Shown here: positions 1 through 64,000 of the stretch, piece by piece
Layout of the letters: the number at the start of each line of letters is the position of its first letter
Position numbering within the stretch: position 1 is the stretch's first letter
IMG/VR virus record: IMGVR_UViG_3300035682_000026
Length of the DNA stretch: 64,000 nt
Strand: one strand, 5' to 3'
Source of the DNA: an uncultured virus (IMG/VR IMGVR_UViG_3300035682_000026)
Taxonomy: Duplodnaviria; Heunggongvirae; Uroviricota; Caudoviricetes
Position numbers and translations under genes: made by a program
Notes under the pieces: model-generated
Seen by the model: the letters and a program-made list of their open reading frames with translations, nothing else
The model's database searches: none
Told to the model about the DNA's origin: nothing

Positions 1-92
1 TGATTACCTCTGTTCGCTTTTGGTTTCCCTGGTTTTCTTGATTTTGACATAATATTTAATTTTTATAATAAATATATGTCAATTTATTTATT

Positions 93-329
93 TTACCTTT
101 TTTTAGAATTATGAATTTCTCTAGCTTTAAGTCTTTGCTCTCTAGTTATCATAACATTTGTTTTTCTATTATGATAAAAACCACATTTTTCACATAAATA
201 AGTTTCCATATCATAAAAATTTAATTCACTTAACCTATAATGTTCAATAACATTACTAGCATGTTCAATACTTTGATAAGGTTTTATTTTTTTACCAGCA
301 GTATTTCGTGTAAAACATTTTATACCCAT
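93..329 (-). CDS. small Zn-ribbon hypothetical protein
   Basis: 78 aa ORF with YLCEKCGFYH motif. Confidence 0.6.
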   Translation of the reverse strand: MGIKCFTRNTAGKKIKPYQSIEHASNVIEHYRLSELNFYDMETYLCEKCGFYHNRKTNVMITREQRLKAREIHNSKKR

Positions 330-338
330 AATTTTTAA

Positions 339-830
339 CTATTTTATTTTTTCTAAACTATCCAAAAATGATTTGCAATAACTTCCATTTCTTTCAAGCT
401 CACCATCAACTAATTGATAACTGTCAAAGTCAAAAAACCCTTCAACAACACCATCACATACCATACTGTTTTTAAATAAGTGTATAGTACTACCCATACA
501 ATCAAAAAAGATATTATAATCTTCACCTATATTACTACCTTGTAATTCGTCAAATTCTTCATCAAATGAATCATAATATTCTTCTCCATCAGCATCAATA
601 TACTTAATCGCACATGGCCAAAAAAAGTTATACTCATCTTCACTTTCTGGTTCATCACAACCACATTCACTAATACTACCATAACAGTGAACACAGTACC
701 CTTCACCATAATTTAATTCAAAATCCCATTTACCTTTGTGTAAATTAATATCCGAATCACTAAAATAATTTAACGCTTCTAATAATGGCTCTTGACCACC
801 ACACATTTTTTTTAAATCTTCAATTTTCAT
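339..830 (-). CDS. acidic hypothetical protein
   Basis: 163 aa ORF, CxxC/CGC cluster, TATCTTTG promoter just upstream. Confidence 0.65.
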   Translation of the reverse strand: MKIEDLKKMCGGQEPLLEALNYFSDSDINLHKGKWDFELNYGEGYCVHCYGSISECGCDEPESEDEYNFFWPCAIKYIDADGEEYYDSFDEEFDELQGSNIGEDYNIFFDCMGSTIHLFKNSMVCDGVVEGFFDFDSYQLVDGELERNGSYCKSFLDSLEKIK

Positions 831-873
831 TTTTTAATATTTTATAATTAGACCGCAAAGATATGAAGTTTTT

Positions 874-1059
874 TTAATTTACCAAATCATTGTAAACTTT
901 TTTTTCAGAAACTGATGCAAATTGATTAATCATAAGACGATGTGTTTCCAAAGCTTCTGCTATTGCTACTTGAGCATCTTCTAAATCTTTAGCCCAAGTT
1001 ACACCTATTCCTGGTATGGTTATTTTTATAAAACCATCAAAACATTTTTTAAATTCCAT
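874..1059 (-). CDS. HicB-like small protein
   Basis: IPGIGVTWAKDLEDAQVAIAEAL resembles the HicB N-terminal fold. Confidence 0.4.
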   Translation of the reverse strand: MEFKKCFDGFIKITIPGIGVTWAKDLEDAQVAIAEALETHRLMINQFASVSEKKVYNDLVN

Positions 1060-1073
1060 TATTTAAATTTTTA

Positions 1074-1745
1074 TTAATAACTTTTACCATTATTATATCT
1101 AATCATTCTATTGTGTCTCCCATTACCTTTATTCAAAGCTTTATATGTTGATGTTAAACTATGACAATTAGGACATAGTAACTTTAAATTATCTAATGAA
1201 TTATTTTCAGAATTCCCATCAATATGTTCTAACTCAATTGGTACTTTATTAGATGTTGGATTAATTGAACACCACCCACATTCCATACATTTTTCACCAT
1301 GAATATGAATGAGATATTTTTTAATCATTCTAGATTTAATTGTTGTGTCACCGTTTTCAATAGATTTAAAAATTAATTTAAGATTGTAATCTTTATTACA
1401 TTTATGATTACAATAAATTTTATTTTTACCAATGATAATATTACCACATTCTAAACAATTTTTGGTTTTTTTTCTTAAAGTGTTAGTAATTGTAACACTA
1501 CATGATTGTGAACAATATTTTCTATTATCTGAAATTAATGAATTGAAAGTGATACCACAACATTCACACTTTTTATCTTCGTGACATTTTTTAACCACAT
1601 AATCAGATTGTTTATAACCTAATTTATTTAATTTTTCTTTTATAGCTTTTTTACTTCTATTTAATAATTTAGCAATTGTTTCAAAATCATTTCCATTTTT
1701 TAACAAATTAATAACTTTTTCTGTTTCTTCTAAATCCCATCTCAT
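1074..1745 (-). CDS. HNH homing endonuclease with Zn-finger repeats
   Basis: LEHIDGNSENNSLDNLKLLCPNCH motif; start placed after the TATTTATAATAAA motif. Confidence 0.9.
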   Translation of the reverse strand: MRWDLEETEKVINLLKNGNDFETIAKLLNRSKKAIKEKLNKLGYKQSDYVVKKCHEDKKCECCGITFNSLISDNRKYCSQSCSVTITNTLRKKTKNCLECGNIIIGKNKIYCNHKCNKDYNLKLIFKSIENGDTTIKSRMIKKYLIHIHGEKCMECGWCSINPTSNKVPIELEHIDGNSENNSLDNLKLLCPNCHSLTSTYKALNKGNGRHNRMIRYNNGKSY

Positions 1746-1813
1746 AACATTTATTTTTATTATAAATATCACAAAATAATAAAAAAGCTAAAAAACTTTT
1801 TCGGAATACATAG

Positions 1814-1887
1814 AGCCTTGTATCGGGATTGAACCGATTCTATTCTAGGTTACAAATCTAGTGCACCACCATTTATGCGTACAAGGC
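1814..1887 (-). tRNA. tRNA-Thr(TGT)
   Basis: Cloverleaf, acceptor GCCTTGT/ACAAGGC, loop TT-TGT-AA. Confidence 0.9.
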
Positions 1888-1965
1888 AAAAATGAGATGG
1901 CATCGCTTACCATCTCGGAGTTGATATCATTACACTCCTTTGACATTTAAGTCAGCGATTTTTTG

Positions 1966-2047
1966 TGGGGCCGATAGGATTCGAACCTACTCAGCTTTCG
2001 CAACGGTGTTACAGACCGCCCCAACTCTCCAACTTTGGCGAGACCCC
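1966..2047 (-). tRNA. tRNA-Tyr(GTA)
   Basis: Loop CT-GTA-AC, long variable arm, GGTTCGAATCC T-arm. Confidence 0.92.
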
Positions 2048-2052
2048 AAATA

Positions 2053-2117
2053 CAGAATGGCATGTTACGATTCAAAGTAAAAATTTGATGTTTGTTAACT
2101 TGCTGAAACCATTCTTT
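2053..2117 (-). ncRNA. CWGCAA-stem ncRNA, copy A
   Basis: AGAATGG-TTT-CAGCAA...CCATTCT-G; one of six covarying copies. Confidence 0.65.
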
Positions 2118-2120
2118 ATC

Positions 2121-2768
2121 TTATTTTCTTCCTTGAATCCAATCCTCGTTAAGGTAAGTTTCAAGGTCTTCTTTTTTTATTTTTTTATTAATACCTTCTT
2201 TGGTAATCCAACATGTGCCATACTGTGAATTTGTTTCACCAGTTCCAGTACCTTTAGATGATTCAGACATCAATTGTTTAGTTTCATCAGAATGTTTTTT
2301 ATTTTTAAAACTACCAGGATTATCCTTAAAATATTTTAACCTACTAGCGACAATTTTATCGATATGTGTTTTTTCTAGAGTAGAACCCCTTCTTAAATCA
2401 GATGCTTTTTTATTTCCTATTATAAGACCCCATATTCTTCCTTCTTTAAACTTATTAAAATGTTCTTCATTAATAAAACCACCTTGACCACCTTCTTTAA
2501 GATTAATACATTTACCATCTGATATCAATTCTTTATTAACGATTTCAATCTCTCTAATAACCAATGCTTCTCTGCTTGGTAGATACTCAAGTATTTCTTT
2601 AGTATGATTATCTTTACCATATTTTCTTATTGAATACCTCAATATTGTCCCACTTCCCATATAACCATCTTCTATGTTACTTGTACTATGCATTCCTACA
2701 TACCATTTTCCTGTTACATTACATGTTGTTTTATATATGTAATGTATTGTTTTTTCTTTTCTTGCCAT
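2121..2768 (-). CDS. GIY-YIG (Seg-like) homing endonuclease with NUMOD3
   Basis: YIYKTT...WYVGMH...YMGSG; KHSDETKQLMS; paralog of 38188..38808. Confidence 0.9.
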   Translation of the reverse strand: MARKEKTIHYIYKTTCNVTGKWYVGMHSTSNIEDGYMGSGTILRYSIRKYGKDNHTKEILEYLPSREALVIREIEIVNKELISDGKCINLKEGGQGGFINEEHFNKFKEGRIWGLIIGNKKASDLRRGSTLEKTHIDKIVASRLKYFKDNPGSFKNKKHSDETKQLMSESSKGTGTGETNSQYGTCWITKEGINKKIKKEDLETYLNEDWIQGRK

Positions 2769-2817
2769 TGTCGTATATCTTTTATTATAAATATACAACA
2801 AAGTACAAAAAAGTCAA

Positions 2818-2892
2818 TGGTTGGAATACTAGGATTCGAACCTAGACGGACTGGCTCAAAACCAGTAATGCTAACCGTTACATTATATTCCA
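2818..2892 (-). tRNA. tRNA-Gln(TTG)
   Basis: Loop TT-TTG-AG, U1-A72, encoded CCA. Confidence 0.92.
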
Positions 2893-2895
2893 AAA

Positions 2896-2953
2896 TTTCT
2901 AATTCTACGCAGACGCTTAAACACCTGGGCCCCTATGAATTAGTAACAGTCTC
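2896..2953 (-). ncRNA. inter-tRNA structured motif, copy 1
   Basis: GAGACTGTTA-CTAATTC-ATAG...GCGTA-GAATTAG-AAA; repeated at 15059..15109. Confidence 0.55.
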
Positions 2954-2959
2954 TTCACG

Positions 2960-3032
2960 AGCAGAAGACGAGGCTCGAACTCGCAACCCCCAGCTTGGAA
3001 GGCTAGTGCTCTACCAATTGAGCTACTTCTGC
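2960..3032 (-). tRNA. tRNA-Gly(TCC)
   Basis: Canonical cloverleaf, loop CT-TCC-AA. Confidence 0.95.
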
Positions 3033-3099
3033 ATTATTTTTTGTTCATTATTTATGAGTGTTCATTGTACTTGAACATGTACCTTTCACTGAACACTTG

Positions 3100-3174
3100 T
3101 GCATCCATTGGGGCTCGAACCCAAACAGCCCATATTAAAAGTATGGTGCCTTATTCCATTTTGGCTATAGATGC
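3100..3174 (-). tRNA. tRNA-Lys(TTT)
   Basis: Stem CCATA/TATGG, loop CT-TTT-AA. Confidence 0.92.
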
Positions 3175-3191
3175 AATTAATTGTATTCTAG

Positions 3192-3263
3192 TAGCCCCAA
3201 CGGGAATCGAACCCATTTTCCTCCGTTAAAAGCGGAGTACATCGCCAGCAATGTTTTGAAGCC
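3192..3263 (-). tRNA. tRNA-Lys(TTT), second divergent copy
   Basis: Stem CTCCG/CGGAG, loop CT-TTT-AA. Confidence 0.85.
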
Positions 3264-3358
3264 ATAGTTATTACTATCCCTTCAACGCATCGAAGGCGGT
3301 TAGTGTTTACTCTTTATGTTCTTTATCTTTTTCATAATTTTTATTTTATTCTATTTTG

Positions 3359-3449
3359 TCTAAATGACGAGACTCGAACTCGCATTGAGCGTTTTAACAC
3401 TACTTCTCCATTCCAAGTGGAGTCGGCTTCCAATTGCCTTCACATCTAG
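3359..3449 (-). tRNA. tRNA-Pro(TGG) with long variable region
   Basis: C1-G72, A73, stem CTCCA/TGGAG, loop CT-TGG-AA, ~22-nt variable region. Confidence 0.85.
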
Positions 3450-3464
3450 TTTATTTTGTTGCAT

Positions 3465-3498
3465 AAAAAAACCCAGTTTAGATTTCTCTAACTGGGTT
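3465..3498 (-). terminator. attenuator terminator of tRNA operon 1
   Basis: AACCCAGTT-AGAGAAATCTA-AACTGGGTT followed by U tract. Confidence 0.9.
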
Positions 3499-3522
3499 AA
3501 TAAATAATACTTGCGTATTGTT

Positions 3523-3624
3523 TTACTTTATCATGTTTGACTTCATGACATACCCAGTTGTGCCTTGAGGCGTTCCGCCTTTAGGTTGATACTGTTTCGT
3601 TTGATATGTTTTTGTTGTCATCAT
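3523..3624 (-). CDS. leader peptide 1 MMTTKTYQTKQYQPKGGTPQGTTGYVMKSNMIK
   Basis: Between promoter and terminator; residues 3-25 all T/K/Y/Q/P/G. Confidence 0.85.
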   Translation of the reverse strand: MMTTKTYQTKQYQPKGGTPQGTTGYVMKSNMIK

Positions 3625-3659
3625 TGTTTCTAATTGTTGTGGGTTTTCCCCGTTTGTTT

Positions 3660-3701
3660 AATAAATATATGCAAATATACGAATGTTTTTCATTTAATCA
3701 A
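3660..3701 (-). promoter_or_regulatory. Bacteroidota-type promoter (TTG...TATATTTG) plus TATTTAT motif, tRNA operon 1
   Basis: Matches TAnnTTTG -7 consensus; near-identical to the operon 2 promoter. Confidence 0.8.
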
Positions 3702-3765
3702 GTTTTTTTTTAACTTTTTTTAATAAAAAATCATTTTATTATTTAAATCCTTGATATTAAAGGGT

Positions 3766-4209
3766 TTAACTGTTTAATTTTTTTAGTCTTCTTTTTTCTT
3801 TTGCCGCAGCTTTTTTGATTTTATCTCTTAATTCAGCTGCTAACTCATAATTTTCAACTTGTACAGCGTTTTCTAATTGTTCTTCTAAAGGTAGTTCTGC
3901 TTCAGGTGGTCCAAGCGGTTCATCACTAACTAATGTTTTAATTATTACACCTAATGGTTTATACCACATACGTTTTTCAAAATACATTTCACCATCACTT
4001 GAATATTCAATATCATCTGGTTCCCCTAATTGAGTATCAAGTTCTTCATCAAGTTTATTTAATTCATCACCTGTATAATTACCATCAGGGTTAATGTGTT
4101 TAAAACTATCAATCATATCAATGATTTTTTTAGCTTCTTTATTAATAAAATCATCTTCTTTTTTCTTTTCACCAAAGAATTTATTAAAAAGGTCATCAAA
4201 GCTTGCCAT
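3766..4209 (-). CDS. UvrB/UvrC-motif protein
   Basis: C-terminal LENAVQVENYELAAELRDKI. Confidence 0.75.
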   Translation of the reverse strand: MASFDDLFNKFFGEKKKEDDFINKEAKKIIDMIDSFKHINPDGNYTGDELNKLDEELDTQLGEPDDIEYSSDGEMYFEKRMWYKPLGVIIKTLVSDEPLGPPEAELPLEEQLENAVQVENYELAAELRDKIKKAAAKEKRRLKKLNS

Positions 4210-4210
4210 A

Positions 4211-4657
4211 TTATTTTTGTTTTAATTTACGTTTTATGTGATTATGTGTTTTAACTGAATGATATTTAAATGCAAGTATAGGATTTATATTGTAGAAATA
4301 CATAAATAAAGCAAAGAAAAATCCTGCTAACATATACATAATACTAATTGTCATCCAATAATCTTTGGTTATAGAATTAATCCAATATACTACTAAGTCA
4401 TAACCCAAAGGATTTAAAAACAAAGCTATTGTTATTAAAATATTACCTAAAGTTTTTTTATTTAATTTAAATGAGAGAAACGATAATATAAACGATAGGA
4501 ATGCAAATCCATAAAGTACGAACATTGTATGCCAATAATCTTTGGTTAATTCTGTCAGTTTGTAAACCAATATGTCGAAACCCATGGGGTTCAGGAATGT
4601 CGCTGTCATTAGGCAAACTGTCCCTAAGACTTTCCTGTTTATCGCTTTTACTATCAC
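4211..4657 (-). CDS. membrane protein with internal duplication
   Basis: Two FLNPxGxDxxVY...TKDYW repeats, hydrophobic helices. Confidence 0.7.
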   Translation of the reverse strand: MIVKAINRKVLGTVCLMTATFLNPMGFDILVYKLTELTKDYWHTMFVLYGFAFLSFILSFLSFKLNKKTLGNILITIALFLNPLGYDLVVYWINSITKDYWMTISIMYMLAGFFFALFMYFYNINPILAFKYHSVKTHNHIKRKLKQK

Positions 4658-4793
4658 TATCCATATGTTTGTGTTTAGTTTTCATTATTTAACTTATTAG
4701 TTAAATAAATCTTATTTTCTAGAATAACCGCTAAAAATAAATCTAGTGGTTATTAATAAATATATACTTATTTTAAAATAAATCAAGTAATTC

Positions 4794-5615
4794 TTATGAT
4801 TTAAGGAGTAATTCTTTTATATCAGAAACTAATCTTCTATGACCATCACCATAAAGTTGCCAAGCTAACCCCATTGCTTTTAAATCATAATGTTTCAATA
4901 TTGTTGAATAATTAGTTTCTCCTTCTGGAAATCCAACTACATAAATACTATCAGCCAATTCAGCCGCTAAACGAATATCGTGTGTGGAGAATATAATCGT
5001 ATTTAATTCATTAGCAGCACTAATTTTATCAAATGATTGTTTTACTTTTTCAATATTCCCAACATCTAACCCAGAGAATGGTTCATCTAATATCATAAAG
5101 TGTTTAGATGTAAGCATTTGCTCAATGATTGCTGTTCTTTGTCTTTGACCACCAGACAACTCACACGAGTATTTATCTTTGTGTTCCATCAACCCCCAAT
5201 CAGTTAAATACTCATTAATTATAGTATCTTTTTCAGCTTTTGTAAGTGTTGATTTTCTCAAAGCATACTCACATATCTGCGTAATGGTTTTGTGTCTAAA
5301 AAGGGTGTATTTTTGGTCTACAAACCCCATATCACCTTTATCTAATGGTTTAGCATCATTCTCATCTTCTGTAGTTAAATCAGTAATAAGGACTTGACCT
5401 TGTGTTGGTTTAAGCAAACCAGTAAGTCCTTTGAAAAGAGTTGATTTCCCTCTACCAGAACGACCAATGAACGCAATAACTTGTCCAGTTGATTGGTGGC
5501 CTTCTCTAACAATATCTTTAATATCAAAATTGATATTTTTAAGAATTGATTTCCCATCGTAACCTAAGCTAACATCATTGATGTACAATAGGGTTTTTGT
5601 TTCTTTATAACTCAT
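4794..5615 (-). CDS. ABC transporter ATPase (NitT/TauT-like)
   Basis: GRSGRGKST, LSGGQ, ILDEP, H-loop. Confidence 0.95.
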   Translation of the reverse strand: MSYKETKTLLYINDVSLGYDGKSILKNINFDIKDIVREGHQSTGQVIAFIGRSGRGKSTLFKGLTGLLKPTQGQVLITDLTTEDENDAKPLDKGDMGFVDQKYTLFRHKTITQICEYALRKSTLTKAEKDTIINEYLTDWGLMEHKDKYSCELSGGQRQRTAIIEQMLTSKHFMILDEPFSGLDVGNIEKVKQSFDKISAANELNTIIFSTHDIRLAAELADSIYVVGFPEGETNYSTILKHYDLKAMGLAWQLYGDGHRRLVSDIKELLLKS

Positions 5616-5625
5616 AATTTTATAT

Positions 5626-5982
5626 TTAATAACTTATTGTTCCTAATCTGTCAAAACTCGTAGCACCTTTGGTTTTATTACATATCATTAAGATTTTTTT
5701 GGTTTCGTAGTGTTTTATGTAATTTTCATCAAAATCAACGCCACTATATTCATCAATAAGTGACCAATTATCAAAACCAATATCATGTAATTCATATAAG
5801 GGTTTTTCATCTCTCTGTTGTCTTAAATTTAAACTTTCTAACAATGCTGTTCTTTTCATTCGCATTAGTTGAGTTTCTATAATTTCAAAATCAACAAAAT
5901 CAATAGCTGCTGGATGAAACATTTTAACCTCAGCATTATCTGGAAGTTTATCCAATAACTCTTTTAGTTTTTTAACTTTCAT
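5626..5982 (-). CDS. hypothetical protein
   Basis: 118 aa ORF with its own TATCTTTG promoter. Confidence 0.65.
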   Translation of the reverse strand: MKVKKLKELLDKLPDNAEVKMFHPAAIDFVDFEIIETQLMRMKRTALLESLNLRQQRDEKPLYELHDIGFDNWSLIDEYSGVDFDENYIKHYETKKILMICNKTKGATSFDRLGTISY

Positions 5983-6112
5983 AATTTTATTTTTTATTAG
6001 ACCACAAAGATACGTTTATTTTCTAAAACACCAAATTAATTTATAGTTTTATTTTAAAATACTTGACTTTTTATAATATTTCTATATATTTATATGTATA
6101 CACAACGTAAAG

Positions 6113-6277
6113 ATGAAAAAAGAAATTAAACACAACAAATTAATGAATGTTAGAATGTCAGAAAGTCTAATAAAAGAATATAAAAATCATTGTGAAAATA
6201 ATGGTTTAGTTATATCAACAAGAATAAGGTTCCTTATCCAAAAAGATATTGAAGGTAAAATTAAAATAGAAAAATAA
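6113..6277 (+). CDS. small ribbon-helix-helix-like protein (54 aa)
   Basis: MKKEIKHNKLMNVRMSESLIKEYKNHCENNGLVISTRIRFLI; TAATG overlap with the HNH gene. Confidence 0.7.
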   Translation: MKKEIKHNKLMNVRMSESLIKEYKNHCENNGLVISTRIRFLIQKDIEGKIKIEK

Positions 6278-6909
6278 TGGAAAACAAGTGCTGTAGAGAA
6301 TGTGGTTTATCTAAACCATTATGTGATTTTAGTTTATGTACCAAAAATAAAGATGGTTACAATAACTTTTGTAAATCATGCCGTAACGCTAAAGATAAAC
6401 TTTATCGAGACCAAAATAAAGAAAAAATATCTAATCGTTTAAAAGAATATAATGCTAAAGAAAATGTAAAGAAAATGCGTAGTGAATATGCAAGAAAGTT
6501 TAGACAAGAAAACCTTTTAGAAATGAGAAAAAAAGCATTAGAAAAACAAAAACTATTAAGAGAGACTGACCCATTTTTTAGATTCAAACAAAGCGTTAGA
6601 AATAGGATTAACAATTCACTAAAACATAATGGTATTAGAAAAAATTCAAAAACTGCTATAATACTTGGTTGTTCTTTCCAAGATTTTAGGGATTATTTAG
6701 AATCTAAATTTGAATCGTGGATGAATTGGGATAACAGAGGGTTATATAATGGAACACCAGAATATGGTTGGGATATTGACCATATGATACCTTCATGTTC
6801 AGCTAAAACGGAAGAAGAATTAATTCAACTTAATCATTATTCCAATCTTCAACCTTTATGTAGTTACATTAATCGTGATATAAAAAGAAATAACCCTATA
6901 AAAATATAG
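6277..6909 (+). CDS. HNH-family endonuclease
   Basis: WDIDHMIP...NHYSNLQPL; paralog of 24509..25051. Confidence 0.85.
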   Translation: MENKCCRECGLSKPLCDFSLCTKNKDGYNNFCKSCRNAKDKLYRDQNKEKISNRLKEYNAKENVKKMRSEYARKFRQENLLEMRKKALEKQKLLRETDPFFRFKQSVRNRINNSLKHNGIRKNSKTAIILGCSFQDFRDYLESKFESWMNWDNRGLYNGTPEYGWDIDHMIPSCSAKTEEELIQLNHYSNLQPLCSYINRDIKRNNPIKI

Positions 6910-6919
6910 GGTTATTTTA

Positions 6920-7696
6920 TTAAAAATTAGAAAATCTAAATACAAGTTTTCGCAATCTAGTAAGTAAGAAATCTAAACAAACTCCAATTATAATTATAAT
7001 TGCTTGTATAGCAATAACTCTTCCGTTACTTCCAAGTCTATCACCATTTTTAATTAGTACACCTAAACCACCAGCGGCAACTAATATAGACTCTATCGTC
7101 ACCAACATAACCCATACAATTGCTAGATTTTGTCTAACCAATTCTATTACATAATCTAACCTACCTTTGATTACGACTTCCCATAAGGTTTCCCAATGAT
7201 TACACCCAAGTGTTTTAGCATGTTCAAATTCTTCATTTGGTATATCCTTAATCATTTGAATAAGACTGGTGATAAGAAATGTAGACATAAAGATAACAAG
7301 TACCCAAACTTGAATTTGTCTCGCATCTGAAATCATTATTGTAATGTAAAATGCTATTCCAGTTGGTGGTAAGTATCTTAATTTAGATAAGAATGTTCCT
7401 AATGATTTAGAGAAAGCAATTGTTGTTAAGTAAGCAAATATCATTGAGATAATCACTGAAAAGAATATTGCTTGGAAACACAATGATAGTGAACTAGCTA
7501 ACTGTGTAATAAGACCCTCTGACCATACATCACCTAAACCTTTAAATACTTGTGCAGGTGTTGGGAATAAATGTGTTGTTCCTATTGAACTGGACACAAA
7601 CCAAAATGTAATCAATAAAGCTAACCATACTGTTACAATGATTGTTTTTGAAGAACTTTTAAGTTCTTGAAACGGAGTAAAAAACTTTTTTATCAT
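6920..7696 (-). CDS. ABC transporter permease
   Basis: Multiple TM helices, EAA-like EHAKTLG. Confidence 0.9.
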   Translation of the reverse strand: MIKKFFTPFQELKSSSKTIIVTVWLALLITFWFVSSSIGTTHLFPTPAQVFKGLGDVWSEGLITQLASSLSLCFQAIFFSVIISMIFAYLTTIAFSKSLGTFLSKLRYLPPTGIAFYITIMISDARQIQVWVLVIFMSTFLITSLIQMIKDIPNEEFEHAKTLGCNHWETLWEVVIKGRLDYVIELVRQNLAIVWVMLVTIESILVAAGGLGVLIKNGDRLGSNGRVIAIQAIIIIIGVCLDFLLTRLRKLVFRFSNF

Positions 7697-7765
7697 TTTA
7701 TATAATTTAATTTATAAAAAAACCGTGACTATTTGCCACGGTTTTCTATATGTTTTATATGGCAA

Positions 7766-9580
7766 TTACTTTAATAACGTAATTTCAACTCTACGGTTTT
7801 TAGCTTTACCACTTGCAGTTGAGTTATCAGCTACTGGATTAGCATCACCTTTACCATCAACCGTTTGGAAACGGTCACCTGAGATACCTCTACCTTTCAA
7901 GTAACTTACAACTGATTGAGCACGACCATTAGATAATGTTACGTTACTAGCAGGATTACCTACGTTATCAGTATATCCAATCACTTTCAATTTAGTTTCC
8001 TCTGCTTGAGTTAACAAGTTATAGATGGTTTCTAAATCTTTGGTTGACCCAGAGATAGTTGCACTACCATTATCAAAGTTGATGTTCCATTGTCCGTTAG
8101 CTAATACTGAAGTTTTAGTTTCAGAATAACTAATTTTTTGAACACTACCTTTATCATTAACATTTGCAGATGTTAAGAAGTATAAGTTAACTGCATCATC
8201 GTAAGGTACAACACCATCTGGATTAGACTCATTAAAACCACATGGATTTAAGTCAGTCAAATAAGCTGAAACTTGTTCGTAAACTGCTTTATAACGATTT
8301 TTACCATCTGTGATACCGTAATACTGCATTGCATCAGCATAGTTAAATACACGTGAACCACCGATATTATAATCTAAACCATCTTTGGTACCTTTTTGAC
8401 CTTTAAACATATCATACCAGTATTTAGGTGTTTCAAAGTTATATGTTAAAGCTACAGCTTCTGAAGCTCTAACAGCCCATTCATCATATTGTTTAATTTG
8501 ATTAGAAGCAACAAATGTTTGTTTCAATATAGCGATAACTTCTTTATCGTGTTGCAAAGCCCATTCTTTAACACCTACAAGTGTTGTAGCCATTTGATTT
8601 ACAAACTCTTTAGTTGATACGATATCTGTAAAACCACTCAACGCATCAAAAGCCATTTTATCCCCTGGTGTCCATGTAGTTGCACCATCAATTTTATGAT
8701 TGATTGTTTTACCAGTTAATTTACCATTAACAACTTCTTTCAAAGGTACAGTATAACCAGTTTTTTGAGATTTAATCAATTCTTTTACAGAGTTAATATA
8801 ATCATCATCTTGTGATGGTACGAAGTTAATCGCATTGGCATCCCAAGTTGTTGGGTCTGGATTGATAGCAATTTTATTAGCAGCAGCATAGTTACATGCA
8901 ACTACCCAGTCACCATCACCAATTACTGAAGATATAACACAACCTTTCATTGATTGAGGATTATCTTTCCAAATTCTTGGTCCAATTACTTTATCTTCAC
9001 CATATGATAATCCATATGCTCCAAGAACTTGTACGTGATATTTACCTTTACCGAATTTTTCATCTAATGATTTTTGTGTAGTTGTAATATAGAATGGAAC
9101 ACCATCACCCATGATACTTACAGCAAATGCTGATTTATCTGATTTTGGATAAGCCACACCTGAAGCAAATTCTTCAACAAATTTAATTTGCATATCACGT
9201 AGACCACCTACCATGTCTTGTCTTACGATTTCTAAGTTAACACCTGCGGCTTCAATAAGAGACCCTTCAGTTGTTCTTGGTCCACCATTTGCAACAATCA
9301 TTCCAGCATTACCATTCCACGCATACTCCGCAATACGAATAAGTCCTTTCGAAGCTACTTCAGTAGATACCGTTTCTGATGGCAAAGGTAATTTAGCACC
9401 TTTAGTTACGTTGTTAAGGTCACCACCTTCAATTGTTAATCCAGTTAACTGTTTTGATACAGCCACTCTAAGTCCAGGTGCGAAAAAATACACACCAGTT
9501 AATAATACAGCAACACCTAGTGCTACGATAAAACCTTCTGCTAAGGTTGTTAATTTTTCTTGTTTAAGAATTCTTCCCAT
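7766..9580 (-). CDS. substrate-binding-like protein with C-terminal OmpA peptidoglycan-binding domain
   Basis: N-terminal TM; GYTDNVG...LSNGRAQSV...NRRVEI. Confidence 0.85.
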   Translation of the reverse strand: MGRILKQEKLTTLAEGFIVALGVAVLLTGVYFFAPGLRVAVSKQLTGLTIEGGDLNNVTKGAKLPLPSETVSTEVASKGLIRIAEYAWNGNAGMIVANGGPRTTEGSLIEAAGVNLEIVRQDMVGGLRDMQIKFVEEFASGVAYPKSDKSAFAVSIMGDGVPFYITTTQKSLDEKFGKGKYHVQVLGAYGLSYGEDKVIGPRIWKDNPQSMKGCVISSVIGDGDWVVACNYAAANKIAINPDPTTWDANAINFVPSQDDDYINSVKELIKSQKTGYTVPLKEVVNGKLTGKTINHKIDGATTWTPGDKMAFDALSGFTDIVSTKEFVNQMATTLVGVKEWALQHDKEVIAILKQTFVASNQIKQYDEWAVRASEAVALTYNFETPKYWYDMFKGQKGTKDGLDYNIGGSRVFNYADAMQYYGITDGKNRYKAVYEQVSAYLTDLNPCGFNESNPDGVVPYDDAVNLYFLTSANVNDKGSVQKISYSETKTSVLANGQWNINFDNGSATISGSTKDLETIYNLLTQAEETKLKVIGYTDNVGNPASNVTLSNGRAQSVVSYLKGRGISGDRFQTVDGKGDANPVADNSTASGKAKNRRVEITLLK

Positions 9581-9832
9581 TTGTTTTTATTTAATTGTTA
9601 TTGTTTAATTATTTAACGGTACAAAGATAATAATCTTTTTTAATGTACCAAACTTTTTTTACTTTTTTTTTATAAAATCGCCAATTAGAGAAACTACCCA
9701 TGCGATTTAAAACTCTGTTGACTTCCCATCTTACTCTATTGGCGTAGGCTTTCCTCTTTATATTTGTCCACCACTTTGCCTTGGGATACATAGTCAACCA
9801 AGGCTACTCGAACAGTTTTTTTATTATCTTAC

Positions 9833-10966
9833 TTAGAACATATCACCAAAACCACCTGATTTTGATTTATCTTCTGTTGTTAATTTGTAATCAACATTGT
9901 TGTATTTTTTAACATCTACAACATTACCATCACCACTTTGAATTTTATCTGCGATTGCATCTAAGTTAGCAAACAATTCATCAGAATTCAAATCGTAGTT
10001 TTGTGTCAAGCTTTCAATATCTTTAAAGTTACCAGAACTAATAGCAATATCAGCAGAAATTGTTGAAGTAATAACTTCCAACGCATAATCACGTTCCCAA
10101 TCACTAGAGAAGCCCATTGCTGATTTAGCAGCACTAGTTGCAGCATTTAATTTCTGACCAGTTTCGTAATCTTTTTTCAACATATCAACAGTGGCATCAA
10201 AATCTGAGATTTTAATATCCATACCAGTTTCAACCATAACCAATTTTTGATTGATTTTTTTCAATACATTAAAACGAGTTCCGTATTTTACTGTGAAGTC
10301 TTTAGATTGACTTGCTTTATTAGCAACTTGCATAGATGTAGCAAGTGTTTTTTGTAGTTCAGCAGCCAAATCAACATAGTCATCTTCGCTTTTAGCATCA
10401 ACACCCATCTTAGCCACCATAGCTTCCATATCAGCTTTGATTTTCTCAGCTTTACCTCTTAGACGTAAAGTTTCTTTATCACCTTTCTCAGCTTCTTCTT
10501 TTGCTCTCAACGATTCATTTTGCATATCTTGCTGTAATGACTTTAAATTACCCTTGGCAATTCTAAATGTAGCTTGATTAGCAATCATTTTCTGTCTTGT
10601 TATTTCTAATTGACCGAATGGGTCAAATCTAATAACTGATTTGTGCATGTATCTTGTAAGAGCACGAATACCTTTAAGGATTACTGGTGCCATGATTACC
10701 AAAGCTACAACAGCAATCGCAGTAGCAACCATTGCTAAGAATTGACCTAACGCAACCATAACTGGAGGCAATACATATACCCATAATAGGTATCCAAGCC
10801 CACCAAAGAATCCTAATTTTAAGAACCAATATAAGTTCTTTTCACCTTTTCTAAAGTTATCAACCTTAGTAACAATTTGACTCTCACTATAATTTTTCAT
10901 CATAGGTAGATTCATTAAATTTGCATTTAATGTTGGAGCCGATTTAAACTGAGTTTCTGTTCCCAT
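9833..10966 (-). CDS. membrane-anchored coiled-coil protein
   Basis: Two TM helices then long coiled coil; in operon with the ABC genes. Confidence 0.7.
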   Translation of the reverse strand: MGTETQFKSAPTLNANLMNLPMMKNYSESQIVTKVDNFRKGEKNLYWFLKLGFFGGLGYLLWVYVLPPVMVALGQFLAMVATAIAVVALVIMAPVILKGIRALTRYMHKSVIRFDPFGQLEITRQKMIANQATFRIAKGNLKSLQQDMQNESLRAKEEAEKGDKETLRLRGKAEKIKADMEAMVAKMGVDAKSEDDYVDLAAELQKTLATSMQVANKASQSKDFTVKYGTRFNVLKKINQKLVMVETGMDIKISDFDATVDMLKKDYETGQKLNAATSAAKSAMGFSSDWERDYALEVITSTISADIAISSGNFKDIESLTQNYDLNSDELFANLDAIADKIQSGDGNVVDVKKYNNVDYKLTTEDKSKSGGFGDMF

Positions 10967-10972
10967 TTTTAT

Positions 10973-11698
10973 TTATTTAACATTATTATTAATCCCTTGC
11001 TTTACTGTTTGAATAGAACCTGAAATTCTATCTTTAGCCATAGTGTTAGCAGCAAGTTTGCTATCAATTTCGCTAAGTTGTGGATTATATTTGCTATCAA
11101 TTGCTGATAGTTTTCTTGTACGGTCCTCAATTTGTGTTTTCAACGCTTCTAATTGATTTCTCATATCATTTAACTCATTGGTTAAAGATTGATTCTCATT
11201 TACTTTAAGCGATTCAACTTCTTGTCTTTTAGCTTGTCCTTTAGCTACGAAATCTTCGTATACTTTTTGAATCTCACCTAAATAGAAATCAGCTTGTTGT
11301 ATTAAACTAGTTTTAGAAATTGATTTATCCATAGCTGATACCATTTGAAATGCCATCGCATAAACAGTTGGATTATCAATACCACCACTGGCAACTGATT
11401 GATAAAACTCATAGAAATCAAAACCTGGTTGATTCAATGAATCAAAACCTTTTTGATAAAGTTCTAAAGCATTGTTTAAATACTCAGACGATGGTGCACT
11501 AGTAAAAACTGGTGTAGGTGCTGGTGTAAATGTTGGAGTTGCAGTTTCCGCAGTTGGAAAACTATAGGTAGAAGCAACTGGTACTTCTGTTGTTGCTGCA
11601 GTCGGAAACTTTGTAGTTGAAGCCGATTGTTTTGCAGTCTCTGTAGGTTTATCTGTTGATGTTTCATCACTAACAATAAACAAGTCTTTAAATCCCAT
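10973..11698 (-). CDS. coiled-coil protein, first gene of ABC/OmpA operon
   Basis: 241 aa, GFDFYEF motif, TATATTTG promoter upstream. Confidence 0.7.
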   Translation of the reverse strand: MGFKDLFIVSDETSTDKPTETAKQSASTTKFPTAATTEVPVASTYSFPTAETATPTFTPAPTPVFTSAPSSEYLNNALELYQKGFDSLNQPGFDFYEFYQSVASGGIDNPTVYAMAFQMVSAMDKSISKTSLIQQADFYLGEIQKVYEDFVAKGQAKRQEVESLKVNENQSLTNELNDMRNQLEALKTQIEDRTRKLSAIDSKYNPQLSEIDSKLAANTMAKDRISGSIQTVKQGINNNVK

Positions 11699-11801
11699 TT
11701 GATTAAATTTTAAATTGTTATTTTTATTGAATGCAAATATATAATGAATATTTCACACTACCAAATAAAAATAACAATTTTTTTATTAAATATTAAATTA
11801 G

Positions 11802-11923
11802 TTGATAAGGCAGGCTTCGAACCTGCATTAATATCCAACAGTTTGTCCTCGATTTGAGGATGAGGTTTAGGATAGTCCCTTCGTTTAACTCACCATTGCG
11901 TCTACCAGTTTCGCCACTTATCA
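11802..11923 (-). ncRNA. tRNA-like RNA with ~70-nt insert replacing anticodon and variable arms
   Basis: Acceptor TGATAAG/CTTATCA, Leu-type D arm, GCAGG-TTCGAAG-CCTGC. Confidence 0.7.
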
Positions 11924-12141
11924 CATGGATATACATCCGTTATTGATTTTGATATCGTTAACACCACGTCCATTCGTGGATTTTGGGGCCGATGGTTAAC
12001 CATCGACTTCCACCACCTTATTTTGTATAGAACAAGGAAACTTTATGTTAGAACAGCGGCTCAAGGGAATAGATACTACCTAGGTTCTAGAAACCGTTCA
12101 CCCATCAAATGGATTACATGAGCTTGTTCTGTATGTGATAA

Positions 12142-12272
12142 CAAGATTAACTTTTTTCTTTTTCGTGCTCTAACCATTAAGCTAACCGCCCAGTAATATC
12201 GGACAGTATGGGACTCGAACCCATACCACGAGCTTAATAGGCTATAGATTTTTTGTTGCTGAAATAATCTTT
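12142..12272 (-). ncRNA. CWGCAA-stem ncRNA copy B containing a circularly permuted tRNA-like domain (YrlA-like)
   Basis: T-arm, loop-closed acceptor stem, then D-arm, inside AAGATTA/TAATCTT stem. Confidence 0.8.
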
Positions 12273-12282
12273 TATATCTTTT

Positions 12283-12456
12283 TTATACTCTTTTATTTAG
12301 AATTTCAAGTTCATTATTGATTCTTTTGATATCAGAATCTGTCAAAGGAACTTTAACATCCGTTGTTTTCTTTTTGGTTTTTACACCACTTTTTAATTGC
12401 TTTTCAAGCATTGTAATTACTCTAGACTGTCTAGAACGTTTTGCAGCTGTTGCCAT
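12283..12456 (-). CDS. small basic hypothetical protein (57 aa)
   Basis: MATAAKRSRQSRVITMLEKQLKSG... Confidence 0.55.
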   Translation of the reverse strand: MATAAKRSRQSRVITMLEKQLKSGVKTKKKTTDVKVPLTDSDIKRINNELEILNKRV

Positions 12457-12477
12457 AGTATTAAATTTAAATATTAG

Positions 12478-12551
12478 TGGTGCGAGATGGATTTAAACCA
12501 CCGCCACCTAGCTTTTCAGGCTAGTGCTCTATCAGGCTGAGCTATCGCACC
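12478..12551 (-). tRNA. tRNA-Phe(GAA), second copy
   Basis: Stem CTAGC/GCTAG, loop CT-GAA-AA; T loop TTTAAAT. Confidence 0.85.
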
Positions 12552-12776
12552 TTTAATGGATAAACATTTCCAAGTGTCTATCCTTAGCAGTTTTTATATC
12601 TAGCATTGGCTGAAAACTACAAAACCAGTTCAATTTTTACTCTTGGAAGAGGGATAGTTGAACTCCAACCCAGTTGATATGGTACAACTATTAAACCCCG
12701 AACTTGAGTTGTCGGCAACTCTACGTAATCCTAACATTAAACTTCCTAGGTTTTAATGAAATTCTTACACACATTG

Positions 12777-12853
12777 TGGAGAAAGCAAGAATCGAACTTG
12801 CGACCTACGGACCCAATAAAGTGACCACATTCTGCCAACTGATATATTTCCCC
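12777..12853 (-). ncRNA. tRNA-like RNA with irregular anticodon arm
   Basis: Acceptor GGGGAAA/TTTCTCC and T arm good; anticodon arm poorly paired. Confidence 0.6.
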
Positions 12854-12993
12854 ATTTGTTAGTTATGTCTGTAGGACTTCTGACATAATTCCCTATGATT
12901 ATCTTTTTACAACCCCTCATAGAACTAACGTTTTTATTTATGCAAATATATACATAACATTTCAATTAAACAAGTTTTTATTAAACTTTTTTT

Positions 12994-13887
12994 TTAAATT
13001 AATTCTATTTTGCTTAAAGGTGCCCATGTATAACCATCCTCATAAAATCCCTTATCTTGTTTTTTCACTTCTTTTTTAAATGATAATATATGTGATGCTC
13101 TTTGATTAACTAATCTACCCTCAATTGAATGACTAAATTTACTTCTATCATTTAAATAATGTTTAACTGGAACTTTATAAACTTTAGAAATACATTTTTT
13201 CAAAGTTTCAGCTAATTTCTCACTAACCGTAGCCATAGTTTGGTTACCTCTTTTATCAATGTAACCATCACCACTAAAATAACCTTCTAACATTTTTTCT
13301 AACATGTCAATTGGCATATTTATCACGTCATCAGGTATAAATTTACCATAAGAATAACGACCAAATTTATTCAAGAACTCCCATAATTCAGTATTATGTA
13401 TTGTAAATTTATATACTGTTCTTTCTTCAGATATTGTGGCAGTATATTGTAAATCACTAAGACGTTTTTTCACATATTCAAATTCATGTTTACCACAACA
13501 TAACACAACTTTATGTATATAACCGTTTCTCCTATTTTTCCTTTTATAAGAAATAACCCAACCATCAGCTATTACTCTACCTACAAACCACCAAAAATTT
13601 TCATCATTTAAATTTAAATCATTTTTTACTTTTGTGGTTAAATAATGTGGGTTTGCTACTTCAACACCATCCCACATTATTGGTATTGATTTTTGGTTTA
13701 TTTCAGTACCAATATAATCATTTTTAGTGATATCTTTTAATTCTTTTATTATTGGTGTTTTAAATAAACGTTGACGGATTTGTTTACCATCAACATATGG
13801 GAATTTAAAATACTTTTCCCTAGTTAAAAACTTAGTTTCTATTGGTAAGATTTGTTCTATTATTCCGAACCCTTTAATTTTTATCAT
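12994..13887 (-). CDS. free-standing LAGLIDADG endonuclease of intein (DOD) type
   Basis: FVGRVIADG and MLEGYFSGDG motifs. Confidence 0.85.
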   Translation of the reverse strand: MIKIKGFGIIEQILPIETKFLTREKYFKFPYVDGKQIRQRLFKTPIIKELKDITKNDYIGTEINQKSIPIMWDGVEVANPHYLTTKVKNDLNLNDENFWWFVGRVIADGWVISYKRKNRRNGYIHKVVLCCGKHEFEYVKKRLSDLQYTATISEERTVYKFTIHNTELWEFLNKFGRYSYGKFIPDDVINMPIDMLEKMLEGYFSGDGYIDKRGNQTMATVSEKLAETLKKCISKVYKVPVKHYLNDRSKFSHSIEGRLVNQRASHILSFKKEVKKQDKGFYEDGYTWAPLSKIELI

Positions 13888-13947
13888 ATTTTTTTTTACA
13901 AACATACAATAAAAATATAATTAATACAATAAAAAATATAAAATTTG

Positions 13948-14020
13948 TTGAGGAAGAGGGTTTCGAACCCTACACTACCACCCGTCTAGGTGGCCTTCTA
14001 ACCAATTAAAGTATCTCCCA
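13948..14020 (-). ncRNA. tRNA-like RNA with 6-nt anticodon loop
   Basis: D and T arms present; CCACC-TAGACG-GGTGG. Confidence 0.6.
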
Positions 14021-14115
14021 AAATTACCAGATGTTACCAGATAGAATTTAAAATATCTGTTTTTATCTGTGTTTTCACGCTTTCTCTGTAAATAAAATTA
14101 CCAGAGGTTGCCAGA

Positions 14116-14373
14116 TTATATTTCTTCTCGTAACTGATAATATAAATCATTTAACGCTTCTTTATCTGTACCCCAAATAAATTCATCTAAATGACCTTCT
14201 TCACCAGCACCCATTTCACAAACAAAAGGATTGATTAAAAAATAAACAGTTTCACCTTTAGAAAGGTGTTTATTCACCAATTTTAATTCTTCATCAGTTA
14301 AAGAATTAAACCCTTCTTTGTTCATAAGAGCCTCTAAACTCTTACCCCATTTTTTATCATTGTAATATATCAT
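14116..14373 (-). CDS. hypothetical protein
   Basis: 85 aa ORF. Confidence 0.6.
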   Translation of the reverse strand: MIYYNDKKWGKSLEALMNKEGFNSLTDEELKLVNKHLSKGETVYFLINPFVCEMGAGEEGHLDEFIWGTDKEALNDLYYQLREEI

Positions 14374-14385
14374 AACTAATTTTTT

Positions 14386-14913
14386 TTATTCTGACACATA
14401 CTTAAATGTCGTTAATTCAAATTTGTACCAAATTGTCCTAGACCAATCACTAGCTGCCCATGCTTTAAACTTAGGCCATTTAGTTATTAAAGCTTGTTTG
14501 AATGGTTCTATTTCTTTTTTAACATTTTCATTAGCTTCATTTAGAAACGTAATATAAACTTCCCTATTTTCTTTGTTAACAGTTTTTCTTCTTTCTCTTT
14601 CAAGTGTAATTTCTGGAAAAGCTGTTTGAACATTTTTAAAACCCAACGGTGTTGTTGGTGGATATTTTGGCTCACGCTCATTCAACATTTCAACCCCAGT
14701 AACTTGTTCAAATGAAAGATTTGCTTTATATATTTGTTTAAATTCACGTAATTTTTCTTCAAATGATTCAACATCTTTGTTATATTCCTCAACACTATCA
14801 TTCATACTTTTTACATATTCTTTACCATCGATTGATGGGTCTAAAACACATACAATGAATTCACCTTCTCCTGGTTCTGAATAACTAATCGCTTCAATTC
14901 TATTATTTTTCAT
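14386..14913 (-). CDS. hypothetical protein
   Basis: ORF with TATCTTTG promoter upstream. Confidence 0.65.
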   Translation of the reverse strand: MKNNRIEAISYSEPGEGEFIVCVLDPSIDGKEYVKSMNDSVEEYNKDVESFEEKLREFKQIYKANLSFEQVTGVEMLNEREPKYPPTTPLGFKNVQTAFPEITLERERRKTVNKENREVYITFLNEANENVKKEIEPFKQALITKWPKFKAWAASDWSRTIWYKFELTTFKYVSE

Positions 14914-14982
14914 ATCTAACAATTTTAATTAGGGTACAAAGATAATCATTAATTTCAATTAAACAAATTTATTTTTTTTTTG

Positions 14983-15055
14983 TGGAGCTACTCGGACTCG
15001 AACCGAGTTCTGCTGGGTGCAAGCCAACTATTTTTGCCTGGTAAACTATGGCCCC
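14983..15055 (-). tRNA. tRNA-Ala(TGC)
   Basis: G3-U70, loop CT-TGC-AC. Confidence 0.9.
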
Positions 15056-15058
15056 AAT

Positions 15059-15109
15059 TTTCTAATTCTACGCTTACAATATGTAGTTCTATGAATTAGT
15101 AACAGTCTC
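15059..15109 (-). ncRNA. inter-tRNA structured motif, copy 2
   Basis: Same conserved flanks as 2896..2953, different inner hairpin. Confidence 0.55.
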
Positions 15110-15116
15110 ATCTGTG

Positions 15117-15188
15117 CGGTCTATGACGGTAACGCTCCGTCTACTCAACAGTGACAGTGTTGGATGATAACTTTTTCACCAATAGACC
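15117..15188 (-). tRNA. tRNA-Asp(GTC)
   Basis: Loop CT-GTC-AC, G73; atypical T loop AGCGTTA. Confidence 0.85.
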
Positions 15189-15196
15189 AATTTTTG

Positions 15197-15268
15197 TAGC
15201 CCCACGGAGAATCGAACTCCGATTTACTGGTCGAAAACCAGTCGTCCTAACCGTTAGACGATAGGGCC
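15197..15268 (-). tRNA. tRNA-Glu(TTC)
   Basis: Stem ACTGG/CCAGT, loop TT-TTC-GA. Confidence 0.92.
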
Positions 15269-15424
15269 AAATTTGGAAGGTACTGCCTTAGAGTGACACC
15301 TTCCAGGAGCGTTCTTGACAAGAACACACAAGACCATCGAATCTTACGATTTCCATTGGATTAATGCTTTCAGTTGTTCTCGTACAACTGATACCCTTCG
15401 ATACTGGTAAGTAAAACGCTCTAG

Positions 15425-15498
15425 TGGACCCCCTCGGACTCGAACCGAAACCTCTAGTTCTTCAGACTAACGTGACACACCATTTACACCAGAGGTCC
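15425..15498 (-). tRNA. tRNA-Phe(GAA)
   Basis: Loop CT-GAA-GA, acceptor GGACCTC/GGGGTCC. Confidence 0.9.
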
Positions 15499-15513
15499 AA
15501 TTATTTATTGCAT

Positions 15514-15543
15514 AAAAAAAGCCTGACTTATTAGGTCAGGCTT
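15514..15543 (-). terminator. attenuator terminator of tRNA operon 2
   Basis: AAGCCTGAC-CTAATAA-GTCAGGCTT followed by U tract. Confidence 0.9.
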
Positions 15544-15568
15544 ATCATTTTTATTATTAACTTAAACG

Positions 15569-15655
15569 TTAACTTATGACAGTGTTTGACCTTCCTTGTG
15601 AGTAATCCTCAAAGGCTGCAGTTTCAAATCTAAAATCGTTAGTTAATGTTCTCAT
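15569..15655 (-). CDS. leader peptide 2 MRTLTNDFRFETAAFEDYSQGRSNTVIS
   Basis: Core DFRFETAAFED has 9 of 11 residues F/E/D/A. Confidence 0.8.
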   Translation of the reverse strand: MRTLTNDFRFETAAFEDYSQGRSNTVIS

Positions 15656-15687
15656 TGTTTTTATTTTAAGGGTTTCCCCGTTTGATT

Positions 15688-15729
15688 AATAAATATATGC
15701 AAATATACGAATGTTTTATTAATAATCAA
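15688..15729 (-). promoter_or_regulatory. promoter of tRNA operon 2
   Basis: TTG...CGTATATTTGCATATATTTATT, as for operon 1. Confidence 0.8.
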
Positions 15730-15775
15730 GTTTTTTTTAAACTTTTTTTTAAATTATTTTTTAAAAGATTGATTA

Positions 15776-16117
15776 TTAGTCTTCTATAGGTTCTAAATTT
15801 ATAATTTTAGCTTGTTTTACTGCTACTTCAGCTTCTTTATCGGTAAGATTTCCAAAGGTAATATCATTAATATCGAACTCAAAAGTGATTAAAACTTCAT
15901 TATCCGCTAATCCTGAGTAATAATTTAAGACATATTCTTTGTTTGGACTCATATAAATTCCGTTTCCTGGCATTGATATTGTTTTACCTAATTCGGGTTT
16001 AAATGTTAACTTTGAATTGGCACCAGCAATAAGAATACCATTTTCATATCTCATTACTTTATAACCAATTTCTTTTCCTAGCCCTTCTTTAAGAAGTTTT
16101 CTAATTAGGTCTTTCAT
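15776..16117 (-). CDS. hypothetical protein with MKxLIxxxLxE N-terminus, possible ART-like fold
   Basis: MKDLIRKLLKEGL; GIYMS. Confidence 0.6.
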   Translation of the reverse strand: MKDLIRKLLKEGLGKEIGYKVMRYENGILIAGANSKLTFKPELGKTISMPGNGIYMSPNKEYVLNYYSGLADNEVLITFEFDINDITFGNLTDKEAEVAVKQAKIINLEPIED

Positions 16118-18444
16118 TATTTTCCGTAGTTGATTATCTTTTTAATTTTATTTATTTGCTCAAATAATTTATAATTGGTAAAATATGTTGGCAAATCTTT
16201 AATGAATACATAACCCTCATGGAATTTACCATTTTGTTTATCACTCAATTTAATATAAACTTGTCCATTAATTTTAAATCTTCTTCTATCAATATCAATA
16301 CGAACCATATCATTTTCAATCATATTAGCATATGGATTTTGTCCCATATTTTTAAGTGTATCTGTAAGATATGAAATTACAATTTTTTGTTTTCTTTTAA
16401 CATCATCTTCATCTTCATTATCATTTTCTTCATCTTCATCATTATATAAATTTTCTTCAATGTGTTCTTCAATTATTTCAAGAATGTTTGATTTAATATC
16501 TGCATCATCAACAACCATATTGTTATCATCAACCCATTCTCTCATAGCATCATCATTATCTGGTAAATCATAAATATCCAATACACCTTCCATCATAGAA
16601 TTAACGTTCCCTATGAAATCATCAGCTACTGTTGTGAAAAATTGGTTTCCTCTAATGAATAAGATAAAAGCATCTAATTTAACTATAATCTCTTCATCAC
16701 TTTCTCGATATTCAATTACATCTTTTATTTTATCACATGTGTCATCGGCTTCTTTCCATTTAGCATTATATGATTCTGTTGAATATTCTTTTTCTATTAT
16801 ACTTTCAATTTTCTTTAAAACGTCAGGTTGTTGATTTAAATATGATATTAATTCATCAACTGCTTCACTTGGTGTTGATTTTGTAACAATACCAACAGAT
16901 TTAACTTGATTGAATAAATCCTCATCTTCTTCTAGGATTAATTGTAAATATTTTTTTGTTTGTTCTTCTAGACCATCTTCCCAACCTTCAAAATAATTAT
17001 CATCATCCCATACCCAATATCCTGGGTGAGTTGCTTGATTCATAAAATAAGTTATACTATTATCTAAATTATCTAATCCATTTGGGTAGTCTCTGAAATC
17101 TAAGGTAACAAACCCTCTATATACAATGAAACCCATTCCTTCAGGTAATCTTTCTTGTATTTCTTCTACCGTTTCATCTATCCATAATTCATTTATTCTA
17201 AGAAGCATTTCTTTATCACGTTTAAATTCTTCTGGCACCGCTTTATCACCCAAGTGTTTTTCAAGCAATTCAAATTTATCCATACCATTAGTTGCAATAA
17301 ATCTACTTACTTCTTTTCCAGTCAATGAATGTAGAAAAGCCTTGATGTCTTCATCAGATAAAACCATAAGTTCAGTGTATACTGGGTTTAATTGATATCT
17401 ATTTCTTTGATTAGGTTTCATATACTCATCAAACTTTCTTTTGCTTATTTGAGCATATCTTTTAAGAATTGCTGGTTTATTTTTAATAAAGGCAAATCCT
17501 TCATCATCTAGTCCAATACCAAATGAAACATATAAATTTAATAAGTCATCTGGAAGTTGCATTAATTGATTATTTGTTATTGGTTTGGAAATAGTTGGAT
17601 ATATATCTAAATAATTTCTTTTTTCTTCATATGATAATCTTTTAAATTCCATATCAGAAATACCATTTTTAAATCTTACATGTTCTTTTCTTTCTTCTTC
17701 TGTAAATGGTTTTGGTTGCAATACTTCATGTGCTGGTCCTAAGTTAGGGTTAATTGCCATAATTTCATCCCAACTCATTTGAGTATCATTATCATTTTGA
17801 GCTGAGGTAACAATATATTGTTTTGTTGTTAAATCATTTAAATTGACATTTTTTGGAACTTGAATTACAAAGAAATGGTATTTATTTTGAAATTTACCAC
17901 TAAATGTTGTTTTACCTAAATTCCAAAGTTTAAATTCTTCTTTTGTTGCTGGAATATCTTTAATAAAATAGAAAGCTGGTTCATAAGGTTTAAATCTATA
18001 TGTATAAAACATATTTGATGAATCTGACCTGGCTACACACCAACTATAAGGAAAACTACCTTTATATTTAATACATGCTCTAGGATTGTCAGCGTAAAAT
18101 ACTTCAATATTTGTATCTTTATAAACAGCTTCAGCTGATACATCAATATCATTGGTAGGTTTAGAAATAGCACTATATACTGGTCTTTTACCACCAACAT
18201 AATCTACCAACACTTCTAAATCATGAAAATCCTTATATGAATCAACATCATTTCTTTTATCTATTGGAACATTAATGTTGACTTCTGCGTCAAACATCTC
18301 TTTAAATTTTTTATCTCTAATATATTTAAATTTATCGATATATGATTTAACAATATCGGGGTCAAACCCTTGAGATATGAATTTTTTTGTTTGACTTTTA
18401 AAATCTTCATTAAGAAGTTCATTATATATATTGGTAAGCTTCAT
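16117..18444 (-). CDS. large hypothetical protein (shares a domain with 44097..46277)
   Basis: ACIKY...SWCVAR...YTYR...FYF block also in 44097 protein. Confidence 0.75.
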   Translation of the reverse strand: MKLTNIYNELLNEDFKSQTKKFISQGFDPDIVKSYIDKFKYIRDKKFKEMFDAEVNINVPIDKRNDVDSYKDFHDLEVLVDYVGGKRPVYSAISKPTNDIDVSAEAVYKDTNIEVFYADNPRACIKYKGSFPYSWCVARSDSSNMFYTYRFKPYEPAFYFIKDIPATKEEFKLWNLGKTTFSGKFQNKYHFFVIQVPKNVNLNDLTTKQYIVTSAQNDNDTQMSWDEIMAINPNLGPAHEVLQPKPFTEEERKEHVRFKNGISDMEFKRLSYEEKRNYLDIYPTISKPITNNQLMQLPDDLLNLYVSFGIGLDDEGFAFIKNKPAILKRYAQISKRKFDEYMKPNQRNRYQLNPVYTELMVLSDEDIKAFLHSLTGKEVSRFIATNGMDKFELLEKHLGDKAVPEEFKRDKEMLLRINELWIDETVEEIQERLPEGMGFIVYRGFVTLDFRDYPNGLDNLDNSITYFMNQATHPGYWVWDDDNYFEGWEDGLEEQTKKYLQLILEEDEDLFNQVKSVGIVTKSTPSEAVDELISYLNQQPDVLKKIESIIEKEYSTESYNAKWKEADDTCDKIKDVIEYRESDEEIIVKLDAFILFIRGNQFFTTVADDFIGNVNSMMEGVLDIYDLPDNDDAMREWVDDNNMVVDDADIKSNILEIIEEHIEENLYNDEDEENDNEDEDDVKRKQKIVISYLTDTLKNMGQNPYANMIENDMVRIDIDRRRFKINGQVYIKLSDKQNGKFHEGYVFIKDLPTYFTNYKLFEQINKIKKIINYGK

Positions 18445-18508
18445 GTTTGTGTTTTATAATAAATATCAACTATTTTTGAATATTCATTAATAACTTTTAA
18501 AATGTTAG

Positions 18509-18582
18509 TACATCCACTAGGATTCGAACCTAGGACCCCTTGCATGTAAAACAAGTGCTCTAACCAACTGAGCTATAGATGC
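18509..18582 (-). tRNA. tRNA-Val(TAC)
   Basis: Loop TT-TAC-AT, canonical D and T arms. Confidence 0.93.
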
Positions 18583-18588
18583 ATATTG

Positions 18589-18669
18589 TACTCATGGTCG
18601 GACTCGAACCGACACGCCTTGCGACACCAGATTCTAAATCTGACGGGTCTACCATTCCCCCACACGAGC
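18589..18669 (-). tRNA. tRNA-Leu(TAG)
   Basis: Loop TT-TAG-AA, long variable arm. Confidence 0.92.
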
Positions 18670-18708
18670 TAGTTTTGCTTATCAAGGAAAGCATCGGTAA
18701 AACCTTTG

Positions 18709-18782
18709 TACCCCCGATGGGATTTGAACCCACACTGTACAGGGTTTAAGTCTGATGCCTCTTCCGATTGGGCTACAGGGGT
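18709..18782 (-). tRNA. tRNA-Leu(TAA), short variable arm
   Basis: Acceptor ACCCCTG/CGGGGGT, loop CT-TAA-AC, weak anticodon stem; overlaps the HNH stop codon. Confidence 0.75.
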
Positions 18783-19243
18783 CTTTTTTTGTTTCTAACT
18801 GTAGTTGTTTGGCTATGACAATTTGGACATAAAATTTTTAAATTTTCTAACCTATTATCCGTATTATCACCGTTGATATGTTCTAACTCTAAGGTTATTT
18901 CTTTACCATTCCATTCAACAATACCACATTCTTCACATTGTTTTGTTTTTATTCCTTCTTTGAATAATCTCTTTTTTAAACTATTACCGTTTTTATATGG
19001 TGAGTTTTCCACCAATGCATCGACTAATTCATAAGTTTTACCAAATGGGGTGAATTTTTCGCCTTGATTCCAAGCTGCACCAGTAAAATGACTAGTATCA
19101 ATTTCCCATTCTTTAAACTTAGCATATAATGTTTTGTAATTACCACCACATGCTTTCATATTCAACTCACGACATACACCAGCTACCGCTAATGATTTTC
19201 TAACCGCTTCTTCTAATTCTTCTTTAGTATGTTTATATCTCAT
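18773..19243 (-). CDS. HNH homing endonuclease
   Basis: LEHINGDNTDNRLENLKILCPNCHSQT. Confidence 0.92.
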   Translation of the reverse strand: MRYKHTKEELEEAVRKSLAVAGVCRELNMKACGGNYKTLYAKFKEWEIDTSHFTGAAWNQGEKFTPFGKTYELVDALVENSPYKNGNSLKKRLFKEGIKTKQCEECGIVEWNGKEITLELEHINGDNTDNRLENLKILCPNCHSQTTTVRNKKRPL

Positions 19244-19290
19244 ACTAATAAATATATAGAATTCTATAAAAAAGTAAACACTAAGTAAAA

Positions 19291-19324
19291 AAGTCCAGCG
19301 TGTCTACCATTCCACCACTCGGCC
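19291..19324 (-). pseudogene. 5' half of a tRNA-Leu, truncated in the anticodon loop
   Basis: GGCCGAG-TG-GTGGAATGGTAGACAC-G-CTGGA-CTT then unrelated sequence. Confidence 0.8.
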
Positions 19325-19337
19325 AAAATGGAAATAA

Positions 19338-19493
19338 TTACTCTTCGATTTCCATTGGTGTTTCTTCTAAGCCTTCTTCAGCTAATTTAGCTTCTTCATA
19401 AGCTTTTGCACATCTATGATGCAGGAATTTTCCATTATTTACCGCAGCAACCCCTAGGATTGATTCTCCGCAATGTTCGCATGTAAATGTCAT
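19338..19493 (-). CDS. small Zn-finger protein (51 aa)
   Basis: MTFTCEHCGESI...FLHHRC. Confidence 0.55.
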   Translation of the reverse strand: MTFTCEHCGESILGVAAVNNGKFLHHRCAKAYEEAKLAEEGLEETPMEIEE

Positions 19494-19572
19494 ATCTTAT
19501 TATTTTAATTCTTTTAAGCTCACGCTTATGTTATTTGTAGCTCATTTTATCACTAATTTGAGCTTTATCCAG

Positions 19573-19597
19573 AGGCGTGAACAGGATTCGAACCTGT
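19573..19597 (-). pseudogene. 3' fragment (T arm and acceptor strand) of a tRNA, probably Cys
   Basis: ACAGG-TTCGAAT-CCTGT-TCACGCC-T (U73). Confidence 0.7.
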
Positions 19598-19599
19598 TA

Positions 19600-20049
19600 T
19601 TATTTAATATTCTCATACCACCAACCAAATTGTTTAGATGTTCTGATTCTATGGCAATTAGCACATAAAACATTACATTTTTCTATTTCTGCTAATATAG
19701 TGGCCCAATTATACGAATATATCATAGACGAGATACCATATTTTTTTTCTTTTTCATCTTTATGGTCAAAATCTAAAACTATTGGATTAGATTCGTCACA
19801 AACAACACAATGGTGTGTTTTAAAATATTCTAATAAATTTACCCTATTTTCAGATGTTTTTATTTTTTTTCTTATGTTAATACGTTCTAAATATTCTTCT
19901 TTATATTTGGCGTAATGTTCTTTATTTTTTCTTTTTTCTTTATAACAACTTTTACATTGTGAATGTAATTTATTTGTTTTTTTATTTTTGAAAAAGAAAT
20001 CACAAATTTCTTTTTCTTCACCACATTGTGTACATTTTTTTGTTTCCAT
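19600..20049 (-). CDS. HNH endonuclease
   Basis: CVVC...LDFDH...KCNVLCANCHR. Confidence 0.9.
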   Translation of the reverse strand: METKKCTQCGEEKEICDFFFKNKKTNKLHSQCKSCYKEKRKNKEHYAKYKEEYLERINIRKKIKTSENRVNLLEYFKTHHCVVCDESNPIVLDFDHKDEKEKKYGISSMIYSYNWATILAEIEKCNVLCANCHRIRTSKQFGWWYENIK

Positions 20050-20110
20050 ATTTGTTTTTATTATAAATATGGAATAAAACTGCAAAACACAAAATTTATT
20101 TGCAGTTTAG

Positions 20111-20183
20111 AGCCGAAGGTTGGATTCGAACCAACGAATAGTGGTTTTGCAAACCACCCCCTTAACCACTTGGGTACATCGGC
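20111..20183 (-). tRNA. tRNA-Cys(GCA)
   Basis: Stem GTGGT/ACCAC, loop TT-GCA-AA, U73. Confidence 0.92.
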
Positions 20184-20189
20184 ATTTAT

Positions 20190-20226
20190 TTTGCAGAGCC
20201 CTGTCTAACCACTCGGCCATCGTGCC
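20190..20226 (-). pseudogene. 5' half of a tRNA-Cys(GCA)
   Basis: GGCACGA-TG-GCCGAGTGGTTAGAC-A-GGGCT-CTGCAAA, ends after the anticodon loop. Confidence 0.8.
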
Positions 20227-20228
20227 AT

Positions 20229-20263
20229 AAAAAAAACCCATTTAATTTGACTTAAATGGGTTT
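20229..20263 (-). terminator. attenuator terminator of tRNA operon 3
   Basis: AAACCCATTTAA-GTCAAA-TTAAATGGGTTT followed by U tract. Confidence 0.9.
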
Positions 20264-20287
20264 CATATTTTGAATGATTAAATTTAA

Positions 20288-20362
20288 TCAACAACCATAA
20301 CCCATCGTGCCCACCACTAGTGAACATAATACAAGGACCAATAACATTGCTAAATTTTTCAT
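20288..20362 (-). CDS. leader peptide 3 MKNLAMLLVLVLCSLVVGTMGYGC
   Basis: Core LLVLVLCSLVV has 10 of 11 residues L/V/C. Confidence 0.8.
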   Translation of the reverse strand: MKNLAMLLVLVLCSLVVGTMGYGC

Positions 20363-20402
20363 TTTTATTTTAATTTTTATGTGGTTTCTACCACGTTGTT
20401 TA

Positions 20403-20443
20403 ATAAATATAAGCAAATATACAAAAAGATTCCTAATAGTCAA
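20403..20443 (-). promoter_or_regulatory. promoter of tRNA operon 3
   Basis: TTG...TATATTTG followed by TATATTTATT. Confidence 0.75.
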
Positions 20444-20509
20444 GTATTTTATTGATTTATTTTTAAAATATATTGACAATTTTTAAAATATTCCTTATAT
20501 TTAAGAATT

Positions 20510-20836
20510 ATGGGCTACGTTTACCTCTTATTACAAACCGACATTGATGGAAATTGTTCCCACAAAATAGGTATAACTAAAAACGACCCAAACCTTCGTT
20601 TAAAGCAATTGCAAACAGGTAATCCTAATAAAATAAGTCTTCTTAAACAATACTATTCAAAAAACTATCTAAAAGTAGAACAATGGATGCACCGAAAACA
20701 TTCTGGCTCCAAATCTGAAGCCAAGAATGAGTGGCGTATACTTACCGATGAGAATGTGTTCTCATTTATTGATGATTGTAAAGAAGCTGATGAAACCATC
20801 AAATTCCTACTTGAAAATAATTCTCTTTATAAATAA
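20510..20836 (+). CDS. GIY-YIG nuclease (T5orf172/MUG113-like)
   Basis: YVYLL...KIGIT...RLKQLQTGNP...EW. Confidence 0.85.
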   Translation: MGYVYLLLQTDIDGNCSHKIGITKNDPNLRLKQLQTGNPNKISLLKQYYSKNYLKVEQWMHRKHSGSKSEAKNEWRILTDENVFSFIDDCKEADETIKFLLENNSLYK

Positions 20837-22011
20837 AATTCTTTACGAATCCTTACCAATAAATCATTAACCAAATTCTTATCAACACTATTTGGTAAGT
20901 CTGAATCTTCAAATACTGAATCCATATTTGCAATCGCAGCATCTGCAGTTTCAATTAGAGTTTCCAAATCAACTTCACCACGTCTAATTTTAAGAAGTTC
21001 TGCAGCATCTTGTCGTCTGACTTGTATACCTTCTCCACGACCAATTTCAGTAGCCATATTAATAAGTCTAATACAATGCATCATATTCTTTCCATCGATA
21101 CGTTGACCATGTTCTTGTGTTTCAACATAACGAGCTTCATTACGGTTCTCTAACCATTCTTGATACTCTCTATAATCTTTACAATGCTCTGAGTAACCAT
21201 CTTTGTTATAGATTAGGTTACAGATAGCTTTCTCACCTTTAGGAATGCTAGAAAGTCTTAATTGATTTGAAATACCATAATTAATCTTACCATCTTCATC
21301 TTCATGACCAGTATTAATAAGTCCCTTATATCCGAAGCCCATTGATTTACCAGCATCTTTTCGAATTTCTTTTGAAGCTGTTCGTTTAGCTTCAGTATGT
21401 CTATCTGAATGTAATAACTCACTTACTTTATCATAAAATAAAGCATATACATCTCTAGCATTTGATAAATTAACAGCACCAATGTATTTTTCTTCAAACC
21501 TACCATCATTCCATTTTTTCCATGGAATGGTTTTTTCTCCATCAATAACATAACAGAAATCCAATAGGTCTTTACGAACTACTTTATCTTTCTCCCAATT
21601 TTGTTTTTTATTAAGACCCTTAGCTTTTTTAATTTGTTGTCTAGCATAACCCCCAAAACTATCCTTACATACTTTGGTAATAAACTTTTCCTTTTGTTCA
21701 AGGATAAGGTCAAACAATGGATGTTTGCTAATTATACAATCTTCTGGACTATTAAGAAGTTCTAGTACTGTTGGGTTGTTAGAACCCATAAGTTCTAGGA
21801 AACGTCTAATCTCCCATCCAGTATAATCCTTATTTACATTGATTTGTTCCACGTAACCAGTACCTAGAATGTTTTCCAGAGGTAGGATATAAACAAATTT
21901 TTTGTCTACATCACTTTCAGGTGTCTGTGTTCCATATGCTTGAGAACCAATAATGGTTTCAAATAAGATAAGACCGTTATCTACAAGATACTCATGTGTT
22001 ATCTGTTTCAT
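20827..22011 (-). CDS. nucleotidyltransferase (Pol-beta superfamily, phage type)
   Basis: GSQAYGTQTPESDVD, NNPTVLELL, KNMMHCIRL. Confidence 0.85.
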   Translation of the reverse strand: MKQITHEYLVDNGLILFETIIGSQAYGTQTPESDVDKKFVYILPLENILGTGYVEQINVNKDYTGWEIRRFLELMGSNNPTVLELLNSPEDCIISKHPLFDLILEQKEKFITKVCKDSFGGYARQQIKKAKGLNKKQNWEKDKVVRKDLLDFCYVIDGEKTIPWKKWNDGRFEEKYIGAVNLSNARDVYALFYDKVSELLHSDRHTEAKRTASKEIRKDAGKSMGFGYKGLINTGHEDEDGKINYGISNQLRLSSIPKGEKAICNLIYNKDGYSEHCKDYREYQEWLENRNEARYVETQEHGQRIDGKNMMHCIRLINMATEIGRGEGIQVRRQDAAELLKIRRGEVDLETLIETADAAIANMDSVFEDSDLPNSVDKNLVNDLLVRIRKEFYL

Positions 22012-22023
22012 ATTTTTATTAGT

Positions 22024-22296
22024 TTAAACATTATTTGCTTCTGAATAACTAGCTCTTACACCTTTGTTATACATTACTTTGGTTATAACATTTATTAAAT
22101 CATCAACTCTATTTATATGTAATTCACCATCAAGAACAAAGCCTTCTTTATCGTTACCAATCAATGTAAATTCTTCATCAATATGATTTGAACAAAATAA
22201 ATCTAAACCTTCACTATCAATAGTTAGACTATAGATATCATTACCAATTTTTTCGAATCCCATACTTAATAGTATTTCTTTGTTTAATTTTTTCAT
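22024..22296 (-). CDS. hypothetical protein
   Basis: 90 aa ORF with TAnnTTTG promoter. Confidence 0.6.
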   Translation of the reverse strand: MKKLNKEILLSMGFEKIGNDIYSLTIDSEGLDLFCSNHIDEEFTLIGNDKEGFVLDGELHINRVDDLINVITKVMYNKGVRASYSEANNV

Positions 22297-22390
22297 AATT
22301 TTATTTTTTATTTATTATTATTTTGGCAAATATATAATTTAATTTTTATATTACCAAATGTTTTGATATTTATTATTAAATAATAATATT

Positions 22391-22669
22391 ATGAAAACAT
22401 TTGCTATTAATCTTTTTAAAGACGAGAGAGGAAAAAACTCATCCAAAAGATTTCTTGGACTCATTGCTGGATTAACATTATGTATAACATTATTTGTTAA
22501 CAGTTTTTACGGGGCTAATTTTAAACCCTCTGATTCTTTAGTTAATGCTGTTGCTATGTTGTCTTTTGGTTGTTTAGGACTTGCCAGTGTAGATAAAATA
22601 TGGGGAAAAACACCAGCCAAACCATCAGATGATGTAGTAAAAGATGATGTGGTAAAAGAAGATGAATAA
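22391..22669 (+). CDS. two-TM membrane protein (holin-like)
   Basis: SSKRF followed by two hydrophobic helices; TATTTATTATT upstream. Confidence 0.6.
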   Translation: MKTFAINLFKDERGKNSSKRFLGLIAGLTLCITLFVNSFYGANFKPSDSLVNAVAMLSFGCLGLASVDKIWGKTPAKPSDDVVKDDVVKEDE

Positions 22670-22690
22670 AATAGGGCTGATATCAGCCCT

Positions 22691-22756
22691 TTATTTTATA
22701 TACCCTTGTTTTATTAATTCATGTATGTAAGTGCTCTGTTCAATGTTTTTCTCGTT
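22691..22756 (-). pseudogene. orphan 3' end of the 2H gene (NEKNIEQSTYIHELIKQGYIK*)
   Basis: Aligns with C-terminus MEEHSKYLHECIKNGFIQ* of 23752..24273. Confidence 0.65.
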
Positions 22757-22885
22757 TTTAAAACTTTTAAATTAGAGTACAAATATACAACTATTTTTTA
22801 ACACACAAATTATTTTTACTTTTATTTTTAAAATACTTGACTTTTTATTATATATGTGTATATTTATAGTATATACAATTAAAAT

Positions 22886-23047
22886 ATGAAAAAACAAGAA
22901 AAAACACTTATTATGAGAATCGATGAAGATTTAAAAACCAGATTCAACCAAAAAGCTGAAGATAACTATATGTCATTATCAGCAAGAATAAAATATCTAA
23001 TGAAAATGGATATTGAAGACAAAATAACGATAAAAAATGGAAAATAA
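22886..23047 (+). CDS. small ribbon-helix-helix-like protein (53 aa)
   Basis: LIMRIDEDLKTRFNQKAEDNYMSLSARIKYLM; overlaps GIY-YIG start. Confidence 0.7.
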   Translation: MKKQEKTLIMRIDEDLKTRFNQKAEDNYMSLSARIKYLMKMDIEDKITIKNGK

Positions 23048-23762
23048 ACAAGGTATTTATAAAATACTAAATAATAAAACTAATAAAGTTTACATTGGTT
23101 CATCTATTAATATAAATAAAAGATTTAGAGAACATAAAAATTCTTTAGTTAAAAATAAACATAGGTCACCAAAATTACAAAATTCATATAATATTCATGG
23201 GTTATCATTTTTTATTTTTGAAATAATTGAATTAGTGGACGATATAAATGAATTGTTAAAAAGAGAACAATTTTATATAGATAGTTTTAATTCATACCAT
23301 AATGGTTACAATTCTAGACCAAAAGCTGAATCAAATTACGGTAGAATAGTTTCTGATGAAACTAAGAAAAAAATTAGTGATAAATTAAAAGGTAATGTTG
23401 GTCCAAATAAAGGTTTAATTATGTCTGATGAGATAAAAGCTAAAATAAGTAAAACTAGAAAAGGTTGCGTATCTAATAGAAAAGGTTCTAAACATACTGA
23501 AGAATCTAAAATAAAAATGAGTGAAATTAGGAAAGGTATTAAATGGAACCCAAATTATATTGGTCCCAGTGAAGAAACAAAGAATAAAATTAGAGAAACT
23601 ATGTTAAAAAATGGAACTGGTGGAAGAAATAAAAAATGTATCATTGAAGGAACTGAATATAAATCTGGTAAAGATGCGTCAATTAAATTAAATATAAATT
23701 ATGGTAAAGTAATTGAACGTATTAAATCTAAAAATTTTAAAGAATGGTTTTTTATTGAATAA
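23037..23762 (+). CDS. GIY-YIG endonuclease with NUMOD3 repeats
   Basis: GIYKILN...VYIGSS; KHTEESKIKMS. Confidence 0.92.
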   Translation: MENKQGIYKILNNKTNKVYIGSSININKRFREHKNSLVKNKHRSPKLQNSYNIHGLSFFIFEIIELVDDINELLKREQFYIDSFNSYHNGYNSRPKAESNYGRIVSDETKKKISDKLKGNVGPNKGLIMSDEIKAKISKTRKGCVSNRKGSKHTEESKIKMSEIRKGIKWNPNYIGPSEETKNKIRETMLKNGTGGRNKKCIIEGTEYKSGKDASIKLNINYGKVIERIKSKNFKEWFFIE

Positions 23763-24273
23763 AACCATTCTTTATACATTCATGAAGATATTTTGAATGC
23801 TCTTCCATAACACCATCACGAGCCCTTCCAATGCTCATGTGCATCCCAAAGTATGGTCTACCTAATCCTAATTCATTTCTAATGGCTTGAAGGCCTTCTC
23901 TTTCTTCGTTAGGAATATCCAACCACCAGATTCTATCATCAGTCTTAGGGTTTAAGTCTAATACAATATCAATTTTTTTTCCATCCCATTTAGTTTTAAC
24001 ATCTTCCCATAATTGAAGAATTTCTTCTTCTGACTTATCATTGTTCTGTGTTAAATCTCTCATAGAATCGTTTATGAATGATACGTGAGCTCCTCTGATT
24101 GGTTTGTTAAGGGTAATGTTATATCTTTTTTTTAGAAACCATGCGTAGTATTCACAAACATCACCTTCAATAAAAACCATAGCTATCTTCTTCCATGATG
24201 ATTGGAATAAATGCTTGTTTGTTTTATCTTCTGGTTCAAAACCTATTTTTCCTATTAATTTGATTCTATCCAT
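23752..24273 (-). CDS. 2H phosphoesterase-like protein
   Basis: Two HxS motifs: AHVSFI and MHMSIG. Confidence 0.65.
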   Translation of the reverse strand: MDRIKLIGKIGFEPEDKTNKHLFQSSWKKIAMVFIEGDVCEYYAWFLKKRYNITLNKPIRGAHVSFINDSMRDLTQNNDKSEEEILQLWEDVKTKWDGKKIDIVLDLNPKTDDRIWWLDIPNEEREGLQAIRNELGLGRPYFGMHMSIGRARDGVMEEHSKYLHECIKNGFIQ

Positions 24274-24366
24274 AATGCAAATATATAATTTTTTTTTAAT
24301 ATTATTAAATTATTTTACTTTTTTTTCATATGTATTATATTTATATATATAATAAATGTTATACAT

Positions 24367-24525
24367 ATGAAAAAAGAAAAACTAAAAGATGTTGTTTGGC
24401 CAATAAGAATGTCACAGGAACTAAAAGATGAATTTAAAACTTATTGTGATAATAAGGGTTACTCAATGAATAAATTAATAAAAATACTAATTAAAAAAGA
24501 AATTAAAAATGGGTTGGAATCTTAA
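24367..24525 (+). CDS. small ribbon-helix-helix-like protein (52 aa)
   Basis: WPIRMSQELKDEFKTYCDNKGYSMNKLIKILI; overlaps HNH start. Confidence 0.7.
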   Translation: MKKEKLKDVVWPIRMSQELKDEFKTYCDNKGYSMNKLIKILIKKEIKNGLES

Positions 24526-25051
24526 TACTGAAGAAGGTCGTGAAGCTAAAAGAAAATATTATGCTGAATATAGACTTAAAAATAAAGATAAAATAAAAAA
24601 AATAGCTAAGAAATATAGAGATAATAATAAAACTACTATTAGTAATATCGATAAAATATATAGAGAAAAAAATAAAGATAAGATAAACACATATAGAAGA
24701 GAACGAATTTTAAAAGACCCTTTATATAGAATAACATCAAACATTAGGAGTTTAATTAGACAATCTTTTAGATATAAAGGTTTAAAAAAGAATACATTAT
24801 CTGAAAAAATACTTGGGTGTACTTTTGAAGAATTTAAAAACCATTTAGAATCACTTTGGGGGCCATGGATGAATTGGGATAACTATGGTTTATATGAACC
24901 TAATAAACTAAATTACGGGTGGGATATAGACCACATAATACCGTTAAAAACTGGTAAAACAGAAGAAGATATAATTAAATTAAATCATCATTTAAATCTT
25001 CAACCTTTATGTTCATATACTAACCGAAATATTAAGATGGACGATTTTTAA
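24509..25051 (+). CDS. HNH-family endonuclease
   Basis: WDIDHIIP...NHHLNLQPL. Confidence 0.85.
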   Translation: MGWNLNTEEGREAKRKYYAEYRLKNKDKIKKIAKKYRDNNKTTISNIDKIYREKNKDKINTYRRERILKDPLYRITSNIRSLIRQSFRYKGLKKNTLSEKILGCTFEEFKNHLESLWGPWMNWDNYGLYEPNKLNYGWDIDHIIPLKTGKTEEDIIKLNHHLNLQPLCSYTNRNIKMDDF

Positions 25052-25598
25052 TCCAATTCTGCCAGTGAGGGTTATTCTGTCGTTCATATTGTATTTGGTG
25101 TTTTTTCATTGAAGTAAAATAATTCTTTGGAGAGAATGTTGTTGGGTCATAGATTGTTGGGCCTTTTTCATAACCAACACATTTAATTACATCAAGCAAG
25201 TCATTAGCATTAAGTTGTCCTCTTAAATCCAAAAGAATTTGTGCATCTATTTCAGCAGCTATTTGTTCACTTAAAATTGCGGTTAATTCTGCTTCAGCAT
25301 CAATATTCCTAAAGGCAGTTAAATCTTGAATCATTTCAGGTGACCAGTAACTTTTTAACTTATGTGAACCATAAGCATCTGTATCTAGATATTCAACACC
25401 ATGAGATTCAGCCCAATTCTTGAATATCTCTATACAATCTTCTCTATCAACACTAAATATCTTAGGTAATTCACGAATAATATCGTTACCATATTCATGT
25501 TCATGATACCTATTAAAAAATATACCATCTTTAACATAGTAATACTTTTTAATATAGTTTAATATTTGACCAAACTTTCTAAATTCATCCATATACAA
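25032..25598 (-). CDS. protein with a T4 gp23-like major-capsid segment
   Basis: KLKSYWSPEMIQDLTAFRNIDAEAELTAILSEQIAAEIDAQIL. Confidence 0.7.
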   Translation of the reverse strand: MYMDEFRKFGQILNYIKKYYYVKDGIFFNRYHEHEYGNDIIRELPKIFSVDREDCIEIFKNWAESHGVEYLDTDAYGSHKLKSYWSPEMIQDLTAFRNIDAEAELTAILSEQIAAEIDAQILLDLRGQLNANDLLDVIKCVGYEKGPTIYDPTTFSPKNYFTSMKKHQIQYERQNNPHWQNWIKNRPS

Positions 25599-25630
25599 GT
25601 ATAAAGATAAATTTAGAATAAGTCAAGTTT

Positions 25631-26344
25631 TTAAGCTAATCTAAGCGGTTTTAAAAATTCTCTTAAGAATGCATTGGTGGGCCCACCAATTTTATCAACC
25701 CATTTTTCGTAGTTGGCTTCGTTGCGTTCTTCTAATTCAGTTTCAACTTTCTTAGATGGTTTACGAACACCATAAGGTAATTTTTCTTCTTGAAAGTCTG
25801 GATAAAGAGTTCTATTAAAAACTCTTTCATCAACCAAGAAAACAAACGCTGTTAATTGGTCACCCAAATCTGGTTCATAGAACTCTGATGTGATAATACC
25901 ATTAAAATACAATGCAGCTAAGTGCTGATTAAGGCTTCCCATTTTTTCTGGGTTATTGTTGGTAGTTCCACCATTAAGGATAATGAATGTTTTATCATTT
26001 TTAGCCCATTTATTATAAATTGCTTCATGTGGTGGTAATCCTTTAACATTTTGTTGATATTCGACTACTGCATGACCAAATTGAATTCCAGCATGTATTG
26101 TACCAGATAATTGATAGGCAACTAATCCATACATACGATATTCTAAATACATAACTGTCTTACGAGGCATTGAGTTAGCTTTAACTTTGCATAACTCAAT
26201 ACGTCTTATAAATTCATCTGATGTTATTTTTTCTGTGTTATATGAATCTTCACATGACACCATGTCAGTATCCCATGACGAAATGTCAAGGATTCTCATA
26301 TTAGCTGATAGGCACCAATCGTACCCTGTTCTTAAATCATTCAT
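25631..26344 (-). CDS. PTH2-like peptidyl-tRNA hydrolase
   Basis: AGIQFGHA...IILNGG...FYEPDLGDQLTA. Confidence 0.65.
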   Translation of the reverse strand: MNDLRTGYDWCLSANMRILDISSWDTDMVSCEDSYNTEKITSDEFIRRIELCKVKANSMPRKTVMYLEYRMYGLVAYQLSGTIHAGIQFGHAVVEYQQNVKGLPPHEAIYNKWAKNDKTFIILNGGTTNNNPEKMGSLNQHLAALYFNGIITSEFYEPDLGDQLTAFVFLVDERVFNRTLYPDFQEEKLPYGVRKPSKKVETELEERNEANYEKWVDKIGGPTNAFLREFLKPLRLA

Positions 26345-26383
26345 TTTTCTTTTGGTTTTTTACTATTTACTATTGATAGTAAA

Positions 26384-26587
26384 CTACCAACTATCGTAGT
26401 CGGTTATGTCTTTTTCTATTGTATTATCACCCCATTTTATTATAACTTTTACGTTACAACCAATACCTGTATGGGTGAAACAATATGTTATTTTTGCACT
26501 TAGATTATCACCATACACAATGTTAATCGCTTGTATCAATTTGTCTAATGTCTTTTGTTCTACTTCGTTTAATTCAAATGATGCCAT
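26384..26587 (-). CDS. hypothetical protein
   Basis: 67 aa, TAATG-coupled to the PARP gene. Confidence 0.65.
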   Translation of the reverse strand: MASFELNEVEQKTLDKLIQAINIVYGDNLSAKITYCFTHTGIGCNVKVIIKWGDNTIEKDITDYDSW

Positions 26588-27879
26588 TAGTTTCCAATTT
26601 CAATTAAATGCGATACAGTACATTGTGCTGCGTTATAAACGATGTATTCATTGTTTCTTAAATCAGCACCACCTTTGGCAAATACTGAATCGTAATCGTC
26701 TTTTTTCAATACTTTATCAGATAATGAATAACAACTAGATGTGTGGTTAAGGATTTCTTTTTGATTTCCTAAATGAACATCAAACAACGCTAAATATGCT
26801 TTATCATCACCACCTTTGGTCCAATAAGAACCTCTCAACGATGAATAACCGATAGATTTCTGTGCTTTATCAGCAAAGTAGATACCATCACCAAACATAC
26901 TACCAGTATGAACAGCACCAGAAGGTCTAATCAATAAACCAGTTTGTAAGATGTTAAACCAGTTCTCATTACGGGAACCATGCCAGTAAAGTCTTCTTTT
27001 CTTAACCTTAGCTTGTTCAAAGTGAGTGTCAAATACTTTTTGTGTTTTGGTATTAACAACCTTAAAGACTTGTTTAACTTGGTGAGCGTTAGGGCCCATA
27101 AGCTTAGTGACAAGAGCAAGTGTTTCAGTATCTTCTTCAACATCAACTCTAAGACCCATTTGGTCAAGGATTGTAATTTGGTCAACTTGTTCTTCTTCTG
27201 GAGCGTCAGCAGCGGCTTTTTGTTGTTTAATCAATTGAACCTGACCTGCCATCGTATCTAATGTAGATTGTTCTTGTCCAATGAATTTTTGTGCTTTTTC
27301 TAAGGAATTAACATCGTTTACATCATTGATAAGATAATCACGTACATTATCCATTCTTCTAGGGATAATGGTATATAATTTAAGTAACAAGTCATTGATG
27401 TCTTTCTTATCAACATTCAAGACCAATTTAAAACTAATAGTATCAATTAATTCCTGAGCAGCATTTACTTGTTGTTCAGATACAGCTTCTTGAGTAACCT
27501 TATAGTTTCTTTGGATTGCTTTGTTTGCAAAGCTCATTAATTGGTCGATAAGTCTTTTAACCACAGAGTTTTTAATCTCTTCAGTTTTAGCAGTAGCTGT
27601 TGAACCACTGGTAGCATCAATTACTGGTTCAGCTAAGAATTCAGTAACATCAGTATAACCTTTTGTTTTAGATAGTTTCTGTTTAAGAACACTATCCCAT
27701 TTGCTTGAAGGTTTAATCTCAGTAGTTAAACTACGTCCAACTCTACCGTATTCACATTTGATAGTACCATCGGAAAGTTCTTCCATGATATAAACTTTGT
27801 TACTATTATCAGTCATTCCGTTATCAACAGAAACATGAATTAATTTGGCGTATCTTAAACCGTTTTCTTTAATTATCAT
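26587..27879 (-). CDS. PARP-like ADP-ribosyltransferase (WGR, regulatory and catalytic domains)
   Basis: YGRVG; LYTIIP; WHGS, GSMFGDGIYFA, NEYIVY (H-Y-E triad). Confidence 0.9.
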   Translation of the reverse strand: MIIKENGLRYAKLIHVSVDNGMTDNSNKVYIMEELSDGTIKCEYGRVGRSLTTEIKPSSKWDSVLKQKLSKTKGYTDVTEFLAEPVIDATSGSTATAKTEEIKNSVVKRLIDQLMSFANKAIQRNYKVTQEAVSEQQVNAAQELIDTISFKLVLNVDKKDINDLLLKLYTIIPRRMDNVRDYLINDVNDVNSLEKAQKFIGQEQSTLDTMAGQVQLIKQQKAAADAPEEEQVDQITILDQMGLRVDVEEDTETLALVTKLMGPNAHQVKQVFKVVNTKTQKVFDTHFEQAKVKKRRLYWHGSRNENWFNILQTGLLIRPSGAVHTGSMFGDGIYFADKAQKSIGYSSLRGSYWTKGGDDKAYLALFDVHLGNQKEILNHTSSCYSLSDKVLKKDDYDSVFAKGGADLRNNEYIVYNAAQCTVSHLIEIGN

Positions 27880-27938
27880 GATAAATTATATTAAATTCTT
27901 TGCAAAGATAAATTAATTATTTCAAATAAAAAATTTAA

Positions 27939-28142
27939 TCACCAATTTTTTGTTACGTCATCAAATAATCCTTGGTTATTAATAATCCAATTATAGAATA
28001 AAGATTGCATATCTGGTGGTACCATGTTTCCATTTACGTAAACCACATCAGTTACAATCTCTAATTCTTGGCCACCTTGTAGTGGCATTCCTGGTGCTAC
28101 TTCTGCAGCGTGTTTTAATCTAAAAACTTTATTTGTTATCAT
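27939..28142 (-). CDS. hypothetical protein
   Basis: 67 aa ORF with TATCTTT element upstream. Confidence 0.6.
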   Translation of the reverse strand: MITNKVFRLKHAAEVAPGMPLQGGQELEIVTDVVYVNGNMVPPDMQSLFYNWIINNQGLFDDVTKNW

Positions 28143-28190
28143 AATTTTATTTTTTTATAAAGATAACAAACAAAGTTCAAAAGTCAACTA

Positions 28191-29231
28191 TTAAACCATT
28201 TTAAAGAACATCTCCCTTACTTTGCTGGAAAGATATTTATTTATTTCTTTAGGTTCAATGTTATTGGTTACCATAGTATCCATTTCTTCTTTTACTACAT
28301 CATTTACAACCCATCTGATAACATCACCCATCTTTTTAACATCGATTGGTTCATCATTAATGAATGTATTTTCAAGTGCTTGATTGAAACGACTTTCAGT
28401 AACTGCATATTCTACAAATTTTTGAATACCCTCCAATTTTTCAACATCAACACTTGCAAGAGTTTTAACCTTAGAACTAGAGTGTTTTTCACCTTTCACC
28501 TTAAAGCGATGAGTGATACCTTTTACTTCAGTTGACCAAACAATACCTTCACCGATTCCAGAGAAGCCAAAAGCTTTCGCTACAGGACATTCTTCTTCAA
28601 CAGCGATAGTAAGTTCAGATAATTGATTTTGAACCAAAGCAGGCATGTTAAAATCAATATCAATTGAAAATGTTTCATAGTCATCAATATTGTAGATTTT
28701 GTTTTCTGGTGATTTCAAATATGAATAATCAACCCAATAAGCTGGTTGGTTTTTTAATTCTTCTTCATCAGCAACGATTGGACTAATCTTAACCCCAAAA
28801 ATAAAGAAAGATTTAGGGAGATTGGTAATACCAACACCTTTTTGAATATTACCACCACACCACTCACCATAAATAGTGACTGTATTATGTTCGTAACTAA
28901 CATTAGTTTTTTCTTGAATCTCACGGAATAACTTATTAAAAGCATCTTTGTTAGATTCAGCAAAGAAAGCGAAAGCTGCGTTATCTTTTTCTGGTGTAAT
29001 GATATTCTCACGAGATTGTGCCCAAAACCCACCATCTTTATTATAAGATACAGCAGCATTGGTTCCATGTAACTTAACAGTACCTTTAAAGGTAAGTGTT
29101 GGTTTAGGTAATGTATGGTCATAAATAGCATCACCATTTTCATCTAACCCAACATAGTTGTAATGTCTGTTTATATTCGTCACGACACTTCTAAACTGCT
29201 CGATAGACGGAAATTTTATCATTTTTTTCAT
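28191..29231 (-). CDS. RNA ligase, Rnl2 family
   Basis: KLHGTN, IYGEW, GEGIV, FKVK. Confidence 0.85.
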   Translation of the reverse strand: MKKMIKFPSIEQFRSVVTNINRHYNYVGLDENGDAIYDHTLPKPTLTFKGTVKLHGTNAAVSYNKDGGFWAQSRENIITPEKDNAAFAFFAESNKDAFNKLFREIQEKTNVSYEHNTVTIYGEWCGGNIQKGVGITNLPKSFFIFGVKISPIVADEEELKNQPAYWVDYSYLKSPENKIYNIDDYETFSIDIDFNMPALVQNQLSELTIAVEEECPVAKAFGFSGIGEGIVWSTEVKGITHRFKVKGEKHSSSKVKTLASVDVEKLEGIQKFVEYAVTESRFNQALENTFINDEPIDVKKMGDVIRWVVNDVVKEEMDTMVTNNIEPKEINKYLSSKVREMFFKMV

Positions 29232-29245
29232 TTTATCTATTTTTA

Positions 29246-29908
29246 TTATTTAACTTTATTATGGATTGGTCGTTTTGAACGTGTTACACGTGTCCTGTTT
29301 AATAATATACCACCATCATCTCTTATTAAACCATATCTTAAAAATAAACCAGTGAAAGATTTATTTAAATCATCATTATCACCAGTAAAATTATAAGTAC
29401 CAATTATAATTCCTAAACCCCAATTATCACCAACCTGTGCAAAGATTGTTGATGAAATCTCAAGCATGATTGGCATTGTTTTAGAAAATGTATAACCAGC
29501 ACCAATTGAAATTTCATTACTGAAAATACCATATTGACATGCATCCATTGTTAATCTACCCTGAATGTATAATTTATTTTCATTATGGTCTTGGTATTGT
29601 GTAATAATAGAATTATCTACCAAATAGCTATCAGAACTATAATTAATTAATTTAGCTTTACCAATAGCCAATCCAACATCTACCATACCTATCGACTTAC
29701 CAAATTCAATATTTTGAGTAATGCGTTCTGATAACGTCTCACCAAGTTGACCAGCACTCATCAAAGAAACAAACATACTTCTAACATACCATGAACTTTT
29801 AACCTTAGTATTGATTACGGAATCTTTACTAATAGATAATGAATCTAGTTTAATTTGACTATAACCACTTATTGTGATTAACAACATGACTAAAATTAAT
29901 TTTTTCAT
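29246..29908 (-). CDS. signal-peptide protein, possible outer-membrane beta-barrel
   Basis: MKKLILVMLLITISGYS; alternating hydrophobic strands. Confidence 0.55.
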   Translation of the reverse strand: MKKLILVMLLITISGYSQIKLDSLSISKDSVINTKVKSSWYVRSMFVSLMSAGQLGETLSERITQNIEFGKSIGMVDVGLAIGKAKLINYSSDSYLVDNSIITQYQDHNENKLYIQGRLTMDACQYGIFSNEISIGAGYTFSKTMPIMLEISSTIFAQVGDNWGLGIIIGTYNFTGDNDDLNKSFTGLFLRYGLIRDDGGILLNRTRVTRSKRPIHNKVK

Positions 29909-29909
29909 G

Positions 29910-30119
29910 TTAATTATTATCAGATAAAAATTGTTCAATTATTTCCTCTTCCTCTTCATCAGTTCCTTCTGCATCATTTAACCATTCAATTGAATCAACC
30001 CCATATTCATCCCAAGAATCCCAAGTCGCATGAATAATGAACTTTCTTCCATCTTCCATTTCCCCATTATAATCGTAAAATGCGGAGATTAATTCTTCGC
30101 TACCGTAATCTATTTTCAT
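29910..30119 (-). CDS. small acidic protein
   Basis: 69 aa, D/E-rich. Confidence 0.6.
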   Translation of the reverse strand: MKIDYGSEELISAFYDYNGEMEDGRKFIIHATWDSWDEYGVDSIEWLNDAEGTDEEEEEIIEQFLSDNN

Positions 30120-30290
30120 ATTATTTTATTTTTATTTTTTATTATTGTTTCACTCATTTTTTTATTAAAGAAAAAATCTGATTTCTTTTTTACTTTATAT
30201 CTTTGATAACCAAAAAATAAGATAAATAATATTACCAAAGGTAATAAGATACTAATTAAAATTCCGATTATTGTGAATATTATTTCCATA

Positions 30291-31697
30291 TTACGTTGTT
30301 ATTAAAGATAATCCAATAGCTGAATTTTGAATTTCAATACATTCTTTTAAAGTATTTGCTTCTATTTTATCATCCCTAAAACCTTTAAATGCTGGGTGAA
30401 GAAGTGAATAATTACCATTACTGTCATGTGATAAACCAGAACACTTAACTTCAATTATAGTACCTAATAATTTGTCTTGATTTTCTGTAATTTCTTTCAT
30501 TAAAGTTTCTTTTAATCCTTGTGGTCTTGTTTTTAGTTTACCACATAAACTTTCAACATTTAATGAACTAATAACATTTTCATTTTTAGTACCTTTAGCC
30601 CCATAGTTAAATCCAGTAATTTTCAAATCTAAATCCAATTCCAATTTACATTTAATTTGCCATGTTGGTTTACCATCTTTCCACTCACCATCCCATGCTT
30701 TAAGGATTGTTCCTTCTTCACCTGCAGCCAATACTTCTTGGAAGTGTGTCATTGCTTGTGCATAGTTATGAACTATAGTGCTTTCAATCATTTTAACACT
30801 AGAAGAATTAGCATTTTCAATTAATCTTTCCAAATACGCTAAACGTTCAGCATACTTAAGTTTAGAAGCTTTGTTGAAATACTCATCAACAGTAAGTCTA
30901 TCCCATACGGTGTATCTGATTTTCTCTAAAGCACCAGTGAAACTACCATGCTTATCTTCAAAGTTGGTTATTTTCTTATCGTTTTCTTTATCAGTTCTGG
31001 AATCACGTTTAGAACAAATATCAATAAGCGATGCAATGATACCATTTGACTCATAACGAGATACACCATCCATAGTTAACTCACCATTAAGTACGCAATC
31101 TTCGAAAGAAGTTAATTCTTCCAAGAATTTAGCACCAGTAAGGATTGTTGGTTCACCTTGGCGGCTTTCCATTTCAACTTCACCATTACGAACAATAGCG
31201 TTGCAATAACGACCATCCATTTTGATTTGTGATATTCCTTTGGCACCTTTTTCAAATACCTTACGAGCTTTCTTCTCATCAAACGATACAGCACCCATAT
31301 AAGGAGTATCTTCAATAAGACCTTTGAATACTTTATTCATGTAAGTGGTACCTAAACCAATTTTACAATCTTTGTCAATGATACGCTCAAGAATATAAGC
31401 ATCATCAGTAGATACACCACTTAAAAGAACTACAAGCCAATTTAATGCATCAGTACCAGTAATGCTTCTATCAGTAATACGTTTCAACCCATCTAACGCC
31501 CATTCTAAAGTTTCACCACCATTGTTAATCCAACTGTATTCTGGAAGTTGTTTAATATAAAATTTAACCCTTTTAGAATTAGCTAAATATAAAACACGTT
31601 TCAACAATTCATTGTCAACATATTTTGTAAGGATTGCAACCTTAGCATTTGTACCACCTTCAGCAGCAATTTCGTCAAAAATTTCTTTAATTTTCAT
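30291..31697 (-). CDS. ATP-dependent DNA ligase
   Basis: KMDGR, LNGEL, EEGTILK, OB domain. Confidence 0.93.
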   Translation of the reverse strand: MKIKEIFDEIAAEGGTNAKVAILTKYVDNELLKRVLYLANSKRVKFYIKQLPEYSWINNGGETLEWALDGLKRITDRSITGTDALNWLVVLLSGVSTDDAYILERIIDKDCKIGLGTTYMNKVFKGLIEDTPYMGAVSFDEKKARKVFEKGAKGISQIKMDGRYCNAIVRNGEVEMESRQGEPTILTGAKFLEELTSFEDCVLNGELTMDGVSRYESNGIIASLIDICSKRDSRTDKENDKKITNFEDKHGSFTGALEKIRYTVWDRLTVDEYFNKASKLKYAERLAYLERLIENANSSSVKMIESTIVHNYAQAMTHFQEVLAAGEEGTILKAWDGEWKDGKPTWQIKCKLELDLDLKITGFNYGAKGTKNENVISSLNVESLCGKLKTRPQGLKETLMKEITENQDKLLGTIIEVKCSGLSHDSNGNYSLLHPAFKGFRDDKIEANTLKECIEIQNSAIGLSLITT

Positions 31698-31748
31698 AAT
31701 GTTATTGTTTTAGAGTGCAAATATAATACTTATTTTTAAACTACCAAA

Positions 31749-32126
31749 TTAATTTTCTTCTTTTTCTTTTGCGTGGTCATCACATAGTGTACATAACCAA
31801 TTTTTAATTTTCCTATTGGTACCATCATTACCACATTTCTCACATGTTTTATATGATAGTCTTTCATATTTAGAAATAACTTCTTGATACCCTTCAGAAT
31901 ATGTTTCAATATAGAATCTAAGCCCACCAAATTTTTCTTTAACCTGAGCAATTCGTTTATCCCAACCCAAAGCAATCAATTCATTTATAAGGTCTTTAAT
32001 TAAAGGATACCAACCTTCATACACACTAAAATAATACGCATCAACGATTGGTCCTTTGTCTTCTCTATACGTTCTTTCTAATCCACCAATGGAAACTAGA
32101 AATTCATCCATTTCTTCTTTACTCAT
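31749..32126 (-). CDS. conserved phage hypothetical protein
   Basis: QVKEKFGGLRFY...CEKCG...TLC. Confidence 0.75.
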   Translation of the reverse strand: MSKEEMDEFLVSIGGLERTYREDKGPIVDAYYFSVYEGWYPLIKDLINELIALGWDKRIAQVKEKFGGLRFYIETYSEGYQEVISKYERLSYKTCEKCGNDGTNRKIKNWLCTLCDDHAKEKEEN

Positions 32127-32128
32127 AA

Positions 32129-33253
32129 TTAAAGCATTTTATATAATAATTTATCATCGTATTTAAATATAAAGTCTTCAACAGACTCTATTTTACCTTC
32201 TGCCAATCCAAAGTATAAACCTGTAAATGGTTTTAAGGTAGTGTTATCACATACCTCAAAAACTTTCATTGCATATCTCTTTTTTTCAGCTGGAGTTATT
32301 TCTTTAGGTTTAGCTAATCTCAATATTTCCCACGTAACATTTAACGTTTCAGTTAATTTATCGTAGTTTTCTTTTAACTTATAAAGTTCATCTTTTCTTT
32401 CTGGGAAAGTTGATGCGAACTCTTCAATCTCATTAGTCTTAACTATTGTAAGGATATTATGTTCAGCTGTTTTACCTTTTAAGTGGTGAACAGCCAGGTA
32501 CGCTGGATTTTTTATTTTAACACGATTAAAATTAGCATCCACAACAACATACCCTTCTTCTGACCATGGCATACCTTCAAATGTATGTAACAAAGCACCT
32601 ATATCTTTCGCATTCAAGTCAAACTTTTTAACCAGTGGTAACCCAAGTGATATAGCAACCATTTCCAAGTCTTTTCCAGATAGTTCTACTAGAGTTTCTC
32701 TGTTTCTAACTGTAAGGATTGTAGCAGATGATTCACCATGTGGTTTAACCACTATATTATATGGTGTAGTTAATTCAAAAACGTATATGTGATTTTTATC
32801 TAACAAACAATTATTAAAATTATATTTGTTATTTACAGTATCCCAAAACAATTCATTGAATGTGGTACCCATTTTATTGTTTACTTCACCTTCACCTTCG
32901 GCTGTACCAGTAGTAGCAGCAAACCATGTTTCTTTATTCCAGTCCCAATATACTTGAATCATGGTACCATCTAGTTTTTCTAACACACTAGCAGTATTCC
33001 AATCTATTTTAGCTGCGTTATTCTCTTGTGAGTTAAAAAATTTTCTGAATGCTAGTGACATTACTTTCCATGTATCTATTTCAAGTATTAACCCACGACA
33101 ATCTTGCATCTCTGGCAACCCCATAAGAGTTGGTGACACTAGCTGGTCATATTTTAAAAGAATTTTTGAAGGGTATCTCTTAACCTTTAATTGAAAGTCT
33201 AAGATTGTTTTTTCTAATCCGTGTTTAATTATATATTTTTGTATTGTTAACAT
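32129..33253 (-). CDS. RNA ligase, T4 Rnl1-like
   Basis: CRGLIL, KFFN, EKLDGT, FEL, EGYVV, RVKIK. Confidence 0.9.
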   Translation of the reverse strand: MLTIQKYIIKHGLEKTILDFQLKVKRYPSKILLKYDQLVSPTLMGLPEMQDCRGLILEIDTWKVMSLAFRKFFNSQENNAAKIDWNTASVLEKLDGTMIQVYWDWNKETWFAATTGTAEGEGEVNNKMGTTFNELFWDTVNNKYNFNNCLLDKNHIYVFELTTPYNIVVKPHGESSATILTVRNRETLVELSGKDLEMVAISLGLPLVKKFDLNAKDIGALLHTFEGMPWSEEGYVVVDANFNRVKIKNPAYLAVHHLKGKTAEHNILTIVKTNEIEEFASTFPERKDELYKLKENYDKLTETLNVTWEILRLAKPKEITPAEKKRYAMKVFEVCDNTTLKPFTGLYFGLAEGKIESVEDFIFKYDDKLLYKML

Positions 33254-33257
33254 AATA

Positions 33258-33617
33258 TTATTCATCAATTGGTTCATCACCATTTTTTCTTCTTAAATCA
33301 TTTATTCTTTTAATAAAATCATCATAGGTTTCACTTTTGTGTTTATCTTTTAAATAATTTGTATAATCATTATTATTTCTTTCCATATTTTCAACTATTT
33401 TCTTCGCAGAAAACATGGAACATATTTGACTAAGTAAATTAATATCTTTTTCATCATACATCAAACTACCCAACAAAACTAAAACACCACCCGATTGTGA
33501 TATCATTAAATCTTTAGAATTTTTACCTTCTAACATAAGGGTTTGACCCATTTCTATAAACTTAGCACTAAGGTCTAAGTGTCTATCTTCATTTTTCATA
33601 TGATTAAATTTTGACAA
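33258..33617 (-). CDS. hypothetical protein
   Basis: 119 aa ORF, start uncertain. Confidence 0.6.
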   Translation of the reverse strand: MSKFNHMKNEDRHLDLSAKFIEMGQTLMLEGKNSKDLMISQSGGVLVLLGSLMYDEKDINLLSQICSMFSAKKIVENMERNNNDYTNYLKDKHKSETYDDFIKRINDLRRKNGDEPIDE

Positions 33618-33704
33618 AAATACAATATATTATAATAACAACCAAATAATATATTAATTATTTTTTTTTTTGTATTATTTTAATATTTATAATAAACCAA
33701 AAAC

Positions 33705-33920
33705 ATGAAAAAAAATCTAATAAACCCAAGAGTTGTTTTTATAGAAACAGACAAAAGCGATGTTAAATCATACTATGCAAAAACAACAACAAAAAAAAGT
33801 TCAACAACTGAAAAAAGTAGTCCTAATGGAGGTCGTGGGATAATAATAATAAGTCAATTTTTATTACAAGAAGATGGGTTTTATTTATTACAAGAAGATG
33901 GGGCTAAACTTTACCTTTAA
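33705..33920 (+). CDS. small protein with LLQEDG repeats
   Basis: LLQEDGFYLLQEDG; TATTTATAATAAA upstream. Confidence 0.6.
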   Translation: MKKNLINPRVVFIETDKSDVKSYYAKTTTKKSSTTEKSSPNGGRGIIIISQFLLQEDGFYLLQEDGAKLYL

Positions 33921-33947
33921 CAATATAACATAAAACTAAAAAGAGAG

Positions 33948-34337
33948 CTATATAGCTCTCTTTTTTATTTCAGTTACTTCACCTGATAATATAAACATTC
34001 TTATATCTTGCCAATCAGTAATATCATTGCTCATTACAGGTTTACCCCCATCTGGATTAATAGCAACCGTTACGTGTGGTATTTTATTTTTGGTTTCAAT
34101 ATCACTTTGAACCGCAACAGCCATTGCCATATCACTAATACCAACTTTAGTTACTGCAAGAAGTTGTTCAGTACCCAAAATACTTTTATCTTTTAATTCA
34201 CCCATGGTTATTGTCATATGATGTGCAATGATTTTGAAATTATCTGGTATTAAATATTTTAAATTATCTAATAATATTTTTCTAGATTCTTCATCTAATA
34301 ACACACAACTATACAATACATTAGTTTCTCCTTCCAT
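33948..34337 (-). CDS. 2H cyclic phosphodiesterase (RNA repair)
   Basis: HHMTI and PHVTV motifs. Confidence 0.8.
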   Translation of the reverse strand: MEGETNVLYSCVLLDEESRKILLDNLKYLIPDNFKIIAHHMTITMGELKDKSILGTEQLLAVTKVGISDMAMAVAVQSDIETKNKIPHVTVAINPDGGKPVMSNDITDWQDIRMFILSGEVTEIKKRAI

Positions 34338-34342
34338 AATTT

Positions 34343-35539
34343 TTATTTATCAGTATAATCTTTTTTAAAAATCCATACATAACCACCAGCTTGTTTTCTT
34401 TTTCCATTACATACAGCATTAATATGAAAAATTTTTGTTTCGTTAAAAGCTTCAACACCAGATTTAAATTCTTTAATTTTATTACCATACATATCTAATT
34501 GAACTATTGGAACACTTAATTTTTCACTAACCATTGGTTTTTTTACACCTTTTCCAATTATTGATAGTTTATTTCTAGTTTCTTCAGATACATTTTTACC
34601 AAACATTGGGTTTTTATTACCTTTTCTATCATCACCTTTACCAAACATTGGGTTTCCTATTCCACATCTATTTATTTTAGATTCTTCAGACCATTTAGTA
34701 CCTAATCTAGATTGACTAACAGAACAAATATTATAACCAAAATTTCTGTTTGTTGAATCATTTTCTAAAATATATTTCTCTTCCAATTTTAATAATTTTT
34801 CTATTTTTATATTATTAAAACTTTCAATTATTTCAAATTTGAAACTTTCTAACCCATGTTTATTGTATGATTTTTGCAAAATTGGATTTTCATGAGTACC
34901 ATTTTTTAAATTATTAAAGTGTTGTTTTTTCCTTAACGATAAAGATTTACCAGTACTACCTATATACACTTTACCATTTTTTAAATTTACTAAGTTATAC
35001 ACACCAACTTTATTATGATAGATATCTTTAGATGCTAAAATATTTTTTAGTGTTAACTCACCCAAATTTTTATATTTTTGAATCATTTTTATTATCTTTT
35101 CTAATGGTACACCGTGTGAATTTCTTTTAGTTAATTCTTCTGGTGATAAATCATCAATTCCAATTTTAATAATTTTAATATTATCATCAGATAATCCAAG
35201 TAATAACCCATTTTCAACATATTGTTTTATTTCACTTTTACTTAAATTAGTGTTATCAATAATACAAGGGGTAATACCATTTTTAATTGAATTTATTGAA
35301 TTATTAATATTAATTAAATGAGCTCTGGATAAATCAGAAAAATTCCCTGATTCAATCATTTTTTTAAAAAAATAGTTATAATCACCTAAGGATTCTATAA
35401 CAGAATCGGTTGAGTGAATAACTCCTTTACCTACTATCTCTCTAGCTTTACTACTTTTACCAGAACCAGAAACACCAACCATAATGATTAATTCTTGTTC
35501 TGGTCTAATTATTTCTATATTTAAAATATTTTTTTTCAT
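34343..35539 (-). CDS. polynucleotide-kinase-like P-loop domain fused to GIY-YIG/NUMOD endonuclease
   Basis: GVSGSGKS, IIDNTN, RNSHGVP; then GVYNLVN...VYIGST. Confidence 0.85.
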   Translation of the reverse strand: MKKNILNIEIIRPEQELIIMVGVSGSGKSSKAREIVGKGVIHSTDSVIESLGDYNYFFKKMIESGNFSDLSRAHLININNSINSIKNGITPCIIDNTNLSKSEIKQYVENGLLLGLSDDNIKIIKIGIDDLSPEELTKRNSHGVPLEKIIKMIQKYKNLGELTLKNILASKDIYHNKVGVYNLVNLKNGKVYIGSTGKSLSLRKKQHFNNLKNGTHENPILQKSYNKHGLESFKFEIIESFNNIKIEKLLKLEEKYILENDSTNRNFGYNICSVSQSRLGTKWSEESKINRCGIGNPMFGKGDDRKGNKNPMFGKNVSEETRNKLSIIGKGVKKPMVSEKLSVPIVQLDMYGNKIKEFKSGVEAFNETKIFHINAVCNGKRKQAGGYVWIFKKDYTDK

Positions 35540-35576
35540 TTTGCAAAAATACTAATAATAAATGATATAAACAACT

Positions 35577-36143
35577 TTATTTAATATTAATTATAGAAGG
35601 ATTATAAACTATTATATGTTTTATATCTTCATAGTCTTTATTTACTATAATACCATCAATACCCAACGATACACAATTTCTAACAAATTCAACTGGATTA
35701 TACCTATAAAAATCAATCCATACTTGGAGAATACAATCTTTTTCATTATCATTATATTCCATAGAATCTTCAATAAATGTTTGAATACCTCTTATTGGGT
35801 CTTCACCCCAATTTTGTGCCGAACCTTCCCAATCATCAGCCATCATAGCTAATTTTTTCATAAAAGGTCTTATTTTAACTTTGTTTATAGGAACCTCATC
35901 AAATAAAATATTAGGTTTTAAAATTACACTATAAACGTTTTCACCATAACGATTTGCCTCTTCTTCTGATGTTGTAAAATAAATACCAGGACCTTCTCTA
36001 TCAAATGCTTCTTGACCACCAACAAAATCATCAATAAATTTATTTATCTTGGTTGGGCTACCATGAAAGACATGATATTCTCCACCAGCAATTGCTTCTG
36101 GTAATAATGATTCTCTAAGTTGTTGTCTAATTAATTTTTTCAT
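35577..36143 (-). CDS. ADP-ribosyltransferase-like protein with MKKLIRQQLRESL N-terminus
   Basis: VFHGS...GPGIYFT...DGII...IVYNP. Confidence 0.6.
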   Translation of the reverse strand: MKKLIRQQLRESLLPEAIAGGEYHVFHGSPTKINKFIDDFVGGQEAFDREGPGIYFTTSEEEANRYGENVYSVILKPNILFDEVPINKVKIRPFMKKLAMMADDWEGSAQNWGEDPIRGIQTFIEDSMEYNDNEKDCILQVWIDFYRYNPVEFVRNCVSLGIDGIIVNKDYEDIKHIIVYNPSIINIK

Positions 36144-36145
36144 AT

Positions 36146-36943
36146 TTAAAGTTGTTTTCTATATTGAATGAAATTTCTAAGTACCCAAACAACTACATCA
36201 TCAAATTCATCACTCTCGTAAAGACTTCTTCCACTCTTTACACTTTTAACCGCCCATTGACGTTCTTCACCTTCAGTAATAGGGATAATACTCTTTGCTG
36301 TGTTGCCATAAAATATAACTTGTGGTTCTTCATCTCCATAATGCCATAATTCCATACCTGAAGCTCTAAAAATCACTGCTTCTTTGCCGTATTTAAAACC
36401 ACGACCATGATTGCTATGTGCATATCTTGCATATCTATCAATATCATAAGCAAAGTTATAACCACCGTATTTCTTTTCAAATTCACCCAAGTGTGTCGTC
36501 AATGCTAATTTATCTATTTCATCAACACCATATTTAAACCCTTGTCTGGCTATCCCTTCAGCATCGTCAGTAAAATGAATCAACCACTGGTTTTTAACTA
36601 ATCTAGGGTTGTCAAAAAATGACCAAGCTGGTAAATCAGCATCATTTATGTTTAAATCATGGTCCATTATTTTATCATATAACCATTGAGCAAATTGATT
36701 GTATAGTTCTGGGTTTTTATCAAATAAAATATCAGTAATTTCATATGGTTCACCTTCAATGTCAGTTTCTAAACCCTCTTCATCTAAAAACGTATCAAAT
36801 TCATAAGGATATTCATGTGGTAAATAAGATTTCTTTTCTTCATCAGTCATTGAGAAATATCTTTTTAATGAAACCATTTCTTGTCCAACAAATTCAGTTA
36901 ATAATGATTCTCGGAGTTGTTTTTTAATTAATTTTTTATCCAT
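36146..36943 (-). CDS. hypothetical protein with LIKKQLRESL N-terminus
   Basis: WLIHFT...DEEPQ. Confidence 0.65.
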   Translation of the reverse strand: MDKKLIKKQLRESLLTEFVGQEMVSLKRYFSMTDEEKKSYLPHEYPYEFDTFLDEEGLETDIEGEPYEITDILFDKNPELYNQFAQWLYDKIMDHDLNINDADLPAWSFFDNPRLVKNQWLIHFTDDAEGIARQGFKYGVDEIDKLALTTHLGEFEKKYGGYNFAYDIDRYARYAHSNHGRGFKYGKEAVIFRASGMELWHYGDEEPQVIFYGNTAKSIIPITEGEERQWAVKSVKSGRSLYESDEFDDVVVWVLRNFIQYRKQL

Positions 36944-37973
36944 AATATTCATCCCACACATCTGACGTTATTCCATAATCAATCATTACAATAGTATCTT
37001 CACCATTTCTTTTTACTAATCCATATGAATTAAGTTTACATAAATCACCAACAGGTACCTCATATCCACCTAAAAAAGAAAAAATATCTTTAATAAATTC
37101 ATTTTCCCACATAGCATCAACTGTTTCTTTATCTATATTGTATTTTCTAATATATCTAGCTTTTTGTGGGTTATTATTCGAATAGTAATTACTAATGGCC
37201 CCACAATAATCATCAAAAGTAAAACCAATAACTTGTTGAAAAATTTGTGGTGTTACTTTTCTAGCCAATTCCATTTCAATCCATAAATCATTGTCATCAT
37301 AAGCAAATACTCTAGCAGTAATATCTTTAATGTCATGATAATTGGAATTTGTTGCTTCAACATCGTTTTGAGCAAGACCTTTTTTATTTTTAGCAATTTT
37401 TAATACTTTGGTATCATCAACCATATAAACAATTCTGGAGGACCCAGAAGAAATTCTCTTTAGTCTTTCTTGACAATATTGAATCCGCTTGTTATAGCTG
37501 GTTAGTTTTGAGAATTCTTTTAAATCAAAGTTTGTTGGATAGTCTTCTTCCAAATATGATTCAATTAGCTTATGAGTTAAGCTTTCGGATAGTCTTTTTT
37601 TAATAAACGTCTTAGTTTCATCTAAACTATCTAACATAAATTTACAATTTGGAAATAATATTATCTCACCAGTACTACCATTTCGCATAGTAATAATAGC
37701 ATCATAACCAGCATTCATTAATTTTTCAGTTAAACGTTTACCTTTGGCTTTGTATTTTTTTGCTAATTCGTATTTGTAGGAAATAAGTGTGTCATCATCA
37801 ACATCGATAATAAGTGGATTTCTAATATCAGCTTGACCCTCAACCCATGGCTTATCAAGTTTTCGGTCAAAATCTTTTTCAAGGACATAAGTTCCTGTTG
37901 GTTCAACATCTTGACCAAACATCGACCCATAATTTTGGGCTTTCTCCATATTTTTCATTATCGTTAATAACAT
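36936..37973 (-). CDS. two-domain protein with C-terminal protein-kinase-like fold
   Basis: GSSRIVY...VLKIA...N-E...DL...N...IDYG. Confidence 0.55.
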   Translation of the reverse strand: MLLTIMKNMEKAQNYGSMFGQDVEPTGTYVLEKDFDRKLDKPWVEGQADIRNPLIIDVDDDTLISYKYELAKKYKAKGKRLTEKLMNAGYDAIITMRNGSTGEIILFPNCKFMLDSLDETKTFIKKRLSESLTHKLIESYLEEDYPTNFDLKEFSKLTSYNKRIQYCQERLKRISSGSSRIVYMVDDTKVLKIAKNKKGLAQNDVEATNSNYHDIKDITARVFAYDDNDLWIEMELARKVTPQIFQQVIGFTFDDYCGAISNYYSNNNPQKARYIRKYNIDKETVDAMWENEFIKDIFSFLGGYEVPVGDLCKLNSYGLVKRNGEDTIVMIDYGITSDVWDEYYG

Positions 37974-38014
37974 AATAGTGTTTATTGATAAATATGTAGA
38001 TTTATATAAAAGTG

Positions 38015-38101
38015 CGGAGAGCAAGGGAATCGAACCCTCACCGCTATTACACGGAACACCTTAGCAGGGTGCCACCACAAACCAATATTAGTCTACTCTC
38101 C
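38015..38101 (-). tRNA. tRNA-Ser(GCT)
   Basis: Loop CT-GCT-AA, long variable arm, G73. Confidence 0.9.
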
Positions 38102-38108
38102 AATTTAG

Positions 38109-38181
38109 TACCCCCACAGGGATTCGAACCCCGATTATACATCTTAGAAGGATGTTGCATTTCCATTTATGCTATGAAGGC
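38109..38181 (-). tRNA. tRNA-Arg(TCT)
   Basis: Stem ACATC/GATGT, loop CT-TCT-AA. Confidence 0.92.
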
Positions 38182-38187
38182 AAATAA

Positions 38188-38808
38188 TTATGCTCTACCT
38201 ATTACCCAGTTTTGTTCAAGCCAAATTTCAAGGACTTCTTTTTTTATTTTTTTGTTCTCACCATCTTTGGTTATCCAACAAGTACCATATTGTGAATTTG
38301 CTTCACCAATACCTGTATTTTTTCTTTGTTCAGACATTATTTTTTTAGTTTCTTCTGAGTGATTTTTTCCAATCCAATCATAAGATTTTTTATCTAAATG
38401 TAATTGTTTCATATTGTTAGAAACTATCTTTCTATGTTTCTCACTAAATTCTAAATCTTGTTCTAATTTATTTTTAAGAGCGTCACCACCACGTTTTGAA
38501 ATTTCATAACTAATAAACCCACCACAACCACCTTCTTTAAGGTTCATACATTTACCGTCAGAAATCAATTCTTTAGTAACAATCTCGGATTCTCTAAAAA
38601 CCAACGCTTCTTTAGAATCACAAAATTCTAGAATTTCTTTAGTATGTTTTTCCACACCATATTTTCTTATACTACGTTTTAGTATTCTTCCGCTACCCAT
38701 GTATCCATCTTCTAATGTATATGCACTATGCATACCAACATACCATTTTCCTGTTACATTACATGTTGTTTTATATATGTAATGTATATTTCTTACTTTT
38801 CTTGCCAT
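38188..38808 (-). CDS. GIY-YIG (Seg-like) homing endonuclease
   Basis: Close paralog of 2121..2768. Confidence 0.9.
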   Translation of the reverse strand: MARKVRNIHYIYKTTCNVTGKWYVGMHSAYTLEDGYMGSGRILKRSIRKYGVEKHTKEILEFCDSKEALVFRESEIVTKELISDGKCMNLKEGGCGGFISYEISKRGGDALKNKLEQDLEFSEKHRKIVSNNMKQLHLDKKSYDWIGKNHSEETKKIMSEQRKNTGIGEANSQYGTCWITKDGENKKIKKEVLEIWLEQNWVIGRA

Positions 38809-38857
38809 ATGTTATATCTTTTATAATAAATATAACATAAAGGACAAAAAAGTCAAG

Positions 38858-38930
38858 TAGCCCTACAGGGATTCGAACCCCAATTCTAGCATTCGTAGTG
38901 CTAAGTCCTATCCAGTTGAACGATAGAGCC
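38858..38930 (-). tRNA. tRNA-Arg(ACG)
   Basis: Stem TAGCA/TGCTA, loop CT-ACG-AA. Confidence 0.92.
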
Positions 38931-38935
38931 ATTTG

Positions 38936-39005
38936 TAGCGAGTATGGGAGCCGAGCCCATTTATTCATCTTTATGAGGGATGAACGTTTTCCAATAACCC
39001 TCGCC
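38936..39005 (-). tRNA. atypical tRNA(CAT), Met or Ile2
   Basis: CT-CAT-AA loop; shortened D arm, T loop CTCGGCT. Confidence 0.6.
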
Positions 39006-39011
39006 ATTACG

Positions 39012-39085
39012 CTCCTCAGCCAGGCTTTGAACCTGGAACTTCCACTTTAACAGAGTGGCACTCTAACCAATTGAGTTACTGAGGA
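39012..39085 (-). tRNA. tRNA-Asn(GTT)
   Basis: Stem CCACT/AGTGG, loop CT-GTT-AA, G73. Confidence 0.93.
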
Positions 39086-39136
39086 ATTTATTACCAGCCA
39101 AATCTATACTTTAAATACAACATTTGGCTGATATTG

Positions 39137-39210
39137 TTGCCTCGCTGGGGCTCGAACCCAAGACCTACGCATTATGAGTGCGGTGCTCTAACCATCTGAG
39201 CTACAAGGCA
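39137..39210 (-). tRNA. tRNA(CAT), Met or Ile2
   Basis: Canonical cloverleaf, loop CT-CAT-AA. Confidence 0.9.
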
Positions 39211-39218
39211 ATATTTAG

Positions 39219-39290
39219 TAGGCATGTTGGGACTCGAACCCAAAATACAAAAGTATCAGTCTTGCGTGATAACCATTTCACCACACACCT
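39219..39290 (-). tRNA. tRNA-Ile(GAT)
   Basis: Loop CT-GAT-AC. Confidence 0.9.
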
Positions 39291-39301
39291 ATTTTGGAAG
39301 T

Positions 39302-39493
39302 CTATGACTTCCATTGTGTTTTTCGGTTATACTTCCAAGTTTTATGTTCTCTATATTTGTGAGAGAACTGACCTTTTCTGTAATAAACACCCTCATCCCA
39401 ATAAGGTGGGTATTCAAATTTTAACCAAATAATTCTGTAATCTTTAGAACAAGTTGCTTTTTTCAACTTCATTCTGTTTGTGTTTACACTCAT
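39302..39493 (-). CDS. small basic hypothetical protein
   Basis: 63 aa ending KTWKYNRKTQWK. Confidence 0.6.
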   Translation of the reverse strand: MSVNTNRMKLKKATCSKDYRIIWLKFEYPPYWDEGVYYRKGQFSHKYREHKTWKYNRKTQWKS

Positions 39494-39564
39494 AACTTTT
39501 CAGTCTATTGTTTAGTAGACCTCAAAGCATATCAAATTCTTTTTTCATTTTTTTATTATATTTG

Positions 39565-39636
39565 GGTATAACCACGGTATCGAACCGAGTTCTTCAGATT
39601 CACAGTCTGACGCTTCACCTTAAAGCTTGAAATACC
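39565..39636 (-). tRNA. tRNA-His(GTG)
   Basis: Stem TCAGA/TCTGA, loop CT-GTG-AA, G-1/C73. Confidence 0.88.
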
Positions 39637-39752
39637 ATATTTAGTTTATCTTTACCTCATTTCTGCGGTGATAATCGCCTGTAACTTTAAAAGTTATAAA
39701 CTATGCGGTGATTATCTGGCTATTCTCCGCATTTTTGCGGTGATTAGCTTTG

Positions 39753-39823
39753 CACGTCCAGAGGGATTCGAACCCCCATCAACGCTTTTGGAGAGCGTGA
39801 TGCTACCGTTGCACCATAGACGT
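39753..39823 (-). tRNA. tRNA-Trp(CCA)
   Basis: Stem ACGCT/AGCGT, loop CT-CCA-AA, G73. Confidence 0.93.
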
Positions 39824-39829
39824 ATTTTG

Positions 39830-39921
39830 AAGAAGGAGTGGGACTCGAACCCACACATCCGTTTTACGGGACCCTCCGCTTTCAAGGCGGCTGCCGCTAG
39901 ACCAACTCGGCTTACCCTTCC
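39830..39921 (-). tRNA. tRNA-Ser(TGA)
   Basis: Loop CT-TGA-AA, long variable arm. Confidence 0.9.
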
Positions 39922-40110
39922 ATTTTATTCTTTTATATCAACAAAGATAATGGTAAACCCACCTTCTTTTTGAAATCTTAATTCACCATGATAACCACTT
40001 GCATCAGCTATCTTTCTATACTTGTCAACTATGAGGTCAAAATCTTTCATTAAGTTAACAGTTTTTTCTTTTCCTAAATTTCTCACTAGATTTCCCATAT
40101 TCATTAAAAT

Positions 40111-40146
40111 AAAAAAACCTGACTAGTTTTGATGTAGTCAGGTTTT
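40111..40146 (-). terminator. attenuator terminator of tRNA operon 4
   Basis: AAAACCTGACTA-CATCAAAAC-TAGTCAGGTTTT followed by U tract. Confidence 0.9.
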
Positions 40147-40168
40147 AATTGTTATATTTTGTTTTGAG

Positions 40169-40270
40169 TTATACTTCCGTACCACCTTGACAATTACACA
40201 TACCTGCTACTGGGCGACTATTACGTCTCCAATTGCTAATCGATATCATATGTATGTTAATTGTTGTCAT
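40169..40270 (-). CDS. leader peptide 4 MTTINIHMISISNWRRNSRPVAGMCNCQGGTEV
   Basis: Residues 4-19 all I/N/H/M/S/W/R. Confidence 0.88.
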   Translation of the reverse strand: MTTINIHMISISNWRRNSRPVAGMCNCQGGTEV

Positions 40271-40296
40271 TTTTTTGTTTGTTTTTAATTTCTTTG

Positions 40297-40327
40297 CAAA
40301 TATACTAACTTATTTAATACAAGTCAA
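40297..40327 (-). promoter_or_regulatory. promoter of tRNA operon 4
   Basis: TTG...TATATTTG. Confidence 0.75.
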
Positions 40328-40415
40328 GTTTTTTGCTATTTTTTTTTTAATCTTTTTGTGTTTATTATTAAATATGTACAAAGATACAAAAAGTTTAAAT
40401 ACTATGCAAGTTTTT

Positions 40416-41033
40416 TTAATTTAATTGTAAATCTTTTGTTGTAAAATATTGTTTTAAATCAATACCTTTATCTTTAGCGTCATTTAAACTAATGGTTTCT
40501 GGTGTTTTACCATCTTGCCATATACTTTCGGGAGTGGCTAATAATATATCATCATAATTTATTATTGTAGCATTTATTTGAGGTATTTTTCCCATTTTAA
40601 AAGCACCTAATCTATGATTTCCATCTATAACAGCATATTTACCTGAAAGTAATGGATGTTCGATTGCTACTACTGGTTTAAAAGATTTCCAACCACCATT
40701 TTTAGCGTTTTGAATCATATTATCCACATATTGTTTTACCTCGGTTCCATCAGGTAATTTACCTGATGTGAAGTATTTATAATCTTTATTAGGTTCGTTT
40801 CCTAATGCATCTGCCACATTTATAATTTTATTTTGTCCAATTATAGGTGAAGGGTCTACACCTTTAAAATTAGGATAAATAATAAATTTTTTAGAAATAT
40901 CTTTTGGTTTTATCGTTTCTTCATCAACACGTTTGATAGAATTAAATGTTTTAGCAAAGTTTTCAACAATAACTTTTTCTCTTTGATTGATGATTTCTTT
41001 TTTATCAACTTCGTTTAATATAATTTTTTTCAT
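40416..41033 (-). CDS. ParB/Srx-like domain protein
   Basis: YAVIDGNHRL. Confidence 0.7.
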   Translation of the reverse strand: MKKIILNEVDKKEIINQREKVIVENFAKTFNSIKRVDEETIKPKDISKKFIIYPNFKGVDPSPIIGQNKIINVADALGNEPNKDYKYFTSGKLPDGTEVKQYVDNMIQNAKNGGWKSFKPVVAIEHPLLSGKYAVIDGNHRLGAFKMGKIPQINATIINYDDILLATPESIWQDGKTPETISLNDAKDKGIDLKQYFTTKDLQLN

Positions 41034-41045
41034 AATACTATTTTA

Positions 41046-41147
41046 ATATAAATATTCTATAATATTAAAAAAATTCAGCTGTTATATATACACCACCACT
41101 TTCATTAATCAATTCTCTGCGTTTTAACCAATCTTTAATATTATTTA
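41046..41147. repeat. 102-bp direct repeat, copy 1
   Basis: One mismatch to 41607..41708. Confidence 0.9.
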
Positions 41148-41591
41148 ATTAACTGTGTTATAAATTATTCGATTCATTTGGTCATTAAATACTGGATTTT
41201 TATCTTTTCCAATTATTTTATTCGCTGATTTATCAAATAGTATTTTATGATGTGGTAAATAAAGATATCTATTACCGTTATAATAAATAAAGAAAAAATC
41301 TTTACGTTTAATACTTTCTTGATATTGTTCTTCATCAGTAAAATGTGGTATTTGAGTATTAAACGATGTATTATCAGTATTAATACTCAAATATTTAAGG
41401 TTTGCTGGAACATAAGAATAATCATCGCCAGTTAAATTATATAAAATATTTACCTCGTTATGATTAGTACCAATATAAGGTGGTTTATCGTTTTCATCGA
41501 TACGTTTTATTGAATCTTTATTTTCGACATATCTTTGTTCAGTTAATAAATTAACTTTTTGAATGTTTAATTTTTTTTCTATCCTTCTCAT
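41145..41591 (-). CDS. hypothetical protein between the direct repeats
   Basis: 148 aa ORF. Confidence 0.7.
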   Translation of the reverse strand: MRRIEKKLNIQKVNLLTEQRYVENKDSIKRIDENDKPPYIGTNHNEVNILYNLTGDDYSYVPANLKYLSINTDNTSFNTQIPHFTDEEQYQESIKRKDFFFIYYNGNRYLYLPHHKILFDKSANKIIGKDKNPVFNDQMNRIIYNTVN

Positions 41592-41606
41592 TTATATTAA
41601 GTTTAT

Positions 41607-41708
41607 ATATAAATATTCTATAATATTAAAAAAATTCAGCTGTTATATATACACCACCACTTTCATTAATCAATTCTCTGCGTTTTAACCAATCTTTTAT
41701 ATTATTTA
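41607..41708. repeat. 102-bp direct repeat, copy 2
   Basis: Contains the 3' end of the C39 gene and a TATTTAT motif. Confidence 0.9.
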
Positions 41709-42504
41709 GACCTTTTGCTTGTTGTCCCCAAATATAATCAACACCAAGAGTTTTAGGGTAGTCTTTAAGTCTGTTTCCCCAACCTCTACCTCTTATGGAT
41801 TCATCAATTGCTAAAAGAACACCTTCAACACCTTTTAAATCATGAAAATCTAAATGACGTAATTGACTATTACCTATCAAATAAGCACCACGTATATTAT
41901 TATCCCTATCAATTATCATTGCTGATTTTTCTAGGTCAGTTTGATTTTCAACAACTATATTGAAATAACCTTCGGTAATAACGTGTGTAAAGTAAGGGAA
42001 CGACCATTCCATAATTTCATTAAGTCTTTCTTTTGGTATACCTTGTTTTATTACAAGCATTTCAATTTCATAAAATTCATAGTGTCTTCCAATCCAAATA
42101 GTACTTAATTCTTCTTCACTATATGTCATTTCACCTTGCCATGGGTCATTTGCATAATATTTATTATCATCATACCCACTTATAATAATCCAATGTGGAA
42201 TACCATGAGTAAAAGTTCTAAGCATTGGTAAATTACCATTATCTAGAACTGATTTTAAATGTTGGAATGGTTCTTGCGATTTTACATGATGGATATAATT
42301 CATACCCAATGCATTCATACCTTTTTCAAGTCTTTCTGGTGGAGTACCAGTTATATTATCAGTACCACAAAAATCACAAATTTCCATGATTGAGTAGTGC
42401 TGTTTTTTAGGTGTTTGTGGAAGTGCTTCGTAGGCCATCATTATACATGTTGGACCGCAGCTAATTCCATTAGGTTGTTGGTAATGTTTAATAATCTGTT
42501 TCAT
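41626..42504 (-). CDS. C39-like cysteine peptidase fused to GNAT-like domain
   Basis: QPNGISCGPT...PHWIIISGYD...NDP; RGRGWG. Confidence 0.75.
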   Translation of the reverse strand: MKQIIKHYQQPNGISCGPTCIMMAYEALPQTPKKQHYSIMEICDFCGTDNITGTPPERLEKGMNALGMNYIHHVKSQEPFQHLKSVLDNGNLPMLRTFTHGIPHWIIISGYDDNKYYANDPWQGEMTYSEEELSTIWIGRHYEFYEIEMLVIKQGIPKERLNEIMEWSFPYFTHVITEGYFNIVVENQTDLEKSAMIIDRDNNIRGAYLIGNSQLRHLDFHDLKGVEGVLLAIDESIRGRGWGNRLKDYPKTLGVDYIWGQQAKGLNNIKDWLKRRELINESGGVYITAEFF

Positions 42505-42862
42505 AATTAATATCGTCATAGTCGTCTTCATCTTCATCATCGAAATCTGAATCTTCTTCACCTATAACTTGTTCTAAGAATGCTTCACCTATAAAGGTTC
42601 CAAATTCATCGTTAAACAATCGTTTTAATGTTTTTGCTTCATCTAAGGATATTTCTTTAAATTCAATCCTAGATAATAAATCTTCACCATCTGAAAATTC
42701 TAATTGAAATTGGTTATCTTCACCAAATTCATATACGAAATCCCATGTAATGCTTAATGCTAATTCTTCGAAGTTTTCAACTTCTCTTTCATTCATGACA
42801 ATAAAACCACTAATTTCGATTTCATTTACCACGCTGCTAAATTTTGCCAAATATTTTGCCAT
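42488..42862 (-). CDS. acidic hypothetical protein
   Basis: 124 aa, D/E-rich. Confidence 0.65.
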   Translation of the reverse strand: MAKYLAKFSSVVNEIEISGFIVMNEREVENFEELALSITWDFVYEFGEDNQFQLEFSDGEDLLSRIEFKEISLDEAKTLKRLFNDEFGTFIGEAFLEQVIGEEDSDFDDEDEDDYDDINYETDY

Positions 42863-42915
42863 TGTTATTAATTTTTATTATAAATATAACAATGGCAAAA
42901 TAAAAATCAATATTA

Positions 42916-44049
42916 TTATAATAATTTTTGGAAATTATCAGTTTCCATTTTCTCTATGGCTTTACCTAATTCAGGACCAGGTTTTATATTGAATTTACTC
43001 ATCGCCTCTGGTCCAGTTACAGTTAACCTAAAATTTTCAAAAGCATCTAATAACTGTGATGATATACCCTCGTTAGTACCAAAGTTTCTAATTTGGTCAT
43101 TATTAACACCAGAAGTTTGTTGTATCTTTTTTAATAAGTAAGCTGTATTAACATCTAACTTTAATAACGATATTAAAAATACAATAGCTTTAATTTCATC
43201 TGCTGAGTATTTCAATTCATTTAATTTCTTTCTCAATACCTCAATACTATTATCTTTTAATAATCTAGCCAATAATACTACGTAATCATCTCCTTTGTAA
43301 TCTAGGTTTCTTCTAAAGACTCTTCTATCAACATTTAAATTAGGAAAAACCCAATCAAACAATTTGTATTTATCTAACATCAATAAATAACCATCTGTTG
43401 ATTTGGCTGATATGATACCTTTGATAAATTCATCTCTAATTCTTTCACCAGAAATTCCAACAAGACTTGCATCTTTTTGCAATGCAGCATCGACATTAGG
43501 GTCTAAATCACTTCCAAATCTACCAGCAAATCTAATTGCTCTTAAGATTCTAAGCCTATCCTCACCAAATCTATCTTCAGCAGCACCTACAGTCCTCACT
43601 ATACCTCTTTTAAGGTCATTTACACCACCAACTAAGTCAACTATCTCTTTGGTATCAATATCAAAAAATAATGCATTACAGGTCAAATCTCTACGTAAGA
43701 TATCTGTTTCGATATTAGTAAATACAACCGATTCAGGTCTTCTACCTGAACCGACATCTTGACGCATAGTTGCTATCTCAAATTCGTGAGTATTGGTAAT
43801 TACATTGATTACTCCAAATGCTTTTCCCGTTACTAAAATGTTAATAACAAACTCCTGATATTCCAACAATGCAATAACCTTTTCTGGTACTGCATTGGTA
43901 ACCAAATCAAAATCCTTGGGTATCGTTCCCAACACAGCATCACGAACAGCCCCACCAATCAAAAATAATTCAAACCCTTCAATTCGAAAAATTTTGTGTA
44001 TCAATTTTACCTCATTAGGTAAATCTATATTTTGTTTTATTTTTATCAT
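42916..44049 (-). CDS. cca: CCA-adding tRNA nucleotidyltransferase
   Basis: GGAVRD...PKDFD, RRDLTCNA, EDRLRILRAIRF, ERIRDE; most tRNA genes here lack encoded CCA. Confidence 0.9.
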   Translation of the reverse strand: MIKIKQNIDLPNEVKLIHKIFRIEGFELFLIGGAVRDAVLGTIPKDFDLVTNAVPEKVIALLEYQEFVINILVTGKAFGVINVITNTHEFEIATMRQDVGSGRRPESVVFTNIETDILRRDLTCNALFFDIDTKEIVDLVGGVNDLKRGIVRTVGAAEDRFGEDRLRILRAIRFAGRFGSDLDPNVDAALQKDASLVGISGERIRDEFIKGIISAKSTDGYLLMLDKYKLFDWVFPNLNVDRRVFRRNLDYKGDDYVVLLARLLKDNSIEVLRKKLNELKYSADEIKAIVFLISLLKLDVNTAYLLKKIQQTSGVNNDQIRNFGTNEGISSQLLDAFENFRLTVTGPEAMSKFNIKPGPELGKAIEKMETDNFQKLL

Positions 44050-44096
44050 GTTGCAAAGATATAATTATTTTTTAAACTACCAAATATTATCTAGAA

Positions 44097-46277
44097 TTAT
44101 ATTCTAGATAATATAAACTCTTTGTCATCTGGCATATATTTGTCAATTATTGGTTCCATATATGGGTATAATTCTTTCTTGTAAAGAATATTTGTCATAT
44201 CATATTTATCCAATTGTTTAAGTATCGAATCTGGTAAGTATTGGATTACCTTAGGAGCAGATTTAATCAAATCAATCATATAGTTCATACTAATCTTATT
44301 ATAAAATTGACGCACTAGAATTGGTTTATCACGTATCATACTGTATATTCTATATTCATCCATTTTATCAATACGTTCATCAGGTATATATTTTAAGGCT
44401 TTTGGATTTTTTACTATTATGTCTTTTAAATCATAATCAGTAATATTATTAATCCTATCACCTAATTGTTTAAACAGTGTCGGTTGATTTGATAAAACCT
44501 TTTCAAGGTCATAAGAACTATCAACAAACCTCAACAATTCTGGTTTATAAACAAAAGCCTTGGCTTTAGTATCATATAACAAAGTATATCTAAGTGCATC
44601 AAATTCTTCTTTAGTATTTATAACAATATATTTATCTCTTATTAACAAAGGAAGCAAATTACCATATTTTAATCTATCTAAAAGGTCTAATTTTTTTTCT
44701 TCTGATACATTATCTAATATTGCTTTATAACTACTAGAGTCTTTTTCTAATATATTAGATAATTGCCATGTACCTATTTCATCAAAACCTTCTGTTTTAA
44801 CTAAATACTTAGCTAATTCAGGGTAATCGTAAATTAACAACGATACTTGATGTTTCGACAATTTATTTAAATTTTCTTTAACTTCAGGTGATTTAATGAT
44901 ACTATTTTCAGCATAAATAGCACAAAATAAGTCATTACCATCATTTAAATCATATCTGTCTATATTTATCTTAACTGATGGTAACAATTTTTTTATATTC
45001 TGTAATTCATCATAGTCCAGTTTTGTTTGATTAATACCACTTCTCCACGCATCAGAAACACCAGTGTTATTACCATTTACCCTAAGCATCAAATATTTTT
45101 TAATACTGTCTTCAGACATAAATTTATAAAAAGAATCGCTAAGTAGAACATTGCTATCAATTTTTAATTTTATAATACGATTTATTTGAGTTGGTGATAG
45201 AACTTCTTCATATAATTTGCTATCTATATACCTGTTAACAAAATAACCAACTTCAATAAGACTATCCATGGTTTCTTTTCGCAGGCTTTTTAATTGTTCT
45301 AAATTAAAAGCCATTTGGTTTGTAGCTAAATCTCTAATAAAATCAGCTGGTGTGACTTGAGAACCATTTATTATAAGTCCTTTTATGCTTCTATCAACAA
45401 GGTCTTGCAAATCATCACCAACAAAATTAGCCTTAACCTTATCCAATAATTCAGCATATCTATTCTCATCGTCAGTAATTTCTCTATATGGAAAATATCT
45501 TTCTAGACCTTGTAAGTTAGGTAATTGTTGTTCTATTTCATCCCATGGCATTGCATCGCTTGAACTACCGCTTCTTTCACCAGTATTGCTTCTATCAGCA
45601 ATTGCGTATCCTCTATAACCATAATTCATTATAACAAATTTATGTTCATTACCTTGTATATTTTTTTGTAAAACAAAATAAGGTGTTGCCTTATAGCTAA
45701 GTCTATATGTGTTGTAATAGTTCAATTCAGGTTTGGTTATACACCATGATTCACCTTGTCCATACATAACACATTTAGCCTTGGTATTGGTATCCAAAAT
45801 AATAACATTATCATTTTCAAATACAATATCTTCATCTTTAGGGTTATATATTGTATTTCCTTGTTTTATTTCACTATCTTTAATCCAACGATTATTATTA
45901 ACCAAATCAACCAATCCACTTTCAATTTTTTTCATTGAGAATGGCATTGCTGATTGACCTAATGATTTAATGTTGGTAATATAAGCATCCAAGTATTTTT
46001 TAGCCAATTCTTTGTTTTCTGGGAATGAGGAAGTTTTAATTAAATTATTTAATGTTGATTCGTACCATTTATTAAAAACAACATCAAATTGTTCTTTGGT
46101 TTTATATTGTTGAATATCACCAATTTCATTTCTAAACAAACTAGCAATAGCTAATTTATTTATCATATTTTCAGATGTATCATTAAATTTTTTAGTTAAT
46201 ATATCTAGTGTTTTTTTACCATAAATCTCATTTATAGCTAATCCTTCTCTAAGTAATTGTTTAATTATATTCTTCAT
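44097..46277 (-). CDS. large protein with MKNIIKQLLREGL N-terminus and helical repeats
   Basis: KCVMYG...SWCIT...YNTYR domain; C-terminal P-containing repeats. Confidence 0.75.
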   Translation of the reverse strand: MKNIIKQLLREGLAINEIYGKKTLDILTKKFNDTSENMINKLAIASLFRNEIGDIQQYKTKEQFDVVFNKWYESTLNNLIKTSSFPENKELAKKYLDAYITNIKSLGQSAMPFSMKKIESGLVDLVNNNRWIKDSEIKQGNTIYNPKDEDIVFENDNVIILDTNTKAKCVMYGQGESWCITKPELNYYNTYRLSYKATPYFVLQKNIQGNEHKFVIMNYGYRGYAIADRSNTGERSGSSSDAMPWDEIEQQLPNLQGLERYFPYREITDDENRYAELLDKVKANFVGDDLQDLVDRSIKGLIINGSQVTPADFIRDLATNQMAFNLEQLKSLRKETMDSLIEVGYFVNRYIDSKLYEEVLSPTQINRIIKLKIDSNVLLSDSFYKFMSEDSIKKYLMLRVNGNNTGVSDAWRSGINQTKLDYDELQNIKKLLPSVKINIDRYDLNDGNDLFCAIYAENSIIKSPEVKENLNKLSKHQVSLLIYDYPELAKYLVKTEGFDEIGTWQLSNILEKDSSSYKAILDNVSEEKKLDLLDRLKYGNLLPLLIRDKYIVINTKEEFDALRYTLLYDTKAKAFVYKPELLRFVDSSYDLEKVLSNQPTLFKQLGDRINNITDYDLKDIIVKNPKALKYIPDERIDKMDEYRIYSMIRDKPILVRQFYNKISMNYMIDLIKSAPKVIQYLPDSILKQLDKYDMTNILYKKELYPYMEPIIDKYMPDDKEFILSRI

Positions 46278-46319
46278 ACCTATAAATATCTATTAAAATA
46301 AAAAAGGGCCCATAAGGCC

Positions 46320-46829
46320 CTATTTTTTTAATATGTTTCCAAGTCTTTTAACTCGTTCCCTAAATTGAGCTTCTGTACCATTATTATCAACGATTATATC
46401 AGCACATGATTTATCTATGTTGAATGAACTCGCATCTTCCAAAGGTAATCTTTCACTTGCATCAATCCAAATAACCAAATCAAAAAGTCCTTGTTTGATA
46501 CATTCTTCAATCTCACCCCTATCTCGCATGCCGACATAACAATCTGCCATTGCTAGAATACCCTTAGCAAGCTTGGCTTTATCATCTTTGTTATAATCAC
46601 AAATCATTTCATACCATTCTTGTCTATGATTCATACGGTCCTCAAAACATTCAATAGATGTTGTGTATCCGTATTTTTCTTTTAATTCATCATAAATGAA
46701 TATATCAGCAGCAGCTTGTGATGATGAAATAAATGTTAATCCAAACTCATCTCTGAGAATTTCAGCAAATGTATCTTTCGCATGCCTGGCGTGACCCACA
46801 ATAAGAAGTGAGGGTAGTTTATTTTCCAT
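46320..46829 (-). CDS. dNMP-kinase-like P-loop protein
   Basis: IVGHARHAKDT...GMR...ADIIVDNNG. Confidence 0.65.
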   Translation of the reverse strand: MENKLPSLLIVGHARHAKDTFAEILRDEFGLTFISSSQAAADIFIYDELKEKYGYTTSIECFEDRMNHRQEWYEMICDYNKDDKAKLAKGILAMADCYVGMRDRGEIEECIKQGLFDLVIWIDASERLPLEDASSFNIDKSCADIIVDNNGTEAQFRERVKRLGNILKK

Positions 46830-46833
46830 ATAT

Positions 46834-47373
46834 TTAAGCTTCAAATAAAGAATAATTATCACCTGTATTTCTGGTATCACCAAAATCACCATCTAATTCT
46901 TCACCATCATAATGTAATGATGTAATTAGTTCAAAAGCACCATCTAATAATTCAACAACCACTGGTGTTAACAATTTTGGGTTAAATTCTTCAGTTTCCA
47001 AATCAAATATTCTAAATTGACCTTTTTGCATTGATTCAACAATGAAATAGTTATCATTGTAAAAATGAAAAGTAGTTTCAAAACTATCATAATCAAATGA
47101 AAAATTTTTATCAGATTTCCAAACTTCATTCCCATCTTCATCTTCAACAACAATTTCCATAGTATTTATTAACTCTTCATTATCAAAATAAAGACCATTA
47201 ACAATATCATCAGAATCATAAATACTATCAAGTTCTAATACATCACAAATTTCTTCATTAGTCATCTCACCATCAGAAACATTATTTTCTGTAAATGTTT
47301 CTAATTGTTCTTCACTTATTGTATGGATAATTGCATCACAACCATATCCACTTACGGTTATTTTATATTTCAT
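46834..47373 (-). CDS. highly acidic hypothetical protein
   Basis: 179 aa ORF. Confidence 0.65.
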   Translation of the reverse strand: MKYKITVSGYGCDAIIHTISEEQLETFTENNVSDGEMTNEEICDVLELDSIYDSDDIVNGLYFDNEELINTMEIVVEDEDGNEVWKSDKNFSFDYDSFETTFHFYNDNYFIVESMQKGQFRIFDLETEEFNPKLLTPVVVELLDGAFELITSLHYDGEELDGDFGDTRNTGDNYSLFEA

Positions 47374-47657
47374 TATTCAGCGTTTATCTCTTGAGATTCA
47401 TTATTTAACTTCTCTCTATGAATATCCATATCGTTAAGTTCCTCACCTAATGATTCATAATAACCTTCTTCATTCGTTGGTTTCATTTCCCATGCGTTTG
47501 ATTCAATATAATCAATAGCTTCTTTTCTATCCATTCCAGCTAATTCTGGATAGTCTTCAACATTAAGTTCGATTGGTTCTCTAACAATATACGTTGAGTA
47601 ACCTTCAGTTGCAAATACTGAAATTGTTTTAGGTGTTTCTTTTTTTTCTTCTGACAT
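47373..47657 (-). CDS. acidic protein, paralog of 47681..48004
   Basis: DYPELAGM...W-MK. Confidence 0.7.
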   Translation of the reverse strand: MSEEKKETPKTISVFATEGYSTYIVREPIELNVEDYPELAGMDRKEAIDYIESNAWEMKPTNEEGYYESLGEELNDMDIHREKLNNESQEINAE

Positions 47658-47680
47658 AATTTTATTTATTTAATTTATTA

Positions 47681-48004
47681 TTATTCCTCTTCTTCTTCAT
47701 CATCTTCATCATCTTCATCATAATCATCTTCATCAATTTCTTCAAAATATAGTTCTTTTTCTTCATCGTAAATTTTATCTTTTACGTCACCCATATTTTG
47801 TAAATCATCTAACAAAGTATATTCATCATCTTCCATCGATTTCATATCCCAGAAATTTTCGTTGATATATGAAATCATTTCTTCTTTACTCATACCTTCC
47901 AATTCAGGATAGTCTGATACGTCAATGGTCATAGAATCGTACCATACGGAGTAGCTGTGAGATTCAATTAAACCGAATCTAAGTTTTTTAGGTGTTTCAC
48001 TCAT
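47681..48004 (-). CDS. acidic protein, paralog of 47373..47657
   Basis: DYPELEGM...W-MK, poly-D/E tail. Confidence 0.7.
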   Translation of the reverse strand: MSETPKKLRFGLIESHSYSVWYDSMTIDVSDYPELEGMSKEEMISYINENFWDMKSMEDDEYTLLDDLQNMGDVKDKIYDEEKELYFEEIDEDDYDEDDEDDEEEEE

Positions 48005-48102
48005 AATTTTCTTTTTTTTTTACAAACTTACAAAATATTTTTTACATAAACAAACTTTTTGTAAAATAAAAAAGCCCATATTTCTATGGGCTTCTTAAAT
48101 TT

Positions 48103-48164
48103 CAGAATAGCATTTTTTGGTTTATTTTACAGATAAATATTTTTAATTGCTGTAACCATTCTTT
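48103..48164 (-). ncRNA. CWGCAA-stem ncRNA, copy C
   Basis: AGAATGG-TTA-CAGCAA...CTATTCT-G. Confidence 0.65.
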
Positions 48165-48167
48165 TAG

Positions 48168-48242
48168 TTGCGGAAAATGGGAGTCGAACCCAATATTACG
48201 AGCTTATGAGACTAGTGTGATATTCCGTTTCACTCTTCCGCA
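48168..48242 (-). tRNA. tRNA-Met(CAT), possibly initiator-like
   Basis: Acceptor TGCGGAA/TTCCGCA, loop CT-CAT-AA; lacks the three G-C pairs of typical initiators. Confidence 0.75.
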
Positions 48243-48249
48243 TTATTAG

Positions 48250-48321
48250 ACTACTATAAAGGACTCGAACCTTTTACCCTCACCCCCAGTGGATGCCGCA
48301 CTTCCCTCATGCTTATAGTAA
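48250..48321 (-). ncRNA. tRNA-like RNA with non-canonical anticodon arm
   Basis: Acceptor TTACTAT/ATAGTAG, AAAGG-TTCGAGT-CCTTT; CATCC-ACTGG-GGGTG. Confidence 0.6.
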
Positions 48322-48331
48322 TATTGTTGAC

Positions 48332-48384
48332 CAGAATCACTTTTTTCCATATAAAGTGTTGTTTGATTGCTGAACTGATTCTTT
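48332..48384 (-). ncRNA. CWGCAA-stem ncRNA, copy D
   Basis: AGAATCA-GTT-CAGCAA...TGATTCT-G. Confidence 0.65.
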
Positions 48385-48469
48385 TGTCAATTTAATTTGG
48401 GACTGTCCAGACTTACAACTCTGCCTTTTGGCTGTCCAAGTTAAATGTCCTGTCCCATAAAATTTATCT

Positions 48470-48707
48470 CAAGATGGTTATTTGTATTTTTCATCCCAGC
48501 GGATTAACCCATTTTACGTCTTCGGCTTTGCTTTGGCGAGAGTTTACTATTATTCAACTACATCCTACTTGCACCTTTTGGGGTGGTTGACGGTTTTCTT
48601 TTGAATGGAGAAATTACCATTTTTTCTAATCATGGGAAGATAAAATATCTTCCATACCAAATTAGCCTCTTAAGTTTGTCTGTTTTTTTGTTGCAGAACC
48701 CATCTTT
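48470..48707 (-). ncRNA. CWGCAA-stem ncRNA, copy E (long)
   Basis: AAGATGG-GTT-CTGCAA...~210 nt...CCATCTT-G. Confidence 0.6.
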
Positions 48708-48808
48708 TTAGATATTTTTATTATGTGTATGAACGTGTGTTTATTAATTATATGCAAATATACTAAATAATATATGATATAACAAGTTTTTTTGTAACTA
48801 TTTTTATA

Positions 48809-49048
48809 TTATTTTTCAATTTCCTGATTTTCAGGTTCTTGTGGGTTAATATTTTTTACCATTTCATTAACTATAACAAAAATATCTTGTTTTTCGTTAA
48901 GTGTATGAACGACATTAAGAACTTCATAATATTGTTCATTCATATAGACATATTCATCTCTTCTTGGGATGATAATCATTTCTACATTTCTTTTTATTGG
49001 TTGCCATTTACTATCTAAAATTGACACCGTATATTTAATTTCATTCAT
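48809..49048 (-). CDS. hypothetical protein
   Basis: 79 aa ORF. Confidence 0.6.
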   Translation of the reverse strand: MNEIKYTVSILDSKWQPIKRNVEMIIIPRRDEYVYMNEQYYEVLNVVHTLNEKQDIFVIVNEMVKNINPQEPENQEIEK

Positions 49049-49123
49049 AACATAAATATAATAAATAAAATATATTTGTCAAGTATTTATATATAACATA
49101 ACATCATCTAAAAAACTAACACC

Positions 49124-49174
49124 ATGAAAACACAGAACACTAAAGGTTGCGGTTGTAAACCACCAAAAAAATAA
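49124..49174 (+). CDS. 16-aa peptide MKTQNTKGCGCKPPKK
   Basis: Between a TATTTATATAT motif and a terminator hairpin. Confidence 0.45.
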   Translation: MKTQNTKGCGCKPPKK

Positions 49175-49289
49175 TTAAAGGGCTATTAAGCCCTTTTTTT
49201 ATTTGATAAATTTAACCTCTGAAAAAGCGACTTATCAGAGGTTTGTTATTTCTGTCTCAAAGGTTATTGTTGAGCAGAATCACTAAGAG

Positions 49290-49662
49290 TGGAGGCAAGG
49301 GGAGTCGAACCCCTGTCCAAAAGCATTCACAAAAGGCTTTCTACATGTTTATCCAATTCATTTAACTGGCAATCTTTCAAGATAGTGCTAGTCCCATATC
49401 TATAATGACTTGTATCCGACTTAACCACTCATACAAAAGTGGGTTCTAGTGATTTATCACCATCCAGTGGATTACCACAATTGGCAGTTGTTAGGCTACT
49501 GCAACCTCTCTTGTTGAAAACACTGATGTTTCGTTCAAGAAATTTTCTGATACGTTAAATACGTTGTCAATTCAATTTTTTAATAGACAGATTTAAGTGC
49601 TTCCAATCTAGCACTACATGCTTACAATTCACGACCATACCCTGTCGATACCGTTTACCCCC
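49290..49662 (-). ncRNA. ssrA: tmRNA
   Basis: GGGGGTAAACGGTATCGAC...GACAGGGGTTCGACTCCCCTTGCCTCCA, G3-U70, tag ORF ending AVA*. Confidence 0.92.
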
Positions 49663-49779
49663 ATAATGTTTAAGAACTTGTGATTTATAAATATGTGGAT
49701 TTTATTAAAAAAACCCACATATTCTTAAATCTTGTGCAAATATACTACATCTTTTTATTCGATGCAAGTTTTTTTGCTA

Positions 49780-50499
49780 TTATTTTTTCTTTGTGGTGAT
49801 GATATCATCAATGATTCCGTATTCTTTTGCTTCTTCAGCATCCAACCATAAATCACGACTTGCATCTTCCAATACTTGTTCTGGTGTTTTATCACAATAT
49901 TGACCTAATAAACCAAACAATTTAGTATTGTATTTTTCACCTTCAGCAATTGAACGTCTGATGTCTTGGATATTTCCAGAAGCACCAGTTGATACTTGGT
50001 GAAGCATTACTCTACTATTAGGCAACGAATAACGTTTACCTTTTGTACCAGAACCCAATAAGATACTACCCATACTTGCTGCCATACCAGTGTTAACTGT
50101 AACAATATCAGATTTTACATAGTTGATAACATCTACGATGGATAATCCAGATTTAACTGACCCACCAGGTGTATCTACGTGAAGTGTGATATCTTTTACT
50201 TCTAAGTTGTCTAAGAACATAAGTTGTGCTTGTACAACAGTGCTCATTCTATCGTTAACTGGACCAGCTAACCAAATAATACGGTCCATCATTAAACGTG
50301 AGAAAATATCCATTTGTGTTACACGCATTTCTCTTTCTTCAAGAATATATGGTGTTAGGGATGCGTTTACACCTTGGAATCCAGATAATACTGTTGGGTT
50401 ATAAATCATTTGTTGAATACCTTCCCAAGTATTAAATTCGTAATCAGTTACACCAAAATTCTCTTTAGCATATTGTTTAAAATCGTGTGTTAAATTCAT
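49780..50499 (-). CDS. clpP: ATP-dependent Clp protease proteolytic subunit
   Basis: DIFSRLMMDRII, AASMGS, MLHQ, RDLWL. Confidence 0.95.
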   Translation of the reverse strand: MNLTHDFKQYAKENFGVTDYEFNTWEGIQQMIYNPTVLSGFQGVNASLTPYILEEREMRVTQMDIFSRLMMDRIIWLAGPVNDRMSTVVQAQLMFLDNLEVKDITLHVDTPGGSVKSGLSIVDVINYVKSDIVTVNTGMAASMGSILLGSGTKGKRYSLPNSRVMLHQVSTGASGNIQDIRRSIAEGEKYNTKLFGLLGQYCDKTPEQVLEDASRDLWLDAEEAKEYGIIDDIITTKKK

Positions 50500-50514
50500 T
50501 GTTTTAATTTTATT

Positions 50515-50814
50515 TTAATAACTTAAACTTGTGGTTATGAATACTGGTGTAAATTCACCCATCCATGCACCTTTTATATTGAACTCAAAATATTCTAAAG
50601 CCATACTATATTTTAACATTTCAATTGTTTCACCTTCTTGTAAATCAGATTCCTCAACTTCCATATCCAATGCTAATATGCTAAGCATTTTTTCAACATC
50701 ATAAGCAACAACAGGGCCAAGGTTAATTCTCTCACCCATGCCTATAATTGCTTCATCGAATCCATCACATAATAATGCTTCTGGATTAATTTCTGCTATT
50801 TCATCACGAGCCAT
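50515..50814 (-). CDS. conserved phage hypothetical protein
   Basis: DGFDEAIIG...EYFEFNIKGAWMGEFTP. Confidence 0.75.
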   Translation of the reverse strand: MARDEIAEINPEALLCDGFDEAIIGMGERINLGPVVAYDVEKMLSILALDMEVEESDLQEGETIEMLKYSMALEYFEFNIKGAWMGEFTPVFITTSLSY

Positions 50815-50816
50815 AA

Positions 50817-51224
50817 TTATTCGGATTTTTCAGCAGCATAAAGAGTTTTAATGGACTCTCTAACCACATTCCAAGTTTCAAACGTGAACTTAGAAAGGAC
50901 ACCAGAGTATGCAATAACATCTGGTTTTGTTATTATTAATCTATCCTTCTCAGTATCGAAATGGATGCTAGCTAATGAATCTTCAACAACAATGTGTTTT
51001 TGAGCATCAGTTAGTTGTTCAAAAATCTTTTCGTTTAACACGATTAATACATCATCACCAGTACGGTATTTCAATAAATCGTTTGCTTTGTTAACTTTAA
51101 AAAGTTCTTTTGCGGTGTTGTTTACTACAACGGTAATGTTAATGAATTGGTCTAACCCCACAGCTTGGATTTTTTCATCATATAGTGCTTGGGTGTCCTC
51201 AAATGGTTCGTCAAATTTTGCCAT
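50817..51224 (-). CDS. hypothetical protein
   Basis: 135 aa ORF. Confidence 0.65.
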   Translation of the reverse strand: MAKFDEPFEDTQALYDEKIQAVGLDQFINITVVVNNTAKELFKVNKANDLLKYRTGDDVLIVLNEKIFEQLTDAQKHIVVEDSLASIHFDTEKDRLIITKPDVIAYSGVLSKFTFETWNVVRESIKTLYAAEKSE

Positions 51225-51282
51225 CTTGTTTTAATTTAATTTATAAAGTAATTGTTATTTTATTATTTTAGCAAACTTACAA

Positions 51283-52323
51283 CTAATTTTCTGTTGTAGC
51301 AACATTTTTTTCAAGTTTTTCTTTTAAATCTATTAATAATGATTTGGCATCATCATCTAAATCTTTTGGTATCTCCACATTTAATGTAATAACTACATCA
51401 CCTCTTTGGTCTTGACCATAAAATTTCATACCTTTCTTTTGTATTCTCAAATTAGAACCAACATCGCTATATTCTGGTATAGAAACTCTAATTTTACCAC
51501 CATCAATTGTTTCTATTTCTACTTTACCACCTAGAACAAGCAAAGGATAATTTACTTTCAAATTAAGTTTTAAATCATTACCACTTCTTTCATATGTTTT
51601 ATGTAATAATTCTTGAACGTTAATAAGTAAATCACCACACTTACCACTTTTTATCGCATGACCTTTTCCTTTCATGATAAATGTCATACCTTGTTGAACA
51701 CCAGATGGAATATCAACATCAATTTTTTCTTCTATTGTTTTTGTTCCACTTCCACTACATTTACCACATTGAACTTTATATTTAGTACCAAGACCAGAAC
51801 AAGTTGGACATGGCATTGATTGTTGCATCATTCCTATTGGGGTTTGCAATACCCTGGTAATAACACCTGACCCATTACATGAACCACAATTATCAATATC
51901 AGTACCACCATGACCACCGCAAGAATCACAACTATCATGTCTAGAATATTTATAAGTTTTTTTAACACCTGTATAAATTTCTTCTAGCGTTAATCTAATG
52001 TTTAAACTCATATTATAACCAAAACGTTCAGGTGATTGTTGGAATCCATTAAAATCAAAACCACCAAATGGATTTCTTTGTTGGTTTTGTTGACCCTCAT
52101 GACCAAATTGGTCATATTTTTGTTTCTTATCATTATCAGATAAAACTTCATATGCTTCATTAACTTCTTTGAATGCATTTTCATCACCCCCTTTATCTGG
52201 GTGATGAATTTTACATAATTTTTTATAATTACTTTTTAATTTAGATTTAAATTCATCCTTTGATAAATTTTTATCATTTTTTGATAATTCTAATAATTCG
52301 TAATAATCTTTTTTATTTGACAT
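51283..52323 (-). CDS. dnaJ: DnaJ chaperone
   Basis: HPD J domain, four CxxCxGxG repeats, C-terminal domain. Confidence 0.95.
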   Translation of the reverse strand: MSNKKDYYELLELSKNDKNLSKDEFKSKLKSNYKKLCKIHHPDKGGDENAFKEVNEAYEVLSDNDKKQKYDQFGHEGQQNQQRNPFGGFDFNGFQQSPERFGYNMSLNIRLTLEEIYTGVKKTYKYSRHDSCDSCGGHGGTDIDNCGSCNGSGVITRVLQTPIGMMQQSMPCPTCSGLGTKYKVQCGKCSGSGTKTIEEKIDVDIPSGVQQGMTFIMKGKGHAIKSGKCGDLLINVQELLHKTYERSGNDLKLNLKVNYPLLVLGGKVEIETIDGGKIRVSIPEYSDVGSNLRIQKKGMKFYGQDQRGDVVITLNVEIPKDLDDDAKSLLIDLKEKLEKNVATTEN

Positions 52324-52549
52324 TTTTATTTATTTTAATATTATTAATCATTTCTATTTCATCAGTATAAACAATGTCAAAATACCCACCATTAATACAT
52401 TCTATTTTATCAGTATAATAAAACATTTTTACATTATTATAAATGTATAGAAACCTATAAAAAGACTATATTACTATAGTTTATTTCATTCTAATGTATT
52501 TATTTTTTTGCAAATATACGTATACTTATTCATATAAACAAATAATTAA

Positions 52550-53206
52550 ATGACATATCGAGTAGTTTTATTAGCAAACGGTAAATATAAGAAGACTTTA
52601 CATAGGAGTAAGACTAGTGAAACAGCTTATCTTAACTTTCATTCATTGAAAGAAAATAATAACGTCATGTTCCCTAGAAAATTTATCAATTCTAATGGTT
52701 TAAAACCAGTTAAGTATCAAATATGTGTTACAAAAATAACTGAAGAAGGTGATACTTTCCGTACCCTTAGAGATGGATATGGTAAATTATATACTGAAGA
52801 ACCCCTAGGTGATTGGACAATCCTTGCTTCAGCTGATTATAATGTAGAAGAAACCTTCTGGATACATGGATTAGAAAATAATAAAGATAGACCTACCATA
52901 TCAGAAGTTGTTAAAAGACTTATGATAGGTGCTCATGGTAAAAAAATGGTTAAACAAATCATTGTTGTGTATAATAAACTAATAATATACAACGAGGACC
53001 AATTTGATATGATTATTTGTAAGAAATTAGAAGATGCTCAACGATTACACCATACACTAGCTAAAATTGCAAAGAAACAAAAGATTAAGAGTCTATTGTT
53101 TATGGGTACTGCTAGTCCAGCAAATATTGGTAGATATTATGATGTTATTCACGAAAATACTGGCTGGCCATATACTAAAATAAGACGTACTAGTACAAGA
53201 CCATAA
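52550..53206 (+). CDS. hypothetical protein
   Basis: 218 aa ORF followed by bidirectional terminator. Confidence 0.75.
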   Translation: MTYRVVLLANGKYKKTLHRSKTSETAYLNFHSLKENNNVMFPRKFINSNGLKPVKYQICVTKITEEGDTFRTLRDGYGKLYTEEPLGDWTILASADYNVEETFWIHGLENNKDRPTISEVVKRLMIGAHGKKMVKQIIVVYNKLIIYNEDQFDMIICKKLEDAQRLHHTLAKIAKKQKIKSLLFMGTASPANIGRYYDVIHENTGWPYTKIRRTSTRP

Positions 53207-53237
53207 TAAAAAACCCACAGTAATTGTGGGTTTTTTA

Positions 53238-53912
53238 TTAGAAATTTAAAATCATATTACCAATTATTATTGTTACTTTACATGTTACCATTTCATCTAT
53301 ATCCATATCTAAAGGACCAAAATCCATTGATTCGAAGTAACATTCAGAAAAAAGCCATTGTTCAATAACAACACCAGTTGGGTCAAGCAAATCAATTGAA
53401 AAATCAAATGGTTCTCCTGGTCTTTCACGTAAAATAATCGCTAGTCTTTGTGCTACTGATGGACCAATAGGGTCAGCAAAAACCAAAACCATTGGGTCAT
53501 ATCGAATTTCACATCCATCAGGACCATTTCTTAAAATATATGTTGATGGTCGACATGCTTTTCTAACCACCCATTGCTGTATTTCAAATTCTGGTGGCAT
53601 ATTTACCAAAAATCTGTTTTGTCTTTTTGGTTCATAAGGAACATACCCAAAATTAGCCCTATTTACAGGTTGATGTATTGGTGATGGTTTAACCCATTTA
53701 ATTTCATCAGAAACTGATTTTTCTAATCCATTTGTTTCAACCCATTCTTTAACGGTGTTCACACATACCTCTTCCGAAAGGCTAAATATTTTGACCATAT
53801 TTGTGACTATCCTATCACCAGTCACGATATTACCTTCACCATTAATACAGTTATTATTAATAATTCTATAATATCTATCAAGATAACTAACAACCATTTG
53901 AATTTCTTCCAT
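53238..53912 (-). CDS. protein with T4 gp19-like tail-tube domain
   Basis: YEPKRQNRF...DPIGPSVAQ...LDPTGVVIEQW...DFGPLD. Confidence 0.7.
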   Translation of the reverse strand: MEEIQMVVSYLDRYYRIINNNCINGEGNIVTGDRIVTNMVKIFSLSEEVCVNTVKEWVETNGLEKSVSDEIKWVKPSPIHQPVNRANFGYVPYEPKRQNRFLVNMPPEFEIQQWVVRKACRPSTYILRNGPDGCEIRYDPMVLVFADPIGPSVAQRLAIILRERPGEPFDFSIDLLDPTGVVIEQWLFSECYFESMDFGPLDMDIDEMVTCKVTIIIGNMILNF

Positions 53913-54100
53913 TAACTAAATAAACTTTCAAGTCTTTTTACTAGATAGCTAATTTTTTCATTGTTTCTATCTAGTATTAATTGTTGTTCAGGTGGGATAT
54001 TACCAGCATATTCTGATTTTATCTTGGAATTTACTCTCTGTAAGTGGTCGCTTTCTCTAAGACATTCATCATAGATTACTGCTTTGTTTTCTTGTTCCAT
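53912..54100 (-). CDS. hypothetical protein
   Basis: 62 aa, TAATG-coupled. Confidence 0.6.
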   Translation of the reverse strand: MEQENKAVIYDECLRESDHLQRVNSKIKSEYAGNIPPEQQLILDRNNEKISYLVKRLESLFS

Positions 54101-54103
54101 ATT

Positions 54104-54448
54104 TTATTGGTTACATTTGCAATTTCCACCACATTCACATGGGTTATCATCAGGTGTTATTTCTTCATCTAGGACATCCATTTCCGCAGCTATTGAAAAC
54201 TGTTCTTTAATGTCCGCTATCATTTGTGTTACTTTTGCCATATCAGGCTCTGCCATAACTACAGGGTTAATACATTCGATTCTTTCTTCACCACGTGTTG
54301 GTAAAAAGAAAGCAACTGCGTTAGCATCTTTCTGTGTTATCACATCATTAACCATATCAACAAATGGTTGTGCAATTTCTCTATTGCTTAATAATTCTAT
54401 ATCTAAATAGAATACGAGTACTAATGGGTGTTGTTTTTCTTCTGCCAT
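54104..54448 (-). CDS. hypothetical protein
   Basis: 114 aa, C-terminal CECGGNCKC. Confidence 0.65.
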   Translation of the reverse strand: MAEEKQHPLVLVFYLDIELLSNREIAQPFVDMVNDVITQKDANAVAFFLPTRGEERIECINPVVMAEPDMAKVTQMIADIKEQFSIAAEMDVLDEEITPDDNPCECGGNCKCNQ

Positions 54449-54451
54449 TTT

Positions 54452-54694
54452 TTAATTGTTTATTAATTCCTCAAAGGTAACTTCTTTGATTATGTCTTCT
54501 AGAGCGATTTCTAGGTCAAAATTATCAACGATAAGTTCATTTACTCTCATGTCTTTAGATTCTTTACCAAGTTCGCTGTAACACGCTAATTTAACGTCAT
54601 TTTCCATTAAGTAAACTAAATATTCACTAACAAGTCTATTTTTATGTATTTTGCTGTGTAATTGGTCTACTTCTTTAATAAGTATTGATTTCAT
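54452..54694 (-). CDS. hypothetical protein
   Basis: 80 aa ORF. Confidence 0.6.
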   Translation of the reverse strand: MKSILIKEVDQLHSKIHKNRLVSEYLVYLMENDVKLACYSELGKESKDMRVNELIVDNFDLEIALEDIIKEVTFEELINN

Positions 54695-54797
54695 AGGTTT
54701 TTTATTTTTATATTCAAATTTACTGAAAATAAAAATATGTGTAAATACTAAAAACGAAAAAAACCCACATTTCTGTGAGTTTCTTTTTTCTTTGTTC

Positions 54798-54933
54798 CAA
54801 GATAGGGGGGCATTTTTTTCTTCTAACCCTGTTAAGAAGCTTTCCCATTAAATAAAATTGTTAGAGGATTGGGTACCTACGGATTTCAAGTTTAGTTAAA
54901 TTTTTTGTGTGTTTGGTTGCAGCACTTATCTTT
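54798..54933 (-). ncRNA. CWGCAA-stem ncRNA, copy F
   Basis: AAGATAA-GTG-CTGCAA...CTATCTT-G; starts ~15 nt after the DUF2828 stop. Confidence 0.65.
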
Positions 54934-54947
54934 TATGAACAAATATA

Positions 54948-56387
54948 TTATACTGTAATCGCAGAGTAACGCTCTGAATCAATTACATTCATCATCATTG
55001 AGTATGGACTCATATCTTTTCCACCCAATAGATTTGATAATAGTGATGGCGAAAATCCACTAACGAGGCAAGTCCCATTTTTATCAAATTGAACTGGTTT
55101 GTTAGAGTCGTTTCTAGAATGGATATTCCAGTAAACAATTTTTGGCATCACATAACCTGCTTCAGCATACAATTTTTCAAAAGTTTCTTGTGCAGTAGAG
55201 TCCCAATTTCCTCTAGTACCAGCATTGAATTCCATATCCGAAAGGATAAGAATCATTGTTGGCATTTCACTTTCTTGAACATTGCTATCAATAGCTTTTT
55301 TCAAAATTAAATTAAATACAGCTTCAACATTAGTTGACATATCCCATGCAGCGTTTTCTAATTGACTGTATCTTTCAGAAAGAGAACCTTTAAGGATTTG
55401 TAATTCTGGTCTGTTTGAGAAAGTAATAAACGCATCTTGAAACATACCTATATTTCTTTCAGATATGTATAATCCCAATGAGATTGCTACATCCATACAT
55501 GTTACACTTTGGCTGTTACCAGCAGAGCATGACATAGACCCAGAAACGTCAACAACTGGAAGGAATCTTTCATTGTTAGACTCCAAGAAGTTTGGCAATG
55601 CGTTCCATTGAGCGTTAGCACCTTTCACATTGTCTTGTTTAAGGTTTTTGATAACATCATATGGGTACAAAGCACCAGCATTGATTTTAGCTTCACCTTT
55701 TTCAACACTTGTTAAGTATTCTTGAAAACGAGCCAAGTCGTTTTTAGAAAAGGCTTTCATCAAATCACTCATTGCTTTTGAAGGCAATTTAGAGTATTCT
55801 ATTTTAGTCCATTCTCTAGCACACATCAATTGCTCAACAGTGTTAGAGTTTTCAACAAGTAACTTACGGTACTCTTTTGGAGATAACCCTAAGTGTTTTC
55901 TAAGTGTATTAGCTTGTCTTTTAGCATCACGGCTAGCAACGTTTGGACGTGGCATCCATTTGCATGCTAACCCATTTTTAGCGTTTAACGCTTCAGTGAT
56001 TATAGTTAATGCTTGATTCTCCAATGGAGTACCAAATAACACTAACATATCATCCCATCTACCAAATTCTGAAATAAGGTGTAGGTTTTTACCTAATACT
56101 TCTGTACGGTTCTCAGCCAAGTAAGAGATTATATCTTTAAATATTTGTCTTTCACCAGCACCACCACGTACATCTCTGGCCCAAAATAATAAACGCATAG
56201 CAGTCAATGGATTTTCTCCAAATGCTTTCGTAAATACATTAATTAGACGAGTTTTGTCAGCACCTCTCATTGCACCAATCTGGAAGAATAAATCTACACA
56301 GTGGTTTAATGATGACGAGTTAGTAACCATACCGTTTTCAGTAAGTGAATTTTTAGTTTGCATTGCAGATAATAATGAATTTCCCAT
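54948..56387 (-). CDS. DUF2828-family protein (TROVE/Ro60-like helical region plus vWA domain)
   Basis: TENG, RDVRGGAGER, GRWDD, KWMPR, VDVSGSM (MIDAS), SDMEF, YWN, VSGFS. Confidence 0.85.
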   Translation of the reverse strand: MGNSLLSAMQTKNSLTENGMVTNSSSLNHCVDLFFQIGAMRGADKTRLINVFTKAFGENPLTAMRLLFWARDVRGGAGERQIFKDIISYLAENRTEVLGKNLHLISEFGRWDDMLVLFGTPLENQALTIITEALNAKNGLACKWMPRPNVASRDAKRQANTLRKHLGLSPKEYRKLLVENSNTVEQLMCAREWTKIEYSKLPSKAMSDLMKAFSKNDLARFQEYLTSVEKGEAKINAGALYPYDVIKNLKQDNVKGANAQWNALPNFLESNNERFLPVVDVSGSMSCSAGNSQSVTCMDVAISLGLYISERNIGMFQDAFITFSNRPELQILKGSLSERYSQLENAAWDMSTNVEAVFNLILKKAIDSNVQESEMPTMILILSDMEFNAGTRGNWDSTAQETFEKLYAEAGYVMPKIVYWNIHSRNDSNKPVQFDKNGTCLVSGFSPSLLSNLLGGKDMSPYSMMMNVIDSERYSAITV

Positions 56388-56470
56388 AACGTTAAATTTT
56401 AAGTTTGTTTTTTAATTGAGTGCAAAGATATAACATTTATACACTAATACCAAGTTTTTTTTGAATTATT

Positions 56471-56998
56471 TTAAATAAAATTTCTAACGTATTGATTTCT
56501 ATGGTATTTACATACACCTTTTTCTTTAATTGCAGCTATATGTGATGGTGATAAGTATCCTTTATTGCTATCCCAATCATATATTGGGAATAATTGATGT
56601 AACTTAACCATATATTCATCACGTCTAACCTTAGCAACAATTGCTGCAGCGGCAATCGATAAATAAGTATCATCACCTTTAGGTACTAATTCAACTCTAA
56701 TATCACCAATATTATCCCAAACGGTTCCATCTAATAATATATAATCTGGTGTTATTGATAATTCGTCAATACATTTATGCATAACTTTGAACGTGGCGGG
56801 ATTTATGCCAAGTTCATCTATATCAGATACAGAACCAGCATTACAAGATATGGCTAACGCATTATCAATAATTAATTGGTATGCTTCTAATCTTTGTTTT
56901 TCCGTAAGTTTTTTTGAATCTCGTAATAACGGTGATGAAAAACCCTTAGGTAATATCACAGCAGCAGTTACTACTGGACCAGCACCACAACCTCTACC
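56471..56998 (-). CDS. rnhB: RNase HII, main part (frame disrupted after GIDEVG)
   Basis: GRGCGAGPV, RDSKKL, LLDG, KGD, SIAAAAIVAKVRRD, NKGY. Confidence 0.85.
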   Translation of the reverse strand, partial: GRGCGAGPVVTAAVILPKGFSSPLLRDSKKLTEKQRLEAYQLIIDNALAISCNAGSVSDIDELGINPATFKVMHKCIDELSITPDYILLDGTVWDNIGDIRVELVPKGDDTYLSIAAAAIVAKVRRDEYMVKLHQLFPIYDWDSNKGYLSPSHIAAIKEKGVCKYHRNQYVRNFI

Positions 56999-57000
56999 AA

Positions 57001-57084
57001 TTAGCCCACCTCGTCAATGCCGCAGATAAAATCTAATTCGGCTAGACGAGGTGGAGCATATTCTAAAATTTTATTTAATTTCAT
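57001..57084 (-). CDS. rnhB: RNase HII N-terminal part MKLNKILEYAPPRLAELDFICGIDEVG*
   Basis: Carries the catalytic DE motif; stop directly after the Gly codon. Confidence 0.75.
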   Translation of the reverse strand: MKLNKILEYAPPRLAELDFICGIDEVG

Positions 57085-57325
57085 TTCTTTTTTTAATTAT
57101 ATAATCATAAATTCCCCAACCAGATACTAGAACCCAAGTAGCCTCTAAAATTATAAATGGTGTATATTTTATTAGAATTGAGGCGATGCACGCTAAAATA
57201 CCACCAAATAAGTTTAGTAATATATAAAAAATATTATCATTGTCTAATTTATCAACAATGTTTAAAACAAAGCCAAATAACATCATTGTTACACCTATTG
57301 AACCTATTATATCATTTATTTCCAT
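57071..57325 (-). CDS. three-TM small membrane protein
   Basis: Hydrophobic helices, Y-xx-LN-xx-G. Confidence 0.65.
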   Translation of the reverse strand: MEINDIIGSIGVTMMLFGFVLNIVDKLDNDNIFYILLNLFGGILACIASILIKYTPFIILEATWVLVSGWGIYDYIIKKRNEIK

Positions 57326-57359
57326 AATGCAAAGTTACATAAATAATTTAAACTTACAA

Positions 57360-57590
57360 CTATTCTTCTTCTTTTTTTATAAATTTAACAACAATCCCAT
57401 CAAAATCAGCTTCAAATTCATCAGTAAGTATTGGGTTATCAGTAATTGGATTGGATTTATAAAATAACAACTCATTCATTGCTTTATGATTTTTTGGTGT
57501 TAACTCATAAGTTAAGGTTAACCCATTTTTGTAAATTGTTTCATCATCTAGTATTGATGTTACGGTTTCTATTAAATTTTCGTATGTCAT
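57360..57590 (-). CDS. hypothetical protein
   Basis: 76 aa ORF. Confidence 0.6.
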   Translation of the reverse strand: MTYENLIETVTSILDDETIYKNGLTLTYELTPKNHKAMNELLFYKSNPITDNPILTDEFEADFDGIVVKFIKKEEE

Positions 57591-57591
57591 T

Positions 57592-57819
57592 TTAAAATTT
57601 TGTAAATATTTTTTTCAACCATATCATTAATTTTTCATATTTGGTTTTTTTAATTATTTTAGCTCTTCCTGGATTTTTTTTGATTTCTTCACCTAACCCT
57701 GTTTTTATATCTGTAATTAGTTCTCGTTTTCGTTTATCATTGTTTTGAGCCATCAAAACTTTTTCTTTCTGAGTTTGTTCAAGTTCTATACTTAATTCAT
57801 CTTTATTTACTCGTATCAT
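57592..57819 (-). CDS. hypothetical protein
   Basis: ORF starting MIRVNK. Confidence 0.55.
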   Translation of the reverse strand: MIRVNKDELSIELEQTQKEKVLMAQNNDKRKRELITDIKTGLGEEIKKNPGRAKIIKKTKYEKLMIWLKKIFTKF

Positions 57820-57912
57820 AATTATATTTTTGATAAATATAATAAAAAAAACAGTTTTGTCAATATAAATATTTACTAATAGCGTTATAAACACTATATT
57901 TGAATAAAAATT

Positions 57913-58245
57913 ATGACAACACTTATTTTTATCCTTATTTGTTACGGAGCTTGTAACAATTTAATTTACGGTTCTCTATTCGAAGGATATAGAGATTTTT
58001 TAGCAAAATTTGGTACTGGTGGTTATAGCTTGTATAAATTATTCACATGTTTTATGTGTTTAGGTACATGGATGGGATTTGCAGTATCAGGTATTCTTTA
58101 TTACTATGGTTTTGAGCATTTAACACCTATGGGTGCTATTACTTTGCCATGGTTAATGATTTTTATGAATGGTTTGGTTTCAACTGCTGGTGTATGGTTA
58201 ATCCACACACTACAGGAAGCTTTAGAATCAATATCAAACGAATAA
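57913..58245 (+). CDS. DUF1360-like membrane protein
   Basis: LFTCFMCLGTW motif with TM helices. Confidence 0.65.
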   Translation: MTTLIFILICYGACNNLIYGSLFEGYRDFLAKFGTGGYSLYKLFTCFMCLGTWMGFAVSGILYYYGFEHLTPMGAITLPWLMIFMNGLVSTAGVWLIHTLQEALESISNE

Positions 58246-58301
58246 TCATATACGAATACCATTAAATAAAAAAGAGCCCTTAAAAAGGCTCTTTTTTTGT
58301 T

Positions 58302-59072
58302 TTAGTATTTTGAATCGATGCAACGGTCACAAGCTTCATCTGGTCCACATTCACAATCACCACCATAATCAATAGTTGTTTCTAGTACTGGTTTACGTTT
58401 TGGTGGTAGTTCCACTTTATTTGCAATTTTTTTACTAGTATTGTTTTTGTTTTTACTATCTAAGTATTTGCGATTTTGTTCGGCTCTAGCTTCTTCAGCT
58501 AATAATTCCATATCATCTTCACTTAGTTCAATTGGTTTGCCATCTTCATCTAAATATGCAGTATGTTCAATAGATATTGGAGTTGATTCCACTTCTTCGT
58601 ACTCATCAGTAACGCTATACTCTTCTGGTATTAAATTTTCTGATGGTAATGGTTGTGGTATTAATTCTTCTTCATCAAAATCATCCATATCAAATTCTGT
58701 TAAAGTGGGTACCAAATCTTCTTCAGCAAAGGTAAATTTAAGACATTTAAGTTTATCTAGAGATGTTTTTTTAAAGACTTCTTTTAACTCATTAAATTTT
58801 ACTTTAAGTAAATCATGTTTTTTTTCTCTTTCTATATTTAACTTTATAGTTTTATCAACAAAAGCTAATAATTCATCTAGACCAACACCAGGAATTTCAC
58901 TAAGTAACATGAAATAATTCATATCATCATTCCCTTTAATCTTTTTTATCTTTGGGTCATCTGGAACATTCCAACCTTCTTTAAATACAGCATCAACAAG
59001 AGGAGTTCCTTCAAGGTAGCGTATCCCAATTACATATGGTTGAAGTGAATCAAGAGTTTTTTGTATATTCAT
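58302..59072 (-). CDS. hypothetical protein
   Basis: 256 aa, acidic middle, Cys-rich end. Confidence 0.7.
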   Translation of the reverse strand: MNIQKTLDSLQPYVIGIRYLEGTPLVDAVFKEGWNVPDDPKIKKIKGNDDMNYFMLLSEIPGVGLDELLAFVDKTIKLNIEREKKHDLLKVKFNELKEVFKKTSLDKLKCLKFTFAEEDLVPTLTEFDMDDFDEEELIPQPLPSENLIPEEYSVTDEYEEVESTPISIEHTAYLDEDGKPIELSEDDMELLAEEARAEQNRKYLDSKNKNNTSKKIANKVELPPKRKPVLETTIDYGGDCECGPDEACDRCIDSKY

Positions 59073-59078
59073 AGTTTT

Positions 59079-59294
59079 TTATTTTAGTGTTATACCTGTA
59101 AATAAGCTTGATAAAATATACGCAATAGAAACACCTAATAAAAGTAATGATATTTTTGAAATTCTGTACTTAACTGGAGTATCCTCAGTGGATGAGAAAA
59201 ATGCTTGAATAAAATAATAACCATGTCTAAAAGTAGTTAGACAAGACAAAAAGAAACAAATCATCAATATTTTATTAGATATTTCTATTAACAT
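59079..59294 (-). CDS. small membrane protein
   Basis: Two hydrophobic helices. Confidence 0.55.
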   Translation of the reverse strand: MLIEISNKILMICFFLSCLTTFRHGYYFIQAFFSSTEDTPVKYRISKISLLLLGVSIAYILSSLFTGITLK

Positions 59295-59298
59295 AATA

Positions 59299-59472
59299 TT
59301 ATTGTTTGTTTTTTTCTGAAACTTCGTTTCTCATTGTTTGAGATAAACCTTTAATTTCTTGTAAGGCTTTTCTAACTCTTACACCAGCAGCTTTGTTATC
59401 TTTTTCGTAAAACTTTGTTACGTCTTCTTCCATACTTGCTACTAATGCTTTTAATTCATTAAAATTTTCCAT
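59299..59472 (-). CDS. histone H1-like (Hc1-type) protein
   Basis: KFYEKDNKAAGVRVRKALQEIK. Confidence 0.8.
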   Translation of the reverse strand: MENFNELKALVASMEEDVTKFYEKDNKAAGVRVRKALQEIKGLSQTMRNEVSEKNKQ

Positions 59473-59494
59473 TTTTTTCTTTTTTTTTTAAATG

Positions 59495-59707
59495 TTATTG
59501 TATTGTATCTTCATTACGAAACATATTATTAAATTTTGCTAACTTATTTTCAGCTAATAATAAATTGCCTAATTGAGCCTTAGCGTTATTAATTTTAATA
59601 TCTAACAAATCTGAAGAATTAATGGTTTTTTCCAAAGCTTCTTCTGCTTTTAGAATATCTGAAGTTAACTCCATAACCATAATTTGCATAAATCTATTCG
59701 TTTCCAT
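59495..59707 (-). CDS. hypothetical protein
   Basis: 70 aa ORF. Confidence 0.55.
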   Translation of the reverse strand: METNRFMQIMVMELTSDILKAEEALEKTINSSDLLDIKINNAKAQLGNLLLAENKLAKFNNMFRNEDTIQ

Positions 59708-59759
59708 AATTGTAAAGCTACTACATATTTTACAAAACTAAATAGTAAAAGGGTTTTTT

Positions 59760-60227
59760 TTATAATATTTTTAGGGATTTTTCGAATATAGTATATATTT
59801 CGGTAAGTGCGTCAATATCTGAATTGGTTTTAATTTTATCATAATCAAAAATATCTATCCATAGTTTACATATTTTTTTATCAATACCTAATTCATTTTT
59901 ATTTGTTATTTGATAATAAACTTCTAGCATAAATTCTAAAAAATATTCATATAAAATATTAGTTTCAAAATCTAAACCCTCCTCAACAAAATTTTGTATT
60001 GTTTTTTGCCATGCCCATTCGAAGTGTTTGAATTGGTCTTCTAAAGAGGTAACATCGTCACCCATATAAGTATCAAAAATAGTTATAATAAGAGAAAGTG
60101 CGAAATCACTATATAATTCGCACTTCTCATATTTTATATTGTTTTCTTTATAGAATAACATCATATCCTCTTTACTCATAGGGTTATTGATGTAGCCTAG
60201 AAAACTATTTTTGTTAAATTTATCCAT
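59760..60227 (-). CDS. hypothetical protein
   Basis: 155 aa ORF. Confidence 0.65.
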   Translation of the reverse strand: MDKFNKNSFLGYINNPMSKEDMMLFYKENNIKYEKCELYSDFALSLIITIFDTYMGDDVTSLEDQFKHFEWAWQKTIQNFVEEGLDFETNILYEYFLEFMLEVYYQITNKNELGIDKKICKLWIDIFDYDKIKTNSDIDALTEIYTIFEKSLKIL

Positions 60228-60276
60228 TAATTATTCTTTTTTATAATTATATTAAAAAGAATCAAAAAATAAATAC

Positions 60277-60891
60277 TTAAGTTGTTAACCAACCGTAATA
60301 TTTTTTAGTTTTTGCTGCTCTATCTTCTAAACCGTGTGTACCACCGTTAACTCTTTTTGTTAAAGCTAGGATTGATGCATCACTAACTCCTTTGTCACAG
60401 ATTGACCATAATTTGTTTTTATCAAAGAAAAACTTAGCAGATTCAAAAGCTAATTCAGTAGCAACAATATCTGGATTTGTTAATACATCAGGTCTTTTAA
60501 TACTTTCAGAAAATTGTTTGTAGTTATCTTTACCTGTTAATTGGATTGCTCCACGACCTCTAAATTTGTAACCATCTTTTGATGCTTCATTTCCATTACC
60601 CATTCTATCAGCATATACTCTAGATGCTATTTTCTCTGGTTGTCTAGCATAAGACTCTTCTAAAGTACCTGGAAAGTATTTTCCAAAGATATCTTGTAAT
60701 CCTTTTGCTGAATAGTTAAGATTTTCAGTGAATATTTTAAAATCACCTGTCTCATGTCCGCATTGTGCAAAGAAATGTGCAGCTCTTGCTGGTGTTAATT
60801 TGTAGTAAGCCATTGCTGCTTTAAGTGTTCCAGGACCAAAAGCTCCATCAGCTTTTACACCTAATTTTTCTTGTAGTTTAGTTAAACTCAT
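60277..60891 (-). CDS. GH19 endolysin with N-terminal peptidoglycan-binding motif
   Basis: DGAFGPGT; AQCGHET, FRGRGAIQLTGKDNY, VNGGTHGLEDR. Confidence 0.92.
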   Translation of the reverse strand: MSLTKLQEKLGVKADGAFGPGTLKAAMAYYKLTPARAAHFFAQCGHETGDFKIFTENLNYSAKGLQDIFGKYFPGTLEESYARQPEKIASRVYADRMGNGNEASKDGYKFRGRGAIQLTGKDNYKQFSESIKRPDVLTNPDIVATELAFESAKFFFDKNKLWSICDKGVSDASILALTKRVNGGTHGLEDRAAKTKKYYGWLTT

Positions 60892-60992
60892 AGTTTTATT
60901 TTTAAAAAATTGTTATTGTTATTCATTTAATAAATATCTTTAAAACAAAAAAGCTACCCGAATGAGTAGCTTTTTTTATTTATGTTTTAATA

Positions 60993-61292
60993 TTAGTATT
61001 CATGTGGTGGGAAAGGAACAGAATCAATAAATTTATCATTATCTTTTTCTATCATGTATTTAATATAATCTAAATCATCAGATTTTATAAATCTTTCTTC
61101 AGAATCAGAATAATATACATACATACCACTTGGGAATAATCTGTTGATGTGTTTTCCTTTATAGGTAATTACATCGTCTTTATCTTCTTCCTCAGAATAT
61201 ACGGGTTGAGTTTTTAATTTCTCTTCTCTATCTTCTGGTGCTAATTTGTTTAAGACATTATCATTACTATACCCCTGTGGACCTTCATCCAT
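60993..61292 (-). CDS. hypothetical ORF, possibly a -1 frame extension of 61307..62800
   Basis: Frame stays open back into an A10 run. Confidence 0.5.
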   Translation of the reverse strand: MDEGPQGYSNDNVLNKLAPEDREEKLKTQPVYSEEEDKDDVITYKGKHINRLFPSGMYVYYSDSEERFIKSDDLDYIKYMIEKDNDKFIDSVPFPPHEY

Positions 61293-61306
61293 CCAATGTT
61301 CTTTAA

Positions 61307-62800
61307 CTAATTTATTTTTTTTTTAGCTACGATTGGACCGTAATATACACCACCTAGTGTAACACCTTCAGACATGCTAACATGTTTTTTAGCATCAGCA
61401 GCTTGTGGTACGTTTATTTTATCCCATTCACCTGTTCCAGGAGCTGGAGCATAAGTTGTTTTTGATGGGTTACCATGAGCAGCACCTTGTGGTACATCAA
61501 TTTGGTCCCATTCTCCTTCTGGAGCTTTTTCACCTAATCCCATTCCAATTTTACCATCAACACTTCCTTCAACATGTTTCTTAGCTTCTGGAGCTTGTTT
61601 TTTAGCTGAATCTAACGCTTCTGGTGAAGTTGTTTTAACTTTTGGTGCTTGTGTGCCTTTATCAGTAGATACGCTTCCTTGGATGTCTTTTTTAGCTTCT
61701 TTAGCAACAGATACAGATTTACTAGCATCTTTTACTTCAGACGCATCTTGGTCTTCAATATCTTCACCTTCTAAAAGAGCTTTAGTTTTAGTATAGATAT
61801 CATTGAAGATAGCATTTTCATTAAGTCTAGCGTTACCTTTTACAAGACCAAGAGTTTTCTCAGATTTGTAACCCATAAGGTGTTTCATTTTTTGCATATC
61901 TTCGTTAACCATAGTTTTGTTAGCTGCAGTTAATACGATTGCTCTACCTTCAGAAAGAGTACCTTCCCAACGGATTTTGTATGATTCATTACCGTCAGCC
62001 ATTTCGAATACTTTGTTGTCTACTTTGTATGATTCAGGTATCATTTTCAATGCGTTTCCAACACCATTGAATTCTTTTTTGAAATTAAGTCTTTTCATTC
62101 CTTCTTTTATTTTTGGTTTATTATTATTATTTTTATTCTCTTCTTTTTGTTCTAATGGTTTTTTAGCATCGTCACTATTATTGAATTCATATTCATCTTC
62201 AGTACCATGTGGTTTATCATTTTCAATATCTTTGCTAGCTTGTTCTTTACCTTCAGATAAAGCTCCATGTTTACCAATTGGCTTAGACCCCTTAGGAACA
62301 GTTTCAATATCATCACCAAAGCTAATAACACTATCGGTAGCATCTTGTCTTTTCTTTGTAGAAGCTTTAATAGCTTTAACTAGGTTTTTACCAAATTCTG
62401 GGTCACCACCTTGTCCTTTTGCAACAACATTTGCCCATTCTGGGTTGTTTCCCATTCTAGAACTACCAGCTATAGCTTCTTCAGCTCTATCTTTAAATTC
62501 TTTGTTTGGGTCTCTATCATATTGAATCATTTCTTGACCATTCATAATTTCCATTTGGTCATGATATTCTTTTTCTTTATCACCGTTGTAATTAAACTTA
62601 TTAGCTGGCATTTTACCTGCTTTTTCTGTTTTTACAATAGCTTTTTCATAACCAGCTAACTCCTTGTCCATGTCTTTAACCCCAGCTTTGTTAATCTTTT
62701 CAGATTGTTTTTGAGCTTTTTTAGTTACATCAATACCAGGAGTGCTTTCTTCTTTTAAGAATCTAGCTATTAATTGATTTTTTATTATGTTTTTGTCCAT
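61307..62800 (-). CDS. probable virion/head-associated protein
   Basis: 497 aa, low complexity, repeated L/V-x-E sites, TATTTATAATAAA upstream. Confidence 0.65.
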   Translation of the reverse strand: MDKNIIKNQLIARFLKEESTPGIDVTKKAQKQSEKINKAGVKDMDKELAGYEKAIVKTEKAGKMPANKFNYNGDKEKEYHDQMEIMNGQEMIQYDRDPNKEFKDRAEEAIAGSSRMGNNPEWANVVAKGQGGDPEFGKNLVKAIKASTKKRQDATDSVISFGDDIETVPKGSKPIGKHGALSEGKEQASKDIENDKPHGTEDEYEFNNSDDAKKPLEQKEENKNNNNKPKIKEGMKRLNFKKEFNGVGNALKMIPESYKVDNKVFEMADGNESYKIRWEGTLSEGRAIVLTAANKTMVNEDMQKMKHLMGYKSEKTLGLVKGNARLNENAIFNDIYTKTKALLEGEDIEDQDASEVKDASKSVSVAKEAKKDIQGSVSTDKGTQAPKVKTTSPEALDSAKKQAPEAKKHVEGSVDGKIGMGLGEKAPEGEWDQIDVPQGAAHGNPSKTTYAPAPGTGEWDKINVPQAADAKKHVSMSEGVTLGGVYYGPIVAKKKIN

Positions 62801-62851
62801 CTTTAATTGGTTTTATTATAAATATCTAACTTTTTAATAAAGTTATAACTA

Positions 62852-64000
62852 TTATTGTTTTTCTGTACTACTAACTTGTTTATCTATTTTGTCAATAATA
62901 AATTGAGATACCTTAGAAATGATTTCTAAGTTATTTTGTATTCTTTCTTTGTTTGCTTTCCATAAAACTAAATATGTTGCATGGTGAGCTACTGGAATAC
63001 CATAATGCTTCAACACAACGTAAGAAACACTTTCAGCTTGTAATTCTTGTAATTGATTTTTTTCTTTACCTTCACCATTATCGATAAAATATATAGAAGA
63101 TTTTTTCCAGTGCATTAGTTCGTGAGCAATCTCGTGAATAGTAGTTGATAATCTAGCTGCACCTGATACATCTGATGATATATTAATATGGTCACCAGCA
63201 CTATAACCTTTTTCTCCACCTTGTGCATCGCTTTGAGTTACTCTAATACCTAAATCAGTAGCTACTTCAGATACAGCACCAAATAATATATCTGCAGTTT
63301 CTGATGGTGTGTTATCACCCCACCATTGTGGTGAATCTGGAACATCACCTCTTTCATCAATAGGCTCTGTATCGCTAATGTCAAAAACATTAACCGCTCT
63401 AAATCTAGTTATTTGAGGTCTATTTGTCATACCCATTTGACCCACTAATGCGGTTGTTTCGTCATCGTATTGAGTCATTTCTGGTTTACCAGCTGGTGCC
63501 AATACTTTGATTGCTTTAGCACCTTTTTTGACTCTTCTAAATTTAGATTCCCATAATTTAAATGAACCAACTTTTGTTGCGTCTGGTCTTTGAATGAAAA
63601 TAAGCATTCTATTATAGAAACTATAACTGTGGAATTTAGAAAAGAAAGTTAAATATCTTCTAATTTCTGCTGATAAAGCAGCTTCATCAGTTGCATTAGC
63701 TAAATCCATAATATATTGTTCAATTCTAGCTTTTAATAATTCTTTATTATCAGCTGTTGAACCTTCTACCGCATCTTCTAGGTCTTCTAATTCACCTATA
63801 ATATACTCTGCTTTATTTATTAATGTAAGTGTTTTTTTTGCAATTTCTAATTTATCAGCATCAATAACCCAATTTGTACCATTCCAATTAAAACCATTTT
63901 GTTTTAAAACAGCTTTATTGTGAAATGTTTCTTGACTAGCAGCTCTACCTTCTAAATCTGATAATACAATAAGTTTACCTTGATTTTTATCATGTTGTAA
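62852..64000 (-). CDS. ArdC-like ssDNA-binding domain plus zincin metallopeptidase (5' truncated)
   Basis: YSFYNRMLI...VFDISDT; HEIAH...ELQAE; frame open to the window edge. Confidence 0.8.
   Translation of the reverse strand, partial: LQHDKNQGKLIVLSDLEGRAASQETFHNKAVLKQNGFNWNGTNWVIDADKLEIAKKTLTLINKAEYIIGELEDLEDAVEGSTADNKELLKARIEQYIMDLANATDEAALSAEIRRYLTFFSKFHSYSFYNRMLIFIQRPDATKVGSFKLWESKFRRVKKGAKAIKVLAPAGKPEMTQYDDETTALVGQMGMTNRPQITRFRAVNVFDISDTEPIDERGDVPDSPQWWGDNTPSETADILFGAVSEVATDLGIRVTQSDAQGGEKGYSAGDHINISSDVSGAARLSTTIHEIAHELMHWKKSSIYFIDNGEGKEKNQLQELQAESVSYVVLKHYGIPVAHHATYLVLWKANKERIQNNLEIISKVSQFIIDKIDKQVSSTEKQ

Follow-up and report, generated by a model that had tools for sequence, protein, structure and literature searches.

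The window analysed here, a 64,000-nt stretch of DNA from an uncultured virus, belongs to a large phage rich in AT. ARAGORN made 27 calls in it, one of them a tmRNA, and its protein-coding genes include those for ClpP, an RlaP-type nucleotidyltransferase, a PARP-domain protein, and ligases of phage type. Its relatives in IMG/VR reach 369 kb, and its best named protein matches were to the huge phages LR745206 and LR756502, to Tenacibaculum and Prevotella phages, and to the Cellulophaga phage phi4:1. The host is presumably a member of the Bacteroidota. On the minus strand, a short ORF lies between a predicted promoter and a group of tRNA genes. In the direction of transcription, a TTG at 20443 and an TATATTTG element at 20421–20414 are followed by a predicted start at ~20409, an AUG at 20362, a TGA ending at 20288, and a terminator at 20264–20233. 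After the eight U of the terminator (to 20229) come the 5′ half of a tRNA-Cys, tRNA-Cys(GCA), a pair of HNH-type ORFs accompanied by fragments of tRNAs, and the genes for Leu(TAA), Leu(TAG), and Val(TAC). The original prediction placed a leader ahead of tRNA-Cys, Leu(TAA), Leu(TAG), and Val, and this gene order was confirmed on the minus strand; the ORF, its coordinates, its 24-amino-acid peptide, and the pairing it described were also all correct. The features are as follows.

20229..20443, minus: putative tRNA-Cys/Leu/Leu/Val attenuator (promoter, 24-codon ORF, antiterminator strand, terminator, then tRNA genes)
20441..20443, minus: TTG, the -33 element of a promoter predicted to be of the Bacteroidota primary-sigma type, at equal spacing ahead of all four leaders in the window
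20414..20421, minus: -7 element TATATTTG, giving a predicted transcription start at ~20409 by the T-12 numbering of PMC6847099
20403..20410, minus: ATATTTAW motif, possibly a second (phage) promoter
20381..20394, minus: small 5′ UTR hairpin; similar hairpins lie ahead of leaders 1 and 2, and only some relatives have one
20288..20362, minus: leader ORF of 24 codons, ATG 20362 to TGA 20288; first AUG past the predicted start, with A at -3 and -6
20315..20353, minus: control codons 4–16 (Leu ×6, Val ×3, Cys ×1); in the model, stalls up to codon 16 keep the antiterminator free
20299..20306, minus: antiterminator 5′ strand (codons 20–22), pairing with 20256–20263
20229..20264, minus: intrinsic terminator hairpin and 8-U tract, the tract beginning 51 nt past the stop codon
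20189..20226, minus: remains of an older tRNA-Cys, namely its 5′ half up to and including the GCA anticodon, directly after the terminator
20110..20183, minus: tRNA-Cys(GCA), first gene under the putative control (64 bits)
20077..20108, minus: 10-bp hairpin past tRNA-Cys, possibly an internal terminator (-12.4 kcal/mol; equalled in 0 of 200 shuffles)
19600..20049, minus: 149-amino-acid ORF with Cys/His motifs, which we take to be HNH-like; no Pfam match
19574..19597, minus: tRNA 3′ remnant (T arm and acceptor strand), probably from the older tRNA-Cys
19291..19324, minus: Leu-type tRNA 5′ half (identity by eye), cut off ahead of the second HNH gene
18773..19243, minus: HNH endonuclease ORF, 156 amino acids (blastn matches to annotated HNH genes; HNH_3 below the cut-off)
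18708..18782, minus: tRNA-Leu(TAA)
18588..18669, minus: tRNA-Leu(TAG)
18508..18582, minus: tRNA-Val(TAC)

The predicted promoters in the window match the -33/-7 consensus of the Bacteroidetes given in PMC6847099 (TTTG/TANNTTTG), and the same pattern occurred upstream of 47 of the 63 related leaders described below. Of 66 long ORFs, 15, including HNH/GIY-YIG-type genes, have the ATATTTAW motif in the 60 nt that precede them (2.4% expected); so do 40 of the 63 leaders. The motif is also present at 20063–20070, 19248–19255, 18459–18466, and elsewhere, and is a candidate phage promoter.

The genes for tRNA-Cys and tRNA-Leu(TAA) are separated by 1.3 kb containing the two HNH-type ORFs, tRNA fragments, and the terminator-like hairpin; neither this stretch nor the tRNA-Cys 5′ half behind the terminator figured in the original prediction. 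As judged from the sequence, an older tRNA-Cys (19574–20226) appears to have been split by a cassette consisting of a replacement tRNA-Cys, the hairpin, an ATATTTAW motif, and the HNH-like gene; in another locus (L131), a similar tRNA-Cys 5′ half and 3′ remnant with complementary acceptor strands flank an inserted cassette. A similar insertion may have taken place at the second HNH gene, as the Leu-type 5′ half ahead of it suggests. In this isolate, Leu/Leu/Val might be partly released from control by the leader, with the hairpin at 20077–20108 acting as a terminator and the ATATTTAW motifs at 20070 and 19255 as promoters. Among 11 relatives compared, besides the window-identical L001, only L125 has a similar hairpin. 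Neither a strong terminator nor a -7 element was found in 25 distinct Cys-to-next-tRNA gaps by a U-run scan, which also missed the hairpin at 20077–20108, and in L007 the four tRNAs lie compactly.

The leader ORF and its homologs

The leader contains six Leu codons (TTA ×3, TTG, CTT, and CTA), four Val codons (GTC, GTA, and GTG ×2), and two Cys codons (TGT ×2). Eleven of codons 2–18 specify Leu, Val, or Cys, against a background of 15% in the long ORFs (P = 4.6e-6), and non-cognate codons lie in its first five or six positions. The use of both TTA/TTG and CTT/CTA codons had been read as a match to the two Leu isoacceptors. These codons are indeed present, but the match carries almost no evidential weight because the same four make up ~99% of Leu codons in the long ORFs of the window. 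Leu codon use in the leaders was likewise close to the background (TTA, 54% versus 53%; CTT, 21% versus 21%), with only CTA raised (16% versus 8%), and the isoacceptor match was therefore set aside as evidence. Among the Val control codons, the otherwise common GTT is nearly absent (1 of 56, versus 53% in the background).

Homologs were sought via the neighbouring nucleotidyltransferase gene, which yielded 80 loci: 32 with tRNA-Cys, three with other tRNAs only, and 45 without tRNA. All 32 loci holding tRNA-Cys had a leader and a terminator 48–55 nt past its stop. Together with the window, they gave 20 distinct peptides of 24–27 amino acids, ending at three different stop codons and varying mostly at third codon positions (620, versus 442 and 288 at the other two). 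This pattern, with the conserved frame and length and the A at -3 and -6, suggests indirectly that the leader is translated by the ribosome. A search with the leader-codon pattern matched 13 viral stretches, four of which were on new contigs; the terminator and Cys array followed in three, and the fourth contig ended just past the stop. This narrow pattern had no match in GTDB genomes, where the similarly narrow terminator-plus-tRNA-Cys pattern had six: one with the leader (L131) and five without a cognate leader. Patterns as narrow as these may well miss copies in bacteria. L131 (CAUYTX010000092.1) is a 5.6-kb contig in a Gammaproteobacteria-labelled genome that carries the phage element almost unchanged, and is probably a misbinned piece of phage.

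It had been noted that the leader alone resembles a small hydrophobic peptide. Its product could be a membrane or lysis/exclusion peptide, the terminator merely ending its mRNA and the tRNAs being transcribed otherwise. In keeping with this explanation, the N terminus is basic and the peptide hydrophobic, and frame and length are conserved. The substitution spectrum points the other way. In an 11-column core around an invariant Cys, 187 of 220 positions are Leu, Val, or Cys, with 5 Ile, 6 Ala, no Phe, no Met, and 22 polar or Pro/Gly residues, so that the free exchange with Ile and Phe at constant hydrophobicity named beforehand as evidence for a membrane peptide was not seen. The C-terminal residues vary along with the terminator arm, there is no Pfam match, and three sister peptides in the window are polar despite the same anatomy. 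The gap between the terminator and the tRNA, 10–24 nt in most relatives, also leaves too little room for a separate promoter. We regard a membrane peptide as very improbable.

Terminator, antiterminator, and the modelled switch

ATGGGTT in the leader (20305..20299) is complementary to AACCCAT (20262..20256) in the terminator (20264..20233), whose 8-T run occupies 20236..20229. This pairing, part of the original prediction, was confirmed and covaries in relatives. In a MAFFT alignment of the 20 distinct leaders, the antiterminator helix was paired in 92.5% of 160 cells, with two-sided changes in six of the eight pairs; slid registers gave 29–58%, a control that favours both structures because they were derived from the same sequences. 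The two-sided changes occurred in 14 cells and were register-specific. The terminator was paired in 97.5%, with two-sided changes in seven of eight pairs. The leader strand follows the terminator arm at the expense of the peptide, which reads MG, VG, SD, or FG at this point in different phages, and the duplex begins 16–24 nt upstream of the stop in all 20. Cognate strands had a mean duplex energy of -13.2 kcal/mol, versus -10.5 kcal/mol for crossed strands (0 of 100,000 permutations). The duplex of the window itself is among the weaker ones (-10.7 kcal/mol, rank 15 of 20, with 32 of 300 shuffles equally good), and reaches -15.6 when extended through the spacer.

In a footprint model that keeps bases up to 13 nt beyond the A site unpaired, the antiterminator formed in nascent RNA with A sites up to codon 16 and was lost from codon 17 on. 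The pairing strand had been described as lying within a ribosome footprint of the stop codon; the location stands, but the ribosome would not have to reach the stop codon to throw the switch. With the antiterminator already lost once the A site is at codon 17, the final Cys comes too late to act as a control codon. All 20 homologs switched 8–10 codons ahead of the stop, and the three sister elements likewise switched in the last third of their ORFs. With no ribosome, the nascent RNA made the antiterminator, so the untranslated default in the model is ON. At equilibrium, the full-length RNA formed the terminator whatever the ribosome position; the switch must therefore be kinetic and co-transcriptional. 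The folds also show an 8-bp hairpin over codons 13–19 and a longer 5′ helix, possibly pause or anti-antiterminator elements. On transcription–translation coupling in the Bacteroidota, nothing was found in the literature searched, including passages of PMC7858274. Four RNA runs containing 6–15% of the words gave only short contigs of related strains, with strain differences and neither ends nor strand.

The same fold might instead be stabilised by an uncharged tRNA or a protein rather than by the ribosome, as in a T-box or a protein-dependent antiterminator. Ten bases of the ORF (20302–20311) are identical to the 5′ end of the Cys half-tRNA, which would suit such a device. The identity is not kept in relatives, where the longest match is 3–7 nt in 21 rows, and we consider it due to chance. 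Neither a T-box nor any other known leader family was found at the Rfam cut-off, and the matches to PyrR, Qrr, and S15 were weak and far below the cut-offs. Such a switch would also need no ORF with cognate codons, and this explanation is hardly credible.

Sister elements and regrouped tRNA arrays

Three sister elements occur in the window.

3464..3624, minus: sister element 1, T/K/Y/Q/P/G leader and terminator; 16 of the 17 first codons cognate; array Pro, Lys ×2, Gly, Gln, Tyr, and Thr (TGT anticodon, 1814–1887, Rfam match)
15513..15655, minus: sister element 2, F/E/D/A leader and terminator; 9 of the 17 first codons cognate; array Phe, Glu, Asp, and Ala
40110..40270, minus: sister element 4, I/N/H/M/S/W/R leader and terminator; 15 of the 17 first codons cognate; array Ser, Trp, His, Ile, Met, Asn, Arg ×2, and Ser

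All four multi-tRNA arrays thus share a promoter, an ORF of 24–33 codons, and a terminator, with 51, 48, 51, and 51 nt from the stop to the U tract. That shared architecture argues for a leader had been stated in the original prediction, and it is borne out by the common anatomy of the three sisters with polar peptides. The four arrays (G/K/P/Q/T/Y, A/D/E/F, C/L/V, and H/I/M/N/R/S/W) cover all 20 amino acids, once each. Leader and array matched at 51 of 68 codons (16, 9, 11, and 15), whereas random partitions gave a mean of 17 and a maximum of 43, and none of 500,000 reached 51. There are 19 terminator-like hairpins in the window, four of them ahead of tRNAs; none of the other 15 has a stand-alone short ORF at such a spacing. 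The filter for stand-alone ORFs passed three of the four leaders; the Cys/Leu/Val leader was missed on account of a frame that stays open beyond the predicted start, as far upstream as a TTG at 20479.

A few features near these arrays lie outside this anatomy. A tRNA with anticodon TTA (12776–12853, minus) is ochre-reading according to ARAGORN (32 bits in Rfam) and sits beside a second Phe(GAA) at 12477–12551, with a promoter at 12973 and no leader; tRNAs with CTA and TCA anticodons occur in relatives. A two-block intergenic motif is repeated at 15059–15109 and 2896–2953 (minus), after tRNA-Asp and tRNA-Gly of different arrays, and may act as a processing signal or as a small structured RNA. 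Some CAT-anticodon tRNAs stand alone or just upstream of a leader (48169–48241 in the window; also L081, L082, L105, L108, L109, and L111). Placed there, they would escape attenuation, as might be expected of initiator tRNAs: a stall in elongation does not register a lack of these.

In more distantly related phages, the tRNAs are grouped differently and the leaders are rewritten to match. The groupings in G002/G003 include Glu/Tyr, Ile/Gly/Ala, and a Leu/Arg/Asn/Thr/Cys/Val/Ile/Met array behind an N/L/T/M/V/C/I/R leader, while G010 has a K/F/W/H leader ahead of a His/Phe/Lys/Leu/Trp array. LR745206 and LR756502 each have seven leaders in six fetched regions per genome, with Arg/Ser, Asp/Pro, and Gln-only arrays among them; the Gln-only arrays (L107 and L113, respectively) follow poly-Gln leaders of 16–17 codons, the simplest form of the device. 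A search for the terminator-plus-tRNA pattern in viruses matched 14 stretches, nine on contigs already in the set, and matching leaders were found in four of the five new ones. In the new contigs, Cys was regrouped with Trp/His/Thr/Glu/Asp/Arg or with Phe/Trp/Gly/Lys/Thr/Arg. The codon swap proposed as an experiment thus has a natural counterpart, the leaders being rewritten wherever Cys, Leu, or Val tRNAs are grouped differently.

For a wider comparison, 63 distinct leaders from loci up to L117 were chosen by spacing, hairpin energy, and an A-rich start only, with truncated arrays kept. Of 1032 core residues, 678 were cognate, versus a mean of 238 for shuffled arrays (0 of 20,000 shuffles), and although such permutation counts overstate significance because the related sequences are not independent, the regroupings themselves are distinct events. 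All 20 amino acids were enriched when their own tRNA was in the array, even Trp (8 of 179, versus 0 of 853). Some arrays have an extra tRNA missing from the leader, such as His in the F/E/D/A array of L044. No leader was found ahead of the Phe/Glu/Asp/Ala array and Tyr/Ala/Trp/Met group of G004 and G005, respectively, or in the two Lak-A1 regions examined, and in L146 a terminator is present but no ORF passed the leader scan.

These regroupings bear on whether the same switch is a general sensor of translation speed, in which read-through follows whenever the ribosome lags or is absent and the identity of the codons does no more than adjust the response. The modelled ON default without a ribosome and the non-cognate codons in the first five or six positions would both suit such a sensor. 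It would need no codons matched to the array, yet leader composition tracks the array over many regroupings, and we consider this explanation unlikely.

The device was found in three of five cultured phages examined, within the fetched regions scanned. Cellulophaga phage phi4:1 (L151, KC821632) has three arrays, three terminators, and two ATG leaders; its third leader is a GTG-start frame in the annotated gp075, rich in T/K/G/I/V/D/A/R, with its stop 50 nt before the U tract. The Cellulophaga phage Calle_1 (L152, MT732432) has three elements, one with 78-nt spacing, and Tenacibaculum phage Gundel_1 (L153, MT732474) has two. No leader was found at the array of PAU, and a search for tRNA matches in PTm1 gave none at E ≤ 1e-8. 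In the phages with the device, the elements are unannotated or labelled as hypothetical proteins.

Proposed attenuation of phage tRNA genes

The locus has a short ORF between a predicted promoter and the genes, cognate control codons, an intrinsic terminator, and an exclusive antiterminator within reach of the ribosome. We therefore propose, with a probability of about 0.9, that a multivalent ribosome-mediated transcription attenuator controls the Cys/Leu/Val tRNA genes of this phage. The ORF, cognate codons, terminator, and exclusive antiterminator come from sequence comparison and the switch position from the model; promoter use, translation, regulated read-through, and feedback are what we infer.

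Host RNA polymerase would start at the -33/-7 promoter, and a ribosome would translate the 24-codon leader, as its conservation suggests. With an ample supply of ternary complexes carrying Leu-, Val-, and Cys-tRNA, the ribosome would be past codon 17 before the terminator is complete and would cover the GAUGGGUU strand; the terminator would then form, 51 nt beyond the stop, and transcription would stop with 10 nt still to go to the first tRNA sequence. A ribosome that dwells on codons 4–16 would leave the GAUGGGUU strand free to pair with the 5′ arm of the terminator, and the polymerase would read into the tRNA genes. Several amino acids in one leader would act as an OR gate, and the four loops in the window would together cover all 20. 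Because the output is the tRNAs that read the control codons, the loop would exert negative feedback on decoding supply, making induction self-limiting. The ribosome would be blind to the cause of a shortage of charged tRNA, and amino-acid starvation would also trip the switch; synthesis of tRNA would be of help where the cause is a lack of tRNA or damage to it.

The Leu/Val content of the Cys/Leu/Val leader recalls the ilv leaders. In attenuators as described in PMC1183508, slow decoding of regulatory codons permits read-through, and the enterobacterial examples (ilvGMEDA, ilvBN, and thr; leu, trp, his, and pheA) resemble the phage element in their leader ORF and in the ribosome-set choice between antiterminator and terminator. 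Whereas those attenuators regulate biosynthetic enzymes, the phage element would regulate tRNA genes, its product being the sensor itself. The genes behind the phage leader are tRNAs and HNH-type ORFs, unlike the genes behind leaders of the ilvL, leuL, and thrL type, which make, import, or charge an amino acid. The phage leaders also differ in tiling all 20 amino acids and in being rewritten upon array regrouping; with an anti-antiterminator that is no more than a candidate, their untranslated default may be read-through. The pheM attenuator of pheST in Escherichia coli is a case of leader-peptide attenuation of aminoacyl-tRNA supply, with feedback on charged tRNA; it is chromosomal and acts on a synthetase and one amino acid, whereas the phage element is viral and would act on the tRNA genes themselves and several amino acids. 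T-box riboswitches also sense tRNA charging and act by antitermination, but bind tRNA directly and have no translated ORF, and no Rfam match to the T-box, which has a specifier loop in stem I and a T-box bulge, was found here at the gathering score or up to E = 10. T-boxes may precede tRNA genes in Firmicutes, although we found no such case in the literature searched. In cyanobacteria, a trn array under the repressor TrcR is a spare tRNA array that is turned on when translation is impaired; TrcR is a protein repressor at a promoter, whereas the phage element would work by codon-resolved attenuation. In the mycobacterial polycysteine attenuators (10.1101/834739), the codons of a short ORF likewise sense an amino acid, Cys included; these are leaderless and belong to bacterial protein-coding operons, as opposed to tRNA genes. 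Leader-peptide attenuation of tRNA genes or phage tRNA arrays was not found in the literature searched, which excluded subscription journals and preprint supplements. As read from the sequences, the new element here would be the use of attenuation, known for amino-acid genes, in the control of tRNA genes, whose products would in turn act on the sensor.

It has long been asked why phages carry tRNA genes, and codon compensation, the replacement of degraded host tRNA, and escape from anticodon nucleases have been proposed; anticodon-nuclease defences cut host tRNAs. A tentative extension, to which we give somewhat less than even odds, is that tRNA supply in Bacteroidota-type phages of ~70 kb to 640 kb is kept in balance by a codon-resolved homeostat. 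Each block of tRNAs would be gated by a leader that samples the codons of that block, so that depleted or cut host tRNAs are detected and only the corresponding replacements are transcribed. If so, the leaders would be a readable record of the tRNA shortages to which phages respond, and the reason for tRNA carriage by phages could be tested directly. The switch would mean that phage tRNAs are an on-demand supply, and it predicts which perturbation induces which block. This can be tested now because cultured phages of Cellulophaga, whose host strains are non-pathogenic, carry the device, and the leaders might also serve as ready-made multi-amino-acid sensors for the Bacteroidota.

Other genes in the window include a possible RNA-repair set near the tRNA arrays, composed of the PARP-domain protein, the RlaP-type nucleotidyltransferase, and two ORFs resembling RNA ligases (by eye).

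26587–27879, 20827–22011, 28191–29231, and 32129–33283, minus: RNA-repair candidates

The phage tmRNA (49287–49662, minus) adjoins ClpP (49780–50499) and a DnaJ-like gene, and an ABC-transporter-like cluster with an OmpA-domain protein (4794–11698, minus) is an unusual phage cargo.

What the first reader, a model, noticed from the sequence alone, without database searches (positions are those of the whole stretch)
40111..40327. Attenuator 4: Ser/Trp/His/Ile/Met/Asn/Arg leader matched down to isoacceptors
INIHMISISNWRRNSR is 16 consecutive cognate residues and includes all seven amino acids of the ten downstream tRNAs. The codons sample each isoacceptor: AGA and CGT/CGC (Arg TCT, ACG), TCG and AGC/AGT (Ser TGA, GCT), ATT and ATA (Ile GAT, probably a lysidine CAT tRNA). 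GTAGCAGGT (40202..40210) pairs with ACCTG-A-CTAC of the terminator with one bulge.
Basis: partly seen in the sequence, partly recalled or inferred. Interest (0 to 1): 0.9.

Follow-up and report, generated by a model that had tools for sequence, protein, structure and literature searches.

The report
Seven-codon attenuator gating phage tRNA genes
A large uncultured phage puts a tiny "test" gene, written in the seven amino acids that the following tRNAs carry, and a switchable transcription stop in front of ten tRNA genes, so it probably makes these tRNAs when ribosomes stall for lack of them; four such switches in this phage together cover all twenty amino acids.

Summary
Real. Minus strand: Bacteroidota-type promoter, 33-codon leader (40270-40169), intrinsic terminator (40142-40111), then nine canonical tRNAs plus one atypical CAT tRNA. 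The 16-codon run is the only run above 12 in six frames; 1 of 77,520 seven-residue sets fits it. In 36 distinct viral homologues the antiterminator covaries with the terminator (153 of 180 pairs against 124 permuted), repeated in metagenome loci. Free sensor positions stay cognate (634 of 638), and a lost Met codon reappears elsewhere in 10 of 11 leaders. Folding switches from antiterminator to blocked where the cognate run ends. Three sister leaders complete a 7+3+4+6 split of all 20 amino acids, kept in relatives. Best reading: ribosome-mediated attenuation of tRNA genes, sensing loss of decoding capacity (0.82). Isoacceptor matching is weak in this one leader (chance 0.28). No expression data; how termination wins once the ribosome reaches the stop is unresolved. 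Ten literature searches found no paper on attenuated tRNA genes. This scan noted the same design earlier on other DNA (seven notes). New variant of a known kind.

The parts
40379..40412 (-). Upstream tandem Bacteroidota-type promoter P1 (TTG ... TATCTTTG, -7 box begins 40386)
   Evidence: consensus TAnnTTTG from PMC9723704 passages; function inferred
40297..40330 (-). Promoter P2 (TTG near 40327; -7 box TATATTTG begins 40304); start predicted near 40292
   Evidence: same type of promoter before all four leaders
40271..40292 (-). A-rich 5' UTR without Shine-Dalgarno
   Evidence: sequence; Bacteroidota-like initiation inferred
40169..40270 (-). Leader ORF, 33 aa
   Evidence: kept open in 36 distinct viral and 45 further metagenome homologues
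40214..40261 (-). Sensor: 16 consecutive Ser/Trp/His/Ile/Met/Asn/Arg codons (codons 4-19; codons 4-17 lie where a stall frees the antiterminator)
40252..40269 (-). Protector 5' strands (TGACAA, ACATAC), pairing with 40193-40188 and 40203-40198
   Evidence: 0.84 against 0.53 after codon shuffling; higher in 36 of 36
40211..40231 (-). Hairpin over the W-R-R-N-S-R-P codons, possible pause hairpin
   Evidence: folds; role inferred, untested
40202..40210 (-). Antiterminator strand GTAGCAGGT (codons 21-23)
40146..40196 (-). Inner extension of the antiterminator (TAATTGT 40196-40190 with ACAATTA 40152-40146)
   Evidence: window only; conservation not counted
40111..40143 (-). Intrinsic terminator: hairpin and T7 tract; its 5' arm is the switching strand
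   Evidence: hairpin plus U-tract in 36 of 36 viral homologues
39925..40104 (-). 59-aa ORF of unknown function between terminator and first tRNA
   Evidence: no Pfam match
39829..39921 (-). tRNA-Ser(TGA)
39752..39823 (-). tRNA-Trp(CCA)
39564..39635 (-). tRNA-His(GTG)
39218..39290 (-). tRNA-Ile(GAT)
39136..39210 (-). tRNA(CAT), probably Ile2 (lysidine type)
39011..39085 (-). tRNA-Asn(GTT)
38935..39005 (-). Atypical tRNA(CAT), probably the elongator-Met slot; altered T-loop; not called by ARAGORN or Rfam
38857..38930 (-). tRNA-Arg(ACG)
38188..38808 (-). GIY-YIG (SegE-like) endonuclease gene inside the cluster, with its own promoter-like sequence
   Evidence: (E 7e-4, below cut-off)
38108..38181 (-). 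tRNA-Arg(TCT)
38014..38101 (-). tRNA-Ser(GCT)
20229..20421 (-). Sister attenuator, Leu/Val/Cys leader (ORF 20362-20288) before Cys, Leu, Leu, Val tRNAs
15513..15707 (-). Sister attenuator, Phe/Glu/Asp/Ala leader (ORF 15655-15569) before Phe, Glu, Asp, Ala tRNAs
3464..3679 (-). Sister attenuator, Thr/Lys/Tyr/Gln/Pro/Gly leader (ORF 3624-3523) before Pro, Lys, Lys, Gly, Gln, Tyr, Thr tRNAs

Best explanation
A ribosome-mediated transcription attenuator that gates a phage tRNA operon. Host RNA polymerase starts at a Bacteroidota-type promoter (inferred). A ribosome translates the leader (inferred from conservation). If it stalls at any of codons 4-17 because the tRNA for Ile, Asn, His, Met, Ser, Trp or Arg is missing, cut or uncharged, it holds the protector open and leaves 40210-40202 free; that strand captures the terminator's 5' arm as it emerges, and transcription runs into the tRNA genes (structures and covariation shown; timing inferred). 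If decoding is normal the ribosome runs over the strand (codons 18-29), the protector refolds behind it, and the terminator forms (weakest step, inferred). Single His, Trp and Met codons suggest a sensor of deep loss of one tRNA, as from host tRNA-cutting defences, more than of mild amino-acid shortage, which extra tRNA would not cure (inference). Four such leaders share out all 20 amino acids, so the phage can check the whole code in four blocks and refill the block that fails.
For: Run of 16: unique in six frames, 1 of 77,520 sets. Each of four leaders matches only its own cluster: 16, 11, 9 and 19 of the first 20 codons, against 0-6 for other clusters. 318 of 329 and 243 of 250 named tRNAs downstream of homologues are of the seven amino acids. 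Sensor positions not fixed by my search pattern are cognate in 283 of 285 and 351 of 353, though only 1 of 5 to 5 of 8 single-base non-synonymous neighbours of these codons are cognate; codons just past the sensor are cognate in 11-15 of 36. Met moves but is kept: 10 of 11 leaders without the usual ATG have one elsewhere, 0 of 73 with it have a second. Antiterminator/5' arm pairs: 153 of 180 against 123.7 +/- 5.0 permuted, 0 of 20,000; register slid by 1-3 bases gives 38-114 against 186 of 216; 149 of 186 against 119.8 in new metagenome leaders; one leader per arm class (18 classes) 77 of 108 against 63, median p 0.0005, worst 0.011. Antiterminator probability 0.74-0.86 with a ribosome at codons 2-17, at most 0.04 at 18-29; family mean 0.87 falling to 0.04 just after the run. 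Protector 0.84 against 0.53. The three sister leaders also switch near the end of their cognate stretch. RNA ligase, kinase-like and CCA-enzyme genes nearby fit a tRNA-damage setting.
Against: No RNA or ribosome data. The stop codon lies about 30 nt past the antiterminator strand, and equilibrium folding lets the antiterminator re-form with the ribosome at codons 30-33 (0.55-0.85 here; family mean 0.49-0.77) and, in the family, with no ribosome at all (mean 0.76), so termination depends on kinetics I could not model. In this leader the 5' arm has a weaker second partner up to codon 25. Several homologues pair poorly (L029, L038, L064, L105, L145) and 9 of 36 have a C-C mismatch at one position. 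9 of 32 viral clusters hold an extra tRNA outside the set; only 23 of 46 long clusters show all seven amino acids by ARAGORN. His, Trp and Met have one codon each, unlike tandem control codons. N-I-H and W-R-R-N were fixed by my search pattern, so their conservation is not evidence. Part of the codon invariance (ACATAC, TCG) may be structural. Relatives are not independent. Coupling of transcription and translation in this host is unknown (not universal). The last two tRNAs may also be read from the endonuclease gene's promoter.
Confidence: 0.82

Rival explanations
1. A general translation-stress attenuator: any slow ribosome in the first 17 codons (antibiotic, host shut-off, poor initiation timing) causes read-through, and all four clusters rise together; the codon match only tunes it.
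For: Folding is blind to the cause of a stall. Single codons give short stalls. The cyanobacterial trn array responds to general translational stress (PMC8421152, PMC10272220, abstracts).
Against: Four separate leaders with disjoint codon sets, each matched to its own cluster and kept in relatives, and the relocated Met codon make sense only if codon identity is under selection.
Confidence: 0.08
2. The switch reports amino-acid starvation of the host (charging level), as classical attenuators do, and the tRNAs are a starvation response rather than a reply to tRNA loss. Same mechanism, different selective purpose.
For: A stalled ribosome cannot tell an uncharged from a missing tRNA; leader-peptide attenuators are reported before amino-acid operons in Flavobacterium psychrophilum (PMC9723704 passage).
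Against: More tRNA does not supply amino acid (inference). No tandem control codons for His, Trp or Met. tRNA-repair-type genes lie close by.
Confidence: 0.05
3. A fixed, leaky terminator (or one overridden by a phage antitermination protein) with a small functional peptide in front; the pairing is incidental.
For: The terminator dominates the full-length fold in all 36 leaders (0.71-1.0). The peptide's N-terminal half is highly conserved.
Against: Three-way covariation across 18 arm classes; the C-terminal half and stop position vary freely while codon identity is kept; composition matches the tRNAs.
Confidence: 0.04
4. Chance in AT-rich DNA.
For: Ile, Asn, Met and Ser codons are AT-rich and near each other in codon space; the set makes up 29% of codons.
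Against: About 4e-8 for the run; repeated in three sister leaders, one of them GC-richer; conserved with covariation in 81 distinct leaders.
Confidence: 0.01

Closest known systems
Multivalent leader-peptide transcription attenuators of amino-acid operons (E. coli thrL, ilvL, also trpL, hisL, pheL; Listeria Rli60 of ilv-leu)
   Same: Short leader with cognate codons, protector, antiterminator and intrinsic terminator; stalling gives read-through (mechanism as worded in PMC5864092 passages; E. coli details recalled).
   Different: Controls tRNA genes, not enzymes; seven amino acids in one run, mostly single codons; antiterminator strand inside the ORF with the stop about 30 nt beyond it; on a phage; four modules divide all 20 amino acids.
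pheM-pheST attenuator (aminoacyl-tRNA synthetase genes; recalled)
   Same: A leader peptide controls part of the translation supply chain.
   Different: One amino acid; target is a synthetase, which answers low charging; here the target is the tRNA itself.
Anabaena trn operon under TrcR (PMC8421152, PMC10272220; abstracts and searched passages)
   Same: A silent tRNA array switched on under translational stress; homing endonuclease beside it.
   Different: Protein repressor at initiation, general stress, not codon-specific; 'attenuat', 'leader' and 'terminator' do not occur in PMC8421152's main text.
T-box riboswitches (recalled)
   Same: Terminator/antiterminator choice set by tRNA status.
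   Different: Bind uncharged tRNA directly with no translation; no T-box match in the window.
Phage tRNAs as counter-defence against tRNA-cutting immunity (PMC10264068 passages; PMC11464382, PMC11555353 abstracts)
   Same: Gives the likely purpose: refilling a depleted tRNA pool.
   Different: No feedback control of phage tRNA genes in the passages or abstracts I saw.

Membership tests
Leader-peptide transcription attenuator | Short ORF between promoter and terminator | tested here: met
   33 codons; open in 81 distinct leaders; NIH-to-W spacing 27 or 24 nt only (106 and 12 of 118 loci)
Leader-peptide transcription attenuator | Control codons match the function of downstream genes | tested here: met
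Leader-peptide transcription attenuator | Intrinsic terminator before the regulated genes | tested here: met
Leader-peptide transcription attenuator | Mutually exclusive antiterminator, conserved by covariation | tested here: met
Leader-peptide transcription attenuator | Stall at control codons frees the antiterminator strand | tested here: met
   folding with footprint, (model only)
Leader-peptide transcription attenuator | Protector (1:2) helix | tested here: inconclusive
   forms behind the ribosome, 0.84 against 0.53, but does not outcompete the antiterminator at equilibrium in most homologues
Classical amino-acid operon attenuator (trp/his/thr/ilv type) | Ribosome at the stop codon covers the antiterminator strand | tested here: not met
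   stop lies about 30 nt downstream; antiterminator can re-form in the model
Classical amino-acid operon attenuator (trp/his/thr/ilv type) | Tandem or clustered control codons for each sensed amino acid | tested here: not met
   one His, one Trp, one internal Met
Classical amino-acid operon attenuator (trp/his/thr/ilv type) | Regulated genes are biosynthetic enzymes, transporters or synthetases | tested here: not met
   tRNA genes and short unknown ORFs
Leader-peptide transcription attenuator | Polymerase pause that synchronises the ribosome | tested here: inconclusive
   candidate hairpin 40231-40211 in folds; pausing not measurable
Leader-peptide transcription attenuator | Leader is translated; read-through rises on cognate limitation | not testable with these tools
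   needs ribosome profiling or reporters
T-box riboswitch | T-box stem I and antiterminator bulge | tested here: not met
   no match in Rfam scans
TrcR-type repressed tRNA array | Repressor gene and operator | not tested
   no operator or repressor search was run
tRNA-Ile2 (lysidine) | CAT anticodon with Ile2-type body (C4-G69) | tested here: inconclusive
   C4-G69 present, C5-G68 absent, C3-G70 present (PMC1635315 section read); nearest E. coli gene is CAT tRNA-Ile at E 0.6
tRNA-Ile2 (lysidine) | Lysidine at C34 and charging with Ile | not testable with these tools
   no TilS in 5 of 5 phage records; host enzyme assumed

The most novel reading that the evidence does not exclude
The phage carries a closed-loop monitor of the whole genetic code: four ribosome-read test leaders, each listing the amino acids of one tRNA block (7+3+4+6 = 20) down to isoacceptor codons, that detect which host tRNA has been cut or depleted by anti-phage defence and switch on only the block that replaces it, shutting off again once the new tRNA relieves the stall.
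Probability: 0.5. Interest if true: 0.92.

Novelty: new variant of a known kind. Interest (0 to 1): 0.8.

Why it matters
Why phages carry tRNAs, and when they make them, is an old open question. This gives a sequence-level answer for one phage family: tRNA genes under direct negative feedback from decoding speed, which predicts block-specific induction by tRNA-cutting defences and can be tested with four short reporter fusions. It extends attenuation from enzymes to the tRNAs themselves and to seven inputs in one leader. The leaders are also ready-made reporters for which tRNA an unknown Bacteroidota defence system attacks, and they imply that transcription and translation are coupled closely enough in this host for attenuation.

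Tried and rejected
No own genome is held. No RNA holder was listed for 36000-42500, so no reads were laid. No named phage holds the leader or cluster: only tRNA-sized matches in 93 records and weak 30-base matches; ClpP's best match is 58% to an uncultured 635-kb phage. The leader pattern in 185,579 prokaryote genomes gave 6 hits: 5 chance, 1 real on a 20-kb, 31%-GC contig that looks like the same phage type; exact pattern only, so host versions are not excluded. Rfam has no family for the leader. The idea that Ile(TAT) tRNAs of relatives are one-base variants of the CAT tRNA failed: they form a separate group, though they sit in the same slot. A search for the second CAT class among annotated phages gave mixed Trp/Ile labels and typed nothing. 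The MAFFT alignment misplaces the terminator arm by one column between classes, so pairs were counted with anchors in scripts. Isoacceptor sampling as proof was rejected (chance 0.28). T-box and chance were rejected. Two searches for T-box control of tRNA genes returned 1 irrelevant paper each; I recall reports of T-boxes before tRNA genes in some Firmicutes but could not confirm them.

Full report
Setting. The window is 30% GC with 27 tRNA/tmRNA calls, all on the minus strand. TAnnTTTG boxes preceded by TTG sit in intergenic gaps before genes; this is the sigma-A consensus of Flavobacterium psychrophilum (PMC9723704, passages), so the host is probably a Bacteroidota (inference). Neighbouring proteins match IMG/VR records, and relatives that carry the same leader include complete records of 288-369 kb. 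No named phage is close. It is an uncultured large phage.

Observation. The leader runs 40270-40169 (33 aa); codons 4-19 are the 16 residues quoted, with the codons quoted. The terminator (40142-40111) folds at -11.1 kcal/mol, z -4.8. GTAGCAGGT (40210-40202) pairs with the 5' arm with one bulge and is extended by an inner 7-bp stem, -16.9 kcal/mol, z -2.6, 2 of 200 shuffles. Nine tRNAs are called; a tenth, atypical CAT gene at about 38935-39005 folds as a cloverleaf and recurs in L055, L060, L065, L082 and L159, with a G-C to C-G acceptor change and a normal T-loop in L060 and L159. The run is the only one above 12 in six frames, the longest in 41 long minus-strand ORFs is 10, and 1 of 77,520 seven-residue sets covers it. 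Sampling all six Arg, Ser and Ile isoacceptor families has chance 0.28 given the peptide.

Four leaders. Three more promoter-leader-terminator units precede the other main clusters. Their sets are S/W/H/I/M/N/R, C/L/V, F/E/D/A and P/K/G/Q/Y/T: each amino acid once. Each leader matches its own cluster (16, 11, 9, 19 of the first 20 codons) and not the others (0-6). In regions fetched from seven related records the same split recurs: all four leaders in G002, G003 and G007; three in G004 and G010; two in G008; in G009 the script called two, the pattern scan gave a third, and the F/E/D/A cluster is present without a called leader. Extra small tRNA groups (Met, suppressor-type) had no such leader called.

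Homologues of this leader. One pattern gave 47 viral loci with 36 distinct leaders and 79 metagenome loci; of these plus L082, 9 were dropped (4 chance, 5 cut by contig ends), 26 repeated earlier ones and 45 were new. Downstream, 318 of 329 and 243 of 250 named tRNAs belong to the seven amino acids; 9 of 32 viral clusters hold an outsider. The pattern fixed N-I-H and W-R-R-N, so these do not count. The free sensor positions are cognate in 283 of 285 and 351 of 353; beyond the run the figure drops to 11-15 of 36. Single-base neighbours of these codons are cognate only 1 of 5 to 5 of 8 times. All seven residues stay in 83 of 84 sensors; where the usual Met codon is lost, 10 of 11 have gained one at another place, and none of 73 with the usual one has a second (few lineages). 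TCG, 4% of Ser codons in this phage, is invariant in 36 of 36, but it also pairs in the protector. All 3 long clusters whose sensor has TCT carry Ser(GGA), against 6 of 43 others (few lineages). So the match is strong for amino acids and modest for isoacceptors.

Covariation. Terminator arms differ widely (CCCGAC, CCTTGA, CCCGAT, CCTGAC, TCCGTC, CCGAAT, CTCGAA and more), and the strand in codons 21-24 follows them. Cognate duplexes average -12.8 against -8.8 kcal/mol swapped, 0 of 100,000 permutations; the best partner in the ORF lies 18-24 nt after the Trp codon in 34 of 36. With fixed anchors, 153 of 180 cells pair against 123.7 +/- 5.0, 0 of 20,000; sliding gives 38-114 against 186 of 216. 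New metagenome leaders: 149 of 186 against 119.8 (arm types overlap the viral set). One leader per arm class, 18 classes: 77 of 108 against 63, median p 0.0005, worst 0.011 in 200 draws. Exceptions: L029, L038, L064, L105, L114, L145, L155 pair poorly without gaps, and 9 of 36 have a C-C mismatch at one column.

Mechanism. Folding the nascent RNA with a 30-nt ribosome footprint gives antiterminator probability 0.74-0.86 for A-site codons 2-17 and at most 0.04 for 18-29; the family mean is 0.87 through W+3, 0.28 at W+5, at most 0.04 from W+6 to W+15. The switch falls where the cognate run ends, and the sister leaders switch at codons 16-20. Behind the ribosome, the N-I-H and TCG codons pair with the antiterminator region: 0.84 against 0.53 after codon shuffling, higher in 36 of 36. 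Against: the stop lies about 30 nt past the strand, and at equilibrium the antiterminator re-forms with the ribosome near the stop (0.55-0.85 here, 0.25 at the stop; family 0.49-0.77) and with no ribosome in most homologues (0.76), while the full-length fold favours the terminator (0.71-1.0). In this leader the 5' arm also has a weaker second partner up to codon 25. Termination in good times therefore rests on order of folding and on the ribosome's bulk, which I did not model. Coupling is not universal in bacteria (PMC7858274, passages) and is unknown for this host. Shown: anatomy, codon match, covariation. Inferred: promoter use, translation, pausing, timing, signal.

What is sensed. A stall cannot tell an uncharged from a missing tRNA. 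Extra tRNA helps only in the second case, and single His, Trp and Met codons suit deep loss (inference). Host tRNA depletion and phage replacement tRNAs are documented (PMC10264068, passages; PMC11464382 and PMC11555353, abstracts). A T4-Rnl1-type ligase, an AAA_33 kinase-like protein, a CCA-type enzyme and RlaP lie in the window.

CAT tRNAs. Relatives hold two CAT classes, one after Ile(GAT) and one after Asn. The first, which includes 39136-39210, is nearest to E. coli's CAT tRNA-Ile and has C4-G69, frequent in Ile2 (PMC1635315, part 2 of 4 of its body read; its supplementary sets were not read and would allow better typing). It is probably the AUA reader; then Met rests on the atypical gene. 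No TilS in 5 of 5 records, 3 of them complete.

Known and new. It works like a multivalent leader-peptide attenuator (mechanism in PMC5864092, passages; such leaders are reported before amino-acid operons in F. psychrophilum). It is not a member of the classical amino-acid operon group: target, single control codons and stop position differ. It is not a T-box. The Anabaena trn array is stress-induced through a repressor (abstracts; passages). Ten full-text searches (listings and abstract starts seen) showed no paper on attenuation of tRNA genes; the library lacks most subscription papers, and older comparative work on attenuators and T-boxes (recalled) could hold a mention. This scan has noted the same design before on other DNA (seven notes), which I did not check; none came up for this sequence or for the four-way split. 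My reading was fixed before I saw them.

Verdict. Real, strongly supported by comparison, untested at the bench. New variant of a known kind; confidence 0.82; interest 0.8.

Noticed in passing
window 12776-12853 (-); L066, L072, L076, L084, L093: tRNA with a TTA anticodon (ochre-reading; Rfam 32 bits) in the window, and CTA-anticodon tRNAs upstream of this cluster in relatives, outside the four attenuated blocks.
   Followed up: no
window, minus strand (e.g. 40375, 38833, 37995): Motif ATATTTAT occurs 24 times on the minus strand, once inside a long ORF, 13 times within 70 nt of an ORF start; possible phage promoter element, also in the UTR of the sister leaders.
   Followed up: partly
window about 20227-20190 and 19594-19570 (-): What look like the 5' and 3' halves of a second tRNA-Cys, separated by an intact tRNA-Cys and an endonuclease-like ORF (19600-20085); a 5' half of a tRNA-Leu-like gene at about 19325-19291 before another such ORF. 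Seen by eye.
   Followed up: no
window 29246-44049 (-): RNA ligase (T4 Rnl1 type), DNA ligase, AAA_33 fused to GIY-YIG, ART-PolyVal, CCA/poly(A) polymerase around the cluster; PARP at 26587-27879 and RlaP at 20827-22011.
   Followed up: partly
window 54948-56387 (-): DUF2828/DUF7788 protein; resemblance to Ro/TROVE RNA-binding proteins is recalled, not tested.
   Followed up: no
window 49289-49662 and 48169-48780 (-): tmRNA, and a promoter-led non-coding stretch with several hairpins ending in a divergent CAT tRNA and a terminator; no cognate leader seen.
   Followed up: no
window about 41050-41138 and 41612-41699: Near-identical 90-bp intergenic direct repeat upstream of the cluster.
   Followed up: no
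window 39660-39745 (-): Repeated ATAATCACCGCA/GATTATCACCGC elements and hairpins between tRNA-Trp and tRNA-His, no family match.
   Followed up: no
window 39925-40104 (-): 59-aa ORF right after the terminator, also seen in close relatives (L004, L082 starts); it would be co-regulated with the tRNAs; no Pfam match.
   Followed up: partly
L026, L028, L032, L044 leaders: A hairpin with the leader's stop codon in its loop recurs with different sequences (seen by eye); may shorten the antiterminator loop or act as a pause.
   Followed up: no
L082 (CAUYTX010000233.1): A 20-kb, 31%-GC contig in an assembly titled Gammaproteobacteria carries this leader and cluster with a Bacteroidota-type promoter; probably phage DNA in that assembly.
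   Followed up: partly
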